Shown: positions 1-64,000 of the stretch, in pieces | Numbering within the stretch: position 1 is the stretch's first letter | Layout of the letters: every line of letters starts with the position of its first letter | From: a virus | Lineage: Duplodnaviria > Caudoviricetes | Virus record (IMG/VR): IMGVR_UViG_2639762749_000010 | Coordinates: 17,974-81,973 of that record | DNA: 64,000 nucleotides | Reading direction: 5' to 3' (one strand) | Notes under the pieces: generated by a model | Database searches by the model: none | Told to the model about the DNA's origin: nothing | The model's input: only the letters and a program-made list of their open reading frames with translations | Position numbers and translations under genes: made by a program

Positions 1-196
1 CAACGTATTCAGCATTGACGCCTTCAAACATCGGGACAGTTTTAGCCGCAGCTAAGATACTATCGTAACGTTCTTGTGGATCGTCGATGAACACACCATC
101 CCTGAACTGTGCATGTGCTGCGAACGAAAGGACTTGTGCAGCGCGTTCATTTACGTCTTTCTGACGCTCTTTGAATTCTTTAATATTATTACTCAC
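1..196 (-). CDS. Major capsid protein, P1 gp23-like (5' part; runs off window)
   Basis: Hand translation from GTG at 196: MSNNIKEFKERQKDVNERAAQVLSFAAHAQFRDGVFIDDPQERYDSILAAAKTVPMFEGV, resembling the recalled P1 gp23 N-terminus. Confidence 0.75.
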   Translation of the reverse strand, partial: MSNNIKEFKERQKDVNERAAQVLSFAAHAQFRDGVFIDDPQERYDSILAAAKTVPMFEGVNAEYV

Positions 197-292
197 CGTA
201 ATGGCCCTTTTCAGAGTGCGAAGATACGGGAGTCAGCTTTTCGACGTGCTTAGGATAGGTTAACTACAATATCCTGCCATAATCCTAACGCC

Positions 293-793
293 GTGTTTTT
301 TTGTATTTTTTCCAAAAAAAATCATTTAGAATTTTCAGCAGTTAGTCTAATTGAGTTAATAGTAAATAAGGAAATTATGAGCTATCGCGTTTACCTGACA
401 TATGACAACGGTCGCCAGAGTCATCTATACTTCACACGCGACAGAAAGGTGATCCATCAACATATTGAATCCGTGTTGACCGATGCTGATTTGCGCGAAA
501 CAGCGAAAGAAATTGTGCTTGAATACAAAAATAGGCTCTTGTTTAGCTTCAGTATGCGTGATGTGGACGATAAAACGATGGGGAAGATCCCTTGGCCGAA
601 GTTGGGTAAGAAGCGCACCTTGAAAACCCCGAAAATTGCGTCTTTGTCGATGCCGACCCAGATGTATGCGTTCTTACAGGAAATAGGGGGAGGAAGTGCC
701 AGTAAGGGGATTCAGGAGATGTGTCTGGAAAAAATGGGCGATAAAGCCCCGATGGATGACATGTTTTACCATTGGCGTGATAGTTCATCATAA
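293..793 (+). CDS. Hypothetical protein (true start probably ATG 377)
   Basis: ORF; AAGGA precedes ATG 377; no family recognised. Confidence 0.55.
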   Translation: MFFCIFSKKNHLEFSAVSLIELIVNKEIMSYRVYLTYDNGRQSHLYFTRDRKVIHQHIESVLTDADLRETAKEIVLEYKNRLLFSFSMRDVDDKTMGKIPWPKLGKKRTLKTPKIASLSMPTQMYAFLQEIGGGSASKGIQEMCLEKMGDKAPMDDMFYHWRDSSS

Positions 794-997
794 GTGCGGG
801 CCGTTAATGGATAAATACTGCAACATGCTCGGCATGGCTCAGGATCACAGCGGATTGAACCGACAGACAAATCTTCCAGCCTAAAATACCGGCTATGATA
901 GAAATGCCCACATGATGATTCAGTTGGTATAGAGTTAACTTTCATGTGTTATATCTACAAAAGCAAATCAGAAAACAACAAAACGAAGGGGCTATAA

Positions 998-1273
998 ATG
1001 GAAGACAGGCTAAAATTTAAAGCGTTTATTCAGAGACATGACCCAGAGTTCGTTGAGTTTTGGGATTGGAAGGCCGGTAATCTTCTTAAAGAGAAAGTCG
1101 AAGAGAAGATAGATCTATTAAGCCCAGGTGAAAAACACATGCTTAAATTTTATCTTGGTGTTTGGACGCGTGATAATGAATATAATTTCGATTTTATTCA
1201 AGCCATGCGTTACCTCGATGACAAACATTCCTCTGCTATTCGTGAATGGGTGAATAACCCGATCTGGCCTTAA
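998..1273 (+). CDS. Hypothetical protein, paralog of the C-terminal domain of 15685..16215
   Basis: Shared EFWxW, LSxxEK, FxxxVWT, NFD and WxxxPxWP pattern. Confidence 0.7.
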   Translation: MEDRLKFKAFIQRHDPEFVEFWDWKAGNLLKEKVEEKIDLLSPGEKHMLKFYLGVWTRDNEYNFDFIQAMRYLDDKHSSAIREWVNNPIWP

Positions 1274-1341
1274 TAAGTTAGCTCAGGCTGAATCAGTCAT
1301 ATAGGGATCGGTTCCGGTAGGGGGCGATCCCGATTATTGCT

Positions 1342-1560
1342 TTATTTCTGAATCTTTCCCTCGTATCGACTCGGCCAGATTTCTGACGGATGCACGCCGA
1401 TATGTTCTGCAATGAGCCGCTGGCCTTTCGGATAGCGACGGTGTATAGCATTTTGTAACGTCGCTGAACTCAAACCAGATCGGCGTGATAACTCAGATAA
1501 ACTGATCCCTGTTTTGCGTACTGCGGCTACAATATCAGCGGGATGCCAATCACTCTTCAT
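1342..1560 (-). CDS. Ner/Nlp (SfsB)-family HTH regulator
   Basis: DWHPADIVAAVRK...SLSELSRRSGL...HPSEIWPSRY signature. Confidence 0.9.
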   Translation of the reverse strand: MKSDWHPADIVAAVRKTGISLSELSRRSGLSSATLQNAIHRRYPKGQRLIAEHIGVHPSEIWPSRYEGKIQK

Positions 1561-1841
1561 AATCAGCCCTTATTTTAGCGTCATTAATGAATATTCCAGA
1601 ATAAGTGTAGCCAGTAACCGATAAAATGGTAAAACGCCCATTTCCCCGAACGCCGCCTAAAGATAATGTAGAGATAAAATAGGTTTAAACAGCAGGGAAA
1701 TGCGAGTCGTTACCCATCGCATCTTGTTAAATTTTTCTGCCAAAAAGTCCATGAAATGAAAAAGGTCACATTGATATTATTTTCTACAATTGATATCTAT
1801 AAAAGAGTAAATCGATAGTAATACCTTAATTTTAGGCAGTT

Positions 1842-2249
1842 ATGGGAGATCTTATGGTTCATTCTATTTGTAGAAATGTAGGTGAACGTATCAGAAAACA
1901 GCGAAAAAAGAAGGGGGTAACAACCCAATATTTGGCTGAAAGAATGGGCCTTTCCCAACAGCAAGTAGCTAGGTTTGAGAAAGGGATCAATAAAATCAAT
2001 GTGGGTTATCTTGCTATAATCGCCCGTGAATTAAATACGCCTATTAGCTGGTTTTTTTCCGATTGTTATGCTGACTTAGAAGATAAAGATTTCCCTTCTA
2101 ATTTAGCAGGCAGTGAAACCAGTATTACTTCATATGAACTGGCGAAAGATGTAGAGCTAAAAGAACAAATTGATCAAATTTGGTCGAGATTAACATATAA
2201 GCAACGTCGAACTCTGATATTACGTTTGAATGAGTTACTCAATGACTAA
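1842..2249 (+). CDS. XRE-family HTH regulator, MrpJ-like
   Basis: VGERIRKQRK...GLSQQQVARFEKGINKI motif. Confidence 0.85.
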   Translation: MGDLMVHSICRNVGERIRKQRKKKGVTTQYLAERMGLSQQQVARFEKGINKINVGYLAIIARELNTPISWFFSDCYADLEDKDFPSNLAGSETSITSYELAKDVELKEQIDQIWSRLTYKQRRTLILRLNELLND

Positions 2250-2258
2250 TATCGGTAT

Positions 2259-2300
2259 TGCTGATTTTAGTATAAATACCAGTATTTATACTATCAGCAT
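2259..2300. terminator. Long hairpin between convergent genes
   Basis: TGCTGAttTTAGTATAAATAC-CA-GTATTTATACTATCAGCA inverted repeat. Confidence 0.55.
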
Positions 2301-2478
2301 AATTCTACTCATAGACATTGACAACCGAATAATCCTAATCTCAATGAGTACTAAATCAGGAACAAGATTTAGTACTTGTAGACACAACGGCTAATCAGTG
2401 CGTAGCCAGAGCTTTATAGAAATTAGGGTTGTCTTGGATGATAGCTAACACCTTTGCTGCGAGTCCTGTCGGAGACAG

Positions 2479-2778
2479 TTATAGCTTCGCATTCATCTCA
2501 TTTGTTCGTTGATTCTTACTATTACACTCTGCCAGCGACCGCCTAACTTTTTCCTTATAAACCACATTATCCCCCCAAAGCGCCGTGTTGTCGGCTGGTA
2601 GGGTACACATCACCGCTTTTATAGCGGGTGGTCGTTTAGTTTCCATCCGCTTTTCAACCACCATAACGCCGGTTGAAGTCGGCTGTGCGTTGGTGTTGCA
2701 ACCGGATAATGTCATCAGGCATACGCTGATTAGCGCACTGAGCATGAGCCAGCATGGTTTTAAATTGTCTGATAGCAC
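2479..2778 (-). CDS. Lipoprotein, probable o-spanin (P1 Mlp position)
   Basis: Lipobox LSGC; overlaps 3' end of an Rz-like gene; P1 synteny. Confidence 0.65.
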   Translation of the reverse strand: MLSDNLKPCWLMLSALISVCLMTLSGCNTNAQPTSTGVMVVEKRMETKRPPAIKAVMCTLPADNTALWGDNVVYKEKVRRSLAECNSKNQRTNEMNAKL

Positions 2779-3106
2779 TATTACTTTCCTCTTGTTGCTG
2801 CTTAATTTCTTTCTCTAAATTTTTCTGAGATTCTTCTAATTCAATTAACCGGTTATCGCGTGCGGCAATATCACCATTCAGGAGGCGTATATTTTCATTT
2901 TGAGAACCGATAACGGTTTTTAGGCTGTTATTCTCATTGGATAATACAGAATTAGCCTTATTTAGCGCTGTAACACTCTTTGTGAGGCTTTCGTATTTGC
3001 TGTAGGCAAGATATCCGCCAAGACAGAGAGCACCCAGTATCATGCCAATGCAGCCGAATTTGAGTGATTTTACGGTAGAAAATGGACTCATCCCGCCAAG
3101 TAACAT
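2654..3106 (-). CDS. Probable i-spanin (P1 PpfA position)
   Basis: N-terminal TM segment, coiled coil, C-terminal CANQRMPDDIIRL typical of Rz/LysB-like proteins. Confidence 0.65.
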   Translation of the reverse strand: MLLGGMSPFSTVKSLKFGCIGMILGALCLGGYLAYSKYESLTKSVTALNKANSVLSNENNSLKTVIGSQNENIRLLNGDIAARDNRLIELEESQKNLEKEIKQQQEESNSAIRQFKTMLAHAQCANQRMPDDIIRLQHQRTADFNRRYGG

Positions 3107-3114
3107 GATGGCTC

Positions 3115-3861
3115 CTATGACAATGCCGAAATGACAGATGCAGGCGTCACTGCTTTTAAGGCATCAACCATGACAGGGCTTTCAATCAAACCGGAAATGA
3201 TTGAAACGCTGACGGCATCACTAAAGGATTTTTGCGCGTGATTGGCAGAATCATTAGCCTGAGTTGCTAATCGATTAATGGCCTCCGTTGCTTTATTCAG
3301 GCTGTCCAGCGAACGTGCTAATGCTTCGGCGGCGTGGTTAAGCCTGCTCGTCTGCTCGTCAGTCAGTCTTGAAACAAGACCACCAGCCCCAAGGCTATTA
3401 GCCAAGATTGGATTGATCTCATCCATTGCCGCCTTGATATCGCCAGTTTGGATGCCTGCAACAAGCTGGTTTTGTACGGTGGTGATTTCGGTATCAGCAA
3501 TAGCCTCAATCAAATGAAATGGGGTACTGTCAGGTAAAAGGTTGCCTTTTAAATAACATGTCCAGCCAATCCGCATTTGGATCAATTGGGACGGATTTTG
3601 ATAGCTATTGATTGCATTATGGAAAGCATTTGCCGCGTTTGCAGAAACCGTTAATTTGCCGATGGCATCAGTGATCTTGCTCAAGGCGTGAGTTACTGAC
3701 GCTGGATAGGTCGTTTCCTTCTTCACGAGTTTACGAAGCGATGAGGCTTTTTCGATGGCACTGGCTGCTGTCGATTTGGATATGGTCAGTGCGGCTGGTG
3801 GGTGTAGTCCTTCAGCGCCCAACGCCCTGAATGCGGCGATTTGTTTTTCATTGTCTAACAT
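3115..3861 (-). CDS. P1 UpfB-like protein
   Basis: Size, synteny between PAAR and spanin genes, N-terminal resemblance to recalled P1 protein. Confidence 0.55.
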   Translation of the reverse strand: MLDNEKQIAAFRALGAEGLHPPAALTISKSTAASAIEKASSLRKLVKKETTYPASVTHALSKITDAIGKLTVSANAANAFHNAINSYQNPSQLIQMRIGWTCYLKGNLLPDSTPFHLIEAIADTEITTVQNQLVAGIQTGDIKAAMDEINPILANSLGAGGLVSRLTDEQTSRLNHAAEALARSLDSLNKATEAINRLATQANDSANHAQKSFSDAVSVSIISGLIESPVMVDALKAVTPASVISALS

Positions 3862-3862
3862 A

Positions 3863-4168
3863 TTAACTCACCTTAAAAGAAGCGTCCCCAGACACCACAA
3901 CAGAGCCACACGAAACCGGATCATCAACACAACAAATGGCTTTCCCGTTCACCGTAAACCACGGTCTTGTGCTGATGGCTGTTCCATTATGCGTACTGTT
4001 ACTATCAGAGTGATCAGGAAATACATTCCCGTCTACAAGCACAGGAATACCATTGATTTTTACCAGAGCTTCACCTTCAGATGAAGGGCGGGGCGGAAAT
4101 CCACCGTGCCCGGAACAAATCGAATTCTGAGTACCAACGGCTGACATGTTTAACCTTCCATAAAACAA
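3863..4168 (-). CDS. PAAR-domain spike tip protein (start probably ATG 4147)
   Basis: CSGHGGFPPRP...VKING...H...DPVSCGS PAAR motifs. Confidence 0.9.
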   Translation of the reverse strand: MFYGRLNMSAVGTQNSICSGHGGFPPRPSSEGEALVKINGIPVLVDGNVFPDHSDSNSTHNGTAISTRPWFTVNGKAICCVDDPVSCGSVVVSGDASFKVS

Positions 4169-5007
4169 ATGAGATCGCTTATTGCACCACGAGTTGCACT
4201 TTTACAACTTATCGTTCTGCGCGCATTGAGCGGATGTATTTTGAATCTCAGGGACTCGTACATTTCACGGATTTTTGGCGCTGAACTATTGGTCATGACG
4301 ATATGCGCCCCACGTTGATGAGCATGAACCAGTTCGTTTGCCAGTGTGCATTGATCTTGGAATGTGAATCCACCCGCGACATAGTTTGTGAATCCGGTCG
4401 TGTCTGGCAGGGGTTCATAGGGCGGATCGCAAAATATCACATCTCCGGCCCCGGCACGGCGGATCGTGTCACTATAGTGGGCATGGGAAAATTCACAGCG
4501 GGGCGCAATGGAGGCAAAATGCGTTAGCTCCGCTTTAGGGAAATAAGGCGGTTTTTTGTAACGGCCATAGGCAACGTTATATTTTCCGTTTCGGTTATAT
4601 CGGGTCAATCCGTTAAAACAGTGGCGGTTTAAGTACAAAAACGCCGCTGCCCGTTCCAATGATGTATAGCTCATGGCATTGAATTTTGCCCGCACATCCA
4701 GAAAGGCTTCTTGACTCTTGTTTTGCTTAAAAAAGCACTCTGCTTTATCGATCAGCACTTCATTGCTGGTGGTGGCTACCTGATAGAGATTAATCAGATC
4801 ACGGTTAATATCTGCCAGTAGGTAACGCTCAAACCCCCCCGCATTCAGGAACACAGAGCCACCCCCGACAAAGGGCTCAATCAGGCGATTCCGGTGGGGC
4901 AAACGATGAAGGATTTGCTTGAGTACAGCATATTTTCCCCCCGCCCACTTCAGAAAAGGGCGATTGTATTCATTCACGGCTGGTTTACACATTGTCCTTC
5001 CCTGCAT
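4150..5007 (-). CDS. dam: Dam-family DNA adenine methyltransferase
   Basis: FLKWAGGK, EPFVGGGSV, YLNRHCFNGL and DPPY motifs. Confidence 0.95.
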   Translation of the reverse strand: MQGRTMCKPAVNEYNRPFLKWAGGKYAVLKQILHRLPHRNRLIEPFVGGGSVFLNAGGFERYLLADINRDLINLYQVATTSNEVLIDKAECFFKQNKSQEAFLDVRAKFNAMSYTSLERAAAFLYLNRHCFNGLTRYNRNGKYNVAYGRYKKPPYFPKAELTHFASIAPRCEFSHAHYSDTIRRAGAGDVIFCDPPYEPLPDTTGFTNYVAGGFTFQDQCTLANELVHAHQRGAHIVMTNSSAPKIREMYESLRFKIHPLNARRTISCKSATRGAISDLICFMEG

Positions 5008-5920
5008 TCAGCAAGCCACCCATGGCATTAAAAATGATGTTGTAGGCAATGCGTAGCTCATTCACCATTAAGATGAAATCTGCGTATTCGCGGGATAACT
5101 CGTCTTCTTCAGCATTATTTTGCGTTGAAAATTCATCACCAAACTGGAGTTTTTTGAATTTGCATGAATCGGTGAGTTCTAAATCAAATCCGAATTGCGT
5201 CTTAACATGAATGCCAAGTGTGCAAACCTGACGGCCTTGATCTAACAGGATGGATACGGCTTCATCGTTGGTCAGCATATCTTCTTTGTTGAAACGGACT
5301 TCCCCATCGTCATAAATCAGATCGGCTTTTTTTATCTTTTCACTGAGGCGTAATTGGGCCGGAAGGGTATCCGCCTCTTTTAACCAGCCAGTCATCACCC
5401 GTTTAAATGGATTTGCGGTTGCAATAGGGATAACAGGCAGTGAGCCAAGTGTGCGGCGCAAAAGTGCGAGTACATGCTCCGCTGTACGGGGGGAGGTGGT
5501 ATCTATTGAGATTAAACCGTTATCAATGTCAATCCATATTTGAAGGGTACTTCGCTTCGGGAATGCACGAGGTAACAGTTCCTGGATAACGTCATCTTTG
5601 ATTTGAGCTATTTCAGTACGGCGTAACTTGCGACATTGCACAGACTCGAATTTATCACGCTTTGCATGAAGGTGTTCTTTGATAATTGCGGCTGGGAGGT
5701 CTTTACTCTCTCTCTCGGCCACAATAAGCAGGTTATTGCCGTGAACAAACATCGCTGGACGATCATCATCCATCAACCAGCCGATACGGGAAGCATCATG
5801 CGGGCCACAAGGAGAAAAAGCAAAATGCGGAATAAGGGCACGTAATTCATCTTCAGTGAGGTTTGGCACTTCTCGTGATAACTGGTAGATGAGCGCGTTT
5901 TTAAAAACCTTGAACATCAA
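4985..5920 (-). CDS. rdgC: Recombination-associated protein RdgC (P1 HrdC)
   Basis: FKNALIYQL...FSPCG...ELLPRAF...LLRRTLGSLPV RdgC motifs. Confidence 0.9.
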   Translation of the reverse strand: MMFKVFKNALIYQLSREVPNLTEDELRALIPHFAFSPCGPHDASRIGWLMDDDRPAMFVHGNNLLIVAERESKDLPAAIIKEHLHAKRDKFESVQCRKLRRTEIAQIKDDVIQELLPRAFPKRSTLQIWIDIDNGLISIDTTSPRTAEHVLALLRRTLGSLPVIPIATANPFKRVMTGWLKEADTLPAQLRLSEKIKKADLIYDDGEVRFNKEDMLTNDEAVSILLDQGRQVCTLGIHVKTQFGFDLELTDSCKFKKLQFGDEFSTQNNAEEDELSREYADFILMVNELRIAYNIIFNAMGGLLNAGKDNV

Positions 5921-6018
5921 AGTGATACCTATTTAGCCATTTGGGTATCGATTGTAACAAAAATAAAAAAGTATTTAGAATTTTGTGTAATGGTAAAACA
6001 CATAACCATTTTCTTACA

Positions 6019-6073
6019 GTTTACATCTTGTAAACCATGACGCTCAGTGTTACAGTGTTTACATTATGTAAAC
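6019..6073. promoter_or_regulatory. Two palindromic operators upstream of higBA
   Basis: GTTTACATCTTGTAAAC (6019-6035) and GTTTACATTATGTAAAC (6057-6073). Confidence 0.65.
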
Positions 6074-6086
6074 GGAGTGGGTGGGT

Positions 6087-6333
6087 ATGCACGTTATTTC
6101 CAAGGAGCCATTTGATAAAGAATTTTGATAGTCCTATGGAGCTACAAAAACTGTTTCCTCGCCTTGATAATTTTAAATACAGAAATAAATGGTGGGTAAT
6201 AGACATAGGTGGGAACAACTTACGTATGATCGCCTATATCAATTTCACAAATAAACGCTTCTACGTTAAGCACATAGCCACCCACAAAGAGTATGATAAA
6301 TTAACAAAGAAATATCGGGAGACAAAAGAATGA
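6087..6333 (+). pseudogene. higB: HigB toxin with internal deletion/frameshift
   Basis: ATG 6087 gives the typical start MHVISKEPFD then stops; the rest (LDNFKYRNKWWVIDIGGNNLR...HKEYDK) is in another frame. Confidence 0.75.
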
Positions 6334-6749
6334 TAAGAGAACCTGCCAAAGCCATTCAAGCAGCTACAGCCTTGGTTGCCGCTATTCCCTTTTTAGGAAA
6401 TAGCGCTTCTGAAAATGACTACAGAGATGCGCTGGCAATGGTTGAATATCTCATCGAAAATGATGCTGAGAGTCCATTGATCGATATATTGGCTGCAAAA
6501 ATAGCGGAGTATGAAAACAATAGCGAACATTTTGCTGAGTTTAACAAAGCAGTTGAAAATATGCCTACTGGCGTAGCTGCTTTGCGTGTATTGATGGATC
6601 AGCATGGCCTGTCGTACTCAGATTTGAAAAAAGAGATTGGCTCAAAATCACTTATCAGCCAAATTTTTTCTGGCAAACGCTCATTAACTATTGCACATAT
6701 TAAGGCACTTTCCGAACGTTTTGATGTGAAGCCAGATATCTTTCTCTGA
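6330..6749 (+). CDS. higA: HigA antitoxin
   Basis: LRVLMDQHGL...EIGSKSLISQIFSGKRSLTIAHIKALSERF; overlaps higB stop. Confidence 0.9.
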   Translation: MIREPAKAIQAATALVAAIPFLGNSASENDYRDALAMVEYLIENDAESPLIDILAAKIAEYENNSEHFAEFNKAVENMPTGVAALRVLMDQHGLSYSDLKKEIGSKSLISQIFSGKRSLTIAHIKALSERFDVKPDIFL

Positions 6750-6785
6750 GAGAAGATAAGCCTTAAATAAGCAGGAGAAAAAATT

Positions 6786-7037
6786 ATGACTAAAAATGAA
6801 AAGCAGTTTGTTGAAGATATGATTCGCCAGCGCGGTATAGACTTTGTGCGTATTGGCATGATGGTCGAGGTGTATGGTGATATTGGGACTATTACCGGTA
6901 TGAATAGTAGTGCAAACCTTGATGTTGTTTTTGCTAATCAACAGAAATATGGCAAGCACTCGCATAACTGCCACCCTACAGCCAATATTAAATATTTTGA
7001 TAATCAAGGTAAGGTCATTGCCTCTTATCCTGAATAA
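6786..7037 (+). CDS. Hypothetical phage protein
   Basis: ORF with GGAG RBS. Confidence 0.6.
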   Translation: MTKNEKQFVEDMIRQRGIDFVRIGMMVEVYGDIGTITGMNSSANLDVVFANQQKYGKHSHNCHPTANIKYFDNQGKVIASYPE

Positions 7038-7187
7038 ATCCCTATTAGCGGTGACTTCCCCCTGAGATTTTATTGTCGTTTTGCCGCCTTATTCAGAAAA
7101 AAATCACCGGTCGAGTATCGACAAAGTTGACACTTAAAATTACAATTGATAGTGTATCTTCATTGTTGATACATTGAGGGTTTAAAA

Positions 7188-7433
7188 ATGGCACAAGTAG
7201 TCGTGAAAAAATGGGGCAACAGCCCATCAGTACGCCTTCCGGTAGCTATCATGCAAGCTGCCTCACTAAATGTTGATGATATTGTTGATATTGCTGTCGA
7301 AGATGGGCGAATTATTATTATTCCAGTAAAGGCGAAAGAGTATTCTCTCGATACGCTATTAGCCGGAATCACACCGGAAAACATTCATGAAAAAATGGAT
7401 TTTGGTTTTCCAGTGGGTAAGGAATTGATCTGA
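7188..7433 (+). CDS. mazE: MazE (AbrB-fold) antitoxin
   Basis: VKKWGNSPSVRLP...YSLDTLLAGITPENIH. Confidence 0.93.
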   Translation: MAQVVVKKWGNSPSVRLPVAIMQAASLNVDDIVDIAVEDGRIIIIPVKAKEYSLDTLLAGITPENIHEKMDFGFPVGKELI

Positions 7434-7765
7434 TGGTTTCTCGTTTTGTGCCCGATTCCGGCGATATTATCTGGATTGACTTTGATCCAGTGACTGGACA
7501 CGAACAGGGAGGCCATCGCCCCGCAGTAGTGCTGAGTCCATTTGCATATAACAATAAAGTGGGGTTACTCCTCTGTGTTCCTTGCACCACAAAGGCAAAA
7601 AACTATCCTTTTGAAGTTGAACTGTCAGGAAGCCGTGATAGTGTCGCCTTAGCCGACCAAGTAACATGCGTTGATTGGCGAGCCAGAACAGTGACAAAGA
7701 AAGGTCATGTTAATTCTTCAGAACTGGAAGACATAAGAGCTAAAGCAAAAGCGCTTATCGGATAA
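7433..7765 (+). CDS. mazF: MazF endoribonuclease toxin
   Basis: VSRFVPDSGDIIWIDFDP..GHEQGGHRPAVVLSP. Confidence 0.95.
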   Translation: MVSRFVPDSGDIIWIDFDPVTGHEQGGHRPAVVLSPFAYNNKVGLLLCVPCTTKAKNYPFEVELSGSRDSVALADQVTCVDWRARTVTKKGHVNSSELEDIRAKAKALIG

Positions 7766-7879
7766 CGGGGTTTTTTATACCGGCTGACAAATGCGGGAGA
7801 AATAGGAGGGTTGACGCTCAGTGGAACGTCAACCCCTATCTGAATGGCGGGTAATGCTTCAATATGGGGTCATTAACTT

Positions 7880-8488
7880 TCATTGCGAAAAACTGAACGC
7901 GGGTGCTTTCGCTCTGAATCCCGCCGCACTCTCAACGATGACTTCCCCCTGAGATTTTATTGTCGTTTTGCCGCCTACATTCAGAAAAAAATCACCGGTA
8001 GCATGGTGGAATACATCACCGGCTTCATTCATCCCTATACACGCCCCGCTTGCCATATTGGTAATCGATATACCGCCACCAGCGGTATGGATAACAAGTA
8101 AGTTATTGCGCTTATACACGAAGTCTTTTGTGGGCGATAAAGCCGGCAGGGGCGGGGCACCTTCAACGGCTGGGGGGTCATAGGCTCCGCTTTGACCGGA
8201 TGCTTCCGGGGCGACGTTCGGGATACCATTGGGGGCATCCTGTGCTGCACCGGTGATCATTGGGTAGCGACTGTCGCCCCCATAGGGAAACTCAACCCAC
8301 ACCAGATCGCCTGTCACGGCGGGGGTAAATGCACCGCCAATTGACAGGCGATACTCAGCCCACGGCAAAGCATCATCGGGCACACCCTCCCATAATGGTA
8401 ACAGCTTCACTTTTGCTTTCATGAGCCCCGCTGGGTGCTCTGTAGCGACGATGATGGCCCGATGACTACCATAGATAGCATTATTCAC
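7880..8488 (-). CDS. Baseplate spike protein (P1 gp5-like)
   Basis: LPWA...GDLVWVEF..GD OB-fold spike motif; P1 synteny. Confidence 0.75.
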   Translation of the reverse strand: MNNAIYGSHRAIIVATEHPAGLMKAKVKLLPLWEGVPDDALPWAEYRLSIGGAFTPAVTGDLVWVEFPYGGDSRYPMITGAAQDAPNGIPNVAPEASGQSGAYDPPAVEGAPPLPALSPTKDFVYKRNNLLVIHTAGGGISITNMASGACIGMNEAGDVFHHATGDFFLNVGGKTTIKSQGEVIVESAAGFRAKAPAFSFSQ

Positions 8489-9530
8489 TGGGAACCCCCA
8501 AAATCATTCTGGTGCTGTAGGCAACACGTTCTTCAAACTGCGTCACGCGCTCCACAATCATATTCTTGGGTATCGATTCATCAATGCGGTTATCAGGATC
8601 ATAACGATGAATAACCACTTGTATGACGGAACCCGCCTGAATCGCGGGATTTCCCGCACATTCAATGTCTAACTTTGGGATCAGAACCCGCCCCATGTTT
8701 TGCAGTGTCCCTAATTCTGCATCAGATACCATTTTCACCGGCAGTGAAGCATCCCCGAATGAACGATAGCCATCCGTCATGGAATAACCGACATAACGAT
8801 GCTGCTTTGACGCTGTAACCGCGAAATCTGAATTAAGGTTTCTCAGCTTTGTTATGCGGTACTTCGCTTGGGGATTGTTGTACTCGTATGTGAAAGCGGG
8901 TTTTGTTTTGATAAGGTTACTCATCGACTTCAAATGGATTTTACCTCTGGCCGTCCATGCCAACGCACCATGATCTTTTGCCACTTGTCGAACCAGGGTG
9001 GCAGGTTTTTGCCCCATGTTTAAATGATAGGTTCCAAGGCGGTTAAAGGGCTCAGTCACCGGCTTTAACCCTTTTGCCAGCGTGCGAATAATCTTCTCTG
9101 GTTCAGCATCGGCAAAAAAACGGGGAGTGCCGGTGGGGATCAGAAGAGTCCGCATAGCCGTAGAGATGCTGGTGATTGTCACGGTATCCATATTGAGTGG
9201 GGCAGAAACGATATAGAAATCCTCTTTAAATAATGCCTGTTCCCCTCCGGGATCGCCAAGCGTGACCGTGATCACTGCACCTTCTTTTACACCCATGTTA
9301 TCCAGAACGTAGCCGGTCACATCACGGATATTCAGTAGTAAAAGTGGGGCTGCTAATTTGGCAATTTCTATATACGCTACGGAGGTGACAGATTCTCGCG
9401 GTAATACCTCACCGTTGATCTCAATAGTCTGTAAAAGAAACTGATTAGATTGCTGTGCCATGACTGTCTCTGCGTATTGTCTGTGGTGCGGTGGTGACGA
9501 CGGTTTTCTCAATCTGTGGAACAACGGCAT
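8481..9530 (-). CDS. Baseplate hub/tail protein (P1 gp6-like; start probably ATG 9461)
   Basis: Size and position in gp26-25-7-24-6-5 order. Confidence 0.6.
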   Translation of the reverse strand: MPLFHRLRKPSSPPHHRQYAETVMAQQSNQFLLQTIEINGEVLPRESVTSVAYIEIAKLAAPLLLLNIRDVTGYVLDNMGVKEGAVITVTLGDPGGEQALFKEDFYIVSAPLNMDTVTITSISTAMRTLLIPTGTPRFFADAEPEKIIRTLAKGLKPVTEPFNRLGTYHLNMGQKPATLVRQVAKDHGALAWTARGKIHLKSMSNLIKTKPAFTYEYNNPQAKYRITKLRNLNSDFAVTASKQHRYVGYSMTDGYRSFGDASLPVKMVSDAELGTLQNMGRVLIPKLDIECAGNPAIQAGSVIQVVIHRYDPDNRIDESIPKNMIVERVTQFEERVAYSTRMILGVPSE

Positions 9531-10245
9531 GTGCCATAATGATATCGGCCTGTACCTTTATACTGGCTTTGGCACCAAAAATGCGATCTTCCATGACAGG
9601 CAATGATACATCAGAAAAAGAAATTTCTCGGGCGGCATTGAACGCACATTCAATGTCCACCTCGGCATTGGCCATCTTTACTGACGCATGAAAGCTGGTG
9701 GCAATCATACTGGCAAAGTGGACAGCAATGGCATTACACAGGAGTGATAAAGGCTCTTTCTCTGCTGACAATACAAAAATATCGTAAACAAGGTTGACTG
9801 GATGTGCGTCTAACACCGCAATGATCGTATCGCCTTCAAAAACTTCCCCGTATCTGTCCCGCCTTATCTGCCTGTCGTTCGGCATCACATCATAATCCAT
9901 CGTGCGGGAGAGATTAATCACAGGCAGGGCTTCAGGGTTGGCATATTTGTTATCTGACTGGCTTTTTCTACCGGCTTTCGCTTGTCGCATGGTTCTAATG
10001 AAATCTTTAATGTCGTCGAAACGGCCAAGCAGGACCTGATCGCTTGATGGGCGATTGATAAACTCGACGAACCCCTGATTATGCAGATCTGGATGATTAA
10101 CTTTGAGCCCTTTTAGGCTTGATGCGATGTGATTCCCGACAGCAATATCAATGCCACGAAATCCACTGACTTCCCTTTCGCCAATGGGGTTCAGCTTCAG
10201 CGACTTAATACGCATTAAAATGTCGTGGCCTTCATCTTTGCTCAT
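9445..10245 (-). CDS. Tail/baseplate protein (P1 gp24-like)
   Basis: Size and synteny. Confidence 0.55.
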   Translation of the reverse strand: MSKDEGHDILMRIKSLKLNPIGEREVSGFRGIDIAVGNHIASSLKGLKVNHPDLHNQGFVEFINRPSSDQVLLGRFDDIKDFIRTMRQAKAGRKSQSDNKYANPEALPVINLSRTMDYDVMPNDRQIRRDRYGEVFEGDTIIAVLDAHPVNLVYDIFVLSAEKEPLSLLCNAIAVHFASMIATSFHASVKMANAEVDIECAFNAAREISFSDVSLPVMEDRIFGAKASIKVQADIIMAHAVVPQIEKTVVTTAPQTIRRDSHGTAI

Positions 10246-10972
10246 GGTCTGTCCCTAATGCTGACTGACTAAAATTTCTGGCCGGTATGCAGTAATAGAG
10301 TGAACCCACGGATGCCGTACCATACGTGAAAATACGTAGCACATACCAAAATCGGCGGGCTAATTGACCATCGGATAATTCTTCGTTCCATTCAAATATT
10401 GAGCCTATCGATACGCCTGTCGCGGCGGCTCTGATAACTAAAAAATCATCGATACCACCATCTTGATCGCCATCAGAATCAACGGCAGTAAATGATTCCC
10501 GTTCATCAGGACAGTCCAACACCTTCACTTTTTGAGGATCGGTGTATGAAAGTTCTCTTTGATGGTTATTGAACTCAGTGAAAACCGGTATCTCAAGGCC
10601 ATCGTCATTCGCCTTTGTGGGGGCATCATCCCGGGGGCGATATAACAAAGCATCATAACTGTCTGGATCTTCCTCAATCATTTTTATCCAGTCCTGACGA
10701 ACGAGATCATTGAGGGGCGTGTGCCCTCTGTATCGGGGGCTCAGGTTTAAGTCTGGCTCTCTTGTGGACAGGTGTTGTGGCAGAACGGCTTGCGCCGCTA
10801 CGTCCTCATTTTCGACCAACGTCACGGTAGCGGGGGGCGGTGGCATATCATCTAAATCCACCAGCTCTGCATCCTGCGCTGATATGTGCGTGGTTGGCTG
10901 TAGCGGAGTGGAGCCCATTCCTGTGATTTCATTGTCTGGCCTCTCATCCAGCCATTCGTCATAGCGGCTCAT
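10232..10972 (-). CDS. Tail stability protein (P1 gp7-like)
   Basis: Size, synteny, C-terminal YGTASVGSLYYCIP. Confidence 0.55.
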   Translation of the reverse strand: MSRYDEWLDERPDNEITGMGSTPLQPTTHISAQDAELVDLDDMPPPPATVTLVENEDVAAQAVLPQHLSTREPDLNLSPRYRGHTPLNDLVRQDWIKMIEEDPDSYDALLYRPRDDAPTKANDDGLEIPVFTEFNNHQRELSYTDPQKVKVLDCPDERESFTAVDSDGDQDGGIDDFLVIRAAATGVSIGSIFEWNEELSDGQLARRFWYVLRIFTYGTASVGSLYYCIPARNFSQSALGTDHEQR

Positions 10973-12183
10973 GCGTTATTACCCCTAATCTGTTTTTTCA
11001 TATACTCGTTAAATGCGGCTTCAGCTTGTTCTTGATCATTTCCTGACATAATGAGCGCATCAATGAAGGATTGTTTTTTCAGATTGAAAGCATCTTTCAG
11101 CTGCTGTTTTAACAGTTGTTCCTGGGCTTTCATTCGGTTGATTTGTTCCTGCTTCTTTTGCAGTTTTAAACGTTGTGAATCAGTAAGCCTTTTCGCTTTC
11201 TTCAGCTGTGAGCGTAAGGCATCAATTTTCTTCGGATCTTGAGTCAGTTTTCTTTCCAGTGCCTCCATGCGTTGTTGATAACGCCGGTATTCACTTTTTA
11301 TCGCGTTGTGACTGGTTTTGCTTTTCCGGTTTCTGTTCAGTTGTTTTAGTTGCTCTTTCCCAAAAAACTCAGTTGTCTTTCTCTTATCATCCCCAAAGCT
11401 GGTGGTACGGGCATTTTTCTGTAACAGGCGGCCAACCTGCATTTGCCATGTTCCGGCCTGCATTCTGGTCATCGCATGAATAACGTGTTTACAGGCCACC
11501 CCTTTTAAGTTCGGGTTTCTGATTTTGGGGTAGATGTATTCTTTCGGGGGGCTAACCGCGAAATTCCCCGCTGTAGCAATATAGCGATACCAATAATGAT
11601 GACGGCCACAATCGCAATCAAATGACACTCGGCCAGTACACAACTGACGTACTACACGGGCGGTGTTGTTTTCTTTTTTTGACAGGTCTTCCATCGCGGT
11701 ATCCCATTCCTCAAAGCGGATCTTCACGCGGTGGTGTTTGTCTTCAGACTTGTCAGACGCAGTGACGCTGATAATAGCAACGTTGTGTTCCATACCGATA
11801 AATGAAGCTATTTTGATGCCTGATCCATCATCAACCGCATTATTTGCCCGCTTGACGTCAATATTGGTGCAATTCGCTATCAGCTGGATATAGGTAATTC
11901 CGGCGATGTTAGTATTGAATCCAGACCGAACTTTTTGTCGGTTTTTTTCAAACGCCTTAAGATCTTCTTTTGTGAAGAACGTCCCGTCGCGCTTCTTTCC
12001 CAAGGCAATAACATCATCAAAACTTTTATTTTTTAAAAGAGAAGGGGTGAGAAGCCGGGCAACCTTACGGCGGCGTTTGGCCTGCTGGTCGTTAGTGATT
12101 TGATTAAATAGCCGGTTAAATTCTTTTGGCATTAAACCATCAGTATCATACCGACCTGTTTCTGTGCGAGGAAAATTAATCAT
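10969..12183 (-). CDS. P1 gp25-like protein with SWIM-type Zn finger
   Basis: CDCGRHHYWY...CKH motif; synteny. Confidence 0.65.
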   Translation of the reverse strand: MINFPRTETGRYDTDGLMPKEFNRLFNQITNDQQAKRRRKVARLLTPSLLKNKSFDDVIALGKKRDGTFFTKEDLKAFEKNRQKVRSGFNTNIAGITYIQLIANCTNIDVKRANNAVDDGSGIKIASFIGMEHNVAIISVTASDKSEDKHHRVKIRFEEWDTAMEDLSKKENNTARVVRQLCTGRVSFDCDCGRHHYWYRYIATAGNFAVSPPKEYIYPKIRNPNLKGVACKHVIHAMTRMQAGTWQMQVGRLLQKNARTTSFGDDKRKTTEFFGKEQLKQLNRNRKSKTSHNAIKSEYRRYQQRMEALERKLTQDPKKIDALRSQLKKAKRLTDSQRLKLQKKQEQINRMKAQEQLLKQQLKDAFNLKKQSFIDALIMSGNDQEQAEAAFNEYMKKQIRGNNA

Positions 12184-12508
12184 TCGTTACCTCCGGCGTG
12201 TCAGCATAGTGTCTGATCCTGTCGCGTATCCAGGCGGCAGAAGGTAAGGAGAGGTTATCGCCTATCGGCAGGGGCTCTAATTCGCTTTCATGACCGGCCA
12301 CCAGCCTGACAACCCAACGTAACACGGAATTTTTATAAACCCGATAGGCCACCAGATCGGCCCTAAATTCCTCATCGGGTTTAATGGTGTATGAGATGTT
12401 ACTCGCGTGGTCGTATAACTGAGACTGGGCGATAATTTCGCGGTGTAGATAAGCACGAATGATGGGATCAGTAATACAGCGGTCATCCAGTCGTGAATAT
12501 TCACTCAT
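12176..12508 (-). CDS. Baseplate wedge protein (P1 gp26-like)
   Basis: YTIKPDEEFRADLVAYRVY...LRWVV LysM-like baseplate motif. Confidence 0.7.
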   Translation of the reverse strand: MSEYSRLDDRCITDPIIRAYLHREIIAQSQLYDHASNISYTIKPDEEFRADLVAYRVYKNSVLRWVVRLVAGHESELEPLPIGDNLSLPSAAWIRDRIRHYADTPEVTND

Positions 12509-13158
12509 AAGATCACCGTATTGTTATCAATGCGTGTGCCGGTTAATGTTGATGTGGCCGTTTCTTTTTCGGCTTTTTTGTCATAAGCACTGACAATATT
12601 AAAAAGCGATGTTAAGCGGGAAGGGGGCTCATCTACCGCTGCGGATTGCATGGCTTTAATGTACGCATCAGAGGCCACATTGTTGAACATGGTGCTGTAA
12701 ACAACAAGCAGCATCAGGATATGTTCGGATGTAAGGGATTCCCAGTCAATACGATAGACAGGCTCACCCGCTGGATTGAATTCAACATCAATAAGGGATG
12801 GCGAGATCTCGTATAAGTTTTTTCCCTTGGGGGGATAAATGATACTGCCTTGCCGTTTCAGCTCATTATAGCGACCGGTTGCAACCACAATAACGGGACG
12901 GCCATCATGGTGTTTGTCGCTCAGCCTGACATTGATGGCCCCGATATGCTGAGCAATTTCGCCGCTGATCTCGTCCACCAACACCTTAAACCCGGCTCTT
13001 ACCATTTTCGGAACATCTTTTGATAGCTCGTTCAGCATCGCTTTTCGTTTTGGCGGAAGTATTTTCCGGTCTTCCAAAATCAAATCACCCTCTTTAAAGA
13101 CAGCACGTACCATAACGGTTTTTTTCATTGTGCTGATCACTGCAATTCTCTGAATCAT
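12505..13158 (-). CDS. Putative morphogenetic protein (P1 pmg region)
   Basis: Coupled to baseplate operon; synteny only. Confidence 0.45.
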   Translation of the reverse strand: MIQRIAVISTMKKTVMVRAVFKEGDLILEDRKILPPKRKAMLNELSKDVPKMVRAGFKVLVDEISGEIAQHIGAINVRLSDKHHDGRPVIVVATGRYNELKRQGSIIYPPKGKNLYEISPSLIDVEFNPAGEPVYRIDWESLTSEHILMLLVVYSTMFNNVASDAYIKAMQSAAVDEPPSRLTSLFNIVSAYDKKAEKETATSTLTGTRIDNNTVIL

Positions 13159-13507
13159 AGTTCTCCCAAAAATAAAAAGGCCGCACTGGGCGGCCTCTGC
13201 TTTCAGGTATCTGGTTTCGCGCTGATATCAAAGTTATGCAATCGTCGAAAAAGCTAACCTCACCTTCCAGAACCGCCCTTAAGCGGGAGAAATCGTAGCG
13301 CAACGACATGTTCGACAGCAACAAAAAAACGCATTCCAACTTAAAAATAAAGTCTATTATTCAATATATTAGTGTAATTTACATTATTAACAATAAATGC
13401 CCGTTCAACGTTTAATCGTATTAATATGGTCTTGAGATATTGATATGAAATTACCCGTGTCGCAAGCGACGGGAAATTCAACCCAAAAAAGATTAACAGG
13501 GGGCGTT

Positions 13508-13813
13508 ATGGATACAATTTTAAGAGAACCGACGACTGTGGGTGAAATGCTCTCAGAAGAATTTTTAAAGCCACTGAATATTACTCAGGCAAAATTAGGC
13601 GAGGCACTTAATCTTTCCCGCCCGCGCATTGCTGAAATTATCAATGGAAAACGCCGGATCAGCATCGAAGAGGCTGTAATGTTGGCAGCATTGTTTGAAA
13701 CGGACTCTGACTTCTGGATTAACGTACAAACCAGCCATGATCGCTGGGAAGCGCGGCAGCTGATGGCTCAGAAAACCAGTGTCAAACCTATCACGGCATT
13801 ATTGGCGAGATGA
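13508..13813 (+). CDS. Orphan HigA-family addiction-module antidote
   Basis: PTTVGEMLSEEFLKPLNITQ...FWINVQ; no adjacent toxin ORF. Confidence 0.85.
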   Translation: MDTILREPTTVGEMLSEEFLKPLNITQAKLGEALNLSRPRIAEIINGKRRISIEEAVMLAALFETDSDFWINVQTSHDRWEARQLMAQKTSVKPITALLAR

Positions 13814-13865
13814 CTTCAGCTGCTAATGAGGGGGCGCGTAAGTGCCCCCTTGATTAAGTTACTTT

Positions 13866-14609
13866 TCACAAAACTCCATCAATCGACTCTGACGCATTTT
13901 CCCGCTTGTATTCAGCCATCTGAACCACCAGCGCTAATTTGGCTTTTTCAACAGCCAGTCGCTCTTCCTCTTCAGGAACGCCTATCACGGCATATTGATC
14001 AAGTTCAGCAACGCGGACGCAATACGCCCAGAAAGAAGAATCTTGTTTGATGGCCTCGGCTGTTTGCGGTGAGATAAAGACCACATCATAGGTTTCCATA
14101 TCCTGTTGAAAATACAGATAGGCGTTGCGGCCAATCCCTGCCTGCATTAAGCCATTATGTACGATGGCTTCTGTCATACTTTCGGATTGGGTCACACAGA
14201 ATTCAGGAAGCTTGTGTTGAAAAGCCGTAGTGAAATTGATGCCGGTTGATGCCCCATTTGATGCAACGCGCCACTGTCCAACCAAATTGCCGTTTACCGT
14301 GACGACAGGATCAATAGTCATTGGGTACTCCCGCATGATGAAGCGCGTAAACAACTCGTGAGTCATAGGGTTGTAGCAGGAACAGTTATATTGTTTCGCT
14401 AATTCTTTTTCACGCGCCAAATCGTGATTTTTTGCGATAATCCAGCTTAATCCATTGGGCGCTTTCATCATGGCATCGCCTTCATTGGTCATGCCTTCGA
14501 GCTTAGAGCCTGCCAGTAATGCTGTGGCTATGTTGAGATCGAATGCGGAGTAGGTGCCTTCTTCACTACGATTAAGCGTAAAGTTATCAGCAAGAATATA
14601 ACCGGTCAT
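13866..14609 (-). CDS. Hypothetical phage protein
   Basis: 247-aa ORF coupled to dut-like gene. Confidence 0.6.
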   Translation of the reverse strand: MTGYILADNFTLNRSEEGTYSAFDLNIATALLAGSKLEGMTNEGDAMMKAPNGLSWIIAKNHDLAREKELAKQYNCSCYNPMTHELFTRFIMREYPMTIDPVVTVNGNLVGQWRVASNGASTGINFTTAFQHKLPEFCVTQSESMTEAIVHNGLMQAGIGRNAYLYFQQDMETYDVVFISPQTAEAIKQDSSFWAYCVRVAELDQYAVIGVPEEEERLAVEKAKLALVVQMAEYKRENASESIDGVL

Positions 14610-14617
14610 GAAAATCC

Positions 14618-15142
14618 TTATTTATCCGTTTTTGATTTTGTGTTCTTGCCGTTTTCAGCTGAACTGGTTTCAGTCTCTGCTGCTTTATCCGTATTCACAG
14701 AACCAGTTTCGGCACGTTCTGCAAATTTTTCCTCTGAGACATCCTCAAATGAGGCCCTCGTGACTTCTTCAATTAATCCCTGGGCAACCAACATGCCGTC
14801 TTTGACAGTCAGTGGGAATGCACCAGATTCAACAATCAATTTAATGATGATTTCATCACGATAATCAGAATCGACAACACCGACGCATTCCGCAGGGCGT
14901 GCATGATGTTCCTGTCCAAGGTCTTTACGTGCATAAATCTTCATGCAATACCCATCAGGTATCGCAACTTTTATCCCTGTCCGAATGATGTAGGCGAGGT
15001 GTGATCTTCCGTCGTCAATTGTGGTATATAACGTGCAATCTACAGCGGTCAGATCGAACCCAGATGCACCTTCAGTGCGATAGGTAGGGATAACGGCCTT
15101 GGGGTGTGTGCGGCAGATAATGACAGGGACATGCTTAGTCAT
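14618..15142 (-). CDS. dUTPase-like protein with degenerate catalytic motifs
   Basis: Motifs I (ASGFDL) and III (GVVDSDYR) present; motif II reads ARKDLG and motif V RAETGSVNTD. Confidence 0.8.
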   Translation of the reverse strand: MTKHVPVIICRTHPKAVIPTYRTEGASGFDLTAVDCTLYTTIDDGRSHLAYIIRTGIKVAIPDGYCMKIYARKDLGQEHHARPAECVGVVDSDYRDEIIIKLIVESGAFPLTVKDGMLVAQGLIEEVTRASFEDVSEEKFAERAETGSVNTDKAAETETSSAENGKNTKSKTDK

Positions 15143-15684
15143 GAGGGGACTCTCCTATTATGAAACGGCTGAATTCATATTAGAGTTGAGCTTTACTTTA
15201 AAAGTAAATTTCTATTTAGAATTTTATTTATATGTCTTGTTGTGAACTTAAGAAGTGTGCAATAACCCATCGGTAAGGATTACGGTTGCAATTATGAAAG
15301 CGCATTCTATCTTGTTTCGATGATTTAAATACACAGCCAATAATCGTGATCAAGATCGATCAACAGAGTATCAGGCGTACATTTAGGGTGAGATGAAATC
15401 AAAAAAATAGAAAAGCCGATGCTCACGCATCGGCCTCCTACTAATCGCACAAATCCAACCAAAACAGAGCATTTTTGCTGAATTATGGGATCAGGATACC
15501 ATTAAAAAGTTGCTCTTTTCCAGAGATCTCTTGTCATGTGAATTTAATTTTTTCCTAGTTTAACTGTTTTATTTACATCACCAATAAATCTGCAAAGAAA
15601 GAACCTTGACTTTATTTCATATTATTCCTATTCCTATAATGGAAACTATTATCATAGCTATAAATTATAGAGAGTTTTATTTAT

Positions 15685-16215
15685 ATGATTGATGAAATCG
15701 ATGTAAAAATAGGAAATAGGATTAGAGTTAAACGAAAGGAAATAAGGCTATCAGCACAAATTTTGGCTGAACGGATAGGCACGTCTCAACAACAACTATC
15801 TAGGTATGAGCGCGGAACTAATAAAATTGGCGCAGCTCACCTTGTTCAAATTGCAATTCAATTAGGCACACCAATTGGCTGGTTTTTTTTAGATGTTTAT
15901 AAACATAAGATTAATAATCCCCTTAAATTATCTCTATCACAAGCAAAATTTGCGGCAATAGTAAGTGATTACCCTAATATTGCCGAATTCTGGAATTGGC
16001 ATAAGCGTGAGATTGATTTAGATTTGTGGTCAAGAAAAAAGGATTCACTGAGTGTCAGTGAGAAAACATTAGCTAAATTCTTTATATTTGTTTGGACGAG
16101 CAAAAATAGCTGTAATTTTGATGTTTCGGATGCGGCAGTTTTCTTAGGCAAGCAAGAACGACAGTTAATTGCAAACTGGATACTTGAACCTTTTTGGCCT
16201 TCATCAGGGCCATAA
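15685..16215 (+). CDS. MrpJ-like XRE HTH fused to an unknown C-terminal domain
   Basis: SQQQLSRYERG MrpJ motif; C-terminus paralogous to 998..1273. Confidence 0.8.
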   Translation: MIDEIDVKIGNRIRVKRKEIRLSAQILAERIGTSQQQLSRYERGTNKIGAAHLVQIAIQLGTPIGWFFLDVYKHKINNPLKLSLSQAKFAAIVSDYPNIAEFWNWHKREIDLDLWSRKKDSLSVSEKTLAKFFIFVWTSKNSCNFDVSDAAVFLGKQERQLIANWILEPFWPSSGP

Positions 16216-16396
16216 TCCGCGTTGTATGCAGCCGCTTCATATTTTAAATAGGCCGTGTTTGGTAAAGTCTGTGGGGTGTCTGTTATCTAGATCTCAATCA
16301 CAATATCCCAAAATAACTACACTTTTCTTTAATTCATGTTTTTTTTAATAAGAAAAAGAGTAGCTAAAAAATTTTCTATTGGGTAGAATGTTCACA

Positions 16397-16590
16397 CTAA
16401 CCTACCTTCATGGGTTAGTCGAGGAATAGCAGCCTCGTTTAAATCATCTACAAACCACACTGGTAAAGTTTTTTTGTATTTACCAGTGTTCTAAGGCTTG
16501 GCCGAGTCAGCTCTCTATGGCGATTTGGCGGGAATAGATCCGTTTGTAGATGGGATCGACTGCTAAAATTCTCGTTAGATCGCCACCATC
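16397..16590 (+). ncRNA. c4-like antisense RNA and target leader
   Basis: Tandem hairpins; loop TAGCAG pairs with CTGCTA at 16560; ATCTACAAAC (16446) pairs with GTTTGTAGAT (16542). Confidence 0.5.
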
Positions 16591-16602
16591 AGGGAGATTT
16601 TT

Positions 16603-16947
16603 TTGATGACAGTGCCAAAAGAGTTATTCAATCAAGTTGTCCAAACTGAAACCGACGTGAACTTCAATAGAATTAAGGCGTTGGTATTAAATAGATCCTC
16701 ATCACAAATATGTAAGTTAGTCACTGATTCTGTTTCTGTCTGCGATTTAGCTATGGCTCTCGATTATTTTGTCTCTTTACAAAAAAAGAGAGATGCTAAA
16801 GATGATTTCGCATCTAAAGAACCAGGCTTTAATGAAAACTTCGATGACTTTTCAAAGACAATTAAAAATATTCGCCGGGCTCTTTGCGTTCTATCACCCC
16901 CTCCAATACCAGAAGAACCAGAAAAAAAACATCAAACTTTGAATTAA
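16603..16947 (+). CDS. Hypothetical protein downstream of c4-like leader
   Basis: ORF with GGGAG RBS. Confidence 0.55.
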   Translation: MMTVPKELFNQVVQTETDVNFNRIKALVLNRSSSQICKLVTDSVSVCDLAMALDYFVSLQKKRDAKDDFASKEPGFNENFDDFSKTIKNIRRALCVLSPPPIPEEPEKKHQTLN

Positions 16948-17159
16948 AATAATCCCAACTTTTTCTGGATAAATAGTAAGTTATTTATCAGTTTATTTAT
17001 TTTTATTGCTCTTTAACTTAATTAAAATTAGGGATAATAAGCCCCTAATTACTGATTTCTCATCAGGGAATATTATTCACCGTCCATTACTACAATAATA
17101 TACATCTAACCAACCCATTCCCCCTTCTCTGGGGGTTTTTTTTAGAAAAATAGTAGAAA

Positions 17160-17438
17160 ATGACCTCACATATTAATAAAAAAATAAATGCGGGCTTGGC
17201 AATCAGAGAGCGCTTGGAAGAGTTAGATTGGGAATTTGATAATATTTGGAATATTGCCGATCAAATATGCGACATAATTTCATCATCTCAGAATGAGACT
17301 GGAGTAGGCATGGAATGTATTTTCATACTATTGACTGGATTAGGCGAAAACAATGTGTCAGAAGACATTAAATCTAAACAACAAACTATAGCATCATTAG
17401 TACTCAGCCAATTTAGTTCGAATAATTATAAGCATTAG
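17160..17438 (+). CDS. Hypothetical protein
   Basis: AT-rich ORF; no family recognised. Confidence 0.5.
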   Translation: MTSHINKKINAGLAIRERLEELDWEFDNIWNIADQICDIISSSQNETGVGMECIFILLTGLGENNVSEDIKSKQQTIASLVLSQFSSNNYKH

Positions 17439-17560
17439 ATATGCTACCAATCATGCTTTAACAGTGACGTATTCTTCCATAAAAGAAATGGCTAATTTAC
17501 ATCCCCGTTTGCCATTATTAGCTACCCCATTTTGGCCTCTTAACCGTCCTGAAACCCCGA

Positions 17561-17857
17561 TCAATTACTGTCTTTATCACAGATTTTCTTTGCTTGTTGC
17601 TTTCCATCAGGCGTAAGTTTGTATGCTAGGCGTAATGTTTTGGGATGGCGATATTGATTCAACATGCCTCTCTTAACCAAAGTTTGACAAGATTTGCGAT
17701 AATTGCTTGCCGCTATCGTGTGTTGGGTGTTTTTTGCAACCATCTCGAAAAGTGCGGTTGCAGGGACAGGCAAATGATCCTTACCTTGCCGTTCATTAAG
17801 CCAGTAGAGTATTTTGAGCGTTTTTTTCTGAATATCAGAGATACGGTGGTCAGCCAT
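17561..17857 (-). CDS. Putative winged-HTH protein
   Basis: NYRKSCQTLVKRGML...YKLTPDGK winged-helix pattern. Confidence 0.55.
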   Translation of the reverse strand: MADHRISDIQKKTLKILYWLNERQGKDHLPVPATALFEMVAKNTQHTIAASNYRKSCQTLVKRGMLNQYRHPKTLRLAYKLTPDGKQQAKKICDKDSN

Positions 17858-17967
17858 GACGATTATCCTTATTCATATCAAGAATGAATAAGGATAATAC
17901 CAAGAACAATAGAAAACAGCGATAGGTTATGTCAAAAGTGGTAAAGAAAACCGTTAGAGATTAAATA

Positions 17968-18022
17968 GAGTTATCGGGGTTATTTTTTTGTTGACTCGTG
18001 GAGTTATCGGGGTTATTATACT
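17968..18022 (+). promoter_or_regulatory. hicAB promoter with direct-repeat operators
   Basis: GAGTTATCGGGGTTATT twice (17968, 18001); TTGACT-17-TATTAT. Confidence 0.65.
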
Positions 18023-18049
18023 TCCCAAGTTAAACAGATAGGAGTTAAT

Positions 18050-18229
18050 TTGAGAAGTGCGGATTTAATCAAAGAGGTTGAGAAAAGAGGGTGGGTGCTG
18101 GTGAGAATCAACGGGAGCCATCATCATTTTAAACACCCTGAACATAACGACCTGCTGACAATTCCACACCCGAAGCAAGAAATTAAAGTGGGATTGCTCA
18201 GGAAAATACAGAAACAAGTGGGGCTATAA
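18050..18229 (+). CDS. hicA: HicA toxin (59 aa, absent from ORF track)
   Basis: TTG start after GGAG; MRSADLIKEVEKRGWVLVRINGSHHHFKHP...TIPHPKQEIKVGLLRKIQKQVGL. Confidence 0.92.
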   Translation: MRSADLIKEVEKRGWVLVRINGSHHHFKHPEHNDLLTIPHPKQEIKVGLLRKIQKQVGL

Positions 18230-18272
18230 GCCCCCTTATCTGCACCTGCACTAATCAAGTTCTTAAAAATTA

Positions 18273-18707
18273 TTGGAGGAATATAACGTGTTATACCCTA
18301 TTGCGATTGAAATCGGTGATGAGAATCACGCTTACGGTGTGGTTGTGCCCGATATATCAGGCTGTTTCTCTGCGGGTGATTCAATGGAAGAGGCAATAAA
18401 AAACGCTAAAGAGGCTATCACAGGGCATTTAGAGTTATTGGCCGAAATGAACCAACTCCCCCCTGAAGCAAACTCATTGGATTACTGGATCAAAGACGCA
18501 GAGTACGCAGGATGGGCATGGGCTGTGATTGAGGTTGATGTGGAACCGTACTTAGGTAAATCGACCAAATTCAATGTAACTTTGCCTGACTTGTTATCAA
18601 AAAAAATCGATGATCAGGTTAAAGCCAGCCCAAACCTGTACAAGAACCGTAGCCACTTTTTGCAAGTAGCTGCTTTGCATGAGTTGCAAAACGGTATTCA
18701 GCAATAA
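18273..18707 (+). CDS. hicB: HicB antitoxin (start probably GTG 18288)
   Basis: YGVVVPDISGCFSAGDSMEEA; C-terminal RHH NVTLP...RSHFL. Confidence 0.92.
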   Translation: MEEYNVLYPIAIEIGDENHAYGVVVPDISGCFSAGDSMEEAIKNAKEAITGHLELLAEMNQLPPEANSLDYWIKDAEYAGWAWAVIEVDVEPYLGKSTKFNVTLPDLLSKKIDDQVKASPNLYKNRSHFLQVAALHELQNGIQQ

Positions 18708-18912
18708 CTATCATTTGATAATAGATTGAGTGCAATCTCTGCACGGATACAACAGGTAAAGACAGGGGGTTCTTCCACTGAACCCCCTTCATATTCAAAA
18801 CCGTTTACTGTAGGCTCGCCCCCATCCACTATCAAATCAAATTGGTCGAGATAACTCAATTTCGCTATTATCTTGTATCCGTATAATTTGTTACGATGCT
18901 TAACACATCAGG

Positions 18913-19338
18913 TCACTTGATGATAGATTGAGTCCAATCTGCATTTTTGAGATTTTCCCACATCCTGTCGAGCGCTTCTGTTGGTGTTTTTCCTTCGGAT
19001 ATCACAGTAATTTCATGGTCTGGGCGCTGTTCTTCTCTAATCATTAAAAAACCATCTGGCTCTTCACTAATAACTGGCTTTTCTCTTTTTTCCAGAAATT
19101 TCGCCTGCCTCTCTTGCGCCAGCAAACAGGCAGAATCATAGTCTTTAGTAACCCCCAAACGAGAGGGACTACTCAAATCCCCCCCATTGAGACAATAGAT
19201 CGCAATGGAGCCATCTTCCTGCGTTATCCCGTAAGGATGATCCCACCAACAATCCAGTTCATGTTTTGATCGTTTGTCGCTCGGCGTATCGTAAAAATGG
19301 TGGGGTAATTCGGGATCTAACGGGATTCGATTAGCCAT
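18913..19338 (-). CDS. Hypothetical protein
   Basis: 141-aa ORF downstream of the recombinase. Confidence 0.55.
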   Translation of the reverse strand: MANRIPLDPELPHHFYDTPSDKRSKHELDCWWDHPYGITQEDGSIAIYCLNGGDLSSPSRLGVTKDYDSACLLAQERQAKFLEKREKPVISEEPDGFLMIREEQRPDHEITVISEGKTPTEALDRMWENLKNADWTQSIIK

Positions 19339-19438
19339 AATTATGCCTTCTTAACCTATCAACGGTATAACGGTGTCGTATGTGTAAAAAACCGTAGCAA
19401 AAATTCGTTCATTATCAATGAGACTTACGCAAATAACA

Positions 19439-20494
19439 TCAGTCAATTGCATCATATCGTCCCTCAACCAAATCAATCATCACGCTCTTTTCGGCCCGGA
19501 GATTGCGGGTATAGCCCACCACCGTTTCCGGTTTTTTCCAGGTGCCCTCGTGCATGATCTGGGCCAGCGAATAGTTCGCTTCCGTCATGTCCTGCGCGGC
19601 CCCGACCCGGGCACTGTGGCCGGTCCAGGTCGCATACCGGCCTTTATTGGCGGCCCCGGTCTTTTCCCCGTGCACCACCGTCCAGGCGGCCGCGAAAATC
19701 CGCTCCAGATTGGACAGCGATAACGGTTTGCCGTGCACGTTGGCCCGGTTCCCCCGGCGGACCGGGCAAAAAACATACGCGTCTGAATGCGCCAGCAAGT
19801 CGGCGGCCGTCAGCCACTGGATCAGACTGGCCGCCGCGCGCGGACTGAGCGCCTTGGTGATGCCGTAGCCGTCCATGATGGTTTTGGTGTGGCCGACGTT
19901 CAGCAGGAGGTGGCCGTCGGGCTGAAAAACCAGGTCTTTCACTTTCAGGCGGGCAATATTGGAAACACGCAACAGCGTGTTGTAAGCGACAAACAAAAAC
20001 GCCCGGTTGCGCATGACCTTCAACTGATCAGAGTCTTGCCAGGCGGCATCCACCCGGTTGAGGTCGGCGATCCGAAACGGGATCGCCTGGCCGACCGTCT
20101 GCCCGCTGACCACAGCCAGGCGGCTGATTTTTTTCAATGTCCGTTGCACCTTCTGACTGTCACCGGCGGGGATCAGGCCCGCCTGCCGGTGCAGCATGTT
20201 CAGCATCCTGACATGGTTCTTGAGGGTGGACGGGGCCCGCCCGTTCTCATGCAACTCCAGCAGATAATCACGCAGGTAGTCCGCCTCCACCGGCAAATAG
20301 GCCCGGCCTTTGACAATACACCAGCGACACCACTGCCGGGCCACCTGCATCAGCTGCTTCCAGGTGTTGTCCGCAAACGCCTCCCGGTCTTTGACGAACG
20401 CATTCAGGTTGCGGATCACCTCGTCATTCAGATCCGGATTGTCCGGGATCAGTACCGCATCACGCCCCATCAGGGCCAGTCCCCCTGCCATCAA
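19439..20494 (-). CDS. cre: Cre/Dre-family tyrosine recombinase
   Basis: RNRAFLFVAYNTLLR, HTKT, WTGHSARVGAAQDM, GTWKKPETVVGY; closer to recalled Dre (phage D6) than to Cre. Confidence 0.92.
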   Translation of the reverse strand: MMAGGLALMGRDAVLIPDNPDLNDEVIRNLNAFVKDREAFADNTWKQLMQVARQWCRWCIVKGRAYLPVEADYLRDYLLELHENGRAPSTLKNHVRMLNMLHRQAGLIPAGDSQKVQRTLKKISRLAVVSGQTVGQAIPFRIADLNRVDAAWQDSDQLKVMRNRAFLFVAYNTLLRVSNIARLKVKDLVFQPDGHLLLNVGHTKTIMDGYGITKALSPRAAASLIQWLTAADLLAHSDAYVFCPVRRGNRANVHGKPLSLSNLERIFAAAWTVVHGEKTGAANKGRYATWTGHSARVGAAQDMTEANYSLAQIMHEGTWKKPETVVGYTRNLRAEKSVMIDLVEGRYDAID

Positions 20495-20656
20495 TACACC
20501 CCTCGCTGTTTTGGTGACGCTACGTAAAAAGTGGGGCTAACGCCCCGCCATATTCTTCAGATTTCACGTAGGCGCATCCTTTGTTATTAATAAAAAAAGC
20601 CCGCGCTGAATCACGCCCCGTCATCCTAGCCCGCCGCCGCCGCCAGTCCGAGTGCA

Positions 20657-20688
20657 TAGTAGAACATAATCCCCATTATGTACTATTA
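20657..20688. other. Candidate rox/lox-type recombination site
   Basis: TAGTAGAACATAAT-CCCC-ATTATGTACTATTA; 14-4-14 with 12/14 arm symmetry; between recombinase and coi. Confidence 0.65.
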
Positions 20689-20836
20689 GAAAATTTTAGC
20701 GACTTCCGCCGCGAAGTCAAGCGGATGGGGATAGTGACCATAAGAAATAGAAGAATACAGATATAATCACGGCGATTTTTATTTAGCGCGGTACTTTTAC
20801 CGCTTGGCCGTTCATCATCCCTTGGAAATTTAATAC

Positions 20837-21028
20837 ATGGATATTAGAGACTACACTACAGAAAATATCATCACTCTGGTCAACGAACTGCACCTTGATC
20901 CGCACGACTGCGCCCTGCCGCACATTCTGGCCCGTCATGTCTACACCCTGCGCGAGGCCACTCATGACGATGGCTCTCCCTGTGATTACAAAACCATTTT
21001 GGTTCATATGCTGAAAAGTTTGAAATAA
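20837..21028 (+). CDS. coi: C1 repressor inactivator Coi-like
   Basis: TTENIITLVNELHLDPHDCALPHILARH resembles recalled P1 Coi; directly upstream of c1. Confidence 0.6.
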   Translation: MDIRDYTTENIITLVNELHLDPHDCALPHILARHVYTLREATHDDGSPCDYKTILVHMLKSLK

Positions 21029-21142
21029 AGCGCTATTCCGTCATTTTTAACAGGTAAATTCTAACTAAATTTTTATTACTTTTGTCAAACCTGATAAAGT
21101 TATAAATATGTATGTTTAAGATGTACCCTGTTAGGAGTAGTT

Positions 21143-22048
21143 ATGGATGCTTTCAGTGACAGCATTTTTGAAGCAAAGTACAAAGAGTTTCTAAAAGTGC
21201 GTAGTGAATGGTTGAAGATCGTATTCAAACACGCGGTTTATACCGATATAAATACGCAGGGCGAGGCTTGCCGCCCTGTGGCGATACTGGCTGATCAGGA
21301 AGTGCTGCATGAGGTGGAAACACTGCTGCTGGCATGGCAACAGTTTGCTGCATTTGCCGAGCACAAGCGGGCCGCGGGTCTGTCTGCCGTCTCTTCGCAA
21401 ATCTATTTGCCGGTACCCGCCATACTGAGGAATGTGAACAGTTTTACCATTGGTGCTTTTGAGTCCTCCGCCACCGTTAATTTTGTCCGCGAAGAGATCC
21501 TGAGAAAAATAGATAAGAAACTCAACCAGCTGCACAGGACGAAAAACAAAGACCATTTAACCATTACCGAACTGGAACTGGATAAGGAACTGATTGGCTT
21601 CTACCCGGAAGGGACACGCTTTCGCCGACGCACGACGGGTTACAGAGACATTGTGTTAGATATCGGCGGTGATGAATCTTATCGTGTTGGGGCGTATGGC
21701 GTTATCGTTGATGGTAACAGCTTAACGCAGCCCGATGCTTACGACATCAACACAGGTGATAAATACGCGGTGTCTGACAGCTATTATAACATGATATCGC
21801 CGGTACGGTGCTCGTTGTTTGCAGGATCTAGCCTGTATCTCATTGAGAAGATAGAAGAAGCTAAGCAAGCCCGCAATACCGTCTCCCGGCAAAAATTAAA
21901 AGAAAGCCGGAAGCAAACCTACCTCCGTCGAAGGGATCAAGATTTGCTTGATCAACAGCGGGCTCAACAAGAAGCCATACGCCTCAACAAAATTGCCGTG
22001 GAAAAACAGAAAGCACAACGCTATGGGCAACAAAAAAAGCGGGATTAA
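21143..22048 (+). CDS. c1: Primary repressor C1-like
   Basis: YKEFLKVR, RPVAIL, YLPVPAILRNV and YPEGTRFRRR match recalled P1 C1; convergent with pacB as in P1. Confidence 0.8.
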   Translation: MDAFSDSIFEAKYKEFLKVRSEWLKIVFKHAVYTDINTQGEACRPVAILADQEVLHEVETLLLAWQQFAAFAEHKRAAGLSAVSSQIYLPVPAILRNVNSFTIGAFESSATVNFVREEILRKIDKKLNQLHRTKNKDHLTITELELDKELIGFYPEGTRFRRRTTGYRDIVLDIGGDESYRVGAYGVIVDGNSLTQPDAYDINTGDKYAVSDSYYNMISPVRCSLFAGSSLYLIEKIEEAKQARNTVSRQKLKESRKQTYLRRRDQDLLDQQRAQQEAIRLNKIAVEKQKAQRYGQQKKRD

Positions 22049-22061
22049 TGCTTTTAGGCTG

Positions 22062-23576
22062 TCAGCTTTCATCGTCATAATCATCAAGATACTTCATGGC
22101 CTCAGAGCGGGTAGCGGCTTCTTCAAAACCGACATCTTCACAGGCCGGTACAAAATCACACAACATCCCAAAACAATATGTATCCCATCTATCCGGAGAG
22201 CGAATATTGAGTTTCGCTCTCATCATCTCTTTTTTCATGATCACCCAGCGCCCGTTCTCATCAATCTTGACCGGTATTTTCGAGGCTTGTTCTGATGTCT
22301 TGAGGCTTTTATCCAGGCGCATTCGGCCACTGCGGATCGCACGTTGCGCGGCCACATTTGCGTAGGCGCGTTGATTAATGTACCGGCTGCGGTCATATCT
22401 GCTGAACATCGGCTTACCCCACCGGATACGCTGTACATCGCGGCCACGACGCTCTAATACACTCGCCGTATCGGAACCGACGCCATCACTGTCTACCACG
22501 AGACTGATATTGGGGTAAATGGCCGGATCACACGTCAAATGAATAAACTCCCCAAACTCCACCGGATCACAGGAGCCATCCATTTCCAGCATTTTGTAGT
22601 TCACCAGACGGCGTTTATCGCCACGGGTGCCCGATATTTTGCAAAGATTCATAATGGACTTATCCCGGCCGTTACCGACGTCACACAGGGCAACCCATCC
22701 CCAGCCTTTTTCAAGGTGGATTTTACGTCTCGCGGCTCTGTCACATTCATCACGCCCTAACAGATAGCCGGTGACTGATTTAGGAAACTGGCCTAATACC
22801 TTGATCTGGTATTCAACACTGTCACGGCCACCGTATTCTGCCAGCTTCATTTTAATAAATTCAGGCTCAACGAGGGGGGACTCTTCAGAGTTCAGCATGA
22901 TAGCCACATACAGGCCGTTGGGGTTATCAGGATGTCTGGCGAGGCTATGGTGCGTATCGTAGAAATACCCGCTGGGGCGCGTCGGCTGGGAAAGTAACAG
23001 GATGCGGTTATCTTTCTGAGTCAAGGCACCGGTGATAATACCAAAGGCTTTGTCTGATACTCCTGATGCCTCATCCACAATGTAAAACAGGTATTCCGCG
23101 TGTTCACCGGCCAAGGCTTCTTCGTTACCCAAACGAAACCCCTTGGGGATGACGGTCCAGACGCCTTTTCCCCCCACCGCGTAAAACGACGTATCCGTAA
23201 TGACAAAGTAATTTTGCAGCCACGGGAACCGCCGGACACATTCATGCCAGTTGACCTTCAGGTACTTAAATATCCCCGTCATGACCTGCTGGATTTTGTT
23301 GGCAATGATGATCACACGGGCATTGGGATGAAACAGAATGAAACACAGGATCATGATACTGGTCATATCCGATTTGCCCGTACCATGCCCCGACGTCACG
23401 CTGGTTTTGCTGCCACCTTCCTGTACAGACTCAAGAATCAGATCTTGTTGCCATGTGGGGGTTTTACCAAACAGCTGTACCGCCGCCAGCCCCCAGTCGT
23501 ACCGGTATTTGATCACCATATCCCGCCAACGGGGATCACTGACAACACTGCGTTGTTTTTTCTGTCGGGATGCCAC
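22062..23576 (-). CDS. pacB: Terminase large subunit PacB
   Basis: Walker [17 protein letters not shown]-terminal SPDRWD. Confidence 0.93.
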
Positions 23577-24730
23577 TAACTTTCACCCTCATCATCATAC
23601 ATATCGCTGGTGGCTTCATAGTCATAATCCGGTTCTTCTTCTAACGCATCCAGCGACTCGCCTTCGCGCCCCTCGCCCTGACTATCCCGATCGCCATAAC
23701 CGCCTTTATCGACAATGTCATCAACCAGCTGGCGCTTTGTCGCCAGATAGGTGTCCCGTCCGGCCTGCTTCTCCCGATATGCTCTGGCCTGCCTGTCCAG
23801 TTCGTCCGGATCAATGACTGCATTATCCACGTCCTCGCCCTGATCCTGTTTCATCTCGTGGCGCAATTTCTCCAATAAAGCGGCGGGGACCTTACCGCCT
23901 TGGGATTCGATGTAAGCCGCCGTTTGCAGGGCATCCCATTCATTTTCCTGCTGGCGTTGATAGGCGTTGGCGATCACCGTCGTTTCGCCCATCTTGGCCG
24001 CATGTTTTTCCTCGTCACGGCGGTTTTTCAGCCACCCCTGTTTCATTGACGTCATGGTGCGCATGAAATCGGTCATGGCATAGGAACAGTCGTTCAGCAT
24101 CTTGAGCTGCTTAAACGCCGGATGCAGCGCCCCGTCGTCGGGATTAAATTCGGCTTCCTGTTTCTCAAGTTCTTCGATGGAGCGATCACGTATCCGTTCA
24201 ACAAGTTCAAAGTGGGCTAATGCCCGTCGCATCAAATCCACTTCCAACACGTCGAAATAGCCCGCCTCCATCAAGGCGTCTGCCTGATCTAAATCAACAC
24301 TTCTGGGGGTAGCGTACCGGCCATGTTTCATGGCCGCTTCATTCCCCACGGTCAAGCGACGTCCTTCCCCCCGGGATAATTTTTGATGTGTGATGATCGC
24401 CGCAGGCGAAATGATCATTTTCGCGTTCTGACTTTTGGCGCTTTTGGCCTGCGGATGTCGCTCGCCGCCCGTTTTCCTTCCCGGCTTAACACCCGTATTC
24501 ACACGGAATTGCGCGGATTTTCCCTTTTCTTGTCCGGCCTTTTTTAGGGGAATGACTTGATCATGTGTTGCGGCATGATCATGATCATCTGACGGGGCGG
24601 GATTGGCCGAACGCAGATAGCGACGGGCGGTGTTGGGATTCAGGTTGTAATGTTCGGCATATTCACGGATGCTGATTCCATTTTCAGCGCGTAGCCTATT
24701 GAAATTAGATACGTGTTCCTGCCAGTTCAT
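23576..24730 (-). CDS. pacA: Packaging protein PacA
   Basis: N-terminal [19 protein letters not shown]; coupled to pacB. Confidence 0.85.
24390..24590. other. Probable pac site (TGATC clusters inside pacA)
   Basis: TGATCA at 24412, 24558, 24576, 24582 and TGATCG at 24394; P1 pac lies in pacA and is built of Dam-methylated hexamers. Confidence 0.55.
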
Positions 24731-25046
24731 CCCTATCTACCAAAGTCAACCCTCAATGAATCTGATGATACACAAGCATTAATATGTTTAATTAACGTAA
24801 TTTACTCCCGCCACCATGACCATTGACCATCATTTCTCCCCTTCCTCATCTCCATACCGGCCGCTATTTGTGCTTTCCCAAGATGTTCTTTAATCCTCAT
24901 TTTTTTGCTTAGAAAAAAAATGAATAACGTTTGTTATCCAAATGAATAGCAAATACTTGATGTTTTCCCTTTAATCTATCAAACTTACTCACGCACAAAT
25001 CTGACTTAAATGTCTTAATCGTTAATATCTAAAACAGGGAAATATC

Positions 25047-26228
25047 ATGAAGAAGCCTACTGGCTCTGATAACACTGCTGTTCAAAAACCTGCCTTGGTC
25101 GCCGTCGATACGGATTCAGGCGACACGATGGTTGAACAGCCTATTTTAGTCGCCGTTGATGCAGGTTCCGGCAATATCGCTATTCGCTTTGAACGTAATG
25201 GGGAAATTGAAAATCACATCATTCCTGCACGGGTACGCCAAGGTAATGCTCAATCAATGGCGTTAGAAGCGGGAACCTCATGGGAAACCGAAGGGGATCA
25301 CGGGGAAAATGTGGTATTTTCTGTTGTCAGTGGTGGTAACGACCTCGTTAATACCTGTGATCCAAACTACCAATCCAGTCCTGCACATCGTGCCTTGGTT
25401 ATCAATGCACTGGCACAACTGGGGTTAGGCGGACAGGAAATTATTCTGGCGGACACGCTGCCGATTAATCAGTTTTACAGTGACTTGGGGAAAATTGACC
25501 AAAAACGTATTAACGCCAAGCGTAATAGCTTAATGAAGCGGATTAACAATGTCTCCGGCCAGTATAAAGCACCACACATTATTGACGTTATGGTCTACCC
25601 TGAAGCGGTTCCCGCCTATGTGTCAGCTTCCGTCACGCCTGATATGAAAGCCAACCCTGAACTTGAAGGCGCGGAGAGCATCATGGTGGTTGATGTAGGG
25701 CGGTTTACCTGTGATATCGCCGTGCTGGATAAAACTCACCAAATTGTGAGGCGAGGAACCTTTGAACACGGTGTCTATATGATGTTAGATCGTGTTCACG
25801 CGTTGCTTCAGGAAAACGCAGAAAAACTCAACATTGCTGAACCCAAAGAAATTCACCTTGAGTCCATTGATACATTTATCCGCCAAGGTTATATCGGTTC
25901 CCGTCTGAAATCAGCCGCAGACAAACGCATTAAAATTGATGAGATCGTCCAACAGGCGGCAGAGGAATTTGCTGAAATCATTCGAAATGATATTCGTAAC
26001 GTTCATCGCAATCTGAGTGATATTGATGTGCTTATTCTGGTTGGTGGCGGTGCCAATTTGATAGGCGGCAAACTGGAATACCTTAAAAATTGTACAACAG
26101 AATGGGGATGTCCTGTCTATATCCCTGATCATCCTGAATATGCCATTGTTCGCGGTGTTCATATAGCATTTAAAAGAGATGCGCAGGAAATCATTAAGGA
26201 ATGGCTGATTAAGGCAGGTACAAAATGA
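25047..26228 (+). CDS. parM: ParM/StbA actin-like partition ATPase
   Basis: VAVDAGSGN, VYPEAVPAY, VVDVGRFTCD, ILVGGGA actin-fold motifs. Confidence 0.9.
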   Translation: MKKPTGSDNTAVQKPALVAVDTDSGDTMVEQPILVAVDAGSGNIAIRFERNGEIENHIIPARVRQGNAQSMALEAGTSWETEGDHGENVVFSVVSGGNDLVNTCDPNYQSSPAHRALVINALAQLGLGGQEIILADTLPINQFYSDLGKIDQKRINAKRNSLMKRINNVSGQYKAPHIIDVMVYPEAVPAYVSASVTPDMKANPELEGAESIMVVDVGRFTCDIAVLDKTHQIVRRGTFEHGVYMMLDRVHALLQENAEKLNIAEPKEIHLESIDTFIRQGYIGSRLKSAADKRIKIDEIVQQAAEEFAEIIRNDIRNVHRNLSDIDVLILVGGGANLIGGKLEYLKNCTTEWGCPVYIPDHPEYAIVRGVHIAFKRDAQEIIKEWLIKAGTK

Positions 26229-26262
26229 AAAGGCTAAGCTACTGGAAGAAAAAGGGGCTTAA

Positions 26263-26790
26263 ATGTCATCTTTATTAGCCATTAAAGCGCAAGCACTCAA
26301 CGAAGCAGGCATTGCTACCACAAAGTTTCGGGAAGATTATCAAAGCCTGACCGGTCATCACAGCAAACGGAAAATGATGATGAGCGCGATTCGTTGCGGC
26401 TACATTATCGAGAAAGCGGGGTTAGCGCCCCTGCTGTCACTGCTCGATACAGAAGCATTTTTCGCTGCTGATCAAAACACACGTAAGCAGATGGTCATGC
26501 GGGTGCTGGCGTTAAGTAATATGGAAGAAACCCCCACCACTCCCGTTGAGCCAGACATGACAACCGTGGAAATTGAAACACCACCCGCAACAGCAAAAGC
26601 GATAATTCAACCGGAAGAACCAGCGAATAACGGCACAGGGGCTCCGTCTGAGAATACCACCAGCATAATCAAACACGAGAAACGAGAGGATGGTTCAGCG
26701 ACGTTAATTGAACGTTCAACCAATAAACAACCGCCGCCTTCAACGCTATCAGCAATGTCAGCACTCAGAGGAAACGTGACTAAGAAATAG
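26263..26790 (+). CDS. Probable ParR-type adaptor
   Basis: Directly follows parM; helical N-terminus and low-complexity tail. Confidence 0.5.
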   Translation: MSSLLAIKAQALNEAGIATTKFREDYQSLTGHHSKRKMMMSAIRCGYIIEKAGLAPLLSLLDTEAFFAADQNTRKQMVMRVLALSNMEETPTTPVEPDMTTVEIETPPATAKAIIQPEEPANNGTGAPSENTTSIIKHEKREDGSATLIERSTNKQPPPSTLSAMSALRGNVTKK

Positions 26791-27187
26791 GATCTATCAT
26801 TCTTTTTCGGATCATGTCATCCCAAATCTTACGTAAGGCTGCATTCTGTAATGCAGCCTTGTTTTCATCGCCCTTCAGCCCACCAGCGGGAATCACTGTT
26901 TTTGAGAAATCAATGGATATGCCATGGCGCGGCTTAAAGTGGGCCTGTGTAATGTATTTCATTTCATATTTTCTTGGCCGAACACGGGTATCCATGAGGC
27001 AAACAATGTTTTTGGACGAACAAAACACGTTAAGTCGTGCGTAGACAAAATCCTTGTCTATTTTGACATGGGGGTAATAGCGGCGAATGGCATCCATGAC
27101 CTCTTTGGCGGTCAGAGGGCGGTTTTCTCTCAGAAGCACATCTGCCAAATGGATATTGGAGATTTTTTCTTTCACGCTCTTTTCCAA
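26780..27187 (-). CDS. lpa: Late promoter activator Lpa-like
   Basis: LADVLLRENRPLTAKEVMDAIRRYYPH resembles recalled P1 Lpa; upstream of pacA. Confidence 0.65.
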   Translation of the reverse strand: MEKSVKEKISNIHLADVLLRENRPLTAKEVMDAIRRYYPHVKIDKDFVYARLNVFCSSKNIVCLMDTRVRPRKYEMKYITQAHFKPRHGISIDFSKTVIPAGGLKGDENKAALQNAALRKIWDDMIRKRMIDPIS

Positions 27188-27333
27188 GGAAATTCTAAAT
27201 GATTTTTTATATTACATAAAAAGCAGAAAAGAAGAAGAAAATACCTTCAATTACAATAAGTTAATAATAAAATAGGCAGTGGTTATATAGACTAATAAGA
27301 AAAGGCCGCATTAAGCGGCCTCTGTGATTAATC

Positions 27334-27708
27334 TTAATCCAAGATTAATTGTGTCGGTCTACACGCATAAAACGCCGCCAATTTTTCCAGCGTAGCTTGG
27401 CGTGGACGTTCTGCTCTTTCAAATTGAGAGACGGCGGCTTGTGTAATTCCCAGCCTCTCGGCCACCTCTGTCTGTGATAAACGTCGATATATACGCCATG
27501 CTGCATGAAGTGTCACATCTTCATCAACCATAATACTAATGACGTCATGGGGAATGGTTTCATCATCATTAGCCCCCTTGGGGTAAGGGATACTGACGTA
27601 ATCTTCATCACGATCCAGCGCTGCAAGCAAGCGTTCATACTCCGCAATAGGAAGTACTACAGCCTGCTTGTTGCCGTTCTCATCTGTAATAAACTGGATA
27701 CCAGCCAT
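27334..27708 (-). CDS. XRE-HTH antitoxin
   Basis: AWRIYRRLSQTEVAERLGITQAAVSQFE; follows RelE-family toxin. Confidence 0.85.
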   Translation of the reverse strand: MAGIQFITDENGNKQAVVLPIAEYERLLAALDRDEDYVSIPYPKGANDDETIPHDVISIMVDEDVTLHAAWRIYRRLSQTEVAERLGITQAAVSQFERAERPRQATLEKLAAFYACRPTQLILD

Positions 27709-27780
27709 ATTATCTCCGATATTGTATTGGCCATAACGCGAATAGAGGAAAAAGCAGGCGGGTATTCCCCGCCGTGCCAG

Positions 27781-28044
27781 TCAATATGTCTTTGTTTGTC
27801 TCCGCTTAACTTCCTGCACTTCCAAAATCTTCGGCTCTTTACCTGAAAGCTCAAACAGAATTCGGTAGTCACCTACTCTCAATCTGTATTGAGTTTCCGT
27901 TCCCGTTAATTTTTTGATATCCAAATCCACCAGCGGAAAACCCGTAAGCAAACCCACTTTATTTTTGATTGCTTTCTGGTATCGCGTGTCGATCCTGACT
28001 AGCTGTTTGGTTGCCGCTTTAGACCAAACCACTTTGACCATCAT
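27781..28044 (-). CDS. RelE/ParE-family toxin
   Basis: WSKAATKQL...DIKKL...YRLRVGDYRILF; palindrome AATATAAGCC-N4-GGCTTATATT at 28088-28111 upstream. Confidence 0.9.
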   Translation of the reverse strand: MMVKVVWSKAATKQLVRIDTRYQKAIKNKVGLLTGFPLVDLDIKKLTGTETQYRLRVGDYRILFELSGKEPKILEVQEVKRRQTKTY

Positions 28045-28132
28045 TTCCCCTATTTTTAAAGAGCATCTCCGTTTTCAGGATAGGTGTAATATAAGCCTTA
28101 TGGCTTATATTGTCAATATAACACTTATATTA

Positions 28133-28330
28133 TTATAAGTATTTCGAATGCCCCATTAAAATTCGTTTCCCAATCCATGCCATCACAGGTACGGCCATTG
28201 AATTACCGATTGCCCGGTAACGATGACCATCGGGGCAGTCAGCCGTTGCCTTACCATTCCACGGAATTTGGGTGTGATTATCGGGGAAACCTTGCAACCG
28301 CTCGCACTCTACGGGTGTTAAACGGCGCAC
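28133..28330 (-). pseudogene. C-terminal remnant of C5 cytosine methyltransferase
   Basis: RRLTPVECERLQGFPD...RYRAIGNSMAVPV (motifs IX-X only). Confidence 0.85.
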
Positions 28331-28443
28331 GGTATAACCGTATCGATTTTTATATTACAAGAAGATTGCGGGTCATTAATGCGTGGCTAGTCAATCAGTA
28401 TAAACTTGAAGATCGGTAATGATTGTTGACAAATAATCTATAA

Positions 28444-28746
28444 ATGGTTACTATTGTTACCGTTGGCTGGCGACTTTGGCCGGTTACGTTCTTTAACAAA
28501 GTGAGACTTAATTTAAAAGGAGTGTTATCTATCGCGTATCATAAAAATAAGGAGATCAATGCGGCAATTGCATATGCCGTGTCTCAAGGCTGGGCTTACA
28601 TCAAACGGAAAGGAAAAGGCCATGCTGTAGGAGTTTTGCGATGTGGACGTGAAGATAAGTGCCACCAAAAATCAGTGTGGGGAACACCGGATAGCCCCCA
28701 AGACCACGCAAAAGATATAATCTCATTAGTGGATAAATGCAAATAA
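28444..28746 (+). CDS. HicA-like toxin (true start probably further downstream)
   Basis: HKNKEINAAIAYAVSQGW...GHAVG.L.C...SVWGTP. Confidence 0.65.
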   Translation: MVTIVTVGWRLWPVTFFNKVRLNLKGVLSIAYHKNKEINAAIAYAVSQGWAYIKRKGKGHAVGVLRCGREDKCHQKSVWGTPDSPQDHAKDIISLVDKCK

Positions 28747-29381
28747 TATCAAGGCCGTCAATCGGCGGCCTTTTTTATATCAGTCTCACATCTAATGATA
28801 GGAAAAAGGATATGAGAAAATACAGTTTTAGCATCGTGGTGGGTGGAAAGAAAATCACTACTGACGATGATTTGTTTGATATCTCAGACGCTTTGTATGA
28901 AGCAGGATGCAGCGACGCCCACCCCGCTGCATACAACGGTACATTGTACGTTAATTTTACACGCAACGGCGAAAATTACGCCAAATCAGTGTCATCTGCC
29001 ATCTCTGATATTGAGTCAGTTTCTGGATTAACTTGTTTATCTGTAGATATTGGTGATGTAGTCAGTTTAAGTGATGCTGCTGAACTGGCAGGAACCACCA
29101 AAGCGGCGTTATCTCGATACAGTAAGGGGAGCCGTGGAGCCGGTGATTTTCCGACACCAATTCTACGCGTAGATAGCAGTCGCCCGTTATGGTCATGGGC
29201 GGATATTGCTGAATGGCTCGAAAAAAACCAGCTCATCGACAATGAGCTGGTGGAGCAAGCACGGATGACTGGAGCCATTAACACAGCACTGTCAATTCGA
29301 AACACTAATTCAATGGATACAGTATTTCAATTTCTGTACGCATTGAAATCCAATAATAACCACACAATAATCACGGCGTAG
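28737..29381 (+). CDS. HicB-like antitoxin with HTH (start probably ATG 28812)
   Basis: ALYEAGCSDA...VSLSDAAEL...FPTP...PLWSWADIAEWL. Confidence 0.7.
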   Translation: MQIISRPSIGGLFYISLTSNDRKKDMRKYSFSIVVGGKKITTDDDLFDISDALYEAGCSDAHPAAYNGTLYVNFTRNGENYAKSVSSAISDIESVSGLTCLSVDIGDVVSLSDAAELAGTTKAALSRYSKGSRGAGDFPTPILRVDSSRPLWSWADIAEWLEKNQLIDNELVEQARMTGAINTALSIRNTNSMDTVFQFLYALKSNNNHTIITA

Positions 29382-29537
29382 TTAACAATAATTCTTTTAA
29401 AAGATAAGTCTCACACATTCGGCCGTCTAAATGATGGCCTTTTTTTTTATTTCACGACACCTTCTGAAATTGAATATAAAATAACCCCTAACAAGGGTTA
29501 TTTATTCAGTGTTTAAATGTAAATTTAAGGTGGTGTT

Positions 29538-29978
29538 ATGGGAATTACAGAGAAAATAGCGACAGCATTTTGCACTCGTGAATCAAATCAGAACGTAGAA
29601 CCTGATTTACTGGCACCAATAATCACAAAAGTAGTAAGCAGCTTTCCAGACACTCAACGCTTATCTGTGATAGTGAGTCTAGTGGGACTGAATAAGAGAA
29701 AATCTTATCGATTATTTATAGATATTCTCCATAATGGAGAGAGTTGTGTAAAATTTCAGGAAAATCCTTATGGTGATGAAGGAGAAGAATTCACTGTTGA
29801 AAACATCAGATTACCGGAGGATCAAGTTACTGCTATTTTTAGTGCCGTATTTGACCAGATAGAGTTCCCTGAACCCGGCATCTATGAAATAAAGGTGAAA
29901 TTAAGAAATCAAGAAAAGCAAGTCATTGATGAGGACTCCTACTATTTTTATGTTTTGGATAAAAAGGATTACAAATAG
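29538..29978 (+). CDS. Hypothetical beta-rich protein
   Basis: ORF with RBS; FPEPGIYEIKV motif. Confidence 0.6.
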   Translation: MGITEKIATAFCTRESNQNVEPDLLAPIITKVVSSFPDTQRLSVIVSLVGLNKRKSYRLFIDILHNGESCVKFQENPYGDEGEEFTVENIRLPEDQVTAIFSAVFDQIEFPEPGIYEIKVKLRNQEKQVIDEDSYYFYVLDKKDYK

Positions 29979-30147
29979 GGAATTACGGAGCGGGTGATGT
30001 CCCAACACCCATTCTACGTATAGACAGTCACTGTCCATTATGGCCGTGGACTGATATTGCCAACAAATAATCTCATCGACAATGCGCTGGTGGAACAAGC
30101 ACGGATGACCGGTGCTATTAACACGGCACTATCAATGCGAAACACAA
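29975..30147 (+). pseudogene. Diverged copy of the 3' part of the 28737..29381 antitoxin
   Basis: CTCATCGACAATG.GCTGGTGGA.CAAGCACGGATGAC matches about 29232 onward. Confidence 0.8.
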
Positions 30148-30161
30148 TTCACCTATACACA

Positions 30162-30575
30162 TTAGAATCCAAGAATATTTAATCGATTATTTAATTCACG
30201 AATACGGTCTGATTCAGTTCGGAACGGTGGACACAGATCGTTATTAGCTTGATCCAATACATACATGCCAAACCATGTAATGCTATAAATACCATGCCGG
30301 TGATAACAAACAACGCCCAGTTCCGCTAATCTGTGCATAATTTCACGGGAAACATCGTACCCTTCTCCATCATCCGACGTCGCTTTAAAACGCCGTAATG
30401 CCGCCAAATCCTCTGGTTGCAGGTAGTTGATACTCATTCTTTTAGCTCTTCTGATATGACGCTGTAAATGTTGGGTTATATTCTTGCACGACCCTGAATA
30501 CACCGAGAGATTTCCCCTCAGTAAATACCACGATATCAATCGGCCAGTAAGCTCCCCATCCCTCATGATTATCAT
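30162..30575 (-). CDS. Hypothetical phage protein (start probably ATG 30437)
   Basis: ORF following 30442..30822. Confidence 0.5.
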   Translation of the reverse strand: MIIMRDGELTGRLISWYLLRGNLSVYSGSCKNITQHLQRHIRRAKRMSINYLQPEDLAALRRFKATSDDGEGYDVSREIMHRLAELGVVCYHRHGIYSITWFGMYVLDQANNDLCPPFRTESDRIRELNNRLNILGF

Positions 30576-30822
30576 TATAATCTTTAGCGCACATCTCAGC
30601 TAGATGCTTAGGGGACAGGACATCCGGCTTATCATTTTTCAGAGCGTATCGATCTGTCAGGTCATCAAAATTATTTTTGCCTACTACTGCATATTCGATT
30701 GTCATTCTAACGTCCCAAATCACATACCCAAATGAGTTATTAAATATTTTTATCTCTCTTAATACAAATCGTTTCCCCTGTGACGGCTTAAACGAATTCG
30801 GGTTATTTACGGGTTCTTCCAC
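30442..30822 (-). CDS. Hypothetical phage protein
   Basis: AEMCAKDY...WP...F.V..EY.PTF.A pattern of small phage proteins. Confidence 0.55.
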   Translation of the reverse strand: MEEPVNNPNSFKPSQGKRFVLREIKIFNNSFGYVIWDVRMTIEYAVVGKNNFDDLTDRYALKNDKPDVLSPKHLAEMCAKDYNDNHEGWGAYWPIDIVVFTEGKSLGVFRVVQEYNPTFTASYQKS

Positions 30823-30836
30823 AGAACCCGATTTAT

Positions 30837-31379
30837 CTAATCCACCCTCGCCACTTGATTTTCATTCGCATATGAAAACCAATAATAAGCTCTATTATCA
30901 GGCACTTTTTCCTTTTTCATCAAAACGTTTGCATTATCTTTTGATATGACGTAATACTTAATATATTTTTTTTCCTTTTTTCTAACATCAAAATTTAATA
31001 CTAATGTTTTTTCGGAACCCGAAATATCAATATAATGCTCAAGATAAACAAGTTTGTTGTCTTTAACAAAGATGATTTTTGAAAATATATCTAAATCCCC
31101 ATCAATTTTTAAGTTGATGAAACTTTCAACAGCTTTACGTTCAAATCCATTATCTATTACATACATGTAATCCCACTCAAATGGTGTGATGCTTTTCATA
31201 TTGACAATACATTCATCATTAACATGACAATATTTATCAGTATAATCAAATATACCTTCAGCTATATTAACCTCCCTGCAACTGGACAAATAAAACACAG
31301 AGAAAAACATAATAAACAAAGTAACTAATTGACTTTTTCGCCCTAGCAAATAACCGTCTGGGTTAAAAACTATCATCAT
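30837..31379 (-). CDS. Lipoprotein, putative immunity protein
   Basis: Hydrophobic stretch plus lipobox LSSC; ITPFEWDYMYV; follows putative toxin. Confidence 0.65.
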   Translation of the reverse strand: MMIVFNPDGYLLGRKSQLVTLFIMFFSVFYLSSCREVNIAEGIFDYTDKYCHVNDECIVNMKSITPFEWDYMYVIDNGFERKAVESFINLKIDGDLDIFSKIIFVKDNKLVYLEHYIDISGSEKTLVLNFDVRKKEKKYIKYYVISKDNANVLMKKEKVPDNRAYYWFSYANENQVARVD

Positions 31380-31507
31380 CGCCTCTCTCTACGTTGCCCA
31401 TTCATATAAAAAAGTCGGCTTTTTGTCGGCGGTAGTATCGCGCTTAATTGCATATCCATGACAACCGAAAAAGCCGAGCTTAAATTTACATTATTTTTAA
31501 GTCGTTA

Positions 31508-33076
31508 TCATTGATAATCGACAATGGGTTCTTTTCGCTTCCCAGCTGCTAACTGTTCGGGTGAAAAACCTTCATTATCACCTCTATCAAATTGACTCTT
31601 CATATAAGAAAATTGTTCATCTGAAATTTTCTCTTTCACCACTGAAAATCCAGAGGCATTCTCTTTGGCAACGTAGAGACCTTCTTTATGAAAATGGTTT
31701 AATATTGCTTTAGCCTGCTCTTTCATTGACGTATTGGCGTTTGCCATTCCAATTTGGCGACCTGTTCGGTTATTCAGCATATCAATCGTTTCATCAGCAT
31801 CTGCGGACGTTTTGAAATGGCGAACACTCAAATCTAACGTGTCATATCGTTCATGTGCATCAGCCACACGAGAGGCTATTTCCTTACCGTATTTAGCGGT
31901 AATTGCAGATTGCCATAGTGTATGTCGAAAGGCATTAACCTGGCTACCCTCCCTGCGATCATTGTCCTGAAGTACTCCGTAAGGGTTTGTCTCACGCGAT
32001 CCCTGCGTTGAAAAACGCAGTGCGCTAGTTGTCATATTCGTACTGCCTTGAGAAATCCCCCCTATATTGAAGACCTTGTCTAGGTTACTAACGGCAAACA
32101 TGTATTGTTGTATGTCTCGCTGCAAATTAGTTTTCTTTCCCGAGAAAAAATCATATTGGTTTTTAACAAGATCTTTATGGTCGCTATTGCTAAAGTCACT
32201 TTTAAGAAAATCTGTAGTTAACTTACCAATATTTTTTACATATGTACTCATTTGACCAAATTTATCGAACTCTTTGACAAGTTCATCTAGTACGAAAATA
32301 TTTTTTAATGTTGGAGCCATATTGTTATATAATTCTTTAATGGCTGAATTAAAATCCCTTTTACCCCATTGGGTACTCCTTCCAGTACCTTCCACACTAC
32401 CCATATGGTGGTAAAAGTTATCATATTTTGATTTCCTGGATTCATTTCCATAAGCAAATATTTGTAATGTGGTTTGAGCATTAGATGATAAGCTCTTAAA
32501 TGAACCTATTCTGTTATCTAGTAAATATCTATCTTCAAAAAGCCCTTTTAGATTATCCATGGTTGAATAAAACCGCTTACCTTCAAGCATAGATAAATGG
32601 CTCATCACAACAGGCGCTGTAGAGTTAAACATATTTTTGATATTTAATAATGGTTGAGTAAAATGGTAATCACTCCTCATTAGCGCGAATGTCTCACCAT
32701 TAGGCTTATTACGATATTTGTCCAGTAGTCCCAATGCCTTATTTATTTCCTTTTCTATAAAAGGACACTGTTTTCTTGAACAAACTGGACATATTCCCTC
32801 CTTTCCATTAGCTTGCCAAAGTTTAGCCATATCATGAGCGCTAATTCCTCCACCTGGTGTGTAAAGGGCACCATCCGTTAGAGTTTCACGCGGCTTCGCA
32901 TAGGAACCATACCCAATACCAGGAAAAATGTTAGGAGTAGATGGCATAAAACTAGATTTCAATCTGTTTAAAACGTCTCTCCCGCTGATTGTCGCCGGGA
33001 TAATTTTAAGAATTCTCTTTCCATCCGCAGTATATGGAATACCATTTTCATAATATGCAATTAAATTATATGACAT
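31508..33076 (-). CDS. Putative polymorphic toxin (DUF6973-like C-terminal domain)
   Basis: NAFRHTLW...ADAHE...DMLNNRTGR motif; AT-rich. Confidence 0.6.
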   Translation of the reverse strand: MSYNLIAYYENGIPYTADGKRILKIIPATISGRDVLNRLKSSFMPSTPNIFPGIGYGSYAKPRETLTDGALYTPGGGISAHDMAKLWQANGKEGICPVCSRKQCPFIEKEINKALGLLDKYRNKPNGETFALMRSDYHFTQPLLNIKNMFNSTAPVVMSHLSMLEGKRFYSTMDNLKGLFEDRYLLDNRIGSFKSLSSNAQTTLQIFAYGNESRKSKYDNFYHHMGSVEGTGRSTQWGKRDFNSAIKELYNNMAPTLKNIFVLDELVKEFDKFGQMSTYVKNIGKLTTDFLKSDFSNSDHKDLVKNQYDFFSGKKTNLQRDIQQYMFAVSNLDKVFNIGGISQGSTNMTTSALRFSTQGSRETNPYGVLQDNDRREGSQVNAFRHTLWQSAITAKYGKEIASRVADAHERYDTLDLSVRHFKTSADADETIDMLNNRTGRQIGMANANTSMKEQAKAILNHFHKEGLYVAKENASGFSVVKEKISDEQFSYMKSQFDRGDNEGFSPEQLAAGKRKEPIVDYQ

Positions 33077-33249
33077 CTCTATATCCTTAACTTATTTATT
33101 TTCAAGATAAAATTAATCCCTTTATGAAAGGGGAAAAAAATTTACAGCAACTCTAATTTTAAAATCAATAAATAAAAATTATAAAAGCAAGTATGGAAAT
33201 TATTTTTTGATAAATTTATTATTAATTTTAAAATATAAGAATTTCTTTT

Positions 33250-33404
33250 GGCAGTTCGTATCGTCGCCGCACTGGGAAGTACACCTTAGTTCTGAGTTCT
33301 GGTTACATCTCCAGGGTGCTTATGACCGGCGTCAGCTAGAAGACCAAGGGATCGTTTTATATGGTGAACATGATGATACGTTGCAGGCTACTTCAAATCA
33401 TTAA
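33250..33404 (+). pseudogene. HigA antidote C-terminal remnant
   Basis: Fragments AVRIVAALGSTP and EFWLHLQGAYD in different frames. Confidence 0.5.
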
Positions 33405-33538
33405 TAAATACGGGCTGTTATAACCCGTTTTTAATTTTGAAACTCAATAGTCTCAATTTCGATTTTTGATACGGATATATGATATCTTAAGTTAATTAAT
33501 ACACACCAGCGCACTCGGAAACGAAAAGAGGTGTAGTT

Positions 33539-33880
33539 ATGGGGAAGGTACCTGGTTATTTCGTGGGTTATAGAAAGTTTGTCGTTGATCCAGACTGGCT
33601 TAGGGATATGAGAGAGAGGAATTGCCAGAAACGGCTTGAACGGTTCAAACAGTGGTCAAAGACGTGGATCACAGTAACGCGTCTCAAAGAGACAAGGCTT
33701 TGGACGGATTGGGCGATTAGGCAATGGCTAGGTCAACCGAAAAAACAAGGTAAATATAAAGTTTTTGCGGTCGCTGATGTCAAGGTAGCGGAGCGTAAAA
33801 AAGACTTTAAAGAATGGCATCAAAAAAGACTTGAAAAGAAGCAATCGACTGATAAATTTTTCGAACTTCCTAAATTATAA
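33539..33880 (+). CDS. Hypothetical basic protein
   Basis: GAGGTG RBS; 113-aa ORF. Confidence 0.6.
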   Translation: MGKVPGYFVGYRKFVVDPDWLRDMRERNCQKRLERFKQWSKTWITVTRLKETRLWTDWAIRQWLGQPKKQGKYKVFAVADVKVAERKKDFKEWHQKRLEKKQSTDKFFELPKL

Positions 33881-34196
33881 AAGAAATTTAGTCTGACGGA
33901 ATTTTCGGCGGTTCCGGCTTAGAACCACTGATACACATTGTTATAAATTTCAGATGAACTTATCGAGGAAATGGGCGCAAAACCCCAATTCCAGCACAGT
34001 GCCAAAGGTTAAGTGGTTGGGATGCGTCCATTATTCTCCTATTCTCCTATTTTCCTCTTTTCAACAAATCTGGCAGATTGGCACACTTGATATTAGAGAA
34101 TAAAATTCTAAACACTTTTTTATTTTTATGTGCTCGTTTCTGGTGTTGGTAACTGCGATGCACTTCCTTGATTAATGGCTGAACGCTCATCCCTGG

Positions 34197-34406
34197 TCAT
34201 ATCTCTTCACTCCATTGTTTTTCTGTCATTTTGCCCAAAAAACTCACACCAATAGTCGCTGAGTTAACGCGGATACCTAAACTCGTTTGCGCTTCCAGTA
34301 GCCTAAGATGTGTCATCCTTGGTGTCGCATGTTTTACGATCACCGATTGTGTCTCCAGTCCTGATTGACTGAATGAGACATTGAAGTAATAGAATTTCTT
34401 TGCCAT
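34197..34406 (-). CDS. Hypothetical protein
   Basis: 69-aa ORF. Confidence 0.5.
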   Translation of the reverse strand: MAKKFYYFNVSFSQSGLETQSVIVKHATPRMTHLRLLEAQTSLGIRVNSATIGVSFLGKMTEKQWSEEI

Positions 34407-34596
34407 TTTTAGAGTAAGATCCTAAAGTTACAATAGGACAAGAAGGTGGCCTTTCCCGAATATCTCATTTTTGTGGAGAATGCCAAGGCTGTTTGGCTAA
34501 AAACGGCGGTGAGACGCCATCAGCCCGTAAATCGATACGACGTCATGCAGGAGATCAGCGCCTGCCTCCACGCCATACTCAAAATACACCTTCCTG

Positions 34597-35181
34597 TTAT
34601 GCACGGTATACCGCCCAATTTTCAGCCAGCTGATCCTGAACCGAAGGATTCCAAGGAATGGAAATGCCATCAGGCGCTATAAATAAAAACTCAGCCCGTT
34701 CATTTCTTTTTCGCTTATCACAGTGCAATCTCACACGCCCACCCGCCCAATTCATACGATAGATACTGTAATCACGCTGGATCATGAGGCTCAACGCTGA
34801 AGGGTAATCCATCAATCGGATATCAGAGACATCAGCGCTGTTTGCAGCATCACTTTTCTCTGATTTAGCCTGTAATTTATCCGCAAAAATATTGTTGATG
34901 ATTAATTTTTGTTCCTCAGAGAGATAATGCGCATAATCAGACGTTGCCCTGTGGATCATCTTCCACAAATTTTTTATCCCACCTACAGCGTAATGAAGGT
35001 CGGCTTTATTGCTATTTGCACGCTTATATAAACTGATAGCCGTTACCTTTTTCCCTTCATTTTCAATATATAACTCAAGAAGGCAGACCATATAGTAAGC
35101 CACTTTCCACTTAGTTGAATCGCGCTTGATGGAAGGTTTATCCAATAACCATATATAAAATAGTTCTTTATTGAATTTCAT
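34597..35181 (-). CDS. P1 Mat-like protein with DUF2829/Tad2-like C-terminal domain
   Basis: ALSLM...R.NW...PWNPSVQDQLAENW; position near lxc. Confidence 0.6.
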   Translation of the reverse strand: MKFNKELFYIWLLDKPSIKRDSTKWKVAYYMVCLLELYIENEGKKVTAISLYKRANSNKADLHYAVGGIKNLWKMIHRATSDYAHYLSEEQKLIINNIFADKLQAKSEKSDAANSADVSDIRLMDYPSALSLMIQRDYSIYRMNWAGGRVRLHCDKRKRNERAEFLFIAPDGISIPWNPSVQDQLAENWAVYRA

Positions 35182-35184
35182 CGG

Positions 35185-35778
35185 TTACTCCTTCCACAAA
35201 TGATCATTTTTATGGGCGGTAAATGATGCCCCAGATTCCAGGCACCAGTATTGCGTCACCGCCTCTATTGCCTCGTGCTCATCATAGACAACAACACAGT
35301 AAAATCCCCCCTCAGATAACGTATTCAACCATTGTTTTTGCACTTCAGACGGTTTATTGGCCCCATGTTTAAATTCAAGGCGCATACCGTGGTAATCCCC
35401 CTTAGCAGTATCTAACGAAACATCGGGATACCCTTTTCTTTGTCCTTCTGCTCTAAGGTGTTCGCCTGTTTTTTTGTGGCGTAGCCCGCCGTTAGGCGTC
35501 GAATGCAGGCATTTGTAAATGTCGGGAGCATTCACCTCGCAATAATAAAAAAAGCGAACCTGAGCGTAATGTTCATGATTGCCTTTCAGCAACTCAGGAT
35601 TCTTAGCTAACTTTTCCAAAGCGACAGCATGAGGGGAACGCGCTTTGTTATTGGGCTTGTCCCAACTTACAGGGGCGTTATTGGTGACGGACCTTTTACC
35701 CTTAGTGAGTTGCCCTTTCTTCTTCGTCCTTTCGCAGTAATCGCTATACCATTCTTCGGAAGCTCTCAGCATTCTCAC
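35185..35778 (-). CDS. VRR-NUC domain nuclease
   Basis: HSTPNGG...GYPDVSL...LEFK...SEVQKQWL. Confidence 0.88.
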   Translation of the reverse strand: MRMLRASEEWYSDYCERTKKKGQLTKGKRSVTNNAPVSWDKPNNKARSPHAVALEKLAKNPELLKGNHEHYAQVRFFYYCEVNAPDIYKCLHSTPNGGLRHKKTGEHLRAEGQRKGYPDVSLDTAKGDYHGMRLEFKHGANKPSEVQKQWLNTLSEGGFYCVVVYDEHEAIEAVTQYWCLESGASFTAHKNDHLWKE

Positions 35779-36138
35779 TCCAACAACATTATTTCAATTC
35801 TAATCAGTTTCTTACTTTTTAACGGTGAGGTGACATACCAGCCGAAAAGGACAGAAGTCGTGGATTTTATCGAGGGGATCACACTCCATGTTCTGCATAA
35901 TCAATCGCCAAACCAAAAAAAAACCGCAAATCAAGCGGTATTATTCAACAACTTAAAATTTCAAAGAGATTGTTTTACATGATAACAACCTATCGCTCAT
36001 GACCCGCCTGATGGCGGGTTTTTGAGTGGATTTAAAACCAACACTTCAAGGTAAATTCTAAATGCTTTTTTTCTAACTTTGAAGGTAAATTCTAAACATT
36101 TTTTTTTAAACTTCAATGAGAATATAGAAATATTTCAA

Positions 36139-36408
36139 TTAAATCATAGCGCTGAAATTTTCAGCATTCTTCTTTAAACGGTCGATATTGAAATCAATAA
36201 TCTCATCCCATTCGGACATCCAGCATTCCCTTACCTGTCCAACTCTAACCCCATTAGAAGGTCGAACGATCCAGCACCAATTATTATGATGTTCCTTATC
36301 CTTGAGTTCGAATACTTGACGGGCGGAATTAAACTTCAGCATATACCCTCGCTTCGCAGCAAGGTCCGTCAGTTCCCCAAGTTTGTAGTACTTTTTAGTG
36401 CCGTTCAC
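36139..36408 (-). CDS. lxc: C1 corepressor Lxc-like
   Basis: KKYY...VRECWMSEWDEIIDFN resembles recalled P1 Lxc; darB-ulx-lxc order. Confidence 0.65.
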   Translation of the reverse strand: MNGTKKYYKLGELTDLAAKRGYMLKFNSARQVFELKDKEHHNNWCWIVRPSNGVRVGQVRECWMSEWDEIIDFNIDRLKKNAENFSAMI

Positions 36409-36884
36409 AATGCCCCCCTCAGTTGGATACGCGTTTCCATCTCTTCATCGTTGCTGAACCACAGATAAGGTTCAGTGTCATCAGACGCATCATGAATGTC
36501 AAAGGTATGGTCAGCGGAATAAACCAAGCCATTCTCAAATCGCTCATTTGAATAAAGGTGCGCGGCCACCACGATCAACGCCGGACGGCTCATGGTGTAA
36601 ATAGCGGCAACATCCGCATCAACAAGGACACCAAAAGCCCTCTCTCCTTGCTCAACAATCAGTGATTTCACGCTCGGCCACCATGCACCAAAAGAACGGT
36701 ACAATCTCGGCTCGGTTTTCAGTCGGGTAATCAGATTCGTGATGTAGAATTCCACATACGCTTTTTCTGGCTTTGTTCCGATAGCTTCAGCGAGTATAGA
36801 CTCCAAGTGAGCTTCTGGAGGCTGAATAGTGTCAATTAATGTCGTCATCGATTTAAATGCGCCCCAAACAGGGCGCAACTCCAA
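36405..36884 (-). CDS. ulx: Ulx antirestriction accessory protein (start probably ATG 36848)
   Basis: PRLYRSFGAWWP...RPALIVVAAHLYSNERFENG matches recalled P1 Ulx. Confidence 0.8.
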   Translation of the reverse strand: MELRPVWGAFKSMTTLIDTIQPPEAHLESILAEAIGTKPEKAYVEFYITNLITRLKTEPRLYRSFGAWWPSVKSLIVEQGERAFGVLVDADVAAIYTMSRPALIVVAAHLYSNERFENGLVYSADHTFDIHDASDDTEPYLWFSNDEEMETRIQLRGAL

Positions 36885-36890
36885 GATTAA

Positions 36891-39800
36891 TTATTCATGT
36901 CTTTGAATAACAGCTAAAATTTTATCCAGCGGATGTTCTTTCGAGATAAGCCACCAGCTACCGGCCAACTCATCGCTCGGATTACGGCCATTATAATAGG
37001 TGGCGCTGAAATCCACTTTCAGTTCGTCTTTTGCCTCAAACAGCGCACCATCTTTGCCCCTGATATCGTTAAAGCAGTAACAGCCATCGGGTGCATAGTC
37101 ATAACGGTTAGCCCCTTTACCGCCACGAATAGCGGTGATGTTGGTTTTTACAATAATATTATTTTCCAACTGAGCGATCCGCATTTTTTGGGTTTCTTGT
37201 TCTATCTGGGCTTTTTCGGCGTTGGCTTTATCCACCTCCTCCTGAGAAATCAGGCCCGCTTTTAGCTTGATTTCATCCCAGCGTCCGACGCCATAACGTA
37301 ATTTCTTATAACCCTGATTAATCTCCGAAAACAATCCATCATGCCGCTGAACGTTCAAGAAATGCGATTCGGTAATGTCGTGTTCTTCAATAATGCCCAA
37401 AGCAACAGCATCGGCAAAAAGAGTAGCGAAATTCTTATCGTATCCAGCTGTATTTTCAAAATAATTGTCTTGGAAAGACCGGAAATTCGAAGTTGGGAAT
37501 GCCTGCACTCGTTCGACAACCGAAGCCAGACTGGAGTTCAGGGACGATTTAAACACCCGATATTCTTTATGGGCTGCCGCTTTACCCTGCTTGGCGACGG
37601 CATCGTTGAGACGAGCCACAATCACCTGACATTGTTCAGCAAACTCCCTGTCAAAATCAACCGTATTCCGGTACTGGCTGGGGACAGAAAACGTCCGATA
37701 ACCAAAAGCATTCTTAATAAAATGACTGGCATCATACTGTCCGGTTTCCAAAAAATGCCGTAATTGTGCCGACCCAGAGCCAGACATATTCTCTGACTCA
37801 CTGCCGTAGTTGCTTAACTTATCCGATATGTATTCAGCAACCAGTTCAGTAATCAATGACGGGCTGGCCGTTTCACCGTAGCTGTCGATGGCCGTTCTAT
37901 AATCCGTGCCAAACAAGGCGATTAGGAATCCAATAGACGAAGCACGATAGGAACTCCCTCGGTAATGCTCTGCCACTTTCGATTTCAGTACCTCATCGTT
38001 GGCGTCGGGATAAACAATATTATCCGCATTCTCTCTCAACCAGTTTGAAAGCATTCCATTCAATTTATGGGTGTCAAAGCTCCCCTCTGTTCTGTAAAAC
38101 ACATCATAATCTTTCAATACCAGATCGCCAGATTTGAGGTAAGCATAAAATTGCTGTCGGTTAAGACGTGAGGCGACATCGCTAATACTAACCCCGCCAA
38201 ACATCCACGTTTTCAGCACCAGCTCACTGTCAGAAAAGTCAGCTTCCGCCTCTAAAGACGTAACAAGCGTAGCCGCCGCATTTCTGAGTTGACCATTCTT
38301 ATCATCACACCACAATTGATCGACCGTGGCGATACCGGTATCAATATTGATGGCCTTCACCCTGACCAAAAACTGGTCGAAGTAATAAGACCCCTCACGA
38401 TAGGGCATCCGACAGTAATAAACCCGACCCGTACGCAACAATCGCTTATCTTTGTCCACATAATACTCGGCGGCGTGCTCTAAAATATCCGGTTCCACAT
38501 CCAGATAACCGGCGTCAATCGCGTGTTTAATCTCCGGGCGTAAGCGTTTGATTAAGTTTTCAGACTGACGCATACGCACCAGCAAACGCTCCTGTTTGGT
38601 GATCGCATCCGTATACTTTGCAATCTGTTCCCGCAACATTTTTTGCGCGTCTGGCGACTTCGCGTGTCCGTCTTCCAGACGGGCTTTGTTATCGTCAATT
38701 TTTGCCTGATAATCCTTGATGGTATCTTCCACTGACTGCGAATCGCCCTTACTGGCGTGTTTCGCCTTCAGATAATTAGTCAGGTCAATTTCCGCCCGCT
38801 GTTTGGCTTTGGCCTTTGCCAATGTTTCCGCTTTTTCGATCTGCTCACGGCGCACCCGTTCACGCTCTTCCGGATCGGCGGCTAACAGTAAACGCATTTC
38901 CTCCGCATTATTGGCATCGGCATTCGCCATAATTGCCTCATCCGACGTCAGAATATCTTTGATCCAGTTGGCTTTGCGTTTCAGCGTGTCAAGGCGAAAC
39001 TCATCAAATGACCCTTGCCCACAATAATAATACGCCTTAACGCTGGCACTACTGGAACCCACGCGCGCCCCGCGTCCGTTGCGCTGATTCAGTGAGGCCG
39101 GTGTCCAGGGCAATGTTAAGTGGTGCATTGCGGTGGTGCCGATATGCAGGTTAATTCCCACTTCTGCCTTCTTATTACAAATGATGATCGGCGTTCGGCC
39201 TTCATTGTAATCGGCGGCGATCTTTTCTAACCCGCCCAGTGACACGTCGTTCTGCGCGGCCACATACTCATCAAAAGCGGCTTTCTGCTCATAATATTTA
39301 TTCAGCTGGTCGGGTGTCGCGTCTTCTTTCGGCTCTGCCGGGCGTTTGACTTTCTTCAGCTTCTTCGTATTGGATTTGGCTGCCTGCGCTACCGTCGTGG
39401 CGTTCAGAATACCGATGTCCTCCCGTTTCATGCCCAACGCCTGGGCGATAATGCGGCGCAATTTTTCATGCTGGGTTTTTTCATCCGAAAAGATGATTTG
39501 CTTACCGCCCCCTACCATACTTTTTTTCAGGTTGGCAATTAATTTGGAGTATTTTGGCGGAATGGGATGTGTAATATCATCTTCGCTCAACCCAAACATA
39601 CCCAAACGTTGAATGACTTCCTTTTCATAGAGTTCAGAGACGACCAGAGCAACAAATTTCCCCTCTTCCCGCACAAGCGCCTCTGCGCTGGCGGTGACCG
39701 TTTCGTCATCGTCATCATCCGTATCCGTGACACTGAGGGGCAAATCATCCCGTAATGCGTTCACGGCGTTCAGATGCGATTTATCAAAACGGAAGGTGAT

Positions 39801-42800
39801 TGTGCGATTATACAAATCCGGATCGGTACACACCCGGTCCATATCCCGGATAATCGCAAAAATAGAATCTTCAGGCTTTTCTTCGTACCCGTCGTATCTC
39901 GCATCCCGTTCTTTTTCTTCTTTGCTTTTTGATAAGGCGTCCGCCCGCAGGCGCAGTTCTTCATAAACCGCCTGCTGATATGCCGTCATGGGCACCGATT
40001 CAGTCTGAGGCACCACATCGGGGATAGCGACTTCATTGGAAACGTCCTTTGCCTCTTTTAAGGTCGCCCAGCGATGAAACAGGCCGCGTAACCCGTCCAG
40101 ATTCTGGAACCCGACCAAGCCTAGTTTCGTTTCAATCTCACCCGATATCTTTTGCACCTGCACGGATTCGGTCATCCCGAACACCTTCACGAAGTCATCC
40201 GGCGTGTAGATCCCCATGCGTTGCCATTCCGCCATCGGAATGACATGCGACAGCATATTGAACGCATCAATCGGGCTGTTAACCAACGGCGTCGCGGTCA
40301 GCATCACGGCCCCACGACCATTGTTATTTTTCATCAGATAGGCGTTTTTGACGGCCATATCACGGGCTGACTTTGCCATGGCCGATGTCGGCAAATAGGC
40401 CAGCATGGACGCCTCACGCCCGGCGGCATAACTGTTACGGTAGTTATGACCCTCATCAATAATCGCGTTATCAAAGCCCATATCTTCAAAATAAGGGAAA
40501 TCCTGCTGTTTCTGACTGCCGGTGTTACTGCCATCGGCCAGGATGCGGTTTTTCTTTTGCGCATCCTTGTGTTTTTGGCCGTCCAGATTGACGCGACCCG
40601 CTTCAGCTTGAGCAAACAGAAAATCATAGGCATTGTCCGTGATCGTCTCTTCCCGCAGCGGAATAGCCGCATACTGCTCTTTGGTCATGACCACCGCACG
40701 GTAGTTGGATTGCGGGATCAGGTTCATCCGCTCTTTAATCGTGGCGCTGCTGGCAATTTTAATCGCATTACGATACAGCGGTTCTCCCGTGTTCTTATCC
40801 AATTTCGGCTGGCCGTTCTCATCCAGTACCGGCACCTGACGATGATGGCCTTCATCATCAAGCACCTCATCCAGACCGACAAACAGAAAACTTTTCAGCG
40901 CCTCTTTGCTGTAGAACGACTGGGCTTCGTGATACCAGTTTTCCAATACCGCTTTCGGCACCACAATCGGGGTGCGTTTGCTGCGGCCATTTTCAAAATT
41001 GTAGGCTTCCAGGGCCATTCCGGTGGTGGTTTTCCCCAGTCCCGTGCCAAAGCCCAGTATGCCCCGGCCATCTTCGGAAAGTCGTCTGACTTCGGTATTC
41101 TGATAACCGAATGGGGTGCGTTTTCCAGAAATCCCACTGAGATTCAGGCTGGCGGCGGAATGCTCATACGGAATATACGCATTGAAGGCATCGTTATATT
41201 GCTGCACAAGACCGTCTATCTCATCATGCTGGCGGAGCCAGACGTTGAAATCCTCTTCTAAGCGTTTGATCCGTTCCAGATACACGGCCTCGTTCTGGCC
41301 GCGTGGCTTAATACCATTGAGGTAATTTTCAAGCTGATCGGCAAACCCGTCTTTGCCTCTGACGCGTTTATACTGAGGGATCGTCTGCCCCGTGTCCTTG
41401 TCTTTGGTCATGACGGTTTTGTGTCTGTAGCCGACAAAAACCCCATGCTTACCACGATAACTCAGATCAGAGACAAGCTGGCCTTCCTCTACCTCGACTT
41501 TCTCAATGTATTTCAGGGCGTCATAACCTTGCTCGTTTAAAAACTCCAGCATCAGACGGCGATCCATCCAACGCGAGTTCAGGGAGAAAGTGATGTTATC
41601 GACTTCCGTCCATTTACGTTTGTTCTTAATTTCCACCAGCTGGCGCAGATAGTTTTCTTTCACCGCCCCTTCACGGGTGTAAGGTAAAACGGCCAGAATC
41701 TGGCTGTTCATTAAACCAATATCGCCGCTGGTGGCTCTGTCCATCGGCAACACGTTACCGTCAGCGGAAATGGCAACGCCTTCTTTGTCGGCGAGCCATG
41801 CCAGCAACGCTTCATCATCAGCCGGTAATTCTCCGGTATAATGGGCGCGAAATGCCGCCAGCGTAACCGGGTCTAAATCGATTTGACTGAAGAGGTGGCG
41901 AATGACCGCTTCCGGATCGGTGCTGTCGTGAGCGTCCTGCACACCAATATCTAACGTGCCTTGTATCAGATCCGACAACTGCCCGTCTTGGGTCACACTC
42001 GCCTTGAACTTTAACCAGTCCGCCGCCCCGCTGCCGGACACATTGACACGCCGTCCATGATGGGGGTTCGCGCCCCGCGCCACCTCTTGGGTAATCAGCT
42101 GTTCGACCTCAGCGCGCCGCGTTTCCAGCTTTTCGCCCGCCGCACCGGAGGCCATCAGATCCTGCATCACCGCGATACGTTTGCCAATGACGGAGCCGCG
42201 ATAGGCTTTTTCACGTACCGACGGCGGTTGCATCCGGGCAAACGTGATGATTGAACGGTATTCGGCGGGGAGTGTTTCGGGATAATTACTTGCAATGGCA
42301 GAAATCTGCTCAAAAGTGAGACTCAATAACCCTTCAGACGTAGATAAGCGCTCCGATAGCTCTTCATACGTTGTGACGCCGTAACGCGTTGGATCGAGTT
42401 TCGTGGCCTTTGCCCCGGCATCATACACCAGGCGGCCGGATTCCATCTGATACCAGCGACCATTGATAAACCGCTTTTCGCCCTCTGCCATCGGTGCAAC
42501 ATCCGGTTCTATCAGGTTGAGCGCGGCCCAATCAATGCGGGATTCAAACTTATGCGCAAGGTTACGCTTCATCTCACCCGCTGTTATCTGATCATTCTTC
42601 ACCACCAGCCGTTTAAATTTGCCTGCACCTTCTATGCTGGACTCACCGTGCTGAAATTTTCGGCCTTCCCGCTCAAACCATTTCCCGGCAAGGTACGTCT
42701 CCCACAGCACATTCGCGGATTTCAACGCGGGTTCATCGGCCATCAGGATTTTTTCGGCCAGATCGACCGGATGCTTTCTGAGTACCCAGATATCCACGGC

Positions 42801-43628
42801 GGTTGCCGTGCCGTTCTCTTCAAACGTGCCTGACGGTAGACGATGTGCCCCTAAAAACTCCGCCTTACGTGAAACCTGTTCACGTAACTTGGTGTAGGTT
42901 TTTCCACTGGTCATGCCATAGGGAACCACAATGCAGGCCAATCCGTTCGGCTTAATTTTGTCTAAAATACGGAGAACAAAATACACCCCCACGTTTTTAA
43001 CGTCTGAATACTCCGGGTCTAAATGGGCAAAACCGCCACGACTGGCACCAAAGGGCACATTACCCAGACAGCTATCAAAGTAATCATCAGGAGTATTGGA
43101 GGCGAGCTTTTCAAACGGGGAGATGGAAACCTGATCTTCAGGGTGCAGCAACTGATTAATCCGGCCTGATATTTCACTGATTTCGGTTGAAGTACAGATA
43201 ACGCCTTTGGGTTTTGTTTCCTGAAATACGCCGGTGGCCGCTGAAGGCTCCAGCATATTGCCGGTATCAGCACCATAGGCTTTCATCATTTCCCACATGC
43301 CAGCGGCGACATGCTGGGGGGTGTAGTATTCATATTCAGAACCGCCAATCCCCCCCAATCCGGTATAACCTGCCAAGATCTGGCGCTGTTCGTCCGTTAG
43401 TGTATATCCATCAAAATCAGGCGGGAGTGAATCAAGCAAAGCAATCGCTTCAGCATTGGCTTGTTTTCTCTTTCTTTCAATACTGACCCCCGCTGATTTT
43501 GTAATGCCAAAGCTGGCCGGTGATCTTGTTAATGAGGCGGAACGGATAACCCTAATCAGTTCAGCAATGCTGGTCACACCTAAAAACAACGAAGGATCAC
43601 TTTTTGTCGAGGTTAATTTATCGCCCAA
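36891..43628 (-). CDS. darB: DarB antirestriction protein (methyltransferase plus SF2 helicase)
   Basis: 2245 aa; EYYTP, LEPSAATG, NVPF; GTGLGKT, IDEGHNY, TATP, QRNGRGAR. Confidence 0.93.
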   Translation of the reverse strand: MGDKLTSTKSDPSLFLGVTSIAELIRVIRSASLTRSPASFGITKSAGVSIERKRKQANAEAIALLDSLPPDFDGYTLTDEQRQILAGYTGLGGIGGSEYEYYTPQHVAAGMWEMMKAYGADTGNMLEPSAATGVFQETKPKGVICTSTEISEISGRINQLLHPEDQVSISPFEKLASNTPDDYFDSCLGNVPFGASRGGFAHLDPEYSDVKNVGVYFVLRILDKIKPNGLACIVVPYGMTSGKTYTKLREQVSRKAEFLGAHRLPSGTFEENGTATAVDIWVLRKHPVDLAEKILMADEPALKSANVLWETYLAGKWFEREGRKFQHGESSIEGAGKFKRLVVKNDQITAGEMKRNLAHKFESRIDWAALNLIEPDVAPMAEGEKRFINGRWYQMESGRLVYDAGAKATKLDPTRYGVTTYEELSERLSTSEGLLSLTFEQISAIASNYPETLPAEYRSIITFARMQPPSVREKAYRGSVIGKRIAVMQDLMASGAAGEKLETRRAEVEQLITQEVARGANPHHGRRVNVSGSGAADWLKFKASVTQDGQLSDLIQGTLDIGVQDAHDSTDPEAVIRHLFSQIDLDPVTLAAFRAHYTGELPADDEALLAWLADKEGVAISADGNVLPMDRATSGDIGLMNSQILAVLPYTREGAVKENYLRQLVEIKNKRKWTEVDNITFSLNSRWMDRRLMLEFLNEQGYDALKYIEKVEVEEGQLVSDLSYRGKHGVFVGYRHKTVMTKDKDTGQTIPQYKRVRGKDGFADQLENYLNGIKPRGQNEAVYLERIKRLEEDFNVWLRQHDEIDGLVQQYNDAFNAYIPYEHSAASLNLSGISGKRTPFGYQNTEVRRLSEDGRGILGFGTGLGKTTTGMALEAYNFENGRSKRTPIVVPKAVLENWYHEAQSFYSKEALKSFLFVGLDEVLDDEGHHRQVPVLDENGQPKLDKNTGEPLYRNAIKIASSATIKERMNLIPQSNYRAVVMTKEQYAAIPLREETITDNAYDFLFAQAEAGRVNLDGQKHKDAQKKNRILADGSNTGSQKQQDFPYFEDMGFDNAIIDEGHNYRNSYAAGREASMLAYLPTSAMAKSARDMAVKNAYLMKNNNGRGAVMLTATPLVNSPIDAFNMLSHVIPMAEWQRMGIYTPDDFVKVFGMTESVQVQKISGEIETKLGLVGFQNLDGLRGLFHRWATLKEAKDVSNEVAIPDVVPQTESVPMTAYQQAVYEELRLRADALSKSKEEKERDARYDGYEEKPEDSIFAIIRDMDRVCTDPDLYNRTITFRFDKSHLNAVNALRDDLPLSVTDTDDDDDETVTASAEALVREEGKFVALVVSELYEKEVIQRLGMFGLSEDDITHPIPPKYSKLIANLKKSMVGGGKQIIFSDEKTQHEKLRRIIAQALGMKREDIGILNATTVAQAAKSNTKKLKKVKRPAEPKEDATPDQLNKYYEQKAAFDEYVAAQNDVSLGGLEKIAADYNEGRTPIIICNKKAEVGINLHIGTTAMHHLTLPWTPASLNQRNGRGARVGSSSASVKAYYYCGQGSFDEFRLDTLKRKANWIKDILTSDEAIMANADANNAEEMRLLLAADPEERERVRREQIEKAETLAKAKAKQRAEIDLTNYLKAKHASKGDSQSVEDTIKDYQAKIDDNKARLEDGHAKSPDAQKMLREQIAKYTDAITKQERLLVRMRQSENLIKRLRPEIKHAIDAGYLDVEPDILEHAAEYYVDKDKRLLRTGRVYYCRMPYREGSYYFDQFLVRVKAINIDTGIATVDQLWCDDKNGQLRNAAATLVTSLEAEADFSDSELVLKTWMFGGVSISDVASRLNRQQFYAYLKSGDLVLKDYDVFYRTEGSFDTHKLNGMLSNWLRENADNIVYPDANDEVLKSKVAEHYRGSSYRASSIGFLIALFGTDYRTAIDSYGETASPSLITELVAEYISDKLSNYGSESENMSGSGSAQLRHFLETGQYDASHFIKNAFGYRTFSVPSQYRNTVDFDREFAEQCQVIVARLNDAVAKQGKAAAHKEYRVFKSSLNSSLASVVERVQAFPTSNFRSFQDNYFENTAGYDKNFATLFADAVALGIIEEHDITESHFLNVQRHDGLFSEINQGYKKLRYGVGRWDEIKLKAGLISQEEVDKANAEKAQIEQETQKMRIAQLENNIIVKTNITAIRGGKGANRYDYAPDGCYCFNDIRGKDGALFEAKDELKVDFSATYYNGRNPSDELAGSWWLISKEHPLDKILAVIQRHE

Positions 43629-43707
43629 TGTTCACGTCTCTAAATAAAGGTTTACTAGAATCGCCAATTCTAATAAACCTTTAATTTATGACTGGCGGGG
43701 AATAACC

Positions 43708-45378
43708 GTGAAATCCAAAACGTCGTGGTCGCCAATAGACATTCTGCGCAAGTTACTGCCCGCTCATGCTGAACGTGATGACTTGCACGGCGTGCCTATA
43801 GCAGGCAGTAACGGGGCGATCGTTTCCCGTTCGGGGATCGCGCTATATAAAAATGATGATTCAGATGTGTTTACCTCCACCGGCGATGAAATTCATGCCA
43901 GTACTCAGCTTCCTGAAGAACGGTTATCGAAATACGCCATTTTAAGCATGATGGCGAAATCCCCCACCGTTGCCGCCGCACTGAATATCCACATTTCCAA
44001 TGCGTTAAGCATGGACAAAAAATCCCGTTCCATCATCACCATTGAGCCCAAAGACACTGCGGATAATGAACTCAGTCAACGCTGTAAAGAACTGCAAGGC
44101 GATCTGGGTAAATTAATCAACGCAAACCTGCCCAATTGGGCCCGCATCATGACGGTGTTCGGTACATCATACATCCGGCCATATGCGGAAAAAGGGAAAG
44201 GCATCATAGCACTGGAAAGTGACTATCATACCCTGCCCCATTTTGTTCAGGAGTTTGTGCGCGGTGGTCAACTGGCGGGATTCACCGGCGATTTTTTACT
44301 GCACCCTGAAACCTATCAGCGTGTCATGGCGCAACCGTGGGATCTCATCACCATGAGACTACCAATATGGGTGCCCAGTTATGACAATCGGCCAATGATG
44401 TATGGCAGTAACGGGTTTAGCCTGCTCTCTTCCATCGACGCATCACCATTACGAGAAACCCAAAATTACGGTGCCAGCTTTCTTGAACATTCTTATGAGG
44501 CATTCGTCAACCTGTGTGATGCACTGAAGGCGCTCAAAGCCACCCGAAATAACGCGGCCAAAATTGACCGCCTCGTTGCCCTGACAACAAACACACTCGA
44601 TCCCGTGCAAGCCGCCAGCTACACACGCTCGGTGACACAGGGATTAAAGCGGAATGCGGTCGAAATCCAGCGCCGCATGATGAACGGAAACGCCCTTCCC
44701 ACCGTGATGAACCATGTGATCCCGGTCATGAGTGACGGGAAAGGCGGCATTGTGATTGATACCCAAACTATCCCTGCCGACATTACAGGGATCGAAGATG
44801 TGATGTTTCATTTACGCCAGCTGGCCGCGTCACTGGGTATCGATGCCACGATGCTGGGATGGGCAGATCAAATGAGCGGGGGCCTTGGTGAAGGCGGATG
44901 GCAACAGACATCAAGCAGTGCGGCTGAACGCAGTGATTGGATACGCCACGGTTGCGCGGAAGCGATTTATCGCATCATCGATATTCACTGTGCCTTCAAA
45001 TACGGCAAGGTTTTTCCGCCCAATGACCGCCCCTACCAGATCACCTTTAATTCCCTGAATACGGCCATTCAGGAGCAACGAAACCGCGAACTCGATAGCC
45101 GGGCTAACTATTCTGCGCAGGTTGTGACCGTGGTCGATGCCCTGCTCAATAACCCGAAAATGAGTGGTTCAGACACATTCATGCAGTACACCTTGGCCGA
45201 CACAATGGAAATCGATCCCGATACCGCTCAGGCCATGATTAAAGAATTCAAGGCCACTCAGGACGATAAAGAGAACAACGACATGATGGAATCAGTCCCA
45301 TTCACCGGAGCTGAATTCGATATCGAATCCATGAGCCATGAAGAACTTAAAACTCTCTTCAAATTTATTACTAAATAA
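43708..45378 (+). CDS. prt: Portal protein
   Basis: Divergent from darB as in P1; size; SGGLGEGG motif. Confidence 0.8.
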   Translation: MKSKTSWSPIDILRKLLPAHAERDDLHGVPIAGSNGAIVSRSGIALYKNDDSDVFTSTGDEIHASTQLPEERLSKYAILSMMAKSPTVAAALNIHISNALSMDKKSRSIITIEPKDTADNELSQRCKELQGDLGKLINANLPNWARIMTVFGTSYIRPYAEKGKGIIALESDYHTLPHFVQEFVRGGQLAGFTGDFLLHPETYQRVMAQPWDLITMRLPIWVPSYDNRPMMYGSNGFSLLSSIDASPLRETQNYGASFLEHSYEAFVNLCDALKALKATRNNAAKIDRLVALTTNTLDPVQAASYTRSVTQGLKRNAVEIQRRMMNGNALPTVMNHVIPVMSDGKGGIVIDTQTIPADITGIEDVMFHLRQLAASLGIDATMLGWADQMSGGLGEGGWQQTSSSAAERSDWIRHGCAEAIYRIIDIHCAFKYGKVFPPNDRPYQITFNSLNTAIQEQRNRELDSRANYSAQVVTVVDALLNNPKMSGSDTFMQYTLADTMEIDPDTAQAMIKEFKATQDDKENNDMMESVPFTGAEFDIESMSHEELKTLFKFITK

Positions 45379-45384
45379 CCTCTG

Positions 45385-46443
45385 TTGTGCCGACTTTTGA
45401 GGAAAAAAGATATGAATAATTTAATGACCGTCACTGACCGCTTTTCGGTAATTGACAACATTCGCAAACACACCCCACAGAATGCCAGAAACTATGTACT
45501 CAGTTCGGTTAAAGCATCACTGGAAAGCAACGAAGTTAAAGAACGCATGGCATTAGGCGAACTCTACGGTTTCTATGGACATAACCGGCGCGAAGAATAT
45601 TACAAACGCACAGGAGAGTTACGACTACCTGAAACCAGTTTTATCATGATCGATGGAAAACCGGTCGCATTGGACAATGTACCGTCCAACAGAACGGTCG
45701 CGATTAACATCGACGATTCAGGTATTATTAGCCACTCTCAGGAAATATTAGACACGGATACTGGCCGAATTGTTAAAGGCATGGAACGCTCACGAGCTGG
45801 GGGTTGGAGTTGGGTCACTGGCGGGTCAGACAGCCCTTGGAAATCTGTAGTACGCCGTTTTTACGGTTTCGATTATGTCACTACCCCCAATTACATCAGC
45901 CTCGATCGTGAAATCATGATGGCGGAATCGGCATCAGACCGGCAAAGCCACATTGTCCTGGCATTCGTTAACTCAGGTTTTAGCGAAAGCGCCGCCATTG
46001 ACCTCTCCGACCATTTTGAAAAAATGCGTGAACGCGACATGATGATCGAATCAGTAAACCGCGCCCAGACCGCTGAAGGGGAGTTGTTGGTTTTATCCGG
46101 TCGTTTATTGGAGCTTAACCAAAAAATTGAGGCACAGGATGCTATGCTGGAAGCTGTACAGCGAAACAATGACCTTCGCAAACGTTATCTCCAATCCGCA
46201 ATAGACAAACTGCCGGTATTCCTTTCTGAAGAACAAAAAAACGCCATGTTACACATGGAAACGGAAGATGATTTACAGATCGTTGCCGCCATTTTCGAAT
46301 CCGTCGGCAACGTTGATTTTGGCCGGCTTCCATTAGGCCAGATAACGGGCTATCAACCCGCTCCGCATAAACGGACTTCAAAATCACTCAGCCAAGCCCC
46401 TATTTTTTCGTTAAAGACGCCAAGGCCACCGAAATTTAGCTAA
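45385..46443 (+). CDS. pro: Head processing protease (start probably ATG 45412)
   Basis: GFYGH..R, GGWSW, GFDYV..PNY; follows portal. Confidence 0.8.
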   Translation: MCRLLRKKDMNNLMTVTDRFSVIDNIRKHTPQNARNYVLSSVKASLESNEVKERMALGELYGFYGHNRREEYYKRTGELRLPETSFIMIDGKPVALDNVPSNRTVAINIDDSGIISHSQEILDTDTGRIVKGMERSRAGGWSWVTGGSDSPWKSVVRRFYGFDYVTTPNYISLDREIMMAESASDRQSHIVLAFVNSGFSESAAIDLSDHFEKMRERDMMIESVNRAQTAEGELLVLSGRLLELNQKIEAQDAMLEAVQRNNDLRKRYLQSAIDKLPVFLSEEQKNAMLHMETEDDLQIVAAIFESVGNVDFGRLPLGQITGYQPAPHKRTSKSLSQAPIFSLKTPRPPKFS

Positions 46444-46700
46444 GGACACTGTATAGGGATTTCTGCCTCGCCTAATATTAGACGAGGCTCGTGTTAAGAC
46501 TGAGGTAGTTATACTCGTATTTTGTCGGGCGTTTGATACGTATTTTTGATACTCATTTCACTTAAAACTATGGGCTATTTACATACTCATGTAAGCCTAT
46601 CTCACGCATGACCATTGGTATACACTAAGTTAAACTCCCGTGATTGCTTTGCCATCTATCTGATACATTTGGCGATGTAAAATATGTAAGAGATGAATAA

Positions 46701-47588
46701 ATGTTACAGTTTGATTTCGGTTCTTCGGATGCTTTTGAGCGAGTTATATCTCAGTTTGAAGAAATGGCTGCGTATGAGGCGTTGTGGTCTGAGAAAGGTG
46801 CGACATTTAAAACCATTGCAGATAAATTTAGGCAAGCTCCTAATACGTTGCCCTCAACGCTGGTTACAAAAAGTGTTCGAGAAGATTTTAAAAGGATGTT
46901 GAGAGAGATTTTTGAACTCTATTCGGTTGATAATTTAGGAATTAGAGTTCATGGAACTAATGAGTATCCTAAAAAATTAAGAGACGCTCAAAATCCAATA
47001 GAAGTTTTTTACTATCAGGGAGGGTGGGATCTAATAAATACTCGCTGCATTTCTGTTATTGGTTCTCGTGAAGTATCTGAGGAAGGGAAACGGAGAACAA
47101 GAAAACTGACTAATTACTTGGTAAATGATGGTTTTACAATTATCTCTGGATTGGCTAAAGGGGTTGATACTGAAGCACATAAAACAGCGCTTGCATTAGG
47201 CGGAAATACAATTGCGGTTATTGGCACCCCTCTTTCTCATTTTTATCCAAAGCAAAATATTGAACTGCAAAAATTTATTAGAAAAAACCATCTCTTAATT
47301 AGTCAAGTTCCGTTTAAATACTATCTGGATAACGATTACAGGACAAACAAATTGTTCTTTCCTGAACGTAATATAACCATGTCCGCATTATCAGAGGCTA
47401 CGGTTATTGTAGAGGCTTCTGATACATCGGGAACGCTGACGCAAGCAAGAGCTGCGCTTAATCAAGGCCGCAAGTTGTTTATACTGGAAAGCTGTTTCAA
47501 AAACAGCTCAATTTATTGGCCTGCAAAGTATGAAGCCAGGGGAGCTATCAGAGTCAGAGATTATCAGGATATCAAGAATTACGTGTGA
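46701..47588 (+). CDS. DprA/Smf (SLOG) family protein
   Basis: VIGSR, ISGLAKGVDTEAH, FPERN..MS, VEASDTSGTL..AR.AL.QGR. Confidence 0.92.
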   Translation: MLQFDFGSSDAFERVISQFEEMAAYEALWSEKGATFKTIADKFRQAPNTLPSTLVTKSVREDFKRMLREIFELYSVDNLGIRVHGTNEYPKKLRDAQNPIEVFYYQGGWDLINTRCISVIGSREVSEEGKRRTRKLTNYLVNDGFTIISGLAKGVDTEAHKTALALGGNTIAVIGTPLSHFYPKQNIELQKFIRKNHLLISQVPFKYYLDNDYRTNKLFFPERNITMSALSEATVIVEASDTSGTLTQARAALNQGRKLFILESCFKNSSIYWPAKYEARGAIRVRDYQDIKNYV

Positions 47589-47730
47589 AAGAAGCGGGAC
47601 TAAAAAATGGCATTAATAATACGCACAGATAACACCATAGCGCCCGTTGACAAAAAGCATTTCGTCGATAAAGGGTACTTCAAACTACTCGCATGACCCA
47701 AAGGATTAATCATTCATTTTTCAATCTATA

Positions 47731-47759
47731 TTGACCTAATTTCTAGGTCATTATATAGT
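47731..47759 (+). promoter_or_regulatory. Sigma70 promoter with overlapping palindromic operator (acr operon)
   Basis: TTGACC-17-TATAGT; inverted repeat TGACCTA-N5-TAGGTCA at 47732-47750. Confidence 0.8.
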
Positions 47760-47817
47760 TAGTACATAGCAAGGGAAACATCCCGGCTTCAATCCGACAA
47801 ACCAAGAGGATTCTACT

Positions 47818-48198
47818 ATGAACAAGTCTCAAATTTTCTCATCCGCTCACAAAATAGCCAAAAACACAGTTGCAACTGTTGGCAACTACATGATTGCTTT
47901 CTCTCTGGCTCTGCGTGATATCTATAGCTCAATGAACAACACTGAAAAAAAATTGCTCTCCATGGGATTCAAGGCATGGGAACGTAACGGTCATCGCCGT
48001 ATCTATATCAACATTGAGCGATTCGAAGAAGTTTTCGGATTGAAAGTCAGTTTCTATAAAACAGGTAATATCAGTTCAGCCAAATTAAATGGTGAGAAAA
48101 TATCTAACTCCAAAGCCTGTGAGTTAATCCCACTGAAAGCGTTTTATGATTGCGTCAATAACGAATGGAACTGCGGCAAACTGAAACCAATTTTCTAA
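47818..48198 (+). CDS. Candidate anti-CRISPR/anti-defence protein
   Basis: First gene of acr-like operon; MNKSQIF..AH N-terminus resembles recalled AcrIF20 start; function by association only. Confidence 0.5.
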   Translation: MNKSQIFSSAHKIAKNTVATVGNYMIAFSLALRDIYSSMNNTEKKLLSMGFKAWERNGHRRIYINIERFEEVFGLKVSFYKTGNISSAKLNGEKISNSKACELIPLKAFYDCVNNEWNCGKLKPIF

Positions 48199-48260
48199 TG
48201 CAACCGAGGTAAGGGGGTTACACCCGACCTACATCCAACAAACAACTAGAGGATTTTGAA

Positions 48261-48461
48261 ATGACTACTATAACTATTAATACCTATGATGTTGCCGGGC
48301 GTTTCGATATGACAAAAGAAGAGGCCAGAAAATGTTTTCAACACGTTGAGACGTTAGCTATTGATGCTAACTATAACGTAGATTACACAGAATCCCTATA
48401 TACAGATGAAGAAAGCGAGAGATTTGTAGAAAAAGCATTCCAAAGTTATTATCCAGAATAA
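48261..48461 (+). CDS. acrIE8: Type I-E anti-CRISPR AcrIE8-like
   Basis: [10 protein letters not shown]...RF.M..EEA...F..VE..A...[14 protein letters not shown] closely matches AcrIE8 as recalled; small and acidic. Confidence 0.8.
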
Positions 48462-48518
48462 ATAAACCAATCCAAATGAAGCCCTGCGTCAGTGGGGCTA
48501 TTTTCATAAGGCGAATCT

Positions 48519-48908
48519 ATGGACAATCGAGAGAAATTAATAAAAGCTGGCGAAATGATTTTTGGCAGCCAATGGCAATCCCCCATGGCTCGCCTATTAG
48601 GGGTGGACTCTCGTGCCGTGCGTCGTTATGTCGCTGGCAATTCCCGCGCCCCCATGACCTACCGATTAGTCGATTCGTTAAAACAAAAAAAACAAGAAAT
48701 TGACGAGGCCATTACGTTAGTCGAATCAGATTTAATATCAGGAGATTGCGTCACGCCAGAATTGATTGAATCGATTGTATCGCGATACACCTATGAGAAC
48801 GATGATCATCGTCAACTGGCAGTGGATGCCATCAAGAAATCAATTTACGAAATGGTTTACCTATCAGACTTAAATCAGATAGCCAAAAAATACTCATCTC
48901 AACAATAA
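48519..48908 (+). CDS. HTH protein, putative Aca-type regulator
   Basis: QWQSPMARLLGVDSRAVRRYVAG HTH; last gene of acr operon. Confidence 0.65.
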   Translation: MDNREKLIKAGEMIFGSQWQSPMARLLGVDSRAVRRYVAGNSRAPMTYRLVDSLKQKKQEIDEAITLVESDLISGDCVTPELIESIVSRYTYENDDHRQLAVDAIKKSIYEMVYLSDLNQIAKKYSSQQ

Positions 48909-48916
48909 GAATACAG

Positions 48917-49298
48917 GAAAAGTCCCCGTCAATACGGGGAACATAAATTAATAATCAATAGAAATGAAAATAAAAGCGGTTCAACCCCGTAAAACGGGGA
49001 AAATAAGTTGATATCCACCAAAAAGACGAATAACAACGGTTCAACCCCGTTTCACGGGGAACATAAGTTGATATCCACCAAAAAGACGAATAAAGATGGT
49101 TCAACCCCGTAAAACGGGGAACGAAATAACAATAAAAGTGAAAATAATAACGGTTTATCCCCGTTTCACGAGGAACGCCATAATCATAAAAATGAAAGTG
49201 GAAATTATAACGGTTTATCCCCGTTTCACGAGGAACGCCATAATCATAAAAATGAAAGTGGAAATTATAACGGTTTATCCCCGTTTCACGAGGAACAC
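48917..49298 (-). CRISPR. Cas-less type I-E-like repeat array, block B (7 repeats; eroded eighth near 49325)
   Basis: 28-nt repeats at 48917, 48977, 49037, 49097, 49151, 49211, 49271; minus strand e.g. GTGTTCCTCGTGAAACGGGGATAAACCG; spacers 32,32,32,26,32,32. Confidence 0.85.
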
Positions 49299-49374
49299 CA
49301 AATTAATCAATTTGAAAATAACAACGACTTATTCCCAATTCCCATTTACATGATGAACAATTATATTATAGCTA

Positions 49375-49626
49375 TTATTCTGATTTCATCCAACCAATTA
49401 ACCCGTCACAAAATTCATCGAACTGTTGATCTGACATTGGCCTGAATCGGGGAACGGTTTCTGCGGTACTATTCCCTGATGCCTGTTTTCTGGCATCAAC
49501 TGCCCGACCCCATCCGTCAATTTGAGATTTAGAATATTTCCCTTGTAAAATATCAAAAATCTCATTGCGATTAAGCCTCAATGCAAGACAGATTCGTCTG
49601 AGATTTTGATTATTTCTTACAGACAT
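49375..49626 (-). CDS. DUF1456/YehS-like protein inside the array
   Basis: NNQNLRRICLAL...SKSQIDGW...MSDQQFDEFCDGLI; AAGGT RBS. Confidence 0.65.
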   Translation of the reverse strand: MSVRNNQNLRRICLALRLNRNEIFDILQGKYSKSQIDGWGRAVDARKQASGNSTAETVPRFRPMSDQQFDEFCDGLIGWMKSE

Positions 49627-49684
49627 AGTGAATTACCTTTTCAACATAATCGAAAGAGCCTTTCTAGCTTAATTTTAGGCCTTT

Positions 49685-49827
49685 AAAGCAATCCCCGTAA
49701 GACGGGGAACATGAGTTGATAATCACTAAAAGTGAAAGCACTACCGGTTTATTCCCGTCGGAACGAGGAACGTTAAAAACGTAATAATCAAAATAATAAC
49801 GGTTAATCCCAGCATGACTGGGAACGC
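49685..49827 (-). CRISPR. Cas-less type I-E-like repeat array, block A (3 repeats)
   Basis: Repeats at 49685-49712, 49745-49773, 49800-49827; spacers 32 and 26 nt. Confidence 0.75.
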
Positions 49828-49832
49828 ATTTA

Positions 49833-49860
49833 ATAATACACAGAAAATTAGTTAACTCAA
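49833..49860 (-). promoter_or_regulatory. Putative promoter for the array and DUF1456 gene
   Basis: Minus strand TTGAGT-16-TATTAT, placing +1 near the first repeat. Confidence 0.45.
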
Positions 49861-50090
49861 ATGCAAGTTAATTTTTTTTGACTCAAATCACTAAACCCCA
49901 GAGCCATTTGCTCTGGGATGGCAGTATGTTACCTCATCCAGTTTTAACTCTTCTTTGCCATCCATATCACCCCACAAAAACCATCAACACAGCGTGATTA
50001 TAAATATTAAAAGTTAAAAATTCCGAATAAAGTCAGTATCTTTAGATAAAAATGCCAAGAAAGTAAAATGGCACTTTATTTCAAGGCTGA

Positions 50091-50294
50091 TTAAGCATCA
50101 TGCTGAATAGGTACGCAGCCACCATAAACAAGAACATAACGCGGAGCAAGAATGCGGCGGGCTTCATACAATGATTCGGCTTTGATGGTTATGCGCTCTG
50201 GGATGGATTTTTGGTCAGCACGCACCTGCGCATAAAACAGGAATTTATAGGATTTTGGGCGCAGGTGTGCGCAATGATAATTATGATTAATCAT
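50091..50294 (-). CDS. icd: Icd-like host cell division inhibitor
   Basis: YKFLF...RAD...ITIKAESLYEARRILAPRYVLVY; downstream of c4. Confidence 0.75.
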   Translation of the reverse strand: MINHNYHCAHLRPKSYKFLFYAQVRADQKSIPERITIKAESLYEARRILAPRYVLVYGGCVPIQHDA

Positions 50295-50487
50295 GATGGT
50301 AATCGCTCTGTAATGGTAAAAAAATCACCACCAGAGAGGTTCCAATCTCTGATTGGTGGTGAGCTGAACGGAGTTGGAACTACCGGCCATTACAGCTACG
50401 GCGATTACCGAGGCAAACACTAATCCGGCCAACCTTGCGGTTGCTCCGCCCCGCCCACCATAAATTGGATGTGCATAGGCATGACAC

Positions 50488-50566
50488 AAAAAAAAGACGC
50501 AAGCGCGTCTGTGTCGCTGTAATGGTTATCGGGGTTCCAATCCCGACAGTAGGATTTACTACTGCC
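50488..50566 (-). ncRNA. c4: c4 antisense RNA
   Basis: GGCAGTAGTAAATCCTACTGTCGGGATTGGAACCCCGATAACCATTACAGC...; complementary targets at about 50373-50396; TTGACA at 50596-50601. Confidence 0.75.
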
Positions 50567-50939
50567 GTTTTAAAATACCCCTTTCCAACGGATCATGTCA
50601 ACAAGCCATTGACGTTAAATAATAGGGTTAAAATAAAATTCTAAATGAAAATTAGTTTTTAACTAAACATTAATATTTAAAAACAATATGTTATATAACA
50701 CATAACATAAAAATCTAAATAATAATTTATTTATCGTATTGATCTGAGAATCAGATCGCGTGTAGGATCGCCCTTGCTACACAGGCTCGACTATCACAAC
50801 ACTGTATTAAAATCCAGTTAAAAATGTATAGGCAAAAAAAAAGCGCCAGTTCATTGCTGACGCTCTTCTTTTCACCTATCGGTGGCACTTTCTTGTCGGC
50901 AAACAAGGAAGCAATAACAATTTAGATTGGAAACAAAAC

Positions 50940-51872
50940 ATGCAAATTTCACGGGATATTATAAACTCACGCAATCCATACATCAAGAAAAACGGACAAA
51001 TTTCAGGCTATGGCCTGAGTTTTATTATCAACCAATTACCTATTGATGTTCTTTCCCGTCCAGCCAAACAAATCTTATCTGTCGTCTCTGGAGTGGCTTC
51101 ATCTACATCCGAGTACAAAATCTACAAAACAAAACGCAACCTCAGCCTAGAATGTGGGACTTCCATTGCTACAGTGCGTCGCAATCTAAATAAAGCGGTA
51201 TCCGCCGGCATATTGACGAAAACCTATGTGTTTGATCCCCATGTTGGTCAACAAGCCACAGAATACAAATTCACTGATTCATTTCTAACCGTTGCGCTGG
51301 ACTGCATACAGGCCATAAAAGGGTATGTACGTAAGGATATTCGTAAAATTATCAATTGTGTTAGACAGATATTTCAGGGCAAGTTTAAATCACAAATGCA
51401 ACAGATCCCCCCCGATCAAAATGAACAGGGTGCCCCCGATCAAAATGAGCGGCAAAGAGAAGTAAAGCCCATAGACCAAGAAGAAAAGAAAAAGAGTATT
51501 CCGGCGAAACCGGAACCATTTTCTGTCAGTGTAAAAACAAGCACAACAGCCCTTGCTGAACGGGCAAAAACCAAAGCGCTTGATTATGCAGAAAGCGAGA
51601 ATATGAAACACGCTGAACGTCGTTCATTGAGAGAAAAGCTCAATAACCTCGTTAAGCGTCAAACATTTTTATGCGCTCGCACCTCATCACAATCCACCCG
51701 CAAAAATCAGGGTGCGAGTGCATCCTATCGGGATCGGATTGATAGAGAAGCTGGACAAGCAAGACAAGAGGCAGAATTGCGTTTTGCTGCGGCAAAAGAA
51801 AGCGGATTCGATCCATTGAATACCGTGCGCAATATCATGAGCATTCATTTTGGCCGTAAAGCAACTTCGTGA
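50940..51872 (+). CDS. repL: Lytic replication initiator RepL
   Basis: SGYGL...LSRPAKQILS...TSEY.IYK...TVRR...AV..GIL matches recalled P1 RepL; internal CCCCCGATCAAAATGA repeats at 51409 and 51433 (possible oriL). Confidence 0.8.
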   Translation: MQISRDIINSRNPYIKKNGQISGYGLSFIINQLPIDVLSRPAKQILSVVSGVASSTSEYKIYKTKRNLSLECGTSIATVRRNLNKAVSAGILTKTYVFDPHVGQQATEYKFTDSFLTVALDCIQAIKGYVRKDIRKIINCVRQIFQGKFKSQMQQIPPDQNEQGAPDQNERQREVKPIDQEEKKKSIPAKPEPFSVSVKTSTTALAERAKTKALDYAESENMKHAERRSLREKLNNLVKRQTFLCARTSSQSTRKNQGASASYRDRIDREAGQARQEAELRFAAAKESGFDPLNTVRNIMSIHFGRKATS

Positions 51873-52003
51873 TGAGACGCTATGTCCCCAGGCGAATGAG
51901 ATAGAACGACTACAATCTGAAATCTGATAAAAATCAGGTTGACTTTTGCCTTCATCAAATACACACTTTTAATGTATACTTAAAGTGTGTATTTGAGGTT
52001 ATT

Positions 52004-52222
52004 ATGAAACACAGAGTTAACGTAACAGTTGATAAAGAAAATTATCTGATTCTGAGTTCCGCCGGTGTAAATATTTCAGGTTTGGTTAATGACGTCATGA
52101 CCAGAGAAGCCCAACGAATCAAAGCTGAAAGCTGGAAAGCCGACAATCGCAAAGGGATGGAAGAAGTTGCTCAATTTATTGAACAATATGGCTCATTTGC
52201 TGATGAAAACAGGAACTGGTAA
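52004..52222 (+). CDS. ccdA: CcdA antitoxin
   Basis: MKHRVNVTVD...VNISGLV...GSFADENRNW; palindrome 51957-51994 upstream. Confidence 0.95.
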   Translation: MKHRVNVTVDKENYLILSSAGVNISGLVNDVMTREAQRIKAESWKADNRKGMEEVAQFIEQYGSFADENRNW

Positions 52223-52531
52223 ATGCAATTTGTTGTTTATCAATACAAACGGAGCGGAAGCCAATATAGCATGTTGGTTGATGTACAAAGCGACATCATT
52301 GAAACACCAGGAAGGCGTATGGTTATTCCTTTGGTTAAAGCGCATCATTTTTCAAACAAGGTAAGCTGGCATCTATTTCCCATCATACAAATCAGCGATG
52401 AAAATTACCGACTTTTAACAACAGAACTTTCAAGTGTTTCAGAAAGCGTAATTGGAGAAAAAATCACTGATGTGGGCCAATGGTCATCAGATATCAAAGA
52501 TGCGCTTAATCTCTTGTTTTGGGGGATTTGA
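52223..52531 (+). CDS. ccdB: CcdB gyrase poison
   Basis: MQFVVY.YKR...[19 protein letters not shown]...NLLFWGI. Confidence 0.95.
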
Positions 52532-52569
52532 CCTTATTTACGATTTTGTAGCACGACCATTGGTATAAG

Positions 52570-52923
52570 ATGAATCTAAAAAAACTTTTTGCCGTTAAAC
52601 GACCTTGCGTCAACTGCCCTTTTCTCAAAGAACAGGGTATTGCGTTGCACAAGGGAAGATTAGAGTCCATCAAGAAGGGGTTGTTAAAAGACGATCAGAG
52701 CGTGTTTCAGTGTCATAAAACGACATTCTCCACGGGGGGTTACTATGACGAAGAACATGTTTATCACGCTTCCGGCAAAGAGTCTTTCTGCGCTGGCGCA
52801 ATGGGTTGGTTGATGTTGCAGGGTAGCCCCAATGTTGCCATGCGATTAGGTCACGTTTATAGACTTATCGATTTGAATGAATTGAAAATTACAGCCCAAT
52901 CAATATTGGAATGGAAGGAGTAG
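52570..52923 (+). CDS. Hypothetical Cys/His-rich protein
   Basis: PCVNCPF...FQCHKT...CAGA putative metal-binding pattern. Confidence 0.65.
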   Translation: MNLKKLFAVKRPCVNCPFLKEQGIALHKGRLESIKKGLLKDDQSVFQCHKTTFSTGGYYDEEHVYHASGKESFCAGAMGWLMLQGSPNVAMRLGHVYRLIDLNELKITAQSILEWKE

Positions 52924-53112
52924 TTATGGGCCAAGTAGGTAATTCCTAGAATAGGTAAAAACCATCTTTGCAAAAATGGTCTTTGCTTTTCGAGAGTGAT
53001 GATTAAAAATTAGTAAAAAGGATCTTAAATAGATTTTTTATGTCGTTATGACCTCATTACAAGTTTTCTTTATGTGTTAAGTTAATATCTTATTATTTAA
53101 ATTTAGATTTAT

Positions 53113-53429
53113 GGACTAACGGGAACATTCGTGCAAAAACTTGCGGTTTGAAATTTTAATTCCTCTATGCTGCGTATTTTTTTGCAAAAACGGAGAGTTA
53201 TGAGAATCATGAGTGATGCTTTTCACTATGCTTTATTCATGAATTACAATTATCAGAACTCATTCTCGAAATTATGTTCTCGATTGCTTTTCACTATGAA
53301 AGTTTTGATGATAAAAACAATACAGTAGTATAGTAGTCCAACAAACTTTCACACGTTGTTATATTGTGTCATGTGACGCCAACAACAAGATGAAACCGCA
53401 AGTTTCTGCACGAATGTTCCCGCTAGTCC
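53113..53429. mobile_element. MITE-like element with 37-bp terminal inverted repeats
   Basis: GGACTAACGGGAACATTCGTGCAAAAACTTGCGGTTT (53113-53149) and its inverse (53393-53429), 2 mismatches. Confidence 0.65.
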
Positions 53430-53437
53430 AACCCTTA

Positions 53438-53764
53438 TTATTTATCATCGCCTCCTTTTCCACCACGACCAGCAGAGCTGCCAATACCTCCTGCATTTCC
53501 ACCATCACCACCTGCACCACCACCTTTACCTTTGCCTCCGTTTCCACCATGACCAGCAGAGCTGCCAATACCACCTGCATTTCCGCCATTACCACCTGCA
53601 CCACCACCTTTACCTTTGCCTCCGTCTCCACCACTGCCAGCAGAGCTGCCAATACCACCTGAACTTCCGCCATTACCACCTTTGCCTCCAGCAAAACTAG
53701 CAACAGAAACAGAAAGCGAAAGTATTGCAACTAATAAAGCTGATATTAATTTTTTACTTTTCAT
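53438..53764 (-). CDS. Secreted glycine-rich repeat protein
   Basis: Signal peptide ending ASFA; three GG.GGN.GGIGSSAG units. Confidence 0.75.
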   Translation of the reverse strand: MKSKKLISALLVAILSLSVSVASFAGGKGGNGGSSGGIGSSAGSGGDGGKGKGGGAGGNGGNAGGIGSSAGHGGNGGKGKGGGAGGDGGNAGGIGSSAGRGGKGGDDK

Positions 53765-53887
53765 AGGAAAAACCTCATTATTTTAAATTAATTAATATGG
53801 TATTATAAATAAACCCTTTTTCACTACAAAAAACTATTCTAATGCTCATTCCTTCCGTAATTTACTATAGTTATCATTTCCTCCATT

Positions 53888-54289
53888 TTAATCATCTCTA
53901 CCTCTTCCACCATCACCACCGTTACCTGCACGCCCGCCAATGGAACCTCCATCCCCCCCTTTCCCTCCATTACCTCCTTTTTTTCCAGTACCAGCGTCCC
54001 CTCCTCTTCCACCATCACCACCCTTTCCTCCGACTATACCGCCCTTTCCTCCATCCCCGCCCTTTTTTCCATCCCCGCCATTTTTTCCAGCTTGGCCATC
54101 TCCCCCTTTCCCTCCATCACCTACTATTGCCCCTCCATTTCCTCCTCTATCTCCATTGGTTCCATTTCCGCCATCTCCAAACCAGCCTCCATCTTTTCCT
54201 ATCACCGAGGCTGCCATTGAATTGCTTCCTGGAACAAAAAGTGAAAACATTGCGATAATAAAAATCGTTCTAAATTTTTTGCTTATCAT
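53888..54289 (-). CDS. Secreted glycine-rich protein
   Basis: Signal peptide ending SMA; GGDGGKGG repeats; GGAG RBS. Confidence 0.75.
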   Translation of the reverse strand: MISKKFRTIFIIAMFSLFVPGSNSMAASVIGKDGGWFGDGGNGTNGDRGGNGGAIVGDGGKGGDGQAGKNGGDGKKGGDGGKGGIVGGKGGDGGRGGDAGTGKKGGNGGKGGDGGSIGGRAGNGGDGGRGRDD

Positions 54290-54315
54290 AATTAATACTC
54301 CATATATTTATTGAG

Positions 54316-54696
54316 TTATATTGCATCTCCCCCTTTCCCTCCATTTCCGGCTTTACTACCAATACCACCTGCATTTCCACCATCGCCACCATTCCCCCCA
54401 CCGATACCTTTACCTCCTTTTCCACCTTTACCTCCTTTTCCCCATAGCCCTCCATCTACTCCATCTACTCCGTCAGCTCCATTACTCTCATTAGTTTTAT
54501 TATCCTTATTAGTTTTATTATCCTTATTTATCTTATTGTATTTGTTTTTATTACCAATTTTATTGTTTTCATTAACTAAAAGCAGTTCATTATTCTGAGA
54601 TAATAATACTTTTGATGAACTGTGTGCATAAGAGATAGATATCATAAATATCGTCGATGCTAGTGATATTCTAGTTAAAATTTCTTTTTTGTTCAT
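54316..54696 (-). CDS. Secreted Asn/Gly-rich protein
   Basis: Signal peptide ending SYA; NKDNKT then GGKGGK repeats. Confidence 0.7.
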   Translation of the reverse strand: MNKKEILTRISLASTIFMISISYAHSSSKVLLSQNNELLLVNENNKIGNKNKYNKINKDNKTNKDNKTNESNGADGVDGVDGGLWGKGGKGGKGGKGIGGGNGGDGGNAGGIGSKAGNGGKGGDAI

Positions 54697-55028
54697 ATAT
54701 CAATTCCTTAAAAATTATTTTATTCAGATAAGAAAAAACTCAATTCCTTAAGATATGATAATGATATTCATTTTTATATCATTCTTTTTTCCATATATAA
54801 TAGATTAAATATTATATTGTAATCATGTTTACTTCTGCTTTTCTTATTTGTCAATTCATTTTTCAATATAGAATAAATTAGAATAAATCGAGTTATTTAT
54901 AAAAATATATTATGACTATCAGGTAATTGTTTTTTATCCATTTTGCCACCTGTTTTAGTTGATTAGTTAAACATAATCTAAACAGGAAATTGCACAAATT
55001 TAGAAACAGGGTTATTTTACTCTCCACG

Positions 55029-55068
55029 AAACACCACCAGATTTATACAAAATCTGGTGGTGTTTTTT
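55029..55068 (+). terminator. Intrinsic terminator
   Basis: AAACACCACCAGATTT...AAATCTGGTGGTGTTTTTT. Confidence 0.7.
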
Positions 55069-55424
55069 AATTCAAATCTAAATAAGCCTGATCAGGAGGT
55101 GATAAGAGGTCATCACCTACAAAAGCTCTATCACGTTTTACTCACATTCATCATGGACGTACTGACACGTTGACCGTTATACGTGGAAATGCGATAAACG
55201 GGGCTGGTGCATTAGCCTTCTACCTGATAGTCGAACGATATATTACACAGACTGGATTTGTGTTCACATTTTCAATTGCCATAGGTGTCGCATTGTTGGT
55301 TACTTTCTTTATCCTTTTTTTAAAAAAAACTTCCTTGTTGAAAACAGTTATATTACGGATCATCAACATGATGACCTAATAATACGGGTTGGCTGAAATG
55401 GAATGCAGGTCGCTACAGGTAACA

Positions 55425-55874
55425 TCATGGATTTTCACTAAATACCTGTCCCCATGTCACACCGTCAAAATCCCGGCATCTCAACATTAAAGTCATACCA
55501 AGTAACCCCACTTTGTCAAAGCCTAATTTCTTCCAAATGGGATAAGTTTGCATACTATTGATCTGCACTGTTTCAATAGGAAAATCAGAGTCTTCAATAC
55601 AGGCTCGCAGAAACCCTTTTCGGCGATCCGGCTTTGGGAAAGCTGCAAACATAATAGAGTGGAAGAGTATATGTCCATTTTCGTCACGCCAGGCATCGGT
55701 GATCACCCCACCTTCAACATTCTCTACATAAATCAAATGCAACGTTTCAGGGTAAGATATCTCTAAGCGTTCATCACCAAAACCGTCACCATCCTGATTA
55801 TAAATATCAACGATGCGTTGTGCCTTGCTGATAAAATCGGGATGCTTTCCCGTGATAACTTGTACTTTCATCAA
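55425..55874 (-). CDS. Hypothetical GNAT-like protein
   Basis: RRKGFLR and WKKLGF motifs; GGAGG RBS. Confidence 0.5.
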   Translation of the reverse strand: MMKVQVITGKHPDFISKAQRIVDIYNQDGDGFGDERLEISYPETLHLIYVENVEGGVITDAWRDENGHILFHSIMFAAFPKPDRRKGFLRACIEDSDFPIETVQINSMQTYPIWKKLGFDKVGLLGMTLMLRCRDFDGVTWGQVFSENP

Positions 55875-56191
55875 TCCTCCTGCAAAGGGTAACGGACGTA
55901 TTTTATACTATAAGAGACAGGACAGAGAAACCATTAAACTTTTCTCTGCTCAATTCGGTGTTGCATTTCGTGAAGAAATAAACCTGATCCGTGAAATCAT
56001 CCAACAATACCTACGTGAAGTTGCAGAACGTGAGGCACTTCACTCTATCCTGTATTCGGGTGATAGGATGGCAAAAATCAACCATTAACTGATGTTGATC
56101 TGGACGAATTTCTGTGAACTACAAAATTTGTAAGGAGTTCACATGAAAGAAAGCAAACGTCGGAGTCAGATTCATTCATTGTGTACCCAAT

Positions 56192-57298
56192 TTGAGTTCT
56201 GGCAATTTTAAACGATCACGAATATATGAAACTCAAATGGAATCCAACGCATTGAAATACATGGGTAGTAAATCGCGCATAGCAAAATATATTGCGCCAT
56301 TCATCCTAGATCATTTAACGACAGATGTTGTTTATGTTGAACCTTTTGCAGGTGGGATGAATATGGTTAGTCACATAAACAATTTTCACACGGGTACAGT
56401 TATTGCTGCTGATAGCCACGAGTATTTGATTGGAATGTGGATGGCTTTGTTATCTGGATGGAAACCACCAACATCAATATCGAGAGAACAATATTATGAA
56501 GTAAAAAACAATAAAACTGAAATCCCTCACTTAACTGGTTGGGTTGGTTTTAATTGTAGTTACGCGGGGAAATGGTTTGATGGGTATGCTGGAGTAACAC
56601 AGACTAAAACAGGTATTCGTGATTATCAATCAGAGGCTATCAACAACGTTCAGCGACAGTTGACTAAATTAGATGGTGTAATATTACAGTGTTGCGATTA
56701 CAGGGAATTAGATATACCCGATGGGGCTGTTGTTTATTGTGATCCTCCATACGCGAATACCACAGGATACCAAGATTCATTTGACTCAGTTGAATTTTGG
56801 GAATGGGTTCGTAAGTTATCTAATAGGTGTATCGTGTTTGTGAGTGAATATACAGCCCCAGAGGATTTTAATTGCATTTGGTCGTGCGAATTAATTAGTA
56901 GCATCAGTGCAAATCATCTATCTGGAACAACAACAAGATCAATCGAATCATTGTTTGTTATTAATAGAGATCGAAATAAAAGTAAGTGCCAGAGCACAAA
57001 AAATACAGAAAAGAAACTTGTTAACAGGTCTTATTGTGAGGATTTTATGGCAAACTTAATTTTAAGTGATACCAGTGCAAGTATTAGCGAATTAAAGAAA
57101 AACCCAATGGCGACAGTAAATGCTGGAGCGGGTTATCCTGTAGCTATTCTGAACAGAAACCAGCCTGCATTTTATTGCGTCCCCGCTGAACTCTACGAAA
57201 TGATGCTTGATGCAATTGATGATCAAGAGCTTACCAGATTAGTGAAAGAACGTGAAAACCAGCCGTTAATCGATGTTGATTTGGACAAATATCTGTGA
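56192..57298 (+). CDS. D12-class adenine methyltransferase in frame with a StbD-like antitoxin (start probably ATG 56237)
   Basis: YMGSK, EPFAGG, DPPY, FVSEY; no stop before the antitoxin. Confidence 0.85.
   Translation: MSSGNFKRSRIYETQMESNALKYMGSKSRIAKYIAPFILDHLTTDVVYVEPFAGGMNMVSHINNFHTGTVIAADSHEYLIGMWMALLSGWKPPTSISREQYYEVKNNKTEIPHLTGWVGFNCSYAGKWFDGYAGVTQTKTGIRDYQSEAINNVQRQLTKLDGVILQCCDYRELDIPDGAVVYCDPPYANTTGYQDSFDSVEFWEWVRKLSNRCIVFVSEYTAPEDFNCIWSCELISSISANHLSGTTTRSIESLFVINRDRNKSKCQSTKNTEKKLVNRSYCEDFMANLILSDTSASISELKKNPMATVNAGAGYPVAILNRNQPAFYCVPAELYEMMLDAIDDQELTRLVKERENQPLIDVDLDKYL
57047..57298 (+). CDS. stbD: Phd/YefM (StbD-like) antitoxin
   Basis: GAGGA RBS; MANLILSDTSASISELKKNPM...AILNRNQPAFYCVP. 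Confidence 0.88.
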   Translation: MANLILSDTSASISELKKNPMATVNAGAGYPVAILNRNQPAFYCVPAELYEMMLDAIDDQELTRLVKERENQPLIDVDLDKYL

Positions 57299-57582
57299 TT
57301 TATAAGATAAAATTCAGGGAAGATGCGCTAAAAGAGTGGAACAAGCTAGATCAGACTATTCAGAAACAGTTCGCTAAAAAACTGAAAAAATGCTGCGAAA
57401 ATCCACGCATTCCACCCTCTGAACTACGAGGTATGCCAGATTGTTATAAGATCAAACTCCGAGCATCTGGCTTTCGCTTGGTTTATCAAGTCATAAACGG
57501 ACAGTTGATAATTGCAGTGATTGCTGTCGGAAAACGTGAACGTAGTGATGTGTATAGTTTAGCCAGTGAGCGGTTACGATAA
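57295..57582 (+). CDS. stbE: RelE/StbE toxin
   Basis: ALKEWNKLD...CYKIKLRASGFRLVY...AVGKRERS; terminator at about 57599-57627. Confidence 0.93.
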   Translation: MIYKIKFREDALKEWNKLDQTIQKQFAKKLKKCCENPRIPPSELRGMPDCYKIKLRASGFRLVYQVINGQLIIAVIAVGKRERSDVYSLASERLR

Positions 57583-57648
57583 TCACTATCTCCATACAAA
57601 TAGGCGCATATCATTGCGCCTATTTTTAAATGCGAACAGTTACCCACT

Positions 57649-57905
57649 ACCCAATTAGAATACACTGGTTGCTGGCTTGACTCGCTAAGGCAGTGAAAGT
57701 GTACTCTAATTGGGTTTACATAAAGAGTCAGGTTAGGTGGTGTATTCTAATTGGGTTTAGCATAAAGAGTCAGGGTTAGGTGGTGTATTCTAATTGGGTT
57801 TAATAATAAGACACTGGTCACATAGCACACTCTAGTTAAGTAACTAAAACCAAATCAGCTTAAAAAGCAACCGAAAAAAATACAGTAACCTAATTAGGAT
57901 ACACC
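57649..57905. repeat. incA-like copy-control iterons in both orientations
   Basis: ACCCAATTAGAATACAC variants at 57649, 57699, 57739, 57782, 57888. Confidence 0.85.
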
Positions 57906-57950
57906 CAAAATTCCCACCAAGCCGTTTTACCCTTTTTGAATACACCACCA

Positions 57951-58826
57951 TCATGGTTCTGGTTTTACAGAGATCAGCTTTTTATTTCTGTTATCTACGA
58001 TATAATAGGTTTCATTATCTTTTCTAACAAAATTACCTGACAAAAAACCAATTGATTCAAGCTTTTGAATTCCAGTCTTAATTTTTCGGTTAGCTTCTTT
58101 TACAGAGGTATTTAATTGCAAACGTTCTCTGAGTCTCTCAAAAGATATAGGAATTGGTCGCTCAGGTAGAGCAACAAAATACAGGTAGAGACATTGAGCC
58201 ACTTCAGCTCTAGGTAACTTTTCCAACACCTTAAGACTAACAAGAACCTGATAATCTAGACGATACAGATCCCACAAGTTTTCATCAGCCATTAAAGCCA
58301 CTACGTCTTCAAATTCGTCATATTCGGCTCTTAAAAGCAGTCCTGTATGAACTCCTTTAGTAGTATTCTTTCGAAGAAATGAGAGGCTTTGAGACTGTAT
58401 ACGACCTAATGACTCACCAATCTGTCGTCTGAGATTTTTATCAAATCTGCGGCTTGGATATGCACAAAATTTAGCAAACTCACTGAACTTTAGAGTAATT
58501 TTATTCGATCTTGCGCCATAAGTGCTAAATGCTAAAACAATTCCACACCACACTTTAAAGTCAGTTTCTACGTTTAGCTTGTCACCACGGACACTTACGC
58601 GATCATAGCCTTCTTTCTGACAAAGCTCTAAGCTCCTGAGATCTTCAGAAAGATCCATTTCCACATATTTTGTCGAACTTCTTCTGCCAATAGGAGTAAA
58701 AACACCTGTTCTGAGCAACACATTTGGTTGCACGCTTGTCGTTGTATTACATGACAAAATTGGCATTTCAGCATTCAAAAATTCAGTTGACGGTAAGAAT
58801 TGATTATCTTCGTTACTGTTATTCAC
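57951..58826 (-). CDS. repA: Plasmid replication initiator RepA (P1/RepFIB-like)
   Basis: TSVQPNVLLRTGVF...EGYD...DFKVWCGIV...ISFERLRERLQL; flanked by iterons. Confidence 0.92.
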   Translation of the reverse strand: MNNSNEDNQFLPSTEFLNAEMPILSCNTTTSVQPNVLLRTGVFTPIGRRSSTKYVEMDLSEDLRSLELCQKEGYDRVSVRGDKLNVETDFKVWCGIVLAFSTYGARSNKITLKFSEFAKFCAYPSRRFDKNLRRQIGESLGRIQSQSLSFLRKNTTKGVHTGLLLRAEYDEFEDVVALMADENLWDLYRLDYQVLVSLKVLEKLPRAEVAQCLYLYFVALPERPIPISFERLRERLQLNTSVKEANRKIKTGIQKLESIGFLSGNFVRKDNETYYIVDNRNKKLISVKPEP

Positions 58827-58853
58827 AATTTAGTCCACATTTTGTTATTTCAA

Positions 58854-59072
58854 ACCCAATTAGAATACACCCAGACACCCAATTAGAATACACCAAAAAC
58901 CCAATTAGAATACACCAAAAACCCAATTAGAATACACCAGAACCCAATTAGAATACACCCGATTCACTCGTAAGCCTGATTATAAAAGGGCTGTAGATGC
59001 ACGGGATCTTTTAAAGGTACTTTTGGTAGTTAAGGATCTTGTTATTGGATCTACCCTGTGGATTTGTGGATA
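58854..59072. repeat. Plasmid origin: 5 iterons, GATC cluster, DnaA boxes
   Basis: ACCCAATTAGAATACACC at 58854, 58877, 58899, 58921, 58942; three GGATCT; TGTGGATTTGTGGATAA near 59057-59072. Confidence 0.9.
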
Positions 59073-59183
59073 ACTGAAATCAGTCACCCACCAACCCCAC
59101 ACTATCTATCTATCTATTTAATTAATAATTTTTTATTATTAACTAAAAAACATATCTTGCTAGTGTATCGAATATGATATTAC

Positions 59184-59687
59184 TTACACTTCACTCTCTG
59201 ATTGACAGCCCACCATCAAAGAAAGGGATCTACAATTGACTGGCTCATTTAGCGGCCAACGATAACCAGACACTCTGGATCGTGGAAATGATCGGATATT
59301 GACTTCATCAGACTGATTGCCCCCTAAAACCATCAAATCGCCATTCTCAGCCACGCCAACGACAAAACCAACGTGACCCCCACCTGATCGTGTAAAAACG
59401 GCCACACAGCCATAATAAGGCTCTTTTAACGGCATCCCCCATTCAAGATAAGACCTAGCTGATTCAAATCGGCTTGAACGGATACCAACACGCTCAAACA
59501 TGGCACCAACATATGCAGCACACCACGGCGTTTCATCATCACGGATACCGCCACGCTTGATATCTTTCCACCACTGCAAGATACTGGGATGATGTTGTTC
59601 ACCTTTAATTTCATGTACGCCAAGATACTTATACCCTTCTGCAATCCATTTAGGTTCGTATTCTTTCCCTATATTTTCCTTCGTCAT
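59184..59687 (-). CDS. TIGR02594-family (NlpC/P60-like) probable endolysin
   Basis: DDETPWCAAYV, SARSY, GGGHVGFVVG, LGGNQSD; start at MTKE after GGAAG. Confidence 0.85.
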   Translation of the reverse strand: MTKENIGKEYEPKWIAEGYKYLGVHEIKGEQHHPSILQWWKDIKRGGIRDDETPWCAAYVGAMFERVGIRSSRFESARSYLEWGMPLKEPYYGCVAVFTRSGGGHVGFVVGVAENGDLMVLGGNQSDEVNIRSFPRSRVSGYRWPLNEPVNCRSLSLMVGCQSESEV

Positions 59688-59791
59688 ATCTTCCACCACA
59701 GTTAACAATGTTATAAAATTCAGAACGCAAGTTATCTTTGGGTGGCTTTTCTCATCATTTTTAAGTGAAAGGGCATTTAATGCCCTTTTTT

Positions 59792-60346
59792 TCATGTCGG
59801 CCAATTGCTGTCTCTAGCGAACTTGGCACGATCAACATCATCAAGACGAACACGCACCAGTACGGGACGTTCCATTTCTGCAATCAGGGCCCTGCTTAAC
59901 CCATATGTATTGGCATTCTCTATCAGGTAATCTTTGTAATCGTCCGCGTTTCCACTGGCATAAGCCTTGACGATCCCCATGCTGCGGCCATTCCCGGATT
60001 CAACGATATTATCGTTACCAATAATTGGCGCACCATCACTTGATAAGTCTGAGTCGGCAAGTTGCTCTGGCTGTAAACTTTTTGCAATGGTGTTCACCTG
60101 TAATTTACTGGATAAACGTGTGCGATCCCGGGGTTGCAGTTCCTGTGGGTAGGCTTCGTTGATCCGCCCGTCCAGATGATTCGAGAGGATAAGGTCTGAG
60201 GCTTCCATGACATCAAATGCGGTTTTGACCTTATCTCCTTTGACGGTGTTCACGTATGACACACGGCCGTGTTCTGAATGACTGACGGCATGTGTAACCG
60301 GTGCTTCATTTTGCTGAACTGTGGCCGTCGTTGGTGTAATAGACAT
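59792..60346 (-). pseudogene. ddrB: Truncated DdrB (N-terminal ParB-like domain only)
   Basis: YPQELQPRDR...GAPIIG..NIVESGNGR; 184 aa versus about 1000 aa in P1. Confidence 0.7.
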
Positions 60347-60392
60347 TGATTCCTCAAATGATCCGGGGCTGGTGGCTGTTTCTCATGTTGTT

Positions 60393-60776
60393 TTAGGCAG
60401 CTAACTGCTTGCCTGTTTTTTCCCACCAGCTATTCGCGCCGTCGCAAACTTGGGGCATCGTGATAAATGTCGTCACGTAGGGCTCAAGGCTTTCCAGGAT
60501 AGTGATAAATTCATCGGTATTTTGTGTTACGAATTTTCCGGCCAGATAGTCGGCCACGATCTGGGGAATGTCCGTTGTTGCTGGTTCTGGATCGGTTGTC
60601 GTCTCGTCGGTTTGTTCCGTAGATACTGGCGACAGGCCATAACCCAACTTCTCCATGATGGCGGTGATCTCATCTTGGATATCAAGCTGGGTTAACGGAT
60701 CAGCGGCGGCCAGTTTGCCTAACAAGTCCGATAACTGATCCTGAAGGTCTAAAATCTCAAGCGGGGACAATTTCAT
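60393..60776 (-). CDS. ddrA: DdrA-like protein
   Basis: MKLSPLEILDL.D.L..L; follows darA. Confidence 0.65.
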   Translation of the reverse strand: MKLSPLEILDLQDQLSDLLGKLAAADPLTQLDIQDEITAIMEKLGYGLSPVSTEQTDETTTDPEPATTDIPQIVADYLAGKFVTQNTDEFITILESLEPYVTTFITMPQVCDGANSWWEKTGKQLAA

Positions 60777-60778
60777 AA

Positions 60779-61945
60779 TTATTGTCCCCCTGCCATAGCG
60801 GATTTGGCTACTGTCGCCAGCAGCCCTGACAGATGGTTAACTGCATCAGTGACAAGCTCGGAATTCTCTTCGTAGACAGTGGCGGCATTGAGCGCTGAAA
60901 TGGCCGCGCGGGTTTTAGTCCTAATTTCAGCCAGTTCTTGAATATTGTTACTCTCAAGACTCGGCACTGATTTCAGAAATGTGATGGCTTCTGAAGCGGC
61001 CTTATCTACTTCGCTAGGCTCATCCTCGGTGTTGCCGGTATCATTGACAGAGGTTCCGGTAGTGCCTGTATCCGCTGGTGTTGGTTTATTTTCCTGTTGG
61101 TTTTTCAACTGCGCCAACAAACGGCGTAACTGATCGTTTATCACAACCTGTTTTTTTAATCGATTCTGTAGCCTAGAAAATTCATCTTTTTTTGTATCCA
61201 TTCCCTGTTGTAGCTGATCACCCTTTTCAATCAACTCCACTTTTTGCTTCTCCAGCGCATCAGCTCGCTCAAGTTCTGCATCAATGTCTGCTTTTATCTT
61301 TGCTGCATTTGCAGCCTGTCGTTGAAACTTACTTGAGTTGCGTTCGATCAGGTTTGACAGAGACTGGCACACTTGGGGCAGTGAAATATCGCGCCCGTTA
61401 ATTGGGGCGACGACATGAGAAACATCACGTTTGTTCAGCAAAAACCGAAACGCAGTGAGTACATCATCATTCTGAATTCGCCCGTTTCCGCTGGTTGGGC
61501 TGTGGAAAATGACAGAAACGCTTTGCCCGTCTGACAGGGGGATCTTGGCAACCATAACCGGAATATTACCGACTCTCCGAACACGGCCAATTTCCGCACC
61601 ACCAATAGACGGCATTCCGTTATCCGTGTTTCCTGTATCGTTTGTACCGGCTAAAATCCCTGTTCCTGATAAACCTTGATTCAACTTGCGGATAAAGGCT
61701 CTCATGGTTTGTGATAATCGCATTCGGGTTGTCGTAATGCTCTCGAACATCGCGGTGTCACTCGATACGCATTCATGACCTAAGTAGCCGTGCTCTATTT
61801 CATCCAGCGAAACGCTTTCCAGCATTAAATCAGCTCCCATGCCGTTGAAAAGCTCATTGAACTGGCTATCTGTTGGCGTACTGAGCATAAAGTCAATTTT
61901 ATCGATTACACGAATCGCATTTTTTACAGAGTAGTCAGCGGTCAC
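60779..61945 (-). CDS. darA: DarA antirestriction/head protein (short form)
   Basis: LSDGQSVSVIFHSP, FRFLLNKRDVSHVVAP, LSNLIERNS. Confidence 0.85.
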   Translation of the reverse strand: MTADYSVKNAIRVIDKIDFMLSTPTDSQFNELFNGMGADLMLESVSLDEIEHGYLGHECVSSDTAMFESITTTRMRLSQTMRAFIRKLNQGLSGTGILAGTNDTGNTDNGMPSIGGAEIGRVRRVGNIPVMVAKIPLSDGQSVSVIFHSPTSGNGRIQNDDVLTAFRFLLNKRDVSHVVAPINGRDISLPQVCQSLSNLIERNSSKFQRQAANAAKIKADIDAELERADALEKQKVELIEKGDQLQQGMDTKKDEFSRLQNRLKKQVVINDQLRRLLAQLKNQQENKPTPADTGTTGTSVNDTGNTEDEPSEVDKAASEAITFLKSVPSLESNNIQELAEIRTKTRAAISALNAATVYEENSELVTDAVNHLSGLLATVAKSAMAGGQ

Positions 61946-62574
61946 AATGTTTCCTCCAAGCAGGCTATTTCTTCTTTCAGTTTTCGGGTTGTTGCCTGCT
62001 CTGAATTAAGAGCGGTACGTACATTTTCTAATTCAAACTGCACTTTTGAGAGAGTGTCTTGACGTTGAGAAAAGGTGCTATTTAACTTTGCGATGTCGGC
62101 TTCAAAAACACTGGCCTTTTCTTTCGCCTCCTGCAAGCGTTGTGCATTGGATTTTACGGCCGGAGCTTTGCTTTTTTTGGCTTCGTCTCTGTTTGCATTT
62201 GCCAGTTTTTTGGCTAACGAACTGGCGAATGCTGGTGCGGCGGCTTTGAATGCAGTGGCTATCTGTCGTGTCAGATCGGGAATGTTGCTGGGGGATGTGA
62301 AAGGAATAATTTTCCCATTTAACTTCAAGGCTAAAATGTCACCCGTATTATTGACCTGGATTGCCATTTCTTGGCCGTCTTCGGTGTGAAGTGAAAACGT
62401 CTTAGTCGGAATGCCGTCTTTCTTTCTGGCGGTTTCTGCGGGCACCAGTTTGACGATTTTACAATCGGCACTGGCAAGAGCGGTAGTCAGCTTTTTTAGA
62501 CCTTTCTCATTAAGCTGATCATAATTGAGAACGGTATATTGTTTCCCGTTCTGGGACATTAAATTTAGCGCCAT
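61942..62574 (-). CDS. hdf: Hdf
   Basis: DQLNEKGLKKL...GDI...KLNGK; precedes darA. Confidence 0.75.
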   Translation of the reverse strand: MALNLMSQNGKQYTVLNYDQLNEKGLKKLTTALASADCKIVKLVPAETARKKDGIPTKTFSLHTEDGQEMAIQVNNTGDILALKLNGKIIPFTSPSNIPDLTRQIATAFKAAAPAFASSLAKKLANANRDEAKKSKAPAVKSNAQRLQEAKEKASVFEADIAKLNSTFSQRQDTLSKVQFELENVRTALNSEQATTRKLKEEIACLEETL

Positions 62575-63002
62575 TACTTATCCCCTACTTGAATTGAGTA
62601 AGATTTCTGTCGATGACTTTGCACGGGGAAAAGCCGGTATAACGGATTCCAGCGGCAGTTACCATGTGTTACGCGAACGTGTAGTTCCCAAGCGCCAGAT
62701 GTAAGGTATTTCTTATCAATCAGCAGGTATTCTTCGTTCACGCCTTTTTTGGAGATGTCTAAGGTACGTGCTTTGCCATTTATCACGGTTGTGGGGTTAT
62801 TGGTGTCTCGAAGCCAATACTCAATCAGTGCCCCTTTTAAAGGGTGAACTTTGTTCTTAAACATCACGGGGAACGCCATTGCACGACCACGATCAGTTGA
62901 ATCACCAATATTGAGGATAATGACTTGTTTGCGTTGAAAGAAAATTCGGTCAATTACTGCGACAGCCAGTGAAACCGTTGCAATCACAGACGGTGATAAC
63001 AT
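62574..63002 (-). CDS. lydB: LydB antiholin-like protein
   Basis: lydA-lydB-hdf-darA order; NPLYRLFP motif. Confidence 0.7.
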   Translation of the reverse strand: MLSPSVIATVSLAVAVIDRIFFQRKQVIILNIGDSTDRGRAMAFPVMFKNKVHPLKGALIEYWLRDTNNPTTVINGKARTLDISKKGVNEEYLLIDKKYLTSGAWELHVRVTHGNCRWNPLYRLFPVQSHRQKSYSIQVGDK

Positions 63003-63307
63003 TATTTTTTACTCCCAAACTTATAATCAAATAGTTGAACTAATTTATTCTTTATGCCAGTAAGCAGCTCTTGTCCGTTATTGCTGGCACCGATGACGGC
63101 GATGAACATTAGCGGTTCATCCCATTGTTGATGCTGCGCGAGAAAATAAGCGACGAGTCCCGCACTTACTGACATGATGAGTTCAGTCAGCAAATCCATA
63201 ACATCACCAGAAATCCGTTTTTCACGAATTCCTTGCAGATATACGCCAATGCCACTGAACACAGAAAAGGCAATAGCAAGTGCCAGTACTTCTGTTTCTG
63301 GTTGCAC
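63002..63307 (-). CDS. lydA: LydA holin
   Basis: Small multi-TM protein, ASNNG motif, first gene of dar operon. Confidence 0.8.
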   Translation of the reverse strand: MQPETEVLALAIAFSVFSGIGVYLQGIREKRISGDVMDLLTELIMSVSAGLVAYFLAQHQQWDEPLMFIAVIGASNNGQELLTGIKNKLVQLFDYKFGSKK

Positions 63308-63929
63308 TTAGCACTCTCCCTTATTGGAAACATTGTTTCGGCAGGATAACAAAACTTTTCTTTAGGATTTAAATTGAAAACTGCTATTTTTTAGCAGGTT
63401 GCGGTTATTTGTTGGTTTTTAAATTAAAATTTAAGGTGCGATATTTTTATTAAAAAATAAATCGCTTCATTTTGTGTTTTTTATTTTTCATCTTATCTCT
63501 ATTTAATTAATAATAAAGTGATACTTACGGATGATTAATTGATTTTTTTTAAAAAAAGGATAAAATGGTTTGGTTTCTTTCTGTTAACTTTTGCTTGGTT
63601 TGCTGTTAACTGAAGAATGTGCGGCCACGTTAAACTATCCTTGGTAGCGTTAAGCGAGTCCTGTTTCAAAAGGGACAACAGCACGAAAGCCAACCTTATC
63701 CGTTGGCTTTTTTGCTCTTATCTACCCAACCTTTTCCCATTATCCAATTCACGCATTTGCCATGCAAAATAGGTTGTATTTTGTTCTTGTTGCCGTTTAT
63801 TCATATAATGTGGCATTGAGGTTATTTATTAATCATTAATGCAGGATAAAAGAACAAAAAACAATCTGATTTTTCCTGTTTTTTCGAAATATGGCTGTGA
63901 ATTAGCATAAAAGATGAAGGCGAACAGGT

Positions 63930-63955
63930 CAGTATAAAACCTTGGTTTAACGGAA
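63930..63955 (-). other. cix/gix-like inversion crossover site
   Basis: Minus strand TTCCGTTAAACCAAGGTTTTATACTG versus recalled P1 cixL TTCTCTTAAACCAAGGTTTAGGATTG; plus strand continues NLGLTEARQKALNAVPQGRKV (tail-fibre-like). Confidence 0.7.
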
Positions 63956-64000
63956 GCCCGCCAGAAAGCCCTGAACGCCGTTCCCCAAGGACGCAAGGTC

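Follow-up and report, generated by a model that had tools for sequence, protein, structure and literature searches.

A split array of crRNA look-alikes facing an acrIE8-aca operon in a P1-like phage-plasmid, a likely mimic of a host type I-E regulatory RNA

Why would a phage-plasmid carry a string of type I-E-like repeats next to an operon encoding an inhibitor of the same CRISPR subtype? The question is raised by IMG/VR record IMGVR_UViG_2639762749_000010 (Duplodnaviria; Caudoviricetes), an uncultivated-virus contig of 81,973 bases from a P1/D6-like virus, a P1-like phage-plasmid, with a completeness of 83% (CheckV). The window is the whole stretch of DNA analysed here, 64,000 nt long (record positions 17,974-81,973), and its numbering is used below. 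A sequence-only reading of the window had proposed a combined protein and RNA anti-type I-E island, in which an AcrIE8 operon converges on about ten hairpin repeats, no cas genes are present, and the repeats yield decoy crRNAs that titrate host Cascade. This proposal is borne out in outline by an AcrIE8 homologue, by an Aca-like HTH protein whose operon has a candidate operator, and by crRNA look-alikes that are not accompanied by cas genes. The Cas6e (PF08798), Cse1/Cas8e (PF09481), and Cas7e (PF09344) families have 0 matches in the whole 81,973-base record, which is 83% complete, so that their absence from the full element is not proven. The role of the RNAs is read differently here, as the minus strand of 48917-49860 is likely to be a Cracr-type viral array mimicking a CreR/CreA-like RNA of the host.

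The minus strand of 48917-49827 holds ten hairpin units and one decayed remnant, all in the type I-E repeat frame and arranged in two sub-arrays (Table 1). All hairpin units but one are 28 nt long, the units are 54-60 nt apart, and the local hairpins have folding energies of -7 to -12 kcal/mol. On the minus strand, the frame GTGTTCC / stem-loop / ATAAACCG, including the 8-nt handle, is kept in U5-U7 and U9, as had been claimed for the best repeats. Tandem Repeats Finder reported a period of 60 at 48924-49122 (3.3 copies, 82% matches, score 254) and at 49126-49300 (2.9 copies, 95%, score 315), and a repeat search gave families of 7 to 8 copies at 60/54 nt spacing, with outliers at 49702-49846. 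A 13-nt piece of the unit, with at most one mismatch, occurs four times forward and never in reverse in the 81,973-base record, and the reversed-pattern control occurs 0 times. Sub-array A offers two spacer slots and sub-array B seven, nine in total with eight distinct spacers. Within sub-array B, S7b and S5 are 26 nt long, S7 and S6 are identical 32-nt spacers, S4 and S3 (both 32 nt) are identical at 24 of the first 26 nt, and S2 has 32 nt. Each sub-array closes with a degenerate terminal repeat followed by a T-rich tail that scored terminator-like (U1, which has lost the 8-nt handle, and U8). Promoter-like sites lie upstream of both, at the chance level expected for the region (10 against 9.0 +/- 3.2 in shuffles), and the site before U10 can be aligned with its counterpart upstream of the array of element L070, which argues weakly for a promoter. 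The anatomy is best explained as two promoter-led mini-arrays of two and seven slots with degenerate terminal repeats, split by a gene for an 83-aa HTH-like protein.

Table 1 Features of the acrIE8-aca operon and the converging array (positions in the window)
Feature	Position	Strand	Basis or remark
Candidate Aca operator	47727-47755		12-nt inverted repeat, 5-nt gap; overlaps promoter-like site
Promoter-like site	47731-47759	+	TTGACC-17-TATAGT, 10/12
126-aa protein, operon gene 1, candidate anti-defence	47818-48198	+	ORF
AcrIE8 homologue, 66 aa	48261-48461	+	PDB 9vx9_A
Aca-like regulator, 129 aa, N-terminal XRE-type HTH	48519-48908	+	ORF and model
Sub-array B	48917-49352	-	5' to 3': remnant U7b, U7, U6, U5, U4, U3, U2, terminal degenerate repeat U1
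Hairpin units U1-U4	48917-48944, 48977-49004, 49037-49064, 49097-49124	-	script listing
Hairpin units U5-U7	49151-49178, 49211-49238, 49271-49298	-	script listing
Remnant U7b, without hairpin	49325-49352	-	script listing
Promoter-like site	49360-49389	-	ATGAAA-18-TATAAT, 10/12; between embedded gene and sub-array B; consensus match only
Embedded 83-aa gene	49375-49626	-	separates sub-arrays A and B
Sub-array A	49686-49827	-	5' to 3': U10, S10 (26 nt), U9 (29 nt), S9 (31 nt), terminal degenerate U8
Hairpin units U8-U10	49686-49713, 49745-49773, 49800-49827	-	script listing
Promoter-like site	49833-49860	-	TTGAGT-16-TATTAT, 9/12; directly upstream of U10

The three-gene plus-strand operon facing the array encodes an unknown protein, an AcrIE8 homologue, and an HTH protein. 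The naming of the middle gene as AcrIE8-like was correct, as its 66-aa product is a true AcrIE8 homologue that matches PDB 9vx9_A over residues 1-64 of 66 (E 9.5e-20), the entry of AcrIE8.1 (PMC12883894), as well as PHROG 32723 (E 3.7e-25). Thirteen database homologues, 54-62% identical, are found in Salmonella, Klebsiella, and others. AcrIE8.1 has been described to bind Cas11 (Kang and Park 2025, PMC12883894), and both Cas11 binding and I-E inhibition are predicted for the phage homologue; a Cas11 of the presumed host was identified through Pfam Cse2 (E 1.8e-20). The HTH gene lies directly downstream, and its 129-aa product has no Pfam match and a confident model (pLDDT 92.1), in which residues 1-56 resemble Aca10 (Z 6.0, rmsd 2.6, 53 aligned), the 434 repressor (Z 5.0), and Aca2 (Z 4.8), such Z values being middling. 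The marks of an Aca are an HTH gene directly downstream of acr and a palindrome that acts as operator within the promoter of the operon; the gene order and the inverted repeat at 47727-47755 agree with both, and a role as repressor is predicted. The same inverted repeat stands directly upstream of a small ORF-aca pair in L034 (2155-2183), a small ORF precedes the homologue of the 129-aa gene in 3/3 loci examined, and in L036/L070 the aca homologue is preceded by an AcrIE8 copy with 65% identity. The operon thus has the small acr gene, the HTH regulator after it, and the palindromic promoter operator of described acr-aca operons (Pinilla-Redondo et al. 2020, PMC7648647). It differs from them in an extra first gene, in its convergence on an RNA array, and in an Aca-like protein that matches no Pfam family and is assigned to no numbered Aca.

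Judged by protein similarity, the host genus of the phage-plasmid is probably Xenorhabdus, an insect pathogen. The portal protein shares 91.7% identity with a copy on a Xenorhabdus bovienii megaplasmid and less than 60% with the remaining 682 plasmid records, and the homologues of the Aca-like protein that carry names come from four Xenorhabdus and one Pectobacterium only. The Aca-like protein is also present at 65-67% identity in 3 of the 36 genomes of the genus of G112, which we infer to be Xenorhabdus. G112 was among the 24 of 401 sampled genomes with I-E arrays in an order-level repeat search; an order-level search with the Aca homologue had hits in 0 of 401, a sample by which absence is not shown, and the portal protein had 0 matches in 17 genomes in the family of G001. 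No match was returned by blastn of 47600-50000 against plasmids and phages, and viral contigs gave neither a relative of the Aca protein nor a stretch with the unit pattern. Rfam reported no CRISPR family, with C4 and isrK only at the gathering threshold and chance-level rows for the array region at an E-value threshold. The 28-nt repeat form matched 20 stretches in genome contigs, with real 60-nt-period arrays in two uncultured genomes only. As the loops of these two differ, no host was found by repeat form.

Type I-E arrays occur in 26 of the 36 genomes of the presumed host genus, and the phage units resemble the host repeat in flanks, stem, and 8-nt handle, with flanks and handle the same as in U5-U7 and U9. 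The likeness ends at the loop, where all but one of the ten phage hairpin units fall 1 nt short of the host form; host repeats with the same stem have a 4-nt insert in 355 of 355 cases, and the handle variant of U2-U4 is found 0 times in host loci against 324 canonical handles (75 partly overlapping loci, 281,692 bases in total). In the preprint that describes Cracr arrays (Liu et al., bioRxiv 10.1101/2024.10.29.618823, 2024-2026), poor processing went along with the loss of 1 nt from the loop of one repeat-like unit, and the phage units may therefore be cut badly. Such deviations from the host repeat would suit a pure decoy or sponge, in which the units bind Cas6e, and perhaps Cas7 and Cas5, are badly cut or assembled, and only sequester these proteins, the likeness of their spacers to a host spacer being left from copying. 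Racrs of types I-E and I-F, such as RacrIE1 and RacrIE2, inhibit by repeat mimicry on mobile elements and often adjoin acr genes (Camara-Wilpert et al. 2023, PMC10651486), and the array described here shares the repeat mimicry and the neighbouring acr gene. However, the published Racrs are solitary repeat units without meaningful spacers and with no neighbouring repeat within ~100 bp, and the Racr finder sets repeats within 100 bp of each other aside as arrays (PMC10651486); the phage units are arrayed 54-60 nt apart, and their spacers have conserved seeds.

These spacers are copies, now diverged, of a single conserved host element, the final spacer of the cas-proximal CRISPR array. In the genus, this element is either the terminal unit of that array or sits by itself upstream of cas3. 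For 8 of the 12 hosts tested, the host spacer matches a site before the cas3-cas8e gene string with the full 7/7 seed, 8-15 nt in a row, and AAG or ATG as PAM; the other four (G443, G440, G431, and G425) have no good self-target by the ungapped criterion. The target position is constant, 572-629 nt before the glyoxalase gene, and HTH_Tnp_1, glyoxalase, cas3, cas8e, and cas11 follow downstream, tightly packed or overlapping. From this comparison, the terminal spacer of the host seems to be a regulatory guide of the CreR/CreA kind, directed to an AAG-flanked site before the HTH-glyoxalase-cas3-cas8e-cas11 string. As in described CreR/CreA elements (bioRxiv 10.1101/2023.03.10.532045), the layout is repeat, spacer, and degenerate repeat, with partial PAM-proximal complementarity to an AAG-PAM site upstream of cas. 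In contrast to those elements, the host element, whose function is predicted, is terminal in the cas-proximal array or alone upstream of cas3, and the targeted promoter region first drives HTH_Tnp_1 and glyoxalase-family genes.

Compared with 14 host regulatory spacers, identity reaches 28/32 for S3, 26/32 for S4, 25/32 for S2, 22/26 for S5, 21/26 for S7b, and 22/31 for S9, scores each reached by 0 of 5000 shuffles. S10 (19/26) was equalled by 58 of 5000 shuffles, and the likeness of S7/S6 (19/32, ~7% of shuffles) is not significant. Phage and host spacers agree better at the PAM-proximal positions 1-12 (84/96, 88%) than at those further along (98/141, 70%). The preprint assigns Cracr spacers by at least 9 PAM-proximal nt shared with the host CreA/CreR spacer (bioRxiv 10.1101/2024.10.29.618823); four of the eight distinct spacers share that many, with 19 consecutive nt in S5 (its first 19 nt are identical to one host copy), 12 in S7b, 12 in S3, and 10 in S10, and S9, S7/S6, S4, and S2 do not. 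The same four, S10, S7b, S5, and S3, match the sites of the host spacer in silico with a 7/7 seed, runs of 8-12, and an AAG/ATG PAM; among the 2010 other PAM-flanked sites of these regions, none matches one of the four with a run as long as 8. For S9, S7=S6, S4, and S2, a search of 29 host upstream regions gave no PAM-flanked site with a matching seed, so that half of the distinct spacers are without a predicted target, as a sponge would allow. Only chance-level matches were found in five cas8e loci, the target being upstream of cas3 and not of cas8e. The phage spacers (26-32 nt) are not shorter than those of the host (32 or 26). Within the phage record itself, the spacers have seed-like runs of 9-13, and the best three matches per spacer lack an AAG or ATG PAM.

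Because the spacers copy the host regulatory spacer and four of eight match the promoter site, the units seem to be more than generic decoys. A sponge would need neither the perfect seeds to PAM-flanked host sites nor the better conservation of the PAM-proximal 12 nt, and we regard it as possible but doubtful. Cracr RNAs likewise silence the cas promoter besides competing for Cas proteins. Of the decoy proposal in the sequence-only reading, the crRNA likeness stands, and titration would be only part of the function. If the Cracr-type reading is correct, the array would be transcribed and its RNAs processed by Cas6e, and host Cas6e and Cascade would load them, drawing Cas proteins off the immune crRNAs. 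Seed-matched units could then park Cascade on the promoter of the cas string and keep the cas operon shut, and each spacer variant may serve for other host strains or species. Cascade would further be blocked, via Cas11, by the AcrIE8 of the facing operon. AcrIE8 has been reported to relieve CreR autorepression of P_casA and thereby raise cas expression (bioRxiv 10.1101/2023.03.10.532045), and the array would act in synergy with AcrIE8 by cancelling this cas rebound.

Multi-unit viral crRNA-mimic arrays are, as a kind, already described (bioRxiv 10.1101/2024.10.29.618823), in contrast to the earlier supposition that a multi-unit array with an embedded gene was new; the gene interruption itself was not found in the main text of that preprint, supplementary tables aside. 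Liu et al. report 30 Cracr arrays, each with 2-3 spacers and 20 belonging to type I-E, as well as synergy between an Acr and RNA for AcrIF24 with a type I-F Cracr, where short Cracr spacers escape AcrIF24. Similar to these arrays, the one described here is cas-less, phage-borne, and linked to an acr gene, has units that copy the host repeat and several variants per array, and its spacers imitate a crRNA-like regulatory spacer of the host and match a PAM-flanked site in the cas promoter. Unlike them, it has nine slots (eight distinct) and not 2-3 spacers, is split by a conserved protein gene, is linked to acrIE8-aca ('AcrIE' occurs 0 times in the preprint text), has spacers of 26-32 nt that are not shortened as in the published I-F case, and has mostly units with a loop 1 nt below the host repeat. 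The size, the acrIE8-aca linkage, and the array-borne conserved gene for an XRE-like protein of 83 aa are new compared with print, as far as the preprint text goes; it mentions neither the host genus nor a phage-plasmid, and its Table S2 may list the record.

The embedded gene had been named DUF1456, an assignment that fails, as the 83-aa ORF scores 22.2 bits (E 1.6e-4) against PF07308, below the Pfam gathering cut-off of 27. In its model (pLDDT 80.9), the protein looks like a small XRE-type HTH protein: XRE-type HTH domains make up nearly all of the best 50 VIA rows (Z 5.5-7.4), and Aca10 aligns with Z 7.1 (rmsd 2.2, 57 aligned). One database homologue was found, P0022, with 81% identity and the source label Xenorhabdus sp. 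Copies in L070, L071, and L072 (=L104) are 60-81% identical, each adjoining or inside an array, so that together with the window an array adjoins the gene in 4/4 carrying elements and the gene is a conserved partner of such arrays. Linkage between acr genes and arrays, expected by the sequence-only reading to recur in relatives, is seen in L070, where the arrays lie downstream of acrIE8-aca in the same array-gene-array order as in the window.

A bolder and improbable extension is a three-layer anti-I-E device that would combine the AcrIE8/Cas11 block, silencing of the cas promoter in many Xenorhabdus strains, which would prevent a response by more Cas protein, and the 83-aa protein as regulator or co-factor of the array (an 'Aca for RNA anti-CRISPRs'); in its boldest form, the 26-nt spacers, one 6-nt Cas7 step shorter, would build a short Cascade that escapes AcrIE8, in parallel to the escape of short Cracr spacers from AcrIF24. 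The recurrence in four elements with the same partner gene and adjoining candidate anti-defence operons makes it very unlikely that the repeats are passenger or decaying host CRISPR DNA without RNA function, or an element acting as DNA (protein-binding repeats or terminators). The terminator-like scores of U1 and U8 would fit such an element, as would inverted repeats that pair with each other over long distances in a global fold of sub-array B (z -7.1), a fold uninformative on local hairpins; yet seeds are kept as distal spacer parts drift, and tandem amplification with diversification is unlike decay. Iterons were considered and rejected as a reading of the repeats. An ordinary orphan mini-CRISPR array that uses host Cas proteins against competing elements or host genes is hardly credible in spite of its type I-E geometry (28-29-nt repeats, mostly 32-nt spacers) and the degenerate terminal repeats seen in real arrays. 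A bona fide array combines repeats of one sequence with acquired spacers of unrelated sequence and with cas genes or a leader; here the repeats vary among the units, the spacers are akin to one another or duplicated and similar to the host's own conserved spacer, no Cas6e, Cse1, or Cas7e family was found in the record, and the adjoining operon codes for an inhibitor of type I-E itself.

If the Cracr-type reading is true, this form of counter-defence extends to a far larger multiplex, in which one phage-plasmid carries guides for many host variants, and the locus would be a natural I-E case of a cas-derepressing protein anti-CRISPR beside RNA that could cancel the derepression. The conserved small HTH protein would be a new, testable component of RNA anti-CRISPR loci, and the last cas-proximal spacer a conserved self-regulatory guide, which bears on I-E control in insect-pathogenic nematode symbionts. 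The compact phage units could serve as natural parts in CRISPR interference tools.

Finally, the first operon gene encodes a 126-aa protein without a Pfam match, with PHROG 12732 matching the N-terminal 40 aa only (E 2.3e-8). An atlas places the protein near Phage_Gp111-like clusters (0.94), a lead only. Its homologue in L072 and L104 (L072 = L104) leads an operon that likewise converges on an array.

Read on the minus strand, the hairpin repeats facing the acr operon form two sub-arrays of repeat units (U) and spacers (S). Sub-array A runs U10, S10, U9, S9, U8 and is followed by a gene encoding 83 amino acids (aa), and sub-array B runs U7b (a hairpin-less remnant), S7b, U7, S7, U6, S6, U5, S5, U4, S4, U3, S3, U2, S2, U1. 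U8 and U1, which close the two sub-arrays, have no 8-nt handle, lead into T-rich tails and are terminator-like by score, resembling the degenerate last repeat of real CRISPR arrays. The description of the repeat region in the sequence-only reading was thus accurate. The spacers are 32 nt (n = 5), 31 nt (n = 1) or 26 nt (n = 3) long, and all are T-rich and mutually related; S6 equals S7, while S3 and S4 have 24 of their first 26 nt in common. The units with a UUUU loop (U2, U4) are near reverse complements of those with a GAAA loop (U3, U5-U7), so the array RNA is predicted to be able to form long duplexes between units (global fold z -7.1).

A pattern scan of an order-level genome sample led to genome G112, whose genus comprises 36 genomes and is taken as Xenorhabdus because three of them carry a homologue of the Aca-like protein of the phage operon. 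Type I-E arrays are found in 26 of the 36 genomes, and their 29-nt repeat has the flanks, stem and handle of U5-U7 and U9. In addition, many of them share a conserved unit upstream of cas3, consisting of a repeat, a 32-nt spacer (26 nt in G112) and a degenerate repeat. This unit stands alone or closes the cas-proximal array and is conserved across species (loci L062-L069 and L074-L103); a study of X. griffiniae mentions a conserved repeat-spacer-degenerate-repeat element. Sequence comparison indicates that the phage spacers are homologous to the conserved host spacer: S3 (28/32), S4 (26/32), S2 (25/32), S5 (22/26), S7b (21/26) and S9 (22/31), six of the eight distinct spacers, score above all 5000 shuffles. 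S10 is borderline (58/5000 shuffles), and the likeness of S7/S6 was not significant in this test. As a control, 142 T-rich 32-mers from elsewhere in the window were compared with 10 host spacers from an earlier set, the best score being 22. Identity between phage and host spacers is 88% in the first 12 nt versus 70% beyond.

The host spacer itself matches a site with an AAG or ATG PAM in 8 of 12 hosts, with a 7/7 seed and a run of 8-15 nt when every sixth position is ignored; the remaining four hosts gave no such match by that criterion. The position of the matched site is constant, 572-629 nt ahead of a glyoxalase gene and tens of nucleotides upstream of a tightly packed string encoding an HTH_Tnp_1 protein, a glyoxalase-family protein, Cas3, Cas8e and Cas11. 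The site overlaps promoter-like hexamers, which are not above chance. In the Salmonella I-E system, 15 consecutive nt of CreR match an AAG-PAM site upstream of casA (bioRxiv 10.1101/2023.03.10.532045). The host unit shares this architecture, and by analogy it is read as a candidate CreR/CreA-like regulator in the host genus.

In silico, S10, S7b, S5 and S3 of the phage match the sites that the host spacer matches, each with a full seed and a run of 8-12; for these four spacers, 0 of 2010 other PAM-flanked sites reached a run of 8. For the remaining four distinct spacers, no target was found among 29 species-representative regions, and they may address strains outside that sample or function purely by competition. 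Judged by these matches, the array falls within the published working definition of Cracrs, viral mimics of host CreR/CreA RNA, and its several variants fit the idea put forward there that a single array can deal with the variants of a given subtype across related strains (bioRxiv 10.1101/2024.10.29.618823). AcrIE8 is reported to relieve CreR repression, raising P_casA activity by as much as about 30-fold in E. coli (bioRxiv 10.1101/2023.03.10.532045), and a repressing RNA next to acrIE8 therefore makes functional sense: the array RNA would re-impose cas repression.

A serious rival, or additional, mode is sponge-like, in which Cas6e would be bound to poorly cut hairpins. It is suggested by the loop, 1 nt shorter in 9 of 10 hairpin units than in all host repeats counted (355/355), and by the handle variant of U2-U4, seen in none of the host loci counted (0 vs 324), both from 75 partly overlapping loci; a 1-nt loop deletion has been linked to poor Cas6 processing (bioRxiv 10.1101/2024.10.29.618823).

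The array converges on a three-gene operon. Gene 1 (126 aa) was assigned no family, PHROG 12732 being matched by its N-terminal 40 aa only, and a language-model search gave Gp111-like clusters as a lead only. Gene 2 (66 aa) is clearly an AcrIE8 homologue by sequence, matching PDB 9vx9_A, the AcrIE8.1 structure, at E 9.5e-20, which bears out the AcrIE8-like gene proposed earlier; AcrIE8.1 is reported to bind Cas11 (PMC12883894). The proposed HTH gene likewise finds support in gene 3 (129 aa), which had no match in a Pfam search: the N-terminal domain of its model (pLDDT 92.1) can be superposed on HTH domains of the XRE type, Aca10 among them (Z 6.0, rmsd 2.6, 53 residues), at middling Z values. 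Its named homologues come only from Xenorhabdus (four) and Pectobacterium (one). A small ORF also precedes the gene 3 homologue in 3/3 genomes from the inferred host genus; it encodes an AcrIE8 homologue in L036, and in L034 and L035 it is unrelated and 70-92 aa long. Since such an ORF precedes the homologues and the operon's inverted repeat recurs in L034, gene 3 fits an Aca, with the inverted repeat as its candidate operator. In the same three elements, a Cas8e-like protein of 425-428 aa (Pfam CRISPR_Cse1, E 2.2e-10, above cut-off; host Cas8e is longer, 538-540 aa) is encoded directly downstream of the aca homologue and may serve as a decoy version of a Cascade subunit.

Coordinates of features in the window and in related loci
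Feature	Location	Strand	Remark
DprA/Smf-like gene	window 46701-47588	plus	
Inverted repeat	window 47727-47755		12 nt, 5-nt gap; overlaps promoter-like site
Promoter-like site	window 47731-47759		10/12 consensus positions
Inter-unit inverted repeats	window 48985-49293		
83-aa ORF	window 49375-49626	minus	
C4 antisense RNA and isrK	window 50352-50565	minus	
Tandem repeat	window 57699-57806		43 nt x 2.6
Tandem repeat	window 58852-58959		22 nt x 4.9
Cas8e-like gene	L034:206-1492; L035:215-1492	minus	
Cas8e-like gene, split	L036:1025-1492 + 60-809	minus	same DNA as L070:6456-6923 + 5491-6240
Convergent gene pair	L070:3967-4587; L071:3459-4098	plus	
Convergent gene pair	L072:3162-3878	minus	

The 83-aa gene is the most original feature of the locus. 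The DUF1456 identity first given to it did not hold, as it scored below the cut-off, and its sole database homologue is a Xenorhabdus protein (81% identity). Copies with 60-81% identity occur in L070, L071 and L072 (equal to L104, an IMG/VR contig), and in 4/4 elements an array immediately precedes the gene. A search of relatives also recovered the acr-array linkage: in L070, units lie on both sides of the gene, and the module is downstream of acrIE8-aca and the split Cas8e-like gene. Over its whole length, the 83-aa model (pLDDT 80.9) is similar to HTH domains of the XRE type at middling Z values (5.5-7.4), and such domains make up nearly all of its top 50 structure matches. We read the protein as a putative small DNA-binding protein that works with the array and perhaps regulates it. 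Three elements also have a conserved gene pair (~70 and ~120 aa) that is convergent with the array and its HTH gene. This pair may represent another operon of the acr-aca kind; its L072 copies had no match in a Pfam search.

The sequence-only reading had known of no described multi-unit decoy array with an embedded gene. Viral arrays of several crRNA-like units, and the way they cooperate with Acrs, are already published; no mention of such an embedded gene was found in the main text of the Cracr preprint (bioRxiv 10.1101/2024.10.29.618823). The locus is a large, unusually organised example of viral crRNA-like arrays: its nine spacer slots are divided between two sub-arrays, the array contains a conserved HTH-like gene and is convergent with acrIE8-aca, and the element that carries it is a P1-like phage-plasmid.

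The IMG/VR virus record is 81,973 bases long, the window being its final 64 kb. About 500 nt past the array are two adjacent RNA features, C4 antisense RNA (64.7 bits) and isrK (68 bits), both components of the P1/P7 immunity (P1-type immI) region. The portal protein is 56.7% identical to that of phage D6, 45.8% to that of P1 and 91.7% to a gene of the Xenorhabdus bovienii CS03 megaplasmid, and all of the remaining 682 plasmid records gave <60%. On that megaplasmid, where flanking genes were equated with those of the window by order and length only, the gap after the portal-neighbour gene is only ~1 kb and holds no comparable island. The island thus seems to occupy a variable slot in a phage-plasmid of the P1/D6 kind, with Xenorhabdus as its most likely host. 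In the same slot, directly upstream of the acr operon, is a DprA/Smf-like gene (Pfam DNA_processg_A, E 1.9e-55). Finally, Tandem Repeats Finder reported two blocks whose consensus units look almost reverse-complementary and which may be iterons or partition sites.

What the first reader, a model, noticed from the sequence alone, without database searches (positions are those of the whole stretch)
48917..49827. Array spacers are only 32 or 26 nt, U-rich and related to each other
Seen: spacer lengths are 32,32,32,26,32,32,(26) in block B and 32,26 in block A. One spacer is duplicated exactly (CATAATCATAAAAATGAAAGTGGAAATTATAA) and another nearly so (AAGTTGATATCCACCAAAAAGACGAATAA...), with a diverged relative in block A. 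Repeat stems vary but stay paired, and the last repeat of each block keeps the hairpin but loses the handle. Established: each Cas7 covers 6 nt and 32 nt is the usual I-E spacer length. Inference: units arose by duplication, not Cas1-2 acquisition, yet lengths are held at six or five Cas7 subunits, so they are probably loaded into Cascade. They are either non-targeting decoys or guides that steer Cascade to AT-rich promoters for repression.
Basis: partly seen in the sequence, partly recalled or inferred. Interest (0 to 1): 0.85.

Follow-up and report, generated by a model that had tools for sequence, protein, structure and literature searches.

The report
Phage array mimicking host CRISPR regulator
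A P1-like phage of Xenorhabdus bacteria carries nine imitation CRISPR guide units copied from a small regulatory guide that these bacteria keep beside their own CRISPR genes, so it most likely turns the host's CRISPR machinery into a harmless repressor; the trick was described recently in other phages, and this is a large new example.

Summary
On the minus strand of 48917-49825, two blocks of type I-E-like repeats flank an 83-aa ORF. The gaps between repeat cores are all 34 or 28 nt (32 or 26 nt spacers), the spacers are T-rich and paralogous, and the hairpins covary.

The window is a cas-less P1-like phage contig. Its repeats match Xenorhabdus I-E repeats. Its "spacers" are homologues of one conserved chromosomal repeat-spacer-repeat unit, found upstream of cas3 in at least 11 of 36 Xenorhabdus species. 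That unit pairs with an AAG-flanked site abutting a promoter about 100 nt downstream, as CreA/CreR elements do.

Spacer B5 matches this site in the species that carries a 98%-identical twin phage. Positions 1-20 all match except 6, 12 and 18 (0 of 2000 shuffles reach this).

Nine host spacers target the phage.

Best reading (about 0.7): a "Cracr array" (Liu et al., bioRxiv 10.1101/2024.10.29.618823), here with nine units. This is a new member of a recently described kind.

Four of the eight distinct spacers have no identified target. Processing and repression are untested. This scan has met the same kind on other DNA.

The parts
49833..49860 (-). Promoter-like site directly upstream of the first repeat of block A
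   Evidence: 9 of 12 hexamer matches, 16-nt spacing. The homologous cassettes in L011 and L012 also have a -35/-10-like pair just before their first repeat (my reading). Consensus match only.
49685..49825 (-). Block A: repeat, 26-nt spacer A1, repeat, 32-nt spacer A2, terminal repeat (hairpin kept, handle lost)
   Evidence: A1 shares its first 10 nt with the chromosomal unit of G036.
49375..49626 (-). 83-aa ORF between the blocks. It is conserved downstream of such repeat blocks in three other Xenorhabdus (pro)phage cassettes.
   Evidence: It is 81% and 69-70% identical to copies in X. yunnanensis and X. ehlersii, and G030 holds a further copy. Only a weak DUF1456 Pfam hit below cut-off. The model is four helices, best-model pLDDT 79 (other four models 41-53), and resembles XRE-type HTH folds only weakly, with no match at E<=0.001. 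Function unknown.
49360..49389 (-). Promoter-like site at the 3' end of the ORF, just upstream of block B
   Evidence: 10 of 12. Consensus match only.
48917..49350 (-). Block B: degenerate first repeat (handle only), then spacers B0 (26), B1 and B2 (32, identical), B3 (26), B4, B5 and B6 (32), ending in a terminal repeat without a handle
   Evidence: B3 shares 19, B0 12 and B5 9-12 leading nt with chromosomal units. B5 pairs with the G018 promoter-proximal site at all of positions 1-20 except 6, 12 and 18.
47674..49989 (.). Variable cargo segment holding a plus-strand small-gene operon plus the arrays and ORF83. A 98%-identical twin phage has unrelated DNA here.
   Evidence: The larger island 46443-50090 is absent from the X. 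bovienii CS03 megaplasmid and from G013.
50091..50601 (-). Upstream same-strand context: promoter-like site, isrK-like RNA (50565-50490), C4 antisense RNA (50465-50352) and a 67-aa ORF (50294-50091). This is the P1-type immunity region.
   Evidence: Rfam, 68 and 64.7 bits; repressor-type PHROG hit for the ORF.

Best explanation
The two repeat blocks form a phage-borne array of crRNA-like RNAs of the Cracr type.

Shown:
- The contig is a cas-less P1-like phage.
- Its repeats imitate Xenorhabdus type I-E repeats.
- Its spacers are diverged copies of one conserved chromosomal repeat-spacer-repeat unit that lies upstream of cas3 in many Xenorhabdus species.
- That unit, and at least phage spacer B5, are partly complementary to a PAM-flanked site that ends just before the -35 box of a promoter in the cas neighbourhood.

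Inferred mechanism:
- The array is transcribed from its own promoters on the minus strand.
- Host Cas6e cuts at the hairpins.
- The 60- and 54-nt products load into host Cascade, with six or five Cas7 subunits.
- Pairing is limited to the PAM-proximal ~10-20 nt, so these complexes bind without recruiting Cas3 and hold the promoter shut. They also compete with immune crRNAs for Cas proteins.
- The eight different spacers would cover regulator variants of different Xenorhabdus species.

The controlled promoter drives a 116-aa HTH_Tnp_1 gene followed by a glyoxalase-like gene and cas3. Whether the payoff is lower cas expression (CreR logic) or silencing of an alarm gene while a neighbouring Acr acts (CreA/CreP logic) is open.
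For: Mobile element without cas genes:
- Portal, tail and DarB-size ORFs and the C4/isrK RNAs are present.
- Cse1 is absent.
- tblastn with 7 X. ehlersii Cas proteins gives nothing below E=0.3.

Host:
- ORF83 homologues occur only in Xenorhabdus.
- Both host genomes checked have Cas6e and I-E arrays with a 27-nt core and 61-nt period.

Homology to a host regulator:
- Alignment of 22 units (8 phage, 9 chromosomal, 5 prophage) gives one shared spacer consensus, and the 6-nt-shorter form is shared with chromosomal G027.
- Leading identical runs to the 9 chromosomal units are B3 19 nt (0 of 2000 shuffles), B0 12 nt (0 of 2000), A1 10 nt (1 of 2000) and B5 9 nt (5 of 2000).
- B5 matches the G018 unit at 24 of 27 scored positions (0 of 1000 shuffles).

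The host unit behaves like CreA/CreR:
- It lies 1-1.7 kb upstream of cas3.
- Its own best downstream site has an AAG PAM in 5 of 9 chromosomal units and ATG in 1, with 14-19 of 20 scored positions matching.
- By my reading, the site ends next to a -35-like box about 60-70 nt before a conserved small ORF. This is the geometry reported for creA-creP.

Target match:
- B5 against the G018 site scores 18 of 20, with a run of 17 and mismatches only at positions 6, 12 and 18 within the first 20 (0 of 2000 shuffles).
- G018 carries a 98%-identical twin phage.
- With a PAM required, A1, B0, B3 and B5 have seed runs reached by only 3-12 of 1000 shuffles.

Resident prophage cassettes match their own host's unit: 17 nt in X. 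ehlersii and 10 nt in G030.

Selective pressure:
- 9 of 413 host spacers extracted from the loci I fetched match the phage at 28-30 of 32 positions. Eight are from X. ehlersii and one from G035. Four of the 9 have an AAG PAM.

RNA-level constraint: the hairpins covary and the wobble is strand-specific.

Precedent: Cracr arrays, including a tested Salmonella prophage I-E array.
Against: - Four of the 8 distinct spacers (A2, B1=B2, B4, B6) have neither a 9-nt or longer leading match to any sampled unit nor a seed match beyond shuffles.
- Without a PAM requirement only B5 stands out. B0 is reached by 52, B3 by 110 and A1 by 182 of 1000 shuffles.
- The PAM at the G018 site is AAA, not AAG.
- All internal phage repeats have a loop one base shorter than host repeats (26- against 27-nt core). 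The Cracr preprint reports that a one-base loop deletion made Cas6 processing inefficient.
- The twin phage in G018 lacks the array.
- X. yunnanensis has a prophage cassette but no chromosomal unit in the three array-flanking regions I fetched.
- A separate promoter-like sequence lies between the small ORF and cas3 (my reading), so control of cas3 itself is not shown.
- Expression, processing, Cascade loading and repression are all untested.
Confidence: 0.7

Rival explanations
1. Pure decoy (Racr-like). The repeats only soak up Cas6e and Cas7 into useless complexes, and the spacer sequence does not matter.
For: - Four of 8 spacers have no identified target.
- Many hairpins sit on one or two transcripts.
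- Racrs are established (listing and start of the abstract only).
- The Cracr preprint also assigns a sequestering role to such arrays.
Against: - The spacers are conserved homologues of a host regulatory spacer, with the strongest identity at the PAM-proximal end.
- B5 fits the target with mismatches only at every sixth position.
- Handles and the 34/28-nt spacing are kept in 9 of 9 units.
- Prophage cassettes match their own host's unit.
Confidence: 0.12
2. A targeting mini-array that uses host Cascade and Cas3 against competing phages or plasmids, or against the host chromosome.
For: - Phage mini-arrays for inter-element conflict are known (review PMC11656645, listing only).
- One 23-of-24 leading match of B6 lies in a G023 intergenic region.
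Against: - No match better than E=0.08 in 50,697 phage records, or better than E=0.8 in 72,556 plasmid records. The low-complexity filter was on.
- No full protospacer in the 36 Xenorhabdus genomes.
- No self-match within 9 mismatches for the 32-nt spacers.
- The spacers are paralogues of each other.
- The G023 site has a TAA PAM and an indel.
Confidence: 0.05
3. Phage self-regulation. The guides steer host Cascade to the phage's own promoters, for example the immunity region.
For: A site at 50725-50700 (minus strand), upstream of the isrK/C4 promoter, shares the first 9 nt with A1 and B3. It matches A1 at 20 of 26 positions and has an AAA PAM (family D4, 32).
Against: - The match was not tested against shuffles and lies in AT-rich DNA.
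- Better matches exist in host cas loci.
- The cassette occurs in unrelated prophage backbones.
Confidence: 0.05
4. An inert, decaying piece of a host array trailer captured by the phage.
For: T-rich units of the same family sit at the trailer end of host arrays (L034, L036).
Against: - The array has its own promoter-like sites.
- Compensatory hairpin changes are present.
- Handles are kept.
- Four independent cassettes share the same ORF partner.
- There are eight diverged variants, not one copy.
Confidence: 0.05

Closest known systems
[quoted passage not shown] Liu et al., bioRxiv 10.1101/2024.10.29.618823, version of 2026-07-28. I read the abstract and sections 7, 8, 10 and 14.
   Same: - Cas-less element on a phage.
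- Repeat-like sequences imitate the host's repeats.
- Spacers copy a host crRNA-like regulator over 9 or more PAM-proximal nt.
- Several different spacers sit in one array.
- Acr-candidate genes lie next door.
   Different: - Nine units (eight distinct) in two blocks with an ORF between them. The main text reports I-E arrays of two or three spacers.
- Spacers are 32 or 26 nt, against 24 and 21 nt in the tested Salmonella array.
- The host genus, Xenorhabdus, is not mentioned in the main text.
- The presumed target promoter precedes an HTH_Tnp_1 ORF upstream of cas3, not casA.
- Nothing here has been tested at the bench.
Host CreR/CreA and CreA-CreP modules (bioRxiv 10.1101/2023.03.10.532045, section 8; 10.1101/2024.01.05.574328, passages)
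   Same: - The Xenorhabdus chromosomal unit is a degenerate mini-CRISPR beside the cas genes.
- Its spacer pairs partly with a PAM-flanked site.
- That site ends just before a -35 box, followed by a small protein gene.
   Different: - It lies upstream of cas3, not in a cas intergenic region.
- The regulated gene encodes an HTH_Tnp_1 protein of unknown effect.
- Neither repression nor toxicity has been tested.
Racrs, RNA anti-CRISPRs (Camara-Wilpert et al., Nature 2023, PMC10651486; I saw the listing and the start of the abstract only)
   Same: Phage-encoded repeat mimics without cas genes that engage Cas proteins.
   Different: Racrs are solitary repeat units that act by sequestration. Here, conserved handle-spacer-hairpin units match a host regulator and its target.
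NilD CRISPR RNA of Xenorhabdus nematophila (Veesenmeyer et al. 2014; recalled, the paper was not held)
   Same: As I recall it, a free-standing single I-E repeat-spacer-repeat in Xenorhabdus, made in a Cas6e-dependent way and proposed to regulate endogenous genes.
   Different: I could not compare sequences or positions. Identity with the chromosomal unit described here is only a lead.

Membership tests
Cracr array | Encoded on a virus or plasmid, outside any CRISPR-Cas locus | tested here: met
   P1-like phage contig of 81,973 bp. No Cse1. No Cas homologue below E=0.3.
Cracr array | Repeat-like sequences resembling the host's CRISPR repeats, hairpin retained | tested here: met
   Caveat: the loop is one base shorter than in host repeats.
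Cracr array | Spacer shares at least 9 PAM-proximal nt with a host CreA/CreR spacer (discovery criterion quoted) | tested here: met
   Met by 4 of 8 distinct spacers against 9 chromosomal units (B3 19, B0 12, A1 10, B5 9 nt). B5 shares 12 nt with the G018 unit. Not met by A2, B1=B2, B4 and B6.
Cracr array | Complementarity to the PAM-flanked promoter site that the host regulator targets | tested here: met
   B5 against the G018 site: 18 of 20, run 17, 0 of 2000 shuffles, PAM AAA. PAM-flanked seeds for A1, B0, B3 and B5 are reached by 3-12 of 1000 shuffles. The other four spacers show none.
Cracr array | Cas-dependent maturation, and repression of the cas or creT promoter with loss of immunity | not testable with these tools
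   No RNA run holds the stretch. A bench test is needed.
Host CreR/CreA (for the chromosomal unit) | Degenerate mini-CRISPR in or beside the cas locus | tested here: met
   The unit lies 1-1.7 kb upstream of cas3 in L051-L054. Units were seen in 11 of 36 species genomes.
Host CreR/CreA (for the chromosomal unit) | Partial complementarity to a PAM-flanked site at a promoter | tested here: met
   AAG in 5 and ATG in 1 of 9 chromosomal units, with 14-19 of 20 positions matching. G018: 18 of 20, PAM AAA. The site's position next to the -35 box is my reading.
Host CreR/CreA (for the chromosomal unit) | The controlled gene is the cas operon (CreR) or a toxin (CreT/CreP) | tested here: inconclusive
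   The downstream gene is a 116-aa HTH_Tnp_1 ORF (E=7.6e-8), then a glyoxalase-family ORF, then cas3. Read-through and toxicity are unknown.
Canonical type I-E CRISPR array | Near-identical repeats, unrelated spacers of foreign origin, adjacent leader and cas genes | tested here: not met
   Repeats differ, the spacers are paralogues, there are no cas genes, and no protospacers were found.
Racr | Solitary repeat mimic that acts without a sequence-specific guide | tested here: not met
   The units keep handle, spacer and hairpin, and the spacers match a host regulator and its site. A sequestering side effect is not excluded.

The most novel reading that the evidence does not exclude
The conserved Xenorhabdus unit upstream of cas3 is the long-unexplained NilD-type CRISPR RNA, and it forms a CreA-CreP-like guard. 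In this reading Cascade loaded with it keeps a small HTH_Tnp_1 alarm or regulator gene shut, and loss of Cascade opens it. The phage's nine-unit, eight-variant array would then be a genus-wide master key. It keeps that guard closed in many Xenorhabdus species while the neighbouring small-gene operon disables Cascade's immune function. The 32- and 26-nt classes would give Cascade forms that a co-encoded Acr can tell apart, as shown for AcrIF24 in type I-F.
Probability: 0.2. Interest if true: 0.75.

Novelty: new member of a known kind. Interest (0 to 1): 0.55.

Why it matters
- It would extend RNA-based hijacking of CRISPR self-regulation to insect-pathogenic Xenorhabdus and to P1-like phage-plasmids.
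- With nine units it would be a much larger multiplexed array than the two- and three-spacer I-E arrays in the preprint's main text.
- It points to an undescribed crRNA-like regulatory module beside Xenorhabdus cas3. That module may give a concrete, testable target for the NilD-type RNA.
- The B5-target pair, with mismatches only at the flipped-out sixth positions, is a clean natural test case for Cascade binding without cleavage.

Tried and rejected
- Self-targets: fuzzy search of all spacers in the 82-kb phage genome found nothing within 9 mismatches for the 32-nt spacers. The 26-nt spacers gave only AT-rich 6-9-mismatch hits.
- Protospacers in other elements: blastn of 48917-49825 against the phage and plasmid collections at E<=10 gave only chance-level hits, best E 0.08 and 0.8. 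Earlier searches of 48400-50700 matched only the C4/isrK part. The low-complexity filter was on, so AT-rich matches may be missed.
- ORF83: no Pfam family above cut-off, no PDB sequence match below E=0.5, and no Foldseek match at E<=0.001 in the PDB or viral libraries. I leave its function open.
- Only 2 proteins of this family were found among 5.8 billion, one of them the window's own.
- Expression: no RNA holder is listed for the stretch. I did not lay reads.
- X. yunnanensis: no T-rich unit in the three array-flanking regions fetched.
- The replacement cargo in the twin phage has no Pfam match and no I-E-like repeat within 6 edits.
- A viral-contig pattern scan found 8 stretches with I-E-like repeats. 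All were in unrelated, GC-rich contexts and none was a relative of this array.
- My first repeat pattern and first regex had a wrong loop or handle length and under-counted. I corrected them.
- In print: no held paper contains both "Xenorhabdus" and "Cracr". The Cracr preprint's main text has no "Xenorhabdus", "Photorhabdus" or "P1-like". Its supplementary tables were closed.
- I did not use complex prediction, read laying, the search of protein representatives or the protein-atlas search.
Full report
**What is there.** The window is part of an 81,973-bp IMG/VR virus record. PHROG hits include a portal and a tail protein. There is a 2245-aa DarB-size ORF, and Rfam finds a C4 antisense RNA and an isrK-like RNA. 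Together these make it a P1-like phage or phage-plasmid.

The finding's region holds two blocks of repeats whose reverse complement has the type I-E form: GTTCC, a hairpin, and an 8-nt handle ending ACCG. Read on the minus strand the layout is:
- Block A (49825-49685): repeat, 28 nt, repeat, 34 nt, terminal repeat.
- An 83-aa ORF (49626-49375).
- Block B (49350-48917): a first repeat that keeps only the handle, then gaps of 28, 34, 34, 28, 34, 34 and 34 nt between 26-nt cores, ending in a terminal repeat.

B1 equals B2, and B4 and B5 differ only at positions 2 and 3. The spacers are 56% T against 28% in the background. Both terminal repeats keep the hairpin and lose the handle.

**Strand and RNA constraint.** The commonest repeat variant forms a U.G wobble on the minus strand and a C.A mismatch on the plus strand. 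Fold energy is -8.3 against -4.4 kcal/mol. Across 21 repeats from this phage and three related prophage cassettes:
- 97.3% of stem cells are standard pairs.
- There are 14 double-sided changes, against 2.5 in column shuffles (0 of 500 shuffles reach this).
- Sliding the partner column drops pairing to 41-61%.

So the hairpin is selected, and on the minus-strand transcript. Promoter-like sites lie just upstream of each block on that strand. These are consensus matches only.

**Whose repeats.**
- The 83-aa ORF has only two database relatives, both in Xenorhabdus. One search shows a further copy in genome G030.
- In all three relatives it follows a short block of the same kind of repeats, and in G030 one more unit follows it, as in the window.
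- X. yunnanensis and X. ehlersii each have two Cas6e matches and long I-E arrays, with a 27-nt core and a 61-nt period.
- The phage contig has no Cse1 and no match to seven X. ehlersii Cas proteins below E=0.3.
- The phage repeats differ from host repeats by a loop one base shorter.

**What the spacers are.** I ran a BLAST of the array against 36 Xenorhabdus species genomes and inspected the hits. The T-rich phage spacers have homologues in the chromosomes. Each homologue is a single repeat-spacer-repeat unit, either solitary or at the trailer end of an array. It lies 1-1.7 kb upstream of cas3, and I saw it in 11 of the 36 genomes.

An alignment of 22 units gives one spacer consensus. The 6-nt-shorter form is shared by phage B3, B0 and A1 and by the chromosomal unit of G027. 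Leading identical runs against nine chromosomal units are:

| Phage spacer | Leading run (nt) | Shuffles reaching it |
|---|---|---|
| B3 | 19 | 0 of 2000 |
| B0 | 12 | 0 of 2000 |
| A1 | 10 | 1 of 2000 |
| B5 | 9 | 5 of 2000 |
| B1=B2 | 4 | 232 of 2000 |
| B4 | 1 | 1072 of 2000 |
| A2 | 0 | 2000 of 2000 |
| B6 | 0 | 2000 of 2000 |

The prophage cassettes match the unit of their own host: 17 nt in X. ehlersii and 10 nt in G030.

**What the host unit does, in silico.**
- About 75-120 nt downstream of each unit there is a site partly identical to the unit's spacer. Its PAM is AAG in 5 and ATG in 1 of the 9 chromosomal units, and 14-19 of 20 scored positions match when every sixth base is ignored.
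- AAG is also the PAM of 4 of the 9 phage protospacers matched by host spacers.
- Some species have two or three such AAG sites in tandem.
- By my reading, the site ends next to a -35-like box. About 60-70 nt further on starts a conserved 116-aa ORF with an HTH_Tnp_1 domain, followed by a glyoxalase-family ORF and cas3-cse1-cse2-cas7-cas5-cas6e-cas1.

This is the anatomy of CreA/CreR elements. The target-next-to-the-35-box geometry is the one reported for creA-creP. Whether the promoter reads through to cas3 is not shown. A second promoter-like sequence lies before the glyoxalase ORF (my reading).

**The link to this phage.** G018 carries a contig 98% identical to window 43000-47673 and 96% identical to 49990-52818. 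The 2.3 kb in between, which holds the small plus-strand operon, both arrays and ORF83, is replaced there by unrelated DNA. The X. bovienii CS03 megaplasmid and G013 lack the whole 46443-50090 island. So the array is swappable cargo.

G018's chromosomal unit is B5-like: the first 12 nt are identical and 24 of 27 scored positions match. Against the G018 promoter-proximal site, B5 matches every one of positions 1-20 except 6, 12 and 18. It scores 18 of 20, with a run of 17, and 0 of 2000 shuffles reach this. The host's own unit scores 18 of 20 with a run of 10. From established I-E structural work, which I recall, the sixth positions are the bases that Cascade flips out and does not pair.

When a canonical PAM is required over 13 species' regions (70 positions), A1, B0, B3 and B5 have seed runs reached by 7, 3, 10 and 12 of 1000 shuffles. 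A2, B1, B4 and B6 do not stand out, at 437-998 of 1000. Without the PAM filter only B5 stands out.

**Why the phage would need it.** I extracted 413 distinct host spacers from the loci I had fetched. This is a biased sample. Nine of them match the phage genome at 28-30 of 32 positions, eight from X. ehlersii and one from G035.

**Comparison with the literature.** Liu et al. (bioRxiv 10.1101/2024.10.29.618823; I read the abstract and sections 7, 8, 10 and 14) describe Cracr RNAs. [quoted passage not shown]
- They list 219 candidates and 30 arrays.
- One Salmonella prophage array was tested.

The present array fits their discovery criteria for half of its spacers. It differs in size (nine units), in its two-block layout with an embedded ORF, in spacer length (32 or 26 nt against 24 and 21), in host genus and in the gene behind the presumed target. 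Their supplementary tables were closed, so the contig may already be listed there. This scan has also met the same kind on other DNA.

**Against my reading.**
- Half of the spacers have no identified target.
- The G018 PAM is AAA.
- The shortened loop may impair Cas6e cleavage.
- The twin phage does without the array.
- Nothing about expression, processing or repression has been measured. No RNA run holds the stretch (which is no evidence either way).

**Verdict.** It is a new and unusually large member of a recently described kind. A by-product worth following up is a CreA/CreR-like module beside Xenorhabdus cas3 that I did not find described.

Noticed in passing
L052:5526-6133 (also L051, L053, L054, L035, L036, L038-L041, L059): Xenorhabdus chromosomes carry a conserved solitary I-E repeat-spacer-repeat unit upstream of cas3. 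One to three AAG-flanked partial copies of its spacer lie just before the promoter of a 116-aa HTH_Tnp_1 ORF. I saw units in 11 of 36 species genomes. This is a possible CreA/CreR or CreA-CreP-like module, and it may be the NilD-type RNA (recalled, not compared).
   Followed up: partly
window 47674-49989 and 46443-50090: This stretch is a cargo hot spot. A 98%-identical twin phage in G018 has unrelated DNA at 47674-49989. The X. bovienii CS03 megaplasmid and G013 go almost directly from the 352-aa tail-like gene to the C4/isrK region.
   Followed up: partly
phage genome; window 8869-8900, 10948-10979, 23272-23303, 32104-32135, 32326-32357, 43054-43085, 51292-51323, and two sites upstream of the window: Nine Xenorhabdus I-E spacers (eight from X. 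ehlersii) match the phage at 28-30 of 32 positions. The PAMs are AAG (4), AAA (2), AAT, ATA and GTA. The single-base variants of AAG could be escape changes.
   Followed up: partly
L047, minus strand about 1501-1532 (G023): Spacer B6 matches an intergenic site at 23 of its first 24 nt, with a TAA PAM and a 1-nt indel further on. By my reading of the translated flanks, the site lies between a LysR-like gene and a small membrane-protein gene. BLAST gives E=6e-4 per genome, which is borderline over 36 genomes.
   Followed up: partly
window 50700-50725 (minus strand): An AT-rich site upstream of the isrK/C4 promoter shares the first 9 nt with spacers A1 and B3. It matches A1 at 20 of 26 positions and has an AAA PAM. 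It could be a self-regulatory site or chance.
   Followed up: no
window 50091-50601 (minus strand): An isrK-like RNA, a C4 antisense RNA and a 67-aa ORF with a repressor-type PHROG hit lie upstream of the arrays on the same strand. The arrays sit where P1 would continue its immunity operon.
   Followed up: no
L033 (G030:C2), minus strand 996-1806: A prophage cassette in G030 has repeat units on both sides of its ORF83 homologue, the same two-block layout as in the window. Its downstream unit shares 10 leading nt with G030's own chromosomal unit.
   Followed up: partly
L003, L004, L006 (IMG/VR contigs): Unrelated GC-rich viral contigs carry pairs of I-E-like repeats with 5-nt loops. They may be further phage mini-arrays.
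   Followed up: no
L052:5032-5283 (minus strand): A MazE-type antitoxin gene lies between the leader of a host I-E array and the regulatory unit in G021.
   Followed up: no

What the first reader, a model, noticed from the sequence alone, without database searches (positions are those of the whole stretch)
49375..49626. DUF1456-like gene embedded in, and co-oriented with, the repeat array
Seen: an 83-aa ORF with an RBS lies between repeat blocks A and B on the predicted transcript strand. Inference: Cas6e cleavage would excise its mRNA, tying expression to the presence of host Cas proteins. It could be a new Acr, a regulator or an RNA-binding partner, and would suggest a function for an uncharacterised family.
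Basis: partly seen in the sequence, partly recalled or inferred. Interest (0 to 1): 0.7.

Follow-up and report, generated by a model that had tools for sequence, protein, structure and literature searches.

The report
HTH gene inside phage CRISPR-mimic array
A small, conserved DNA-binding-type protein gene sits inside a phage-borne array of fake CRISPR repeats that copies the host's own CRISPR regulatory RNA, so it is probably a regulator or partner of an RNA-based anti-CRISPR locus.

Summary
ORF 49626..49375 (-), 83 aa, lies between two blocks of type I-E-like repeats on the crRNA-sense strand. It is a real gene: relatives exist, and dN/dS is 0.05-0.18. It belongs to a rare, mobile-element-borne subfamily of DUF1456. 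Its own score is below Pfam's cut-off, but 42 of 56 relatives match.

The AlphaFold model (pLDDT 93) is an XRE-type helix-turn-helix. Its best structural neighbours include Aca10, Aca1 and the HTH domain of AcrIF24, all at middling Z of 5.4-6.7.

Co-oriented repeats flank or adjoin the gene in 6 of 8 homologous loci examined, including all 3 Xenorhabdus genomes that carry it.

The array mimics Xenorhabdus I-E repeats. Its three short 26-nt "spacers" share 10-19-nt prefixes with a host self-targeting crRNA-like RNA upstream of cas3. This fits the recently described Cracr arrays.

Best reading: an Aca-like regulator of the array operon (about 0.45). Rivals are an Acr or Acr-Aca protein, a Cas6e-gated sensor, and a passenger gene. 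Cas6e excision of the mRNA is plausible but untested, and it is not conserved on the 3' side. Novelty: a new variant of a known kind.

The parts
49375..49626 (-). 83-aa ORF, stop codon included. It belongs to an MGE-borne DUF1456 subfamily and has a predicted XRE-type HTH fold with a beta-hairpin insert.
49636..49639 (-). Shine-Dalgarno-like AAGG, 9 nt before the ATG.
   Evidence: sequence
49833..49860 (-). Promoter-like site TTGAGT-16-TATTAT, directly upstream of the first repeat.
   Evidence: This is a consensus match only; 8 sites were found in the region against 7.0 expected.
49852..49871 (.). Perfect inverted repeat TTAACT-N8-AGTTAA overlapping the -35 hexamer. It is a candidate operator.
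   Evidence: It is the only perfect copy in the 64-kb window.
49685..49826 (-). Repeat block B. It has three I-E-like repeat hairpins with one 26-nt spacer (49799-49774) and one 32-nt spacer (49744-49713). The last repeat (49710-49685) keeps the hairpin but has a degenerate 5'-handle part.
49299..49358 (-). Degenerate repeat-like unit (49358-49325) starting 17 nt after the stop codon, followed by a 26-nt spacer (49324-49299). The first 12 nt of that spacer equal the host crRNA-like spacer of one Xenorhabdus species.
   Evidence: (family D3)
48916..49298 (-). Repeat block A. It has seven I-E-like repeats with periods of 60, 60, 54, 60, 60 and 61 nt. The spacers are paralogous to each other, and two are identical. 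The terminal repeat (48942-48916) has a degenerate handle and looks terminator-like.
50091..50565 (-). Upstream P1-type immunity-I context on the same strand: isrK-like RNA (50565-50490), C4 antisense RNA (50465-50352) and a 67-aa ORF (50294-50091).

Best explanation
The ORF encodes a small, basic, XRE-type helix-turn-helix protein. It belongs to a rare DUF1456 subfamily carried by mobile elements. It is part of the same transcription unit as a phage-borne array of type I-E repeat mimics.

The array is best read as a Cracr/Racr-type RNA anti-CRISPR locus:
- Its repeats copy the Xenorhabdus I-E repeat hairpin and handle.
- Its three short (26-nt) spacers copy the PAM-proximal part of a host crRNA-like regulatory RNA. 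That host RNA targets an AAG-flanked site upstream of a small HTH gene, a glyoxalase gene and cas3.

The protein most likely acts as the DNA-binding regulator of this locus, as Aca proteins do for acr operons. It would bind the inverted repeat over the -35 of the array promoter and damp transcription after the early burst. Host Cas6e, cutting at the repeat hairpins, would separate the mRNA from the crRNA-like units.

Shown: the gene is real and under purifying selection, the predicted fold is an HTH, gene-array linkage is conserved, and the repeats and some spacers mimic the host.

Inferred: co-transcription, operator binding, autoregulation, Cas6e processing, and the anti-CRISPR activity of the array.
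For: Real gene.
- dN/dS is 0.05-0.18 over four homologues.
- 55 representatives were found at E<=1e-3.

Fold.
- The AF2 model has pLDDT 93.
- All of the top structural neighbours by VIA-align are XRE-type HTH DNA binders: NE0471 Z 6.7; Aca10 Z 6.6, rmsd 1.9 A over 56 residues of a 57-residue chain; Rep of a Salmonella phage Z 6.2; Aca1 Z 6.0; AcrIF24 HTH domain Z 5.4.
- Foldseek lists C-proteins and CI N-terminal domains at TM 0.5-0.57.
- In G199 the domain is fused behind a second HTH (HTH_31).

Linkage to repeats.
- Co-oriented I-E-like repeats flank the gene in the window, X. ehlersii, X. yunnanensis and G428:C2. In G428:C2 the gene is again embedded, with repeats on both sides.
- Repeat-like pairs adjoin the more distant homologues in G199:C2 and metagenome contig L050.
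- That makes 6 of 8 loci. In the genus scan, 3 of 36 Xenorhabdus genomes carry the gene and all 3 copies are array-flanked.

The repeats are selected RNA hairpins.
- In 25 viral units, 4 of 6 stem pairs show compensatory double changes, in 16 cells.

Host mimicry.
- Host repeats are nearly the same.
- The last spacer of the X. ehlersii prophage is 28/33 identical to a free-standing host mini-array spacer; the shuffle maximum was 23.
- In 7 Xenorhabdus hosts this mini-array spacer matches a site 53-95 nt downstream. The PAM is AAG in 5 and ATG in 1, and the seed is 12-15 nt in 5.
- Window spacers at 49150, 49324 and 49799 share 19-, 12- and 10-nt prefixes with host spacers.

Candidate operators.
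- A unique perfect inverted repeat lies over the -35 in the window.
- A 10-nt-arm inverted repeat lies over the -35 in the X. ehlersii locus.

Precedent.
- Cracr arrays, including I-E ones, and their tight linkage to the HTH-bearing AcrIF24 are described in bioRxiv 10.1101/2024.10.29.618823 (sections 7, 8, 9 and 14 read).
Against: - No experiment or RNA data support the reading; no RNA run was listed.
- Structural Z scores of 5-7 are middling. The tool warns that Z under 8 can reflect a common arrangement, and Foldseek E-values are all above 3.
- The inverted repeats differ between the window and the X. ehlersii/X. yunnanensis promoters. None was seen for G428, and the X. yunnanensis copy has two mismatches.
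- A separate HTH candidate (129 aa, 48519-48908) already sits in the convergent neighbouring operon.
- Two homologous loci (L051, L049) show no repeats, so the protein can work without an array.
- Only 3 of the 9 window spacers resemble host regulatory spacers. For two of those three, seed length alone is not above shuffles (13/100 and 28/100 shuffles reach it).
- The six 32-nt spacers (five distinct) have no identified target. Only one was searched in the 36 Xenorhabdus genomes and three in the phage collection.
- The contexts of about 50 other family representatives could not be fetched.
Confidence: 0.45

Rival explanations
1. The protein is itself an anti-CRISPR, or a bifunctional Acr-Aca like AcrIF24. 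It would inhibit full-size I-E Cascade or Cas3 while sparing complexes loaded with the array's short-spacer RNAs.
For: - The gene is tightly linked to anti-CRISPR-type RNA arrays.
- In type I-F, Cracr genes are tightly linked to AcrIF24, which carries an HTH and is spared by short-spacer complexes (bioRxiv 10.1101/2024.10.29.618823, sections 9 and 14 read).
- The AcrIF24 HTH domain is among the structural neighbours, at Z 5.4.
- The window array mixes 26-nt and 32-nt spacers that differ by exactly 6 nt. Six nt is one Cas7 step; that figure is established knowledge of Cascade, recalled.
Against: - The whole 83-aa protein is a single HTH domain with net positive charge. It has no extra domain such as AcrIF24 uses to bind the effector.
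- No sequence relative exists among solved Acr structures.
- No binding test could be run.
Confidence: 0.2
2. The gene is a passenger. On this reading it is an HTH regulator with another role in the element, such as immunity or gene control, and it sits beside the repeats because the two travel as one cassette.
For: - Homologues in L051 and L049 lack repeats.
- In the X. yunnanensis locus the cassette sits after a lysis-type gene. The window keeps a 26/32-nt remnant resembling that gene's 3' end. This suggests cassette transfer.
- The window locus lies next to the P1-type c4 immunity region.
Against: - Linkage recurs in three separate lineages with different layouts. The gene is after repeats in Xenorhabdus, before them in G199, and separated from them by another ORF in L050.
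- The family is rare: 1 of 400 sampled Gammaproteobacteria, and that one is the X. ehlersii genome used as the centre of the search (its prophage copy); and 2 of 401 Enterobacterales with strong hits. Repeated chance adjacency is therefore unlikely.
Confidence: 0.15
3. This is the first reader's model: a Cas6e-gated sensor. The mRNA becomes stable or translatable only after Cas6e cuts the flanking repeats. The regulator would then be made only in hosts with an active I-E system, and would switch on other counter-defence genes.
For: - An intact Cas6e-type hairpin lies 52-67 nt before the start codon in all four close loci.
- In the minimum-energy fold of the unprocessed window leader, the first spacer pairs with codons 4-9 of the ORF. 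The processed leader has no significant structure, z 0.08.
- Array-to-start-region duplexes beat shuffles in the window and in X. yunnanensis, 1/200 each.
Against: - The same duplex test is not significant in X. ehlersii (25/200) or G428 (64/200).
- A downstream repeat block is absent in 2 of the 4 close loci.
- The ORF has its own ribosome-binding site.
- No RNA data are available.
Confidence: 0.1
4. The protein binds RNA rather than DNA. It would bind the repeat hairpins or the crRNA-like products and help their stability or their loading into Cascade.
For: - It is co-encoded with structured RNAs.
- It has a conserved N-terminal R-N-N motif and conserved arginines in the beta-hairpin.
Against: - All fold neighbours are double-stranded-DNA binders.
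- No known RNA-binding family matched.
Confidence: 0.07

Closest known systems
Anti-CRISPR-associated (Aca) HTH repressors, e.g. Aca10 (PDB 7xi5) and Aca1 (7fa3)
   Same: - It is a small single-domain HTH protein encoded inside a counter-CRISPR locus of a phage.
- It is structurally similar to both (Z 6.6 and 6.0).
- An inverted repeat lies over the promoter -35.
   Different: - There is no sequence similarity to either; the best PDB sequence hit is Aca3 at E=0.15, which is not significant.
- A beta-hairpin replaces one helix of the XRE fold.
- The partner element is an RNA array, not an acr protein gene.
- The gene lies inside the array rather than at the operon's end.
- DNA binding is untested.
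Cracr arrays: viral mimics of the host crRNA-like regulators CreR/CreA (bioRxiv 10.1101/2024.10.29.618823), including a Salmonella prophage I-E array
   Same: - The array is MGE-borne and lies outside any cas locus.
- Its repeat-like units resemble the host repeat.
- It holds several units in one array.
- Its shortened spacers copy the PAM-proximal part of a host regulatory spacer.
   Different: - It has 9 spacers against the 2-3 reported for I-E.
- Most of its spacers are full length (32 nt), paralogous to each other and without an identified target.
- A protein gene interrupts the array.
- The mimicked host site lies upstream of an HTH gene, a glyoxalase gene and cas3, not at the casA promoter.
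- The paper's text does not mention Xenorhabdus or DUF1456. Its tables S2 and S3 were not visible to me.
AcrIF24, an Acr-Aca fusion linked to I-F Cracr genes
   Same: - It is an HTH-bearing protein tightly linked to crRNA-mimic genes.
- Its HTH domain is a structural neighbour, at Z 5.4.
   Different: - AcrIF24 is about 228 aa and has extra domains that bind the Csy complex. This protein is 83 aa and HTH only.
- The CRISPR subtype differs (I-E here).
Racr: solitary-repeat RNA anti-CRISPRs (Nature 2023, PMC10651486; passages read)
   Same: - Both are repeat mimics on phages that are expected to bind Cas6 and Cas proteins.
- Both are often next to acr genes. I-E examples were validated in that paper.
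   Different: Racrs are solitary repeat units. Here there is a phased array with spacers, some of which copy a host regulatory spacer.
DUF1456 (PF07308), e.g. chromosomal YehS-type proteins
   Same: Profile similarity spans the whole domain. The Atlas feature search also points to DUF1456 clusters.
   Different: - The chromosomal hits in Enterobacterales sit in frames of about 156-190 aa that are open between stops. Two matches in one frame were seen in 4 genomes. This subfamily is 75-95 aa with a single domain.
- It is rare and is found on prophage, plasmid-like and viral contigs.
- No function is known for either group. A search for 'DUF1456' found 3 papers; by their titles and abstract openings none concerns its function.
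Host I-E CreR of Salmonella enterica (bioRxiv 10.1101/2023.03.10.532045, passages read) and NilD RNA of X. nematophila (Veesenmeyer 2014; recalled, paper not held)
   Same: The Xenorhabdus host mini-array that the phage copies is a degenerate two-repeat unit. Its spacer has a 12-15-nt seed match to a nearby AAG-flanked site. CreR has 15 nt plus AAG.
   Different: - The location and the regulated gene differ.
- Whether the element is NilD itself was not tested.

Membership tests
DUF1456 (Pfam PF07308) | Score at or above the Pfam gathering cut-off (27 bits) | tested here: not met
   The window protein scores 22.2 bits, E=1.6e-4, over residues 5-77 against profile positions 1-63 of 68.
DUF1456 (Pfam PF07308) | Homology shown through the protein's own relatives | tested here: met
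   42 of 56 aligned relatives match PF07308 at E<=0.01, the best at 5.2e-14. The Atlas's nearest clusters carry DUF1456. The protein is a divergent subfamily member.
Aca (anti-CRISPR-associated regulator) | Helix-turn-helix DNA-binding fold | tested here: met
   The AF2 model has pLDDT 93. The top VIA-align neighbours are all XRE-type HTH domains, at Z 5.4-6.7. These Z values are middling.
Aca (anti-CRISPR-associated regulator) | Encoded in the same operon as an anti-CRISPR element | tested here: inconclusive
   The gene is co-oriented with and enclosed by a repeat-mimic array that has one promoter-like site upstream. Co-transcription and the array's anti-CRISPR activity are not shown.
Aca (anti-CRISPR-associated regulator) | Binds inverted repeats in the locus promoter and represses it | not testable with these tools
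   Candidate inverted repeats overlap the -35 in the window and in the X. ehlersii locus. There is no binding data.
Acr (protein anti-CRISPR) | Inhibits CRISPR-Cas interference by binding a Cas component | not testable with these tools
Cracr array (viral crRNA-like regulator mimic) | Repeat-like units resembling the host CRISPR repeat, on an MGE and outside a cas locus | tested here: met
   The viral units differ from the host repeats chiefly in the loop and in compensated stem positions. No I-E repeat matches were found elsewhere in the 82-kb virus record. Cas genes in the record were not searched for.
Cracr array (viral crRNA-like regulator mimic) | Spacer matching a host CreR/CreA spacer over at least 9 PAM-proximal bases | tested here: met
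   3 of the 9 window spacers meet it, with prefixes of 19, 12 and 10 nt shared with host mini-array spacers of sampled Xenorhabdus species. The other 6 spacers do not. In the X. ehlersii prophage, 1 of 3 spacers is 28/33 identical to its own host's mini-array spacer.
Cracr array (viral crRNA-like regulator mimic) | Cas-dependent maturation and repression of the host cas or toxin promoter | not testable with these tools
   No RNA run holds the locus.
Canonical CRISPR array (adaptive spacers) | Unique spacers acquired from foreign DNA, next to cas genes | tested here: not met
   The spacers are paralogous to each other and two are identical. Three of the 32-nt spacers gave only chance-level matches in the phage collection, and one gave none in 36 Xenorhabdus genomes.

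The most novel reading that the evidence does not exclude
This DUF1456 subfamily is the type I-E counterpart of AcrIF24: a protein that both regulates and cooperates with an RNA anti-CRISPR array. Its message would be carved out of the array transcript by the host's own Cas6e, so it is made in step with the crRNA mimics and only where a I-E system is present. It would act on full-size (32-nt spacer) Cascade while sparing the shortened (26-nt spacer) complexes that silence the host's cas3-side regulatory target. This would give DUF1456 its first function. It would also be the first case of a protein gene matured by CRISPR repeat processing inside a viral array.
Probability: 0.12. Interest if true: 0.85.

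Novelty: new variant of a known kind. Interest (0 to 1): 0.6.

Why it matters
- It gives a testable function to a domain of unknown function. DUF1456 would be an XRE-like HTH tied to counter-CRISPR loci.
- It adds a large (9-spacer) type I-E example to the newly described viral crRNA-mimic arrays, carried by a P1-like Xenorhabdus phage.
- It shows an unusual layout: a protein gene placed where a spacer would be. The same layout recurs in a second Xenorhabdus element.
- The 26-nt versus 32-nt spacer split, and the host mini-array with a co-varying AAG-flanked target upstream of cas3, make a concrete system for studying how phages subvert CRISPR self-regulation.
- The host mini-array may also bear on the long-unexplained NilD crRNA of Xenorhabdus. 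That link is recalled and was not tested.

Tried and rejected
Searches that found nothing:
- BLAST of 48800-50000 against the phage and plasmid collections gave no match.
- PHROGs gave no family for the ORF.
- A PDB sequence search with the family profile gave nothing significant.
- Foldseek against PDB and BFVD gave no hit at E<=0.001; I used the hits only as fold-class leads.
- An IMG/VR scan with P0003 alone found nothing.
- An IMG/VR scan for the 3-nt-loop repeat pattern found nothing.

Spacer targets:
- A blastn-short run of all spacers against the host cas loci and the window produced only noise and was far too verbose. I replaced it with ungapped scoring against shuffled controls.
- Most spacers do not beat shuffles. 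I looked for protospacers of the 32-nt spacers: one in 36 Xenorhabdus genomes at up to 3 mismatches, and three in the phage collection. The phage matches were chance-level only (E>=0.08, unrelated hosts).
- I therefore rejected the reading that this is a targeting mini-array used for competition between elements.

Other tests:
- RNA evidence: no RNA holder was listed, and two DNA runs hold under a tenth of the words.
- Sequestration of the start region by the array RNA was tested on four loci and was inconclusive.
- I compared the family profile with the host's crRNA-regulated 83-aa HTH protein. hhalign gave probability 21%, which I do not count as homology.
- I searched the window for further copies of the promoter inverted repeat. 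There are 10 sites at up to 2 mismatches against 3.9 expected, but only one is perfect. I draw no regulon from this.

Could not be run or seen:
- Homodimer or Cas co-folding could not be run.
- The contexts of about 50 further family representatives could not be fetched.
- The supplementary tables S1-S3 of the Cracr preprint were not visible. They may already list Xenorhabdus arrays.
Full report
WHAT IS THERE

The window is bases 17974-81973 of an 81,973-base virus record. It carries P1-type landmarks: a C4 antisense RNA (50352-50465, -) and an isrK-like RNA (50490-50565, -), plus portal and tail-fibre families.

On the same strand, downstream of a 67-aa ORF (50294-50091), lies a phased array with start-to-start periods of 54, 60 or 61 nt. 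Read on the - strand, its units have the form of type I-E repeats: a GTTCC start, a 5-6-bp stem, a short loop, and an ATAAACCG-like handle.

The ORF in question (49626..49375, -, 83 aa) sits between the third unit and a degenerate unit. The third unit (49710-49685) has an intact hairpin and a degenerate handle. The degenerate unit (49358-49325) begins 17 nt after the stop codon. Seven further units run down to 48916.

AAGG lies 9 nt before the ATG. A promoter-like site, TTGAGT-16-TATTAT (49860..49833, -), directly precedes the first unit. This is a consensus match only, since such sites are not enriched in the region.

IS THE ORF A GENE?

Yes.
- The word-indexed search found one close relative in Xenorhabdus (81% identity).
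- Locus searches found that copy in X. yunnanensis and a 70% copy in an X. ehlersii prophage, which is also an IMG/VR record.
- A fourth copy is in genome G428.
- Among these four, dN/dS is 0.05-0.18, while synonymous sites are near saturation.
- A profile search of 1.84 billion representatives gave 55 proteins at E<=1e-3, nearly all 50-110 aa. They share conserved R-N-N, S-K-S...W-R and M-x-D-x-x-F-D-x-F-C-x-G-L motifs.

WHICH FAMILY?

The window protein misses the Pfam DUF1456 cut-off (22.2 against 27 bits). However, 42 of 56 aligned relatives hit DUF1456 at E<=0.01, the best at 5.2e-14, and the Atlas agrees. It is a divergent, single-domain subfamily.

The subfamily is rare.
- Strong hits occur in 2 of 401 sampled Enterobacterales. 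The other 95 matching genomes have weaker hits, mostly in frames of 156-190 aa open between stops, and most likely chromosomal YehS-type genes, a label that is my reading and not a tool result.
- It occurs in 3 of 36 Xenorhabdus species genomes.
- It occurs in 1 of 400 sampled Gammaproteobacteria, and that one is the X. ehlersii genome itself.
- Most representatives are metagenomic singletons.

FOLD

AlphaFold2, run with the 56-sequence alignment, gives pLDDT 93. The model has three helices, a beta-hairpin and a long C-terminal helix.

Foldseek finds nothing at E<=0.001, but it lists XRE-type regulators at TM 0.5-0.57. The exhaustive VIA-align search puts only XRE-type HTH domains at the top:
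- NE0471, Z 6.7
- Aca10, Z 6.6 (rmsd 1.9 A over 56 residues of a 57-residue chain)
- a Salmonella phage repressor, Z 6.2
- Aca1, Z 6.0
- restriction-modification controller (C) proteins and CI N-terminal domains
- the HTH domain of AcrIF24, Z 5.4

These Z values are middling. By the tool's own note they show a fold class, not a function. In genome G199 the domain is fused behind a second HTH (HTH_31) in a 152-aa protein next to a KorA-type plasmid repressor.

LINKAGE TO REPEATS

I examined eight distinct homologous loci.

Co-oriented I-E-like repeats are present in six:
- The window.
- X. ehlersii: 4 units directly upstream, with a TTGACA/TATTTA promoter-like pair before them.
- X. yunnanensis: the same layout.
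- G428:C2: at least 5 units upstream and 2 downstream, so the gene is again embedded.
- G199:C2: a repeat-like pair directly downstream. One unit shares an 18-nt core with a window repeat.
- Metagenome contig L050: two repeat-like hairpins, then a 219-aa ORF, then the gene.

Two loci show none:
- L051, where only 83 nt are available downstream.
- L049, whose protein is 30% identical.

THE REPEATS ARE SELECTED RNA HAIRPINS

In 25 viral units, 4 of the 6 stem pairs carry changes on both sides (16 cells), and sliding the partner column destroys the pairing. One caveat applies: I picked the units with a regex that demands pairing, so the 99% paired figure is circular. The compensatory changes and the strict phasing are not circular.

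WHAT THE ARRAY IS

Both Xenorhabdus hosts encode I-E systems: Cse1, and Cas3, Cas6e and Cas1. Their repeats are almost the same as the viral units. The window's units are one base shorter in the loop.

The viral spacers are not ordinary spacers.
- They are T-rich and paralogous to each other, and two are identical.
- Three of the 32-nt spacers have only chance-level matches in the phage collection.
- One has none in 36 Xenorhabdus genomes.

The key result concerns the X. ehlersii prophage. Its last spacer is 28/33 identical to the spacer of a free-standing two-repeat mini-array in its own host's cas locus; the shuffle maximum was 23.

A pattern scan found similar terminal or free-standing mini-arrays in several of the 36 Xenorhabdus genomes; I examined seven of them. 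In those seven hosts, the mini-array spacer matches a site 53-95 nt downstream on the same strand. The PAM is AAG in 5 hosts and ATG in 1. The seed is 12-15 nt in 5 hosts when every sixth base is ignored. In those 5 hosts at most 1 of 100 shuffled spacers reached the observed seed length. The first five bases co-vary between spacer and site across species (TTATT, TTGTT, TTTTT).

Where I looked, the site precedes an 83-aa HTH_Tnp_1-type gene, a glyoxalase gene and cas3. This is the signature of CreR/CreA-type crRNA-like regulators. CreR of Salmonella has 15 nt plus AAG (bioRxiv 10.1101/2023.03.10.532045, passages read).

In the window, the three short units (26-nt spacers at 49799, 49324 and 49150) share 10-, 12- and 19-nt prefixes with host mini-array spacers, and they land on the same AAG-flanked host sites. 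The six 32-nt spacers (five distinct sequences) do not. For two of the three short spacers, seed length alone is not above shuffles of these low-complexity sequences (13/100 and 28/100). The evidence there is the prefix identity, not the shuffle test.

The 26-nt and 32-nt spacers differ by 6 nt, which is one Cas7 step in Cascade (established knowledge, recalled).

All this fits the 'Cracr arrays' of Liu et al. (bioRxiv 10.1101/2024.10.29.618823; sections 7, 8, 9 and 14 read). Those are viral mimics of host crRNA-like regulators, reported for I-E with 2-3 spacers, that use shortened spacers. In type I-F they are tightly linked to the HTH-bearing AcrIF24. The text of that paper mentions neither Xenorhabdus nor DUF1456. 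I could not see its supplementary tables.

HOW THE ORF MOST LIKELY WORKS

An HTH protein inside a counter-CRISPR locus is what Aca proteins are. I therefore rank an Aca-like autoregulator first, at about 0.45.

Evidence for:
- A perfect inverted repeat, TTAACT-N8-AGTTAA, overlaps the -35 of the array promoter. It is the only perfect copy in the window.
- The X. ehlersii promoter has a 10-nt-arm inverted repeat over its -35.

Evidence against:
- The two inverted repeats differ in sequence.
- The X. yunnanensis copy has two mismatches.
- None was found for G428.
- Nothing was measured.

The rivals are:
- an Acr or an Acr-Aca protein (0.2)
- a passenger regulator (0.15)
- an RNA-binding partner (0.07)

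On the sensor model, the hairpin upstream of the ORF is conserved in all four close loci. A downstream block is present in only two, and the fold and duplex tests were mixed. No RNA run was available.

KNOWN OR NEW

RNA anti-CRISPRs (PMC10651486), Cracr arrays and Aca proteins are all known. Three things are new here:
- the family: DUF1456, which has no function in print. The search 'DUF1456' found 3 papers, none on function by their titles and abstract openings
- the size and make-up of the I-E array
- a protein gene placed inside the array, a layout that recurs in a second element

I class it as a new variant of a known kind, with interest 0.6.

Noticed in passing
L015 18406-18495 (-) and about 18320-18352 (-). 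The same layout occurs in L052, L053, L054, L069, L074 and L075.: Xenorhabdus hosts carry a terminal or free-standing two-repeat mini-array. Its spacer has a 12-15-nt seed match (5 of 7 hosts) to a site 53-95 nt downstream, flanked by AAG in 5 of 7 hosts. Spacer and site co-vary between species. Where I looked, the site precedes an 83-aa HTH_Tnp_1-type gene, a glyoxalase gene and cas3. This is a candidate CreR/CreA-type self-regulator. It may be related to the NilD RNA of X. nematophila (recalled, not tested).
   Followed up: partly
window 47818-48908 (+): Three small genes (126, 66 and 129 aa) converge on the end of the array. The last has weak HTH (YdaS-like) similarity, and all three match PHROGs of unknown function. 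I only ran the family searches.
   Followed up: partly
window 49895-49935 (-) versus L009 about 1975-2010: The stretch upstream of the array promoter, which includes an 8-bp GC-rich hairpin, is 26/32 identical by eye to the 3' end of the gene that precedes the array in X. yunnanensis. By its sequence that gene looks like a lysis/spanin-type gene, which is my reading and was not tested. This suggests the array-plus-gene cassette moved between unrelated phages.
   Followed up: partly
L071 (- strand), between the first two repeats upstream of the gene: One 'spacer' of the G428 array is a (CCGTAT)n microsatellite of about 10 copies.
   Followed up: no
L019 1745-1898 (+): Downstream of the HTH-DUF1456 fusion gene of G199, a repeat-like unit has its two stem halves separated by about 90 nt. 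A 23-nt spacer and a second hairpin follow, and that hairpin is identical over 18 nt to a window repeat core. The contig also encodes a KorA/TrfB-type repressor, so it looks plasmid-like.
   Followed up: partly
window 49799-49774 versus 49617-49606: The first spacer of block B contains 12 nt that are perfectly complementary to codons 4-8 of the ORF mRNA (the R-N-N-Q-N codons). The match is in the middle of the spacer, not at its seed end. It may be chance in AT-rich sequence.
   Followed up: partly
window 50091-50565 (-): The P1-type immunity-I layout (isrK-like RNA, C4 RNA, then a 67-aa ORF that matches 'transcriptional repressor' PHROGs) is followed by the repeat array. As I recall it, P1 has its antirepressor gene in that position.
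   Followed up: no
L015 17935-18210 (-): In X. ehlersii an ORF that looks by eye like an IS1 InsA protein (no family search was run) sits between the host mini-array target site and the remnant of the small HTH gene. The regulated gene may therefore be disrupted in that strain.
   Followed up: no
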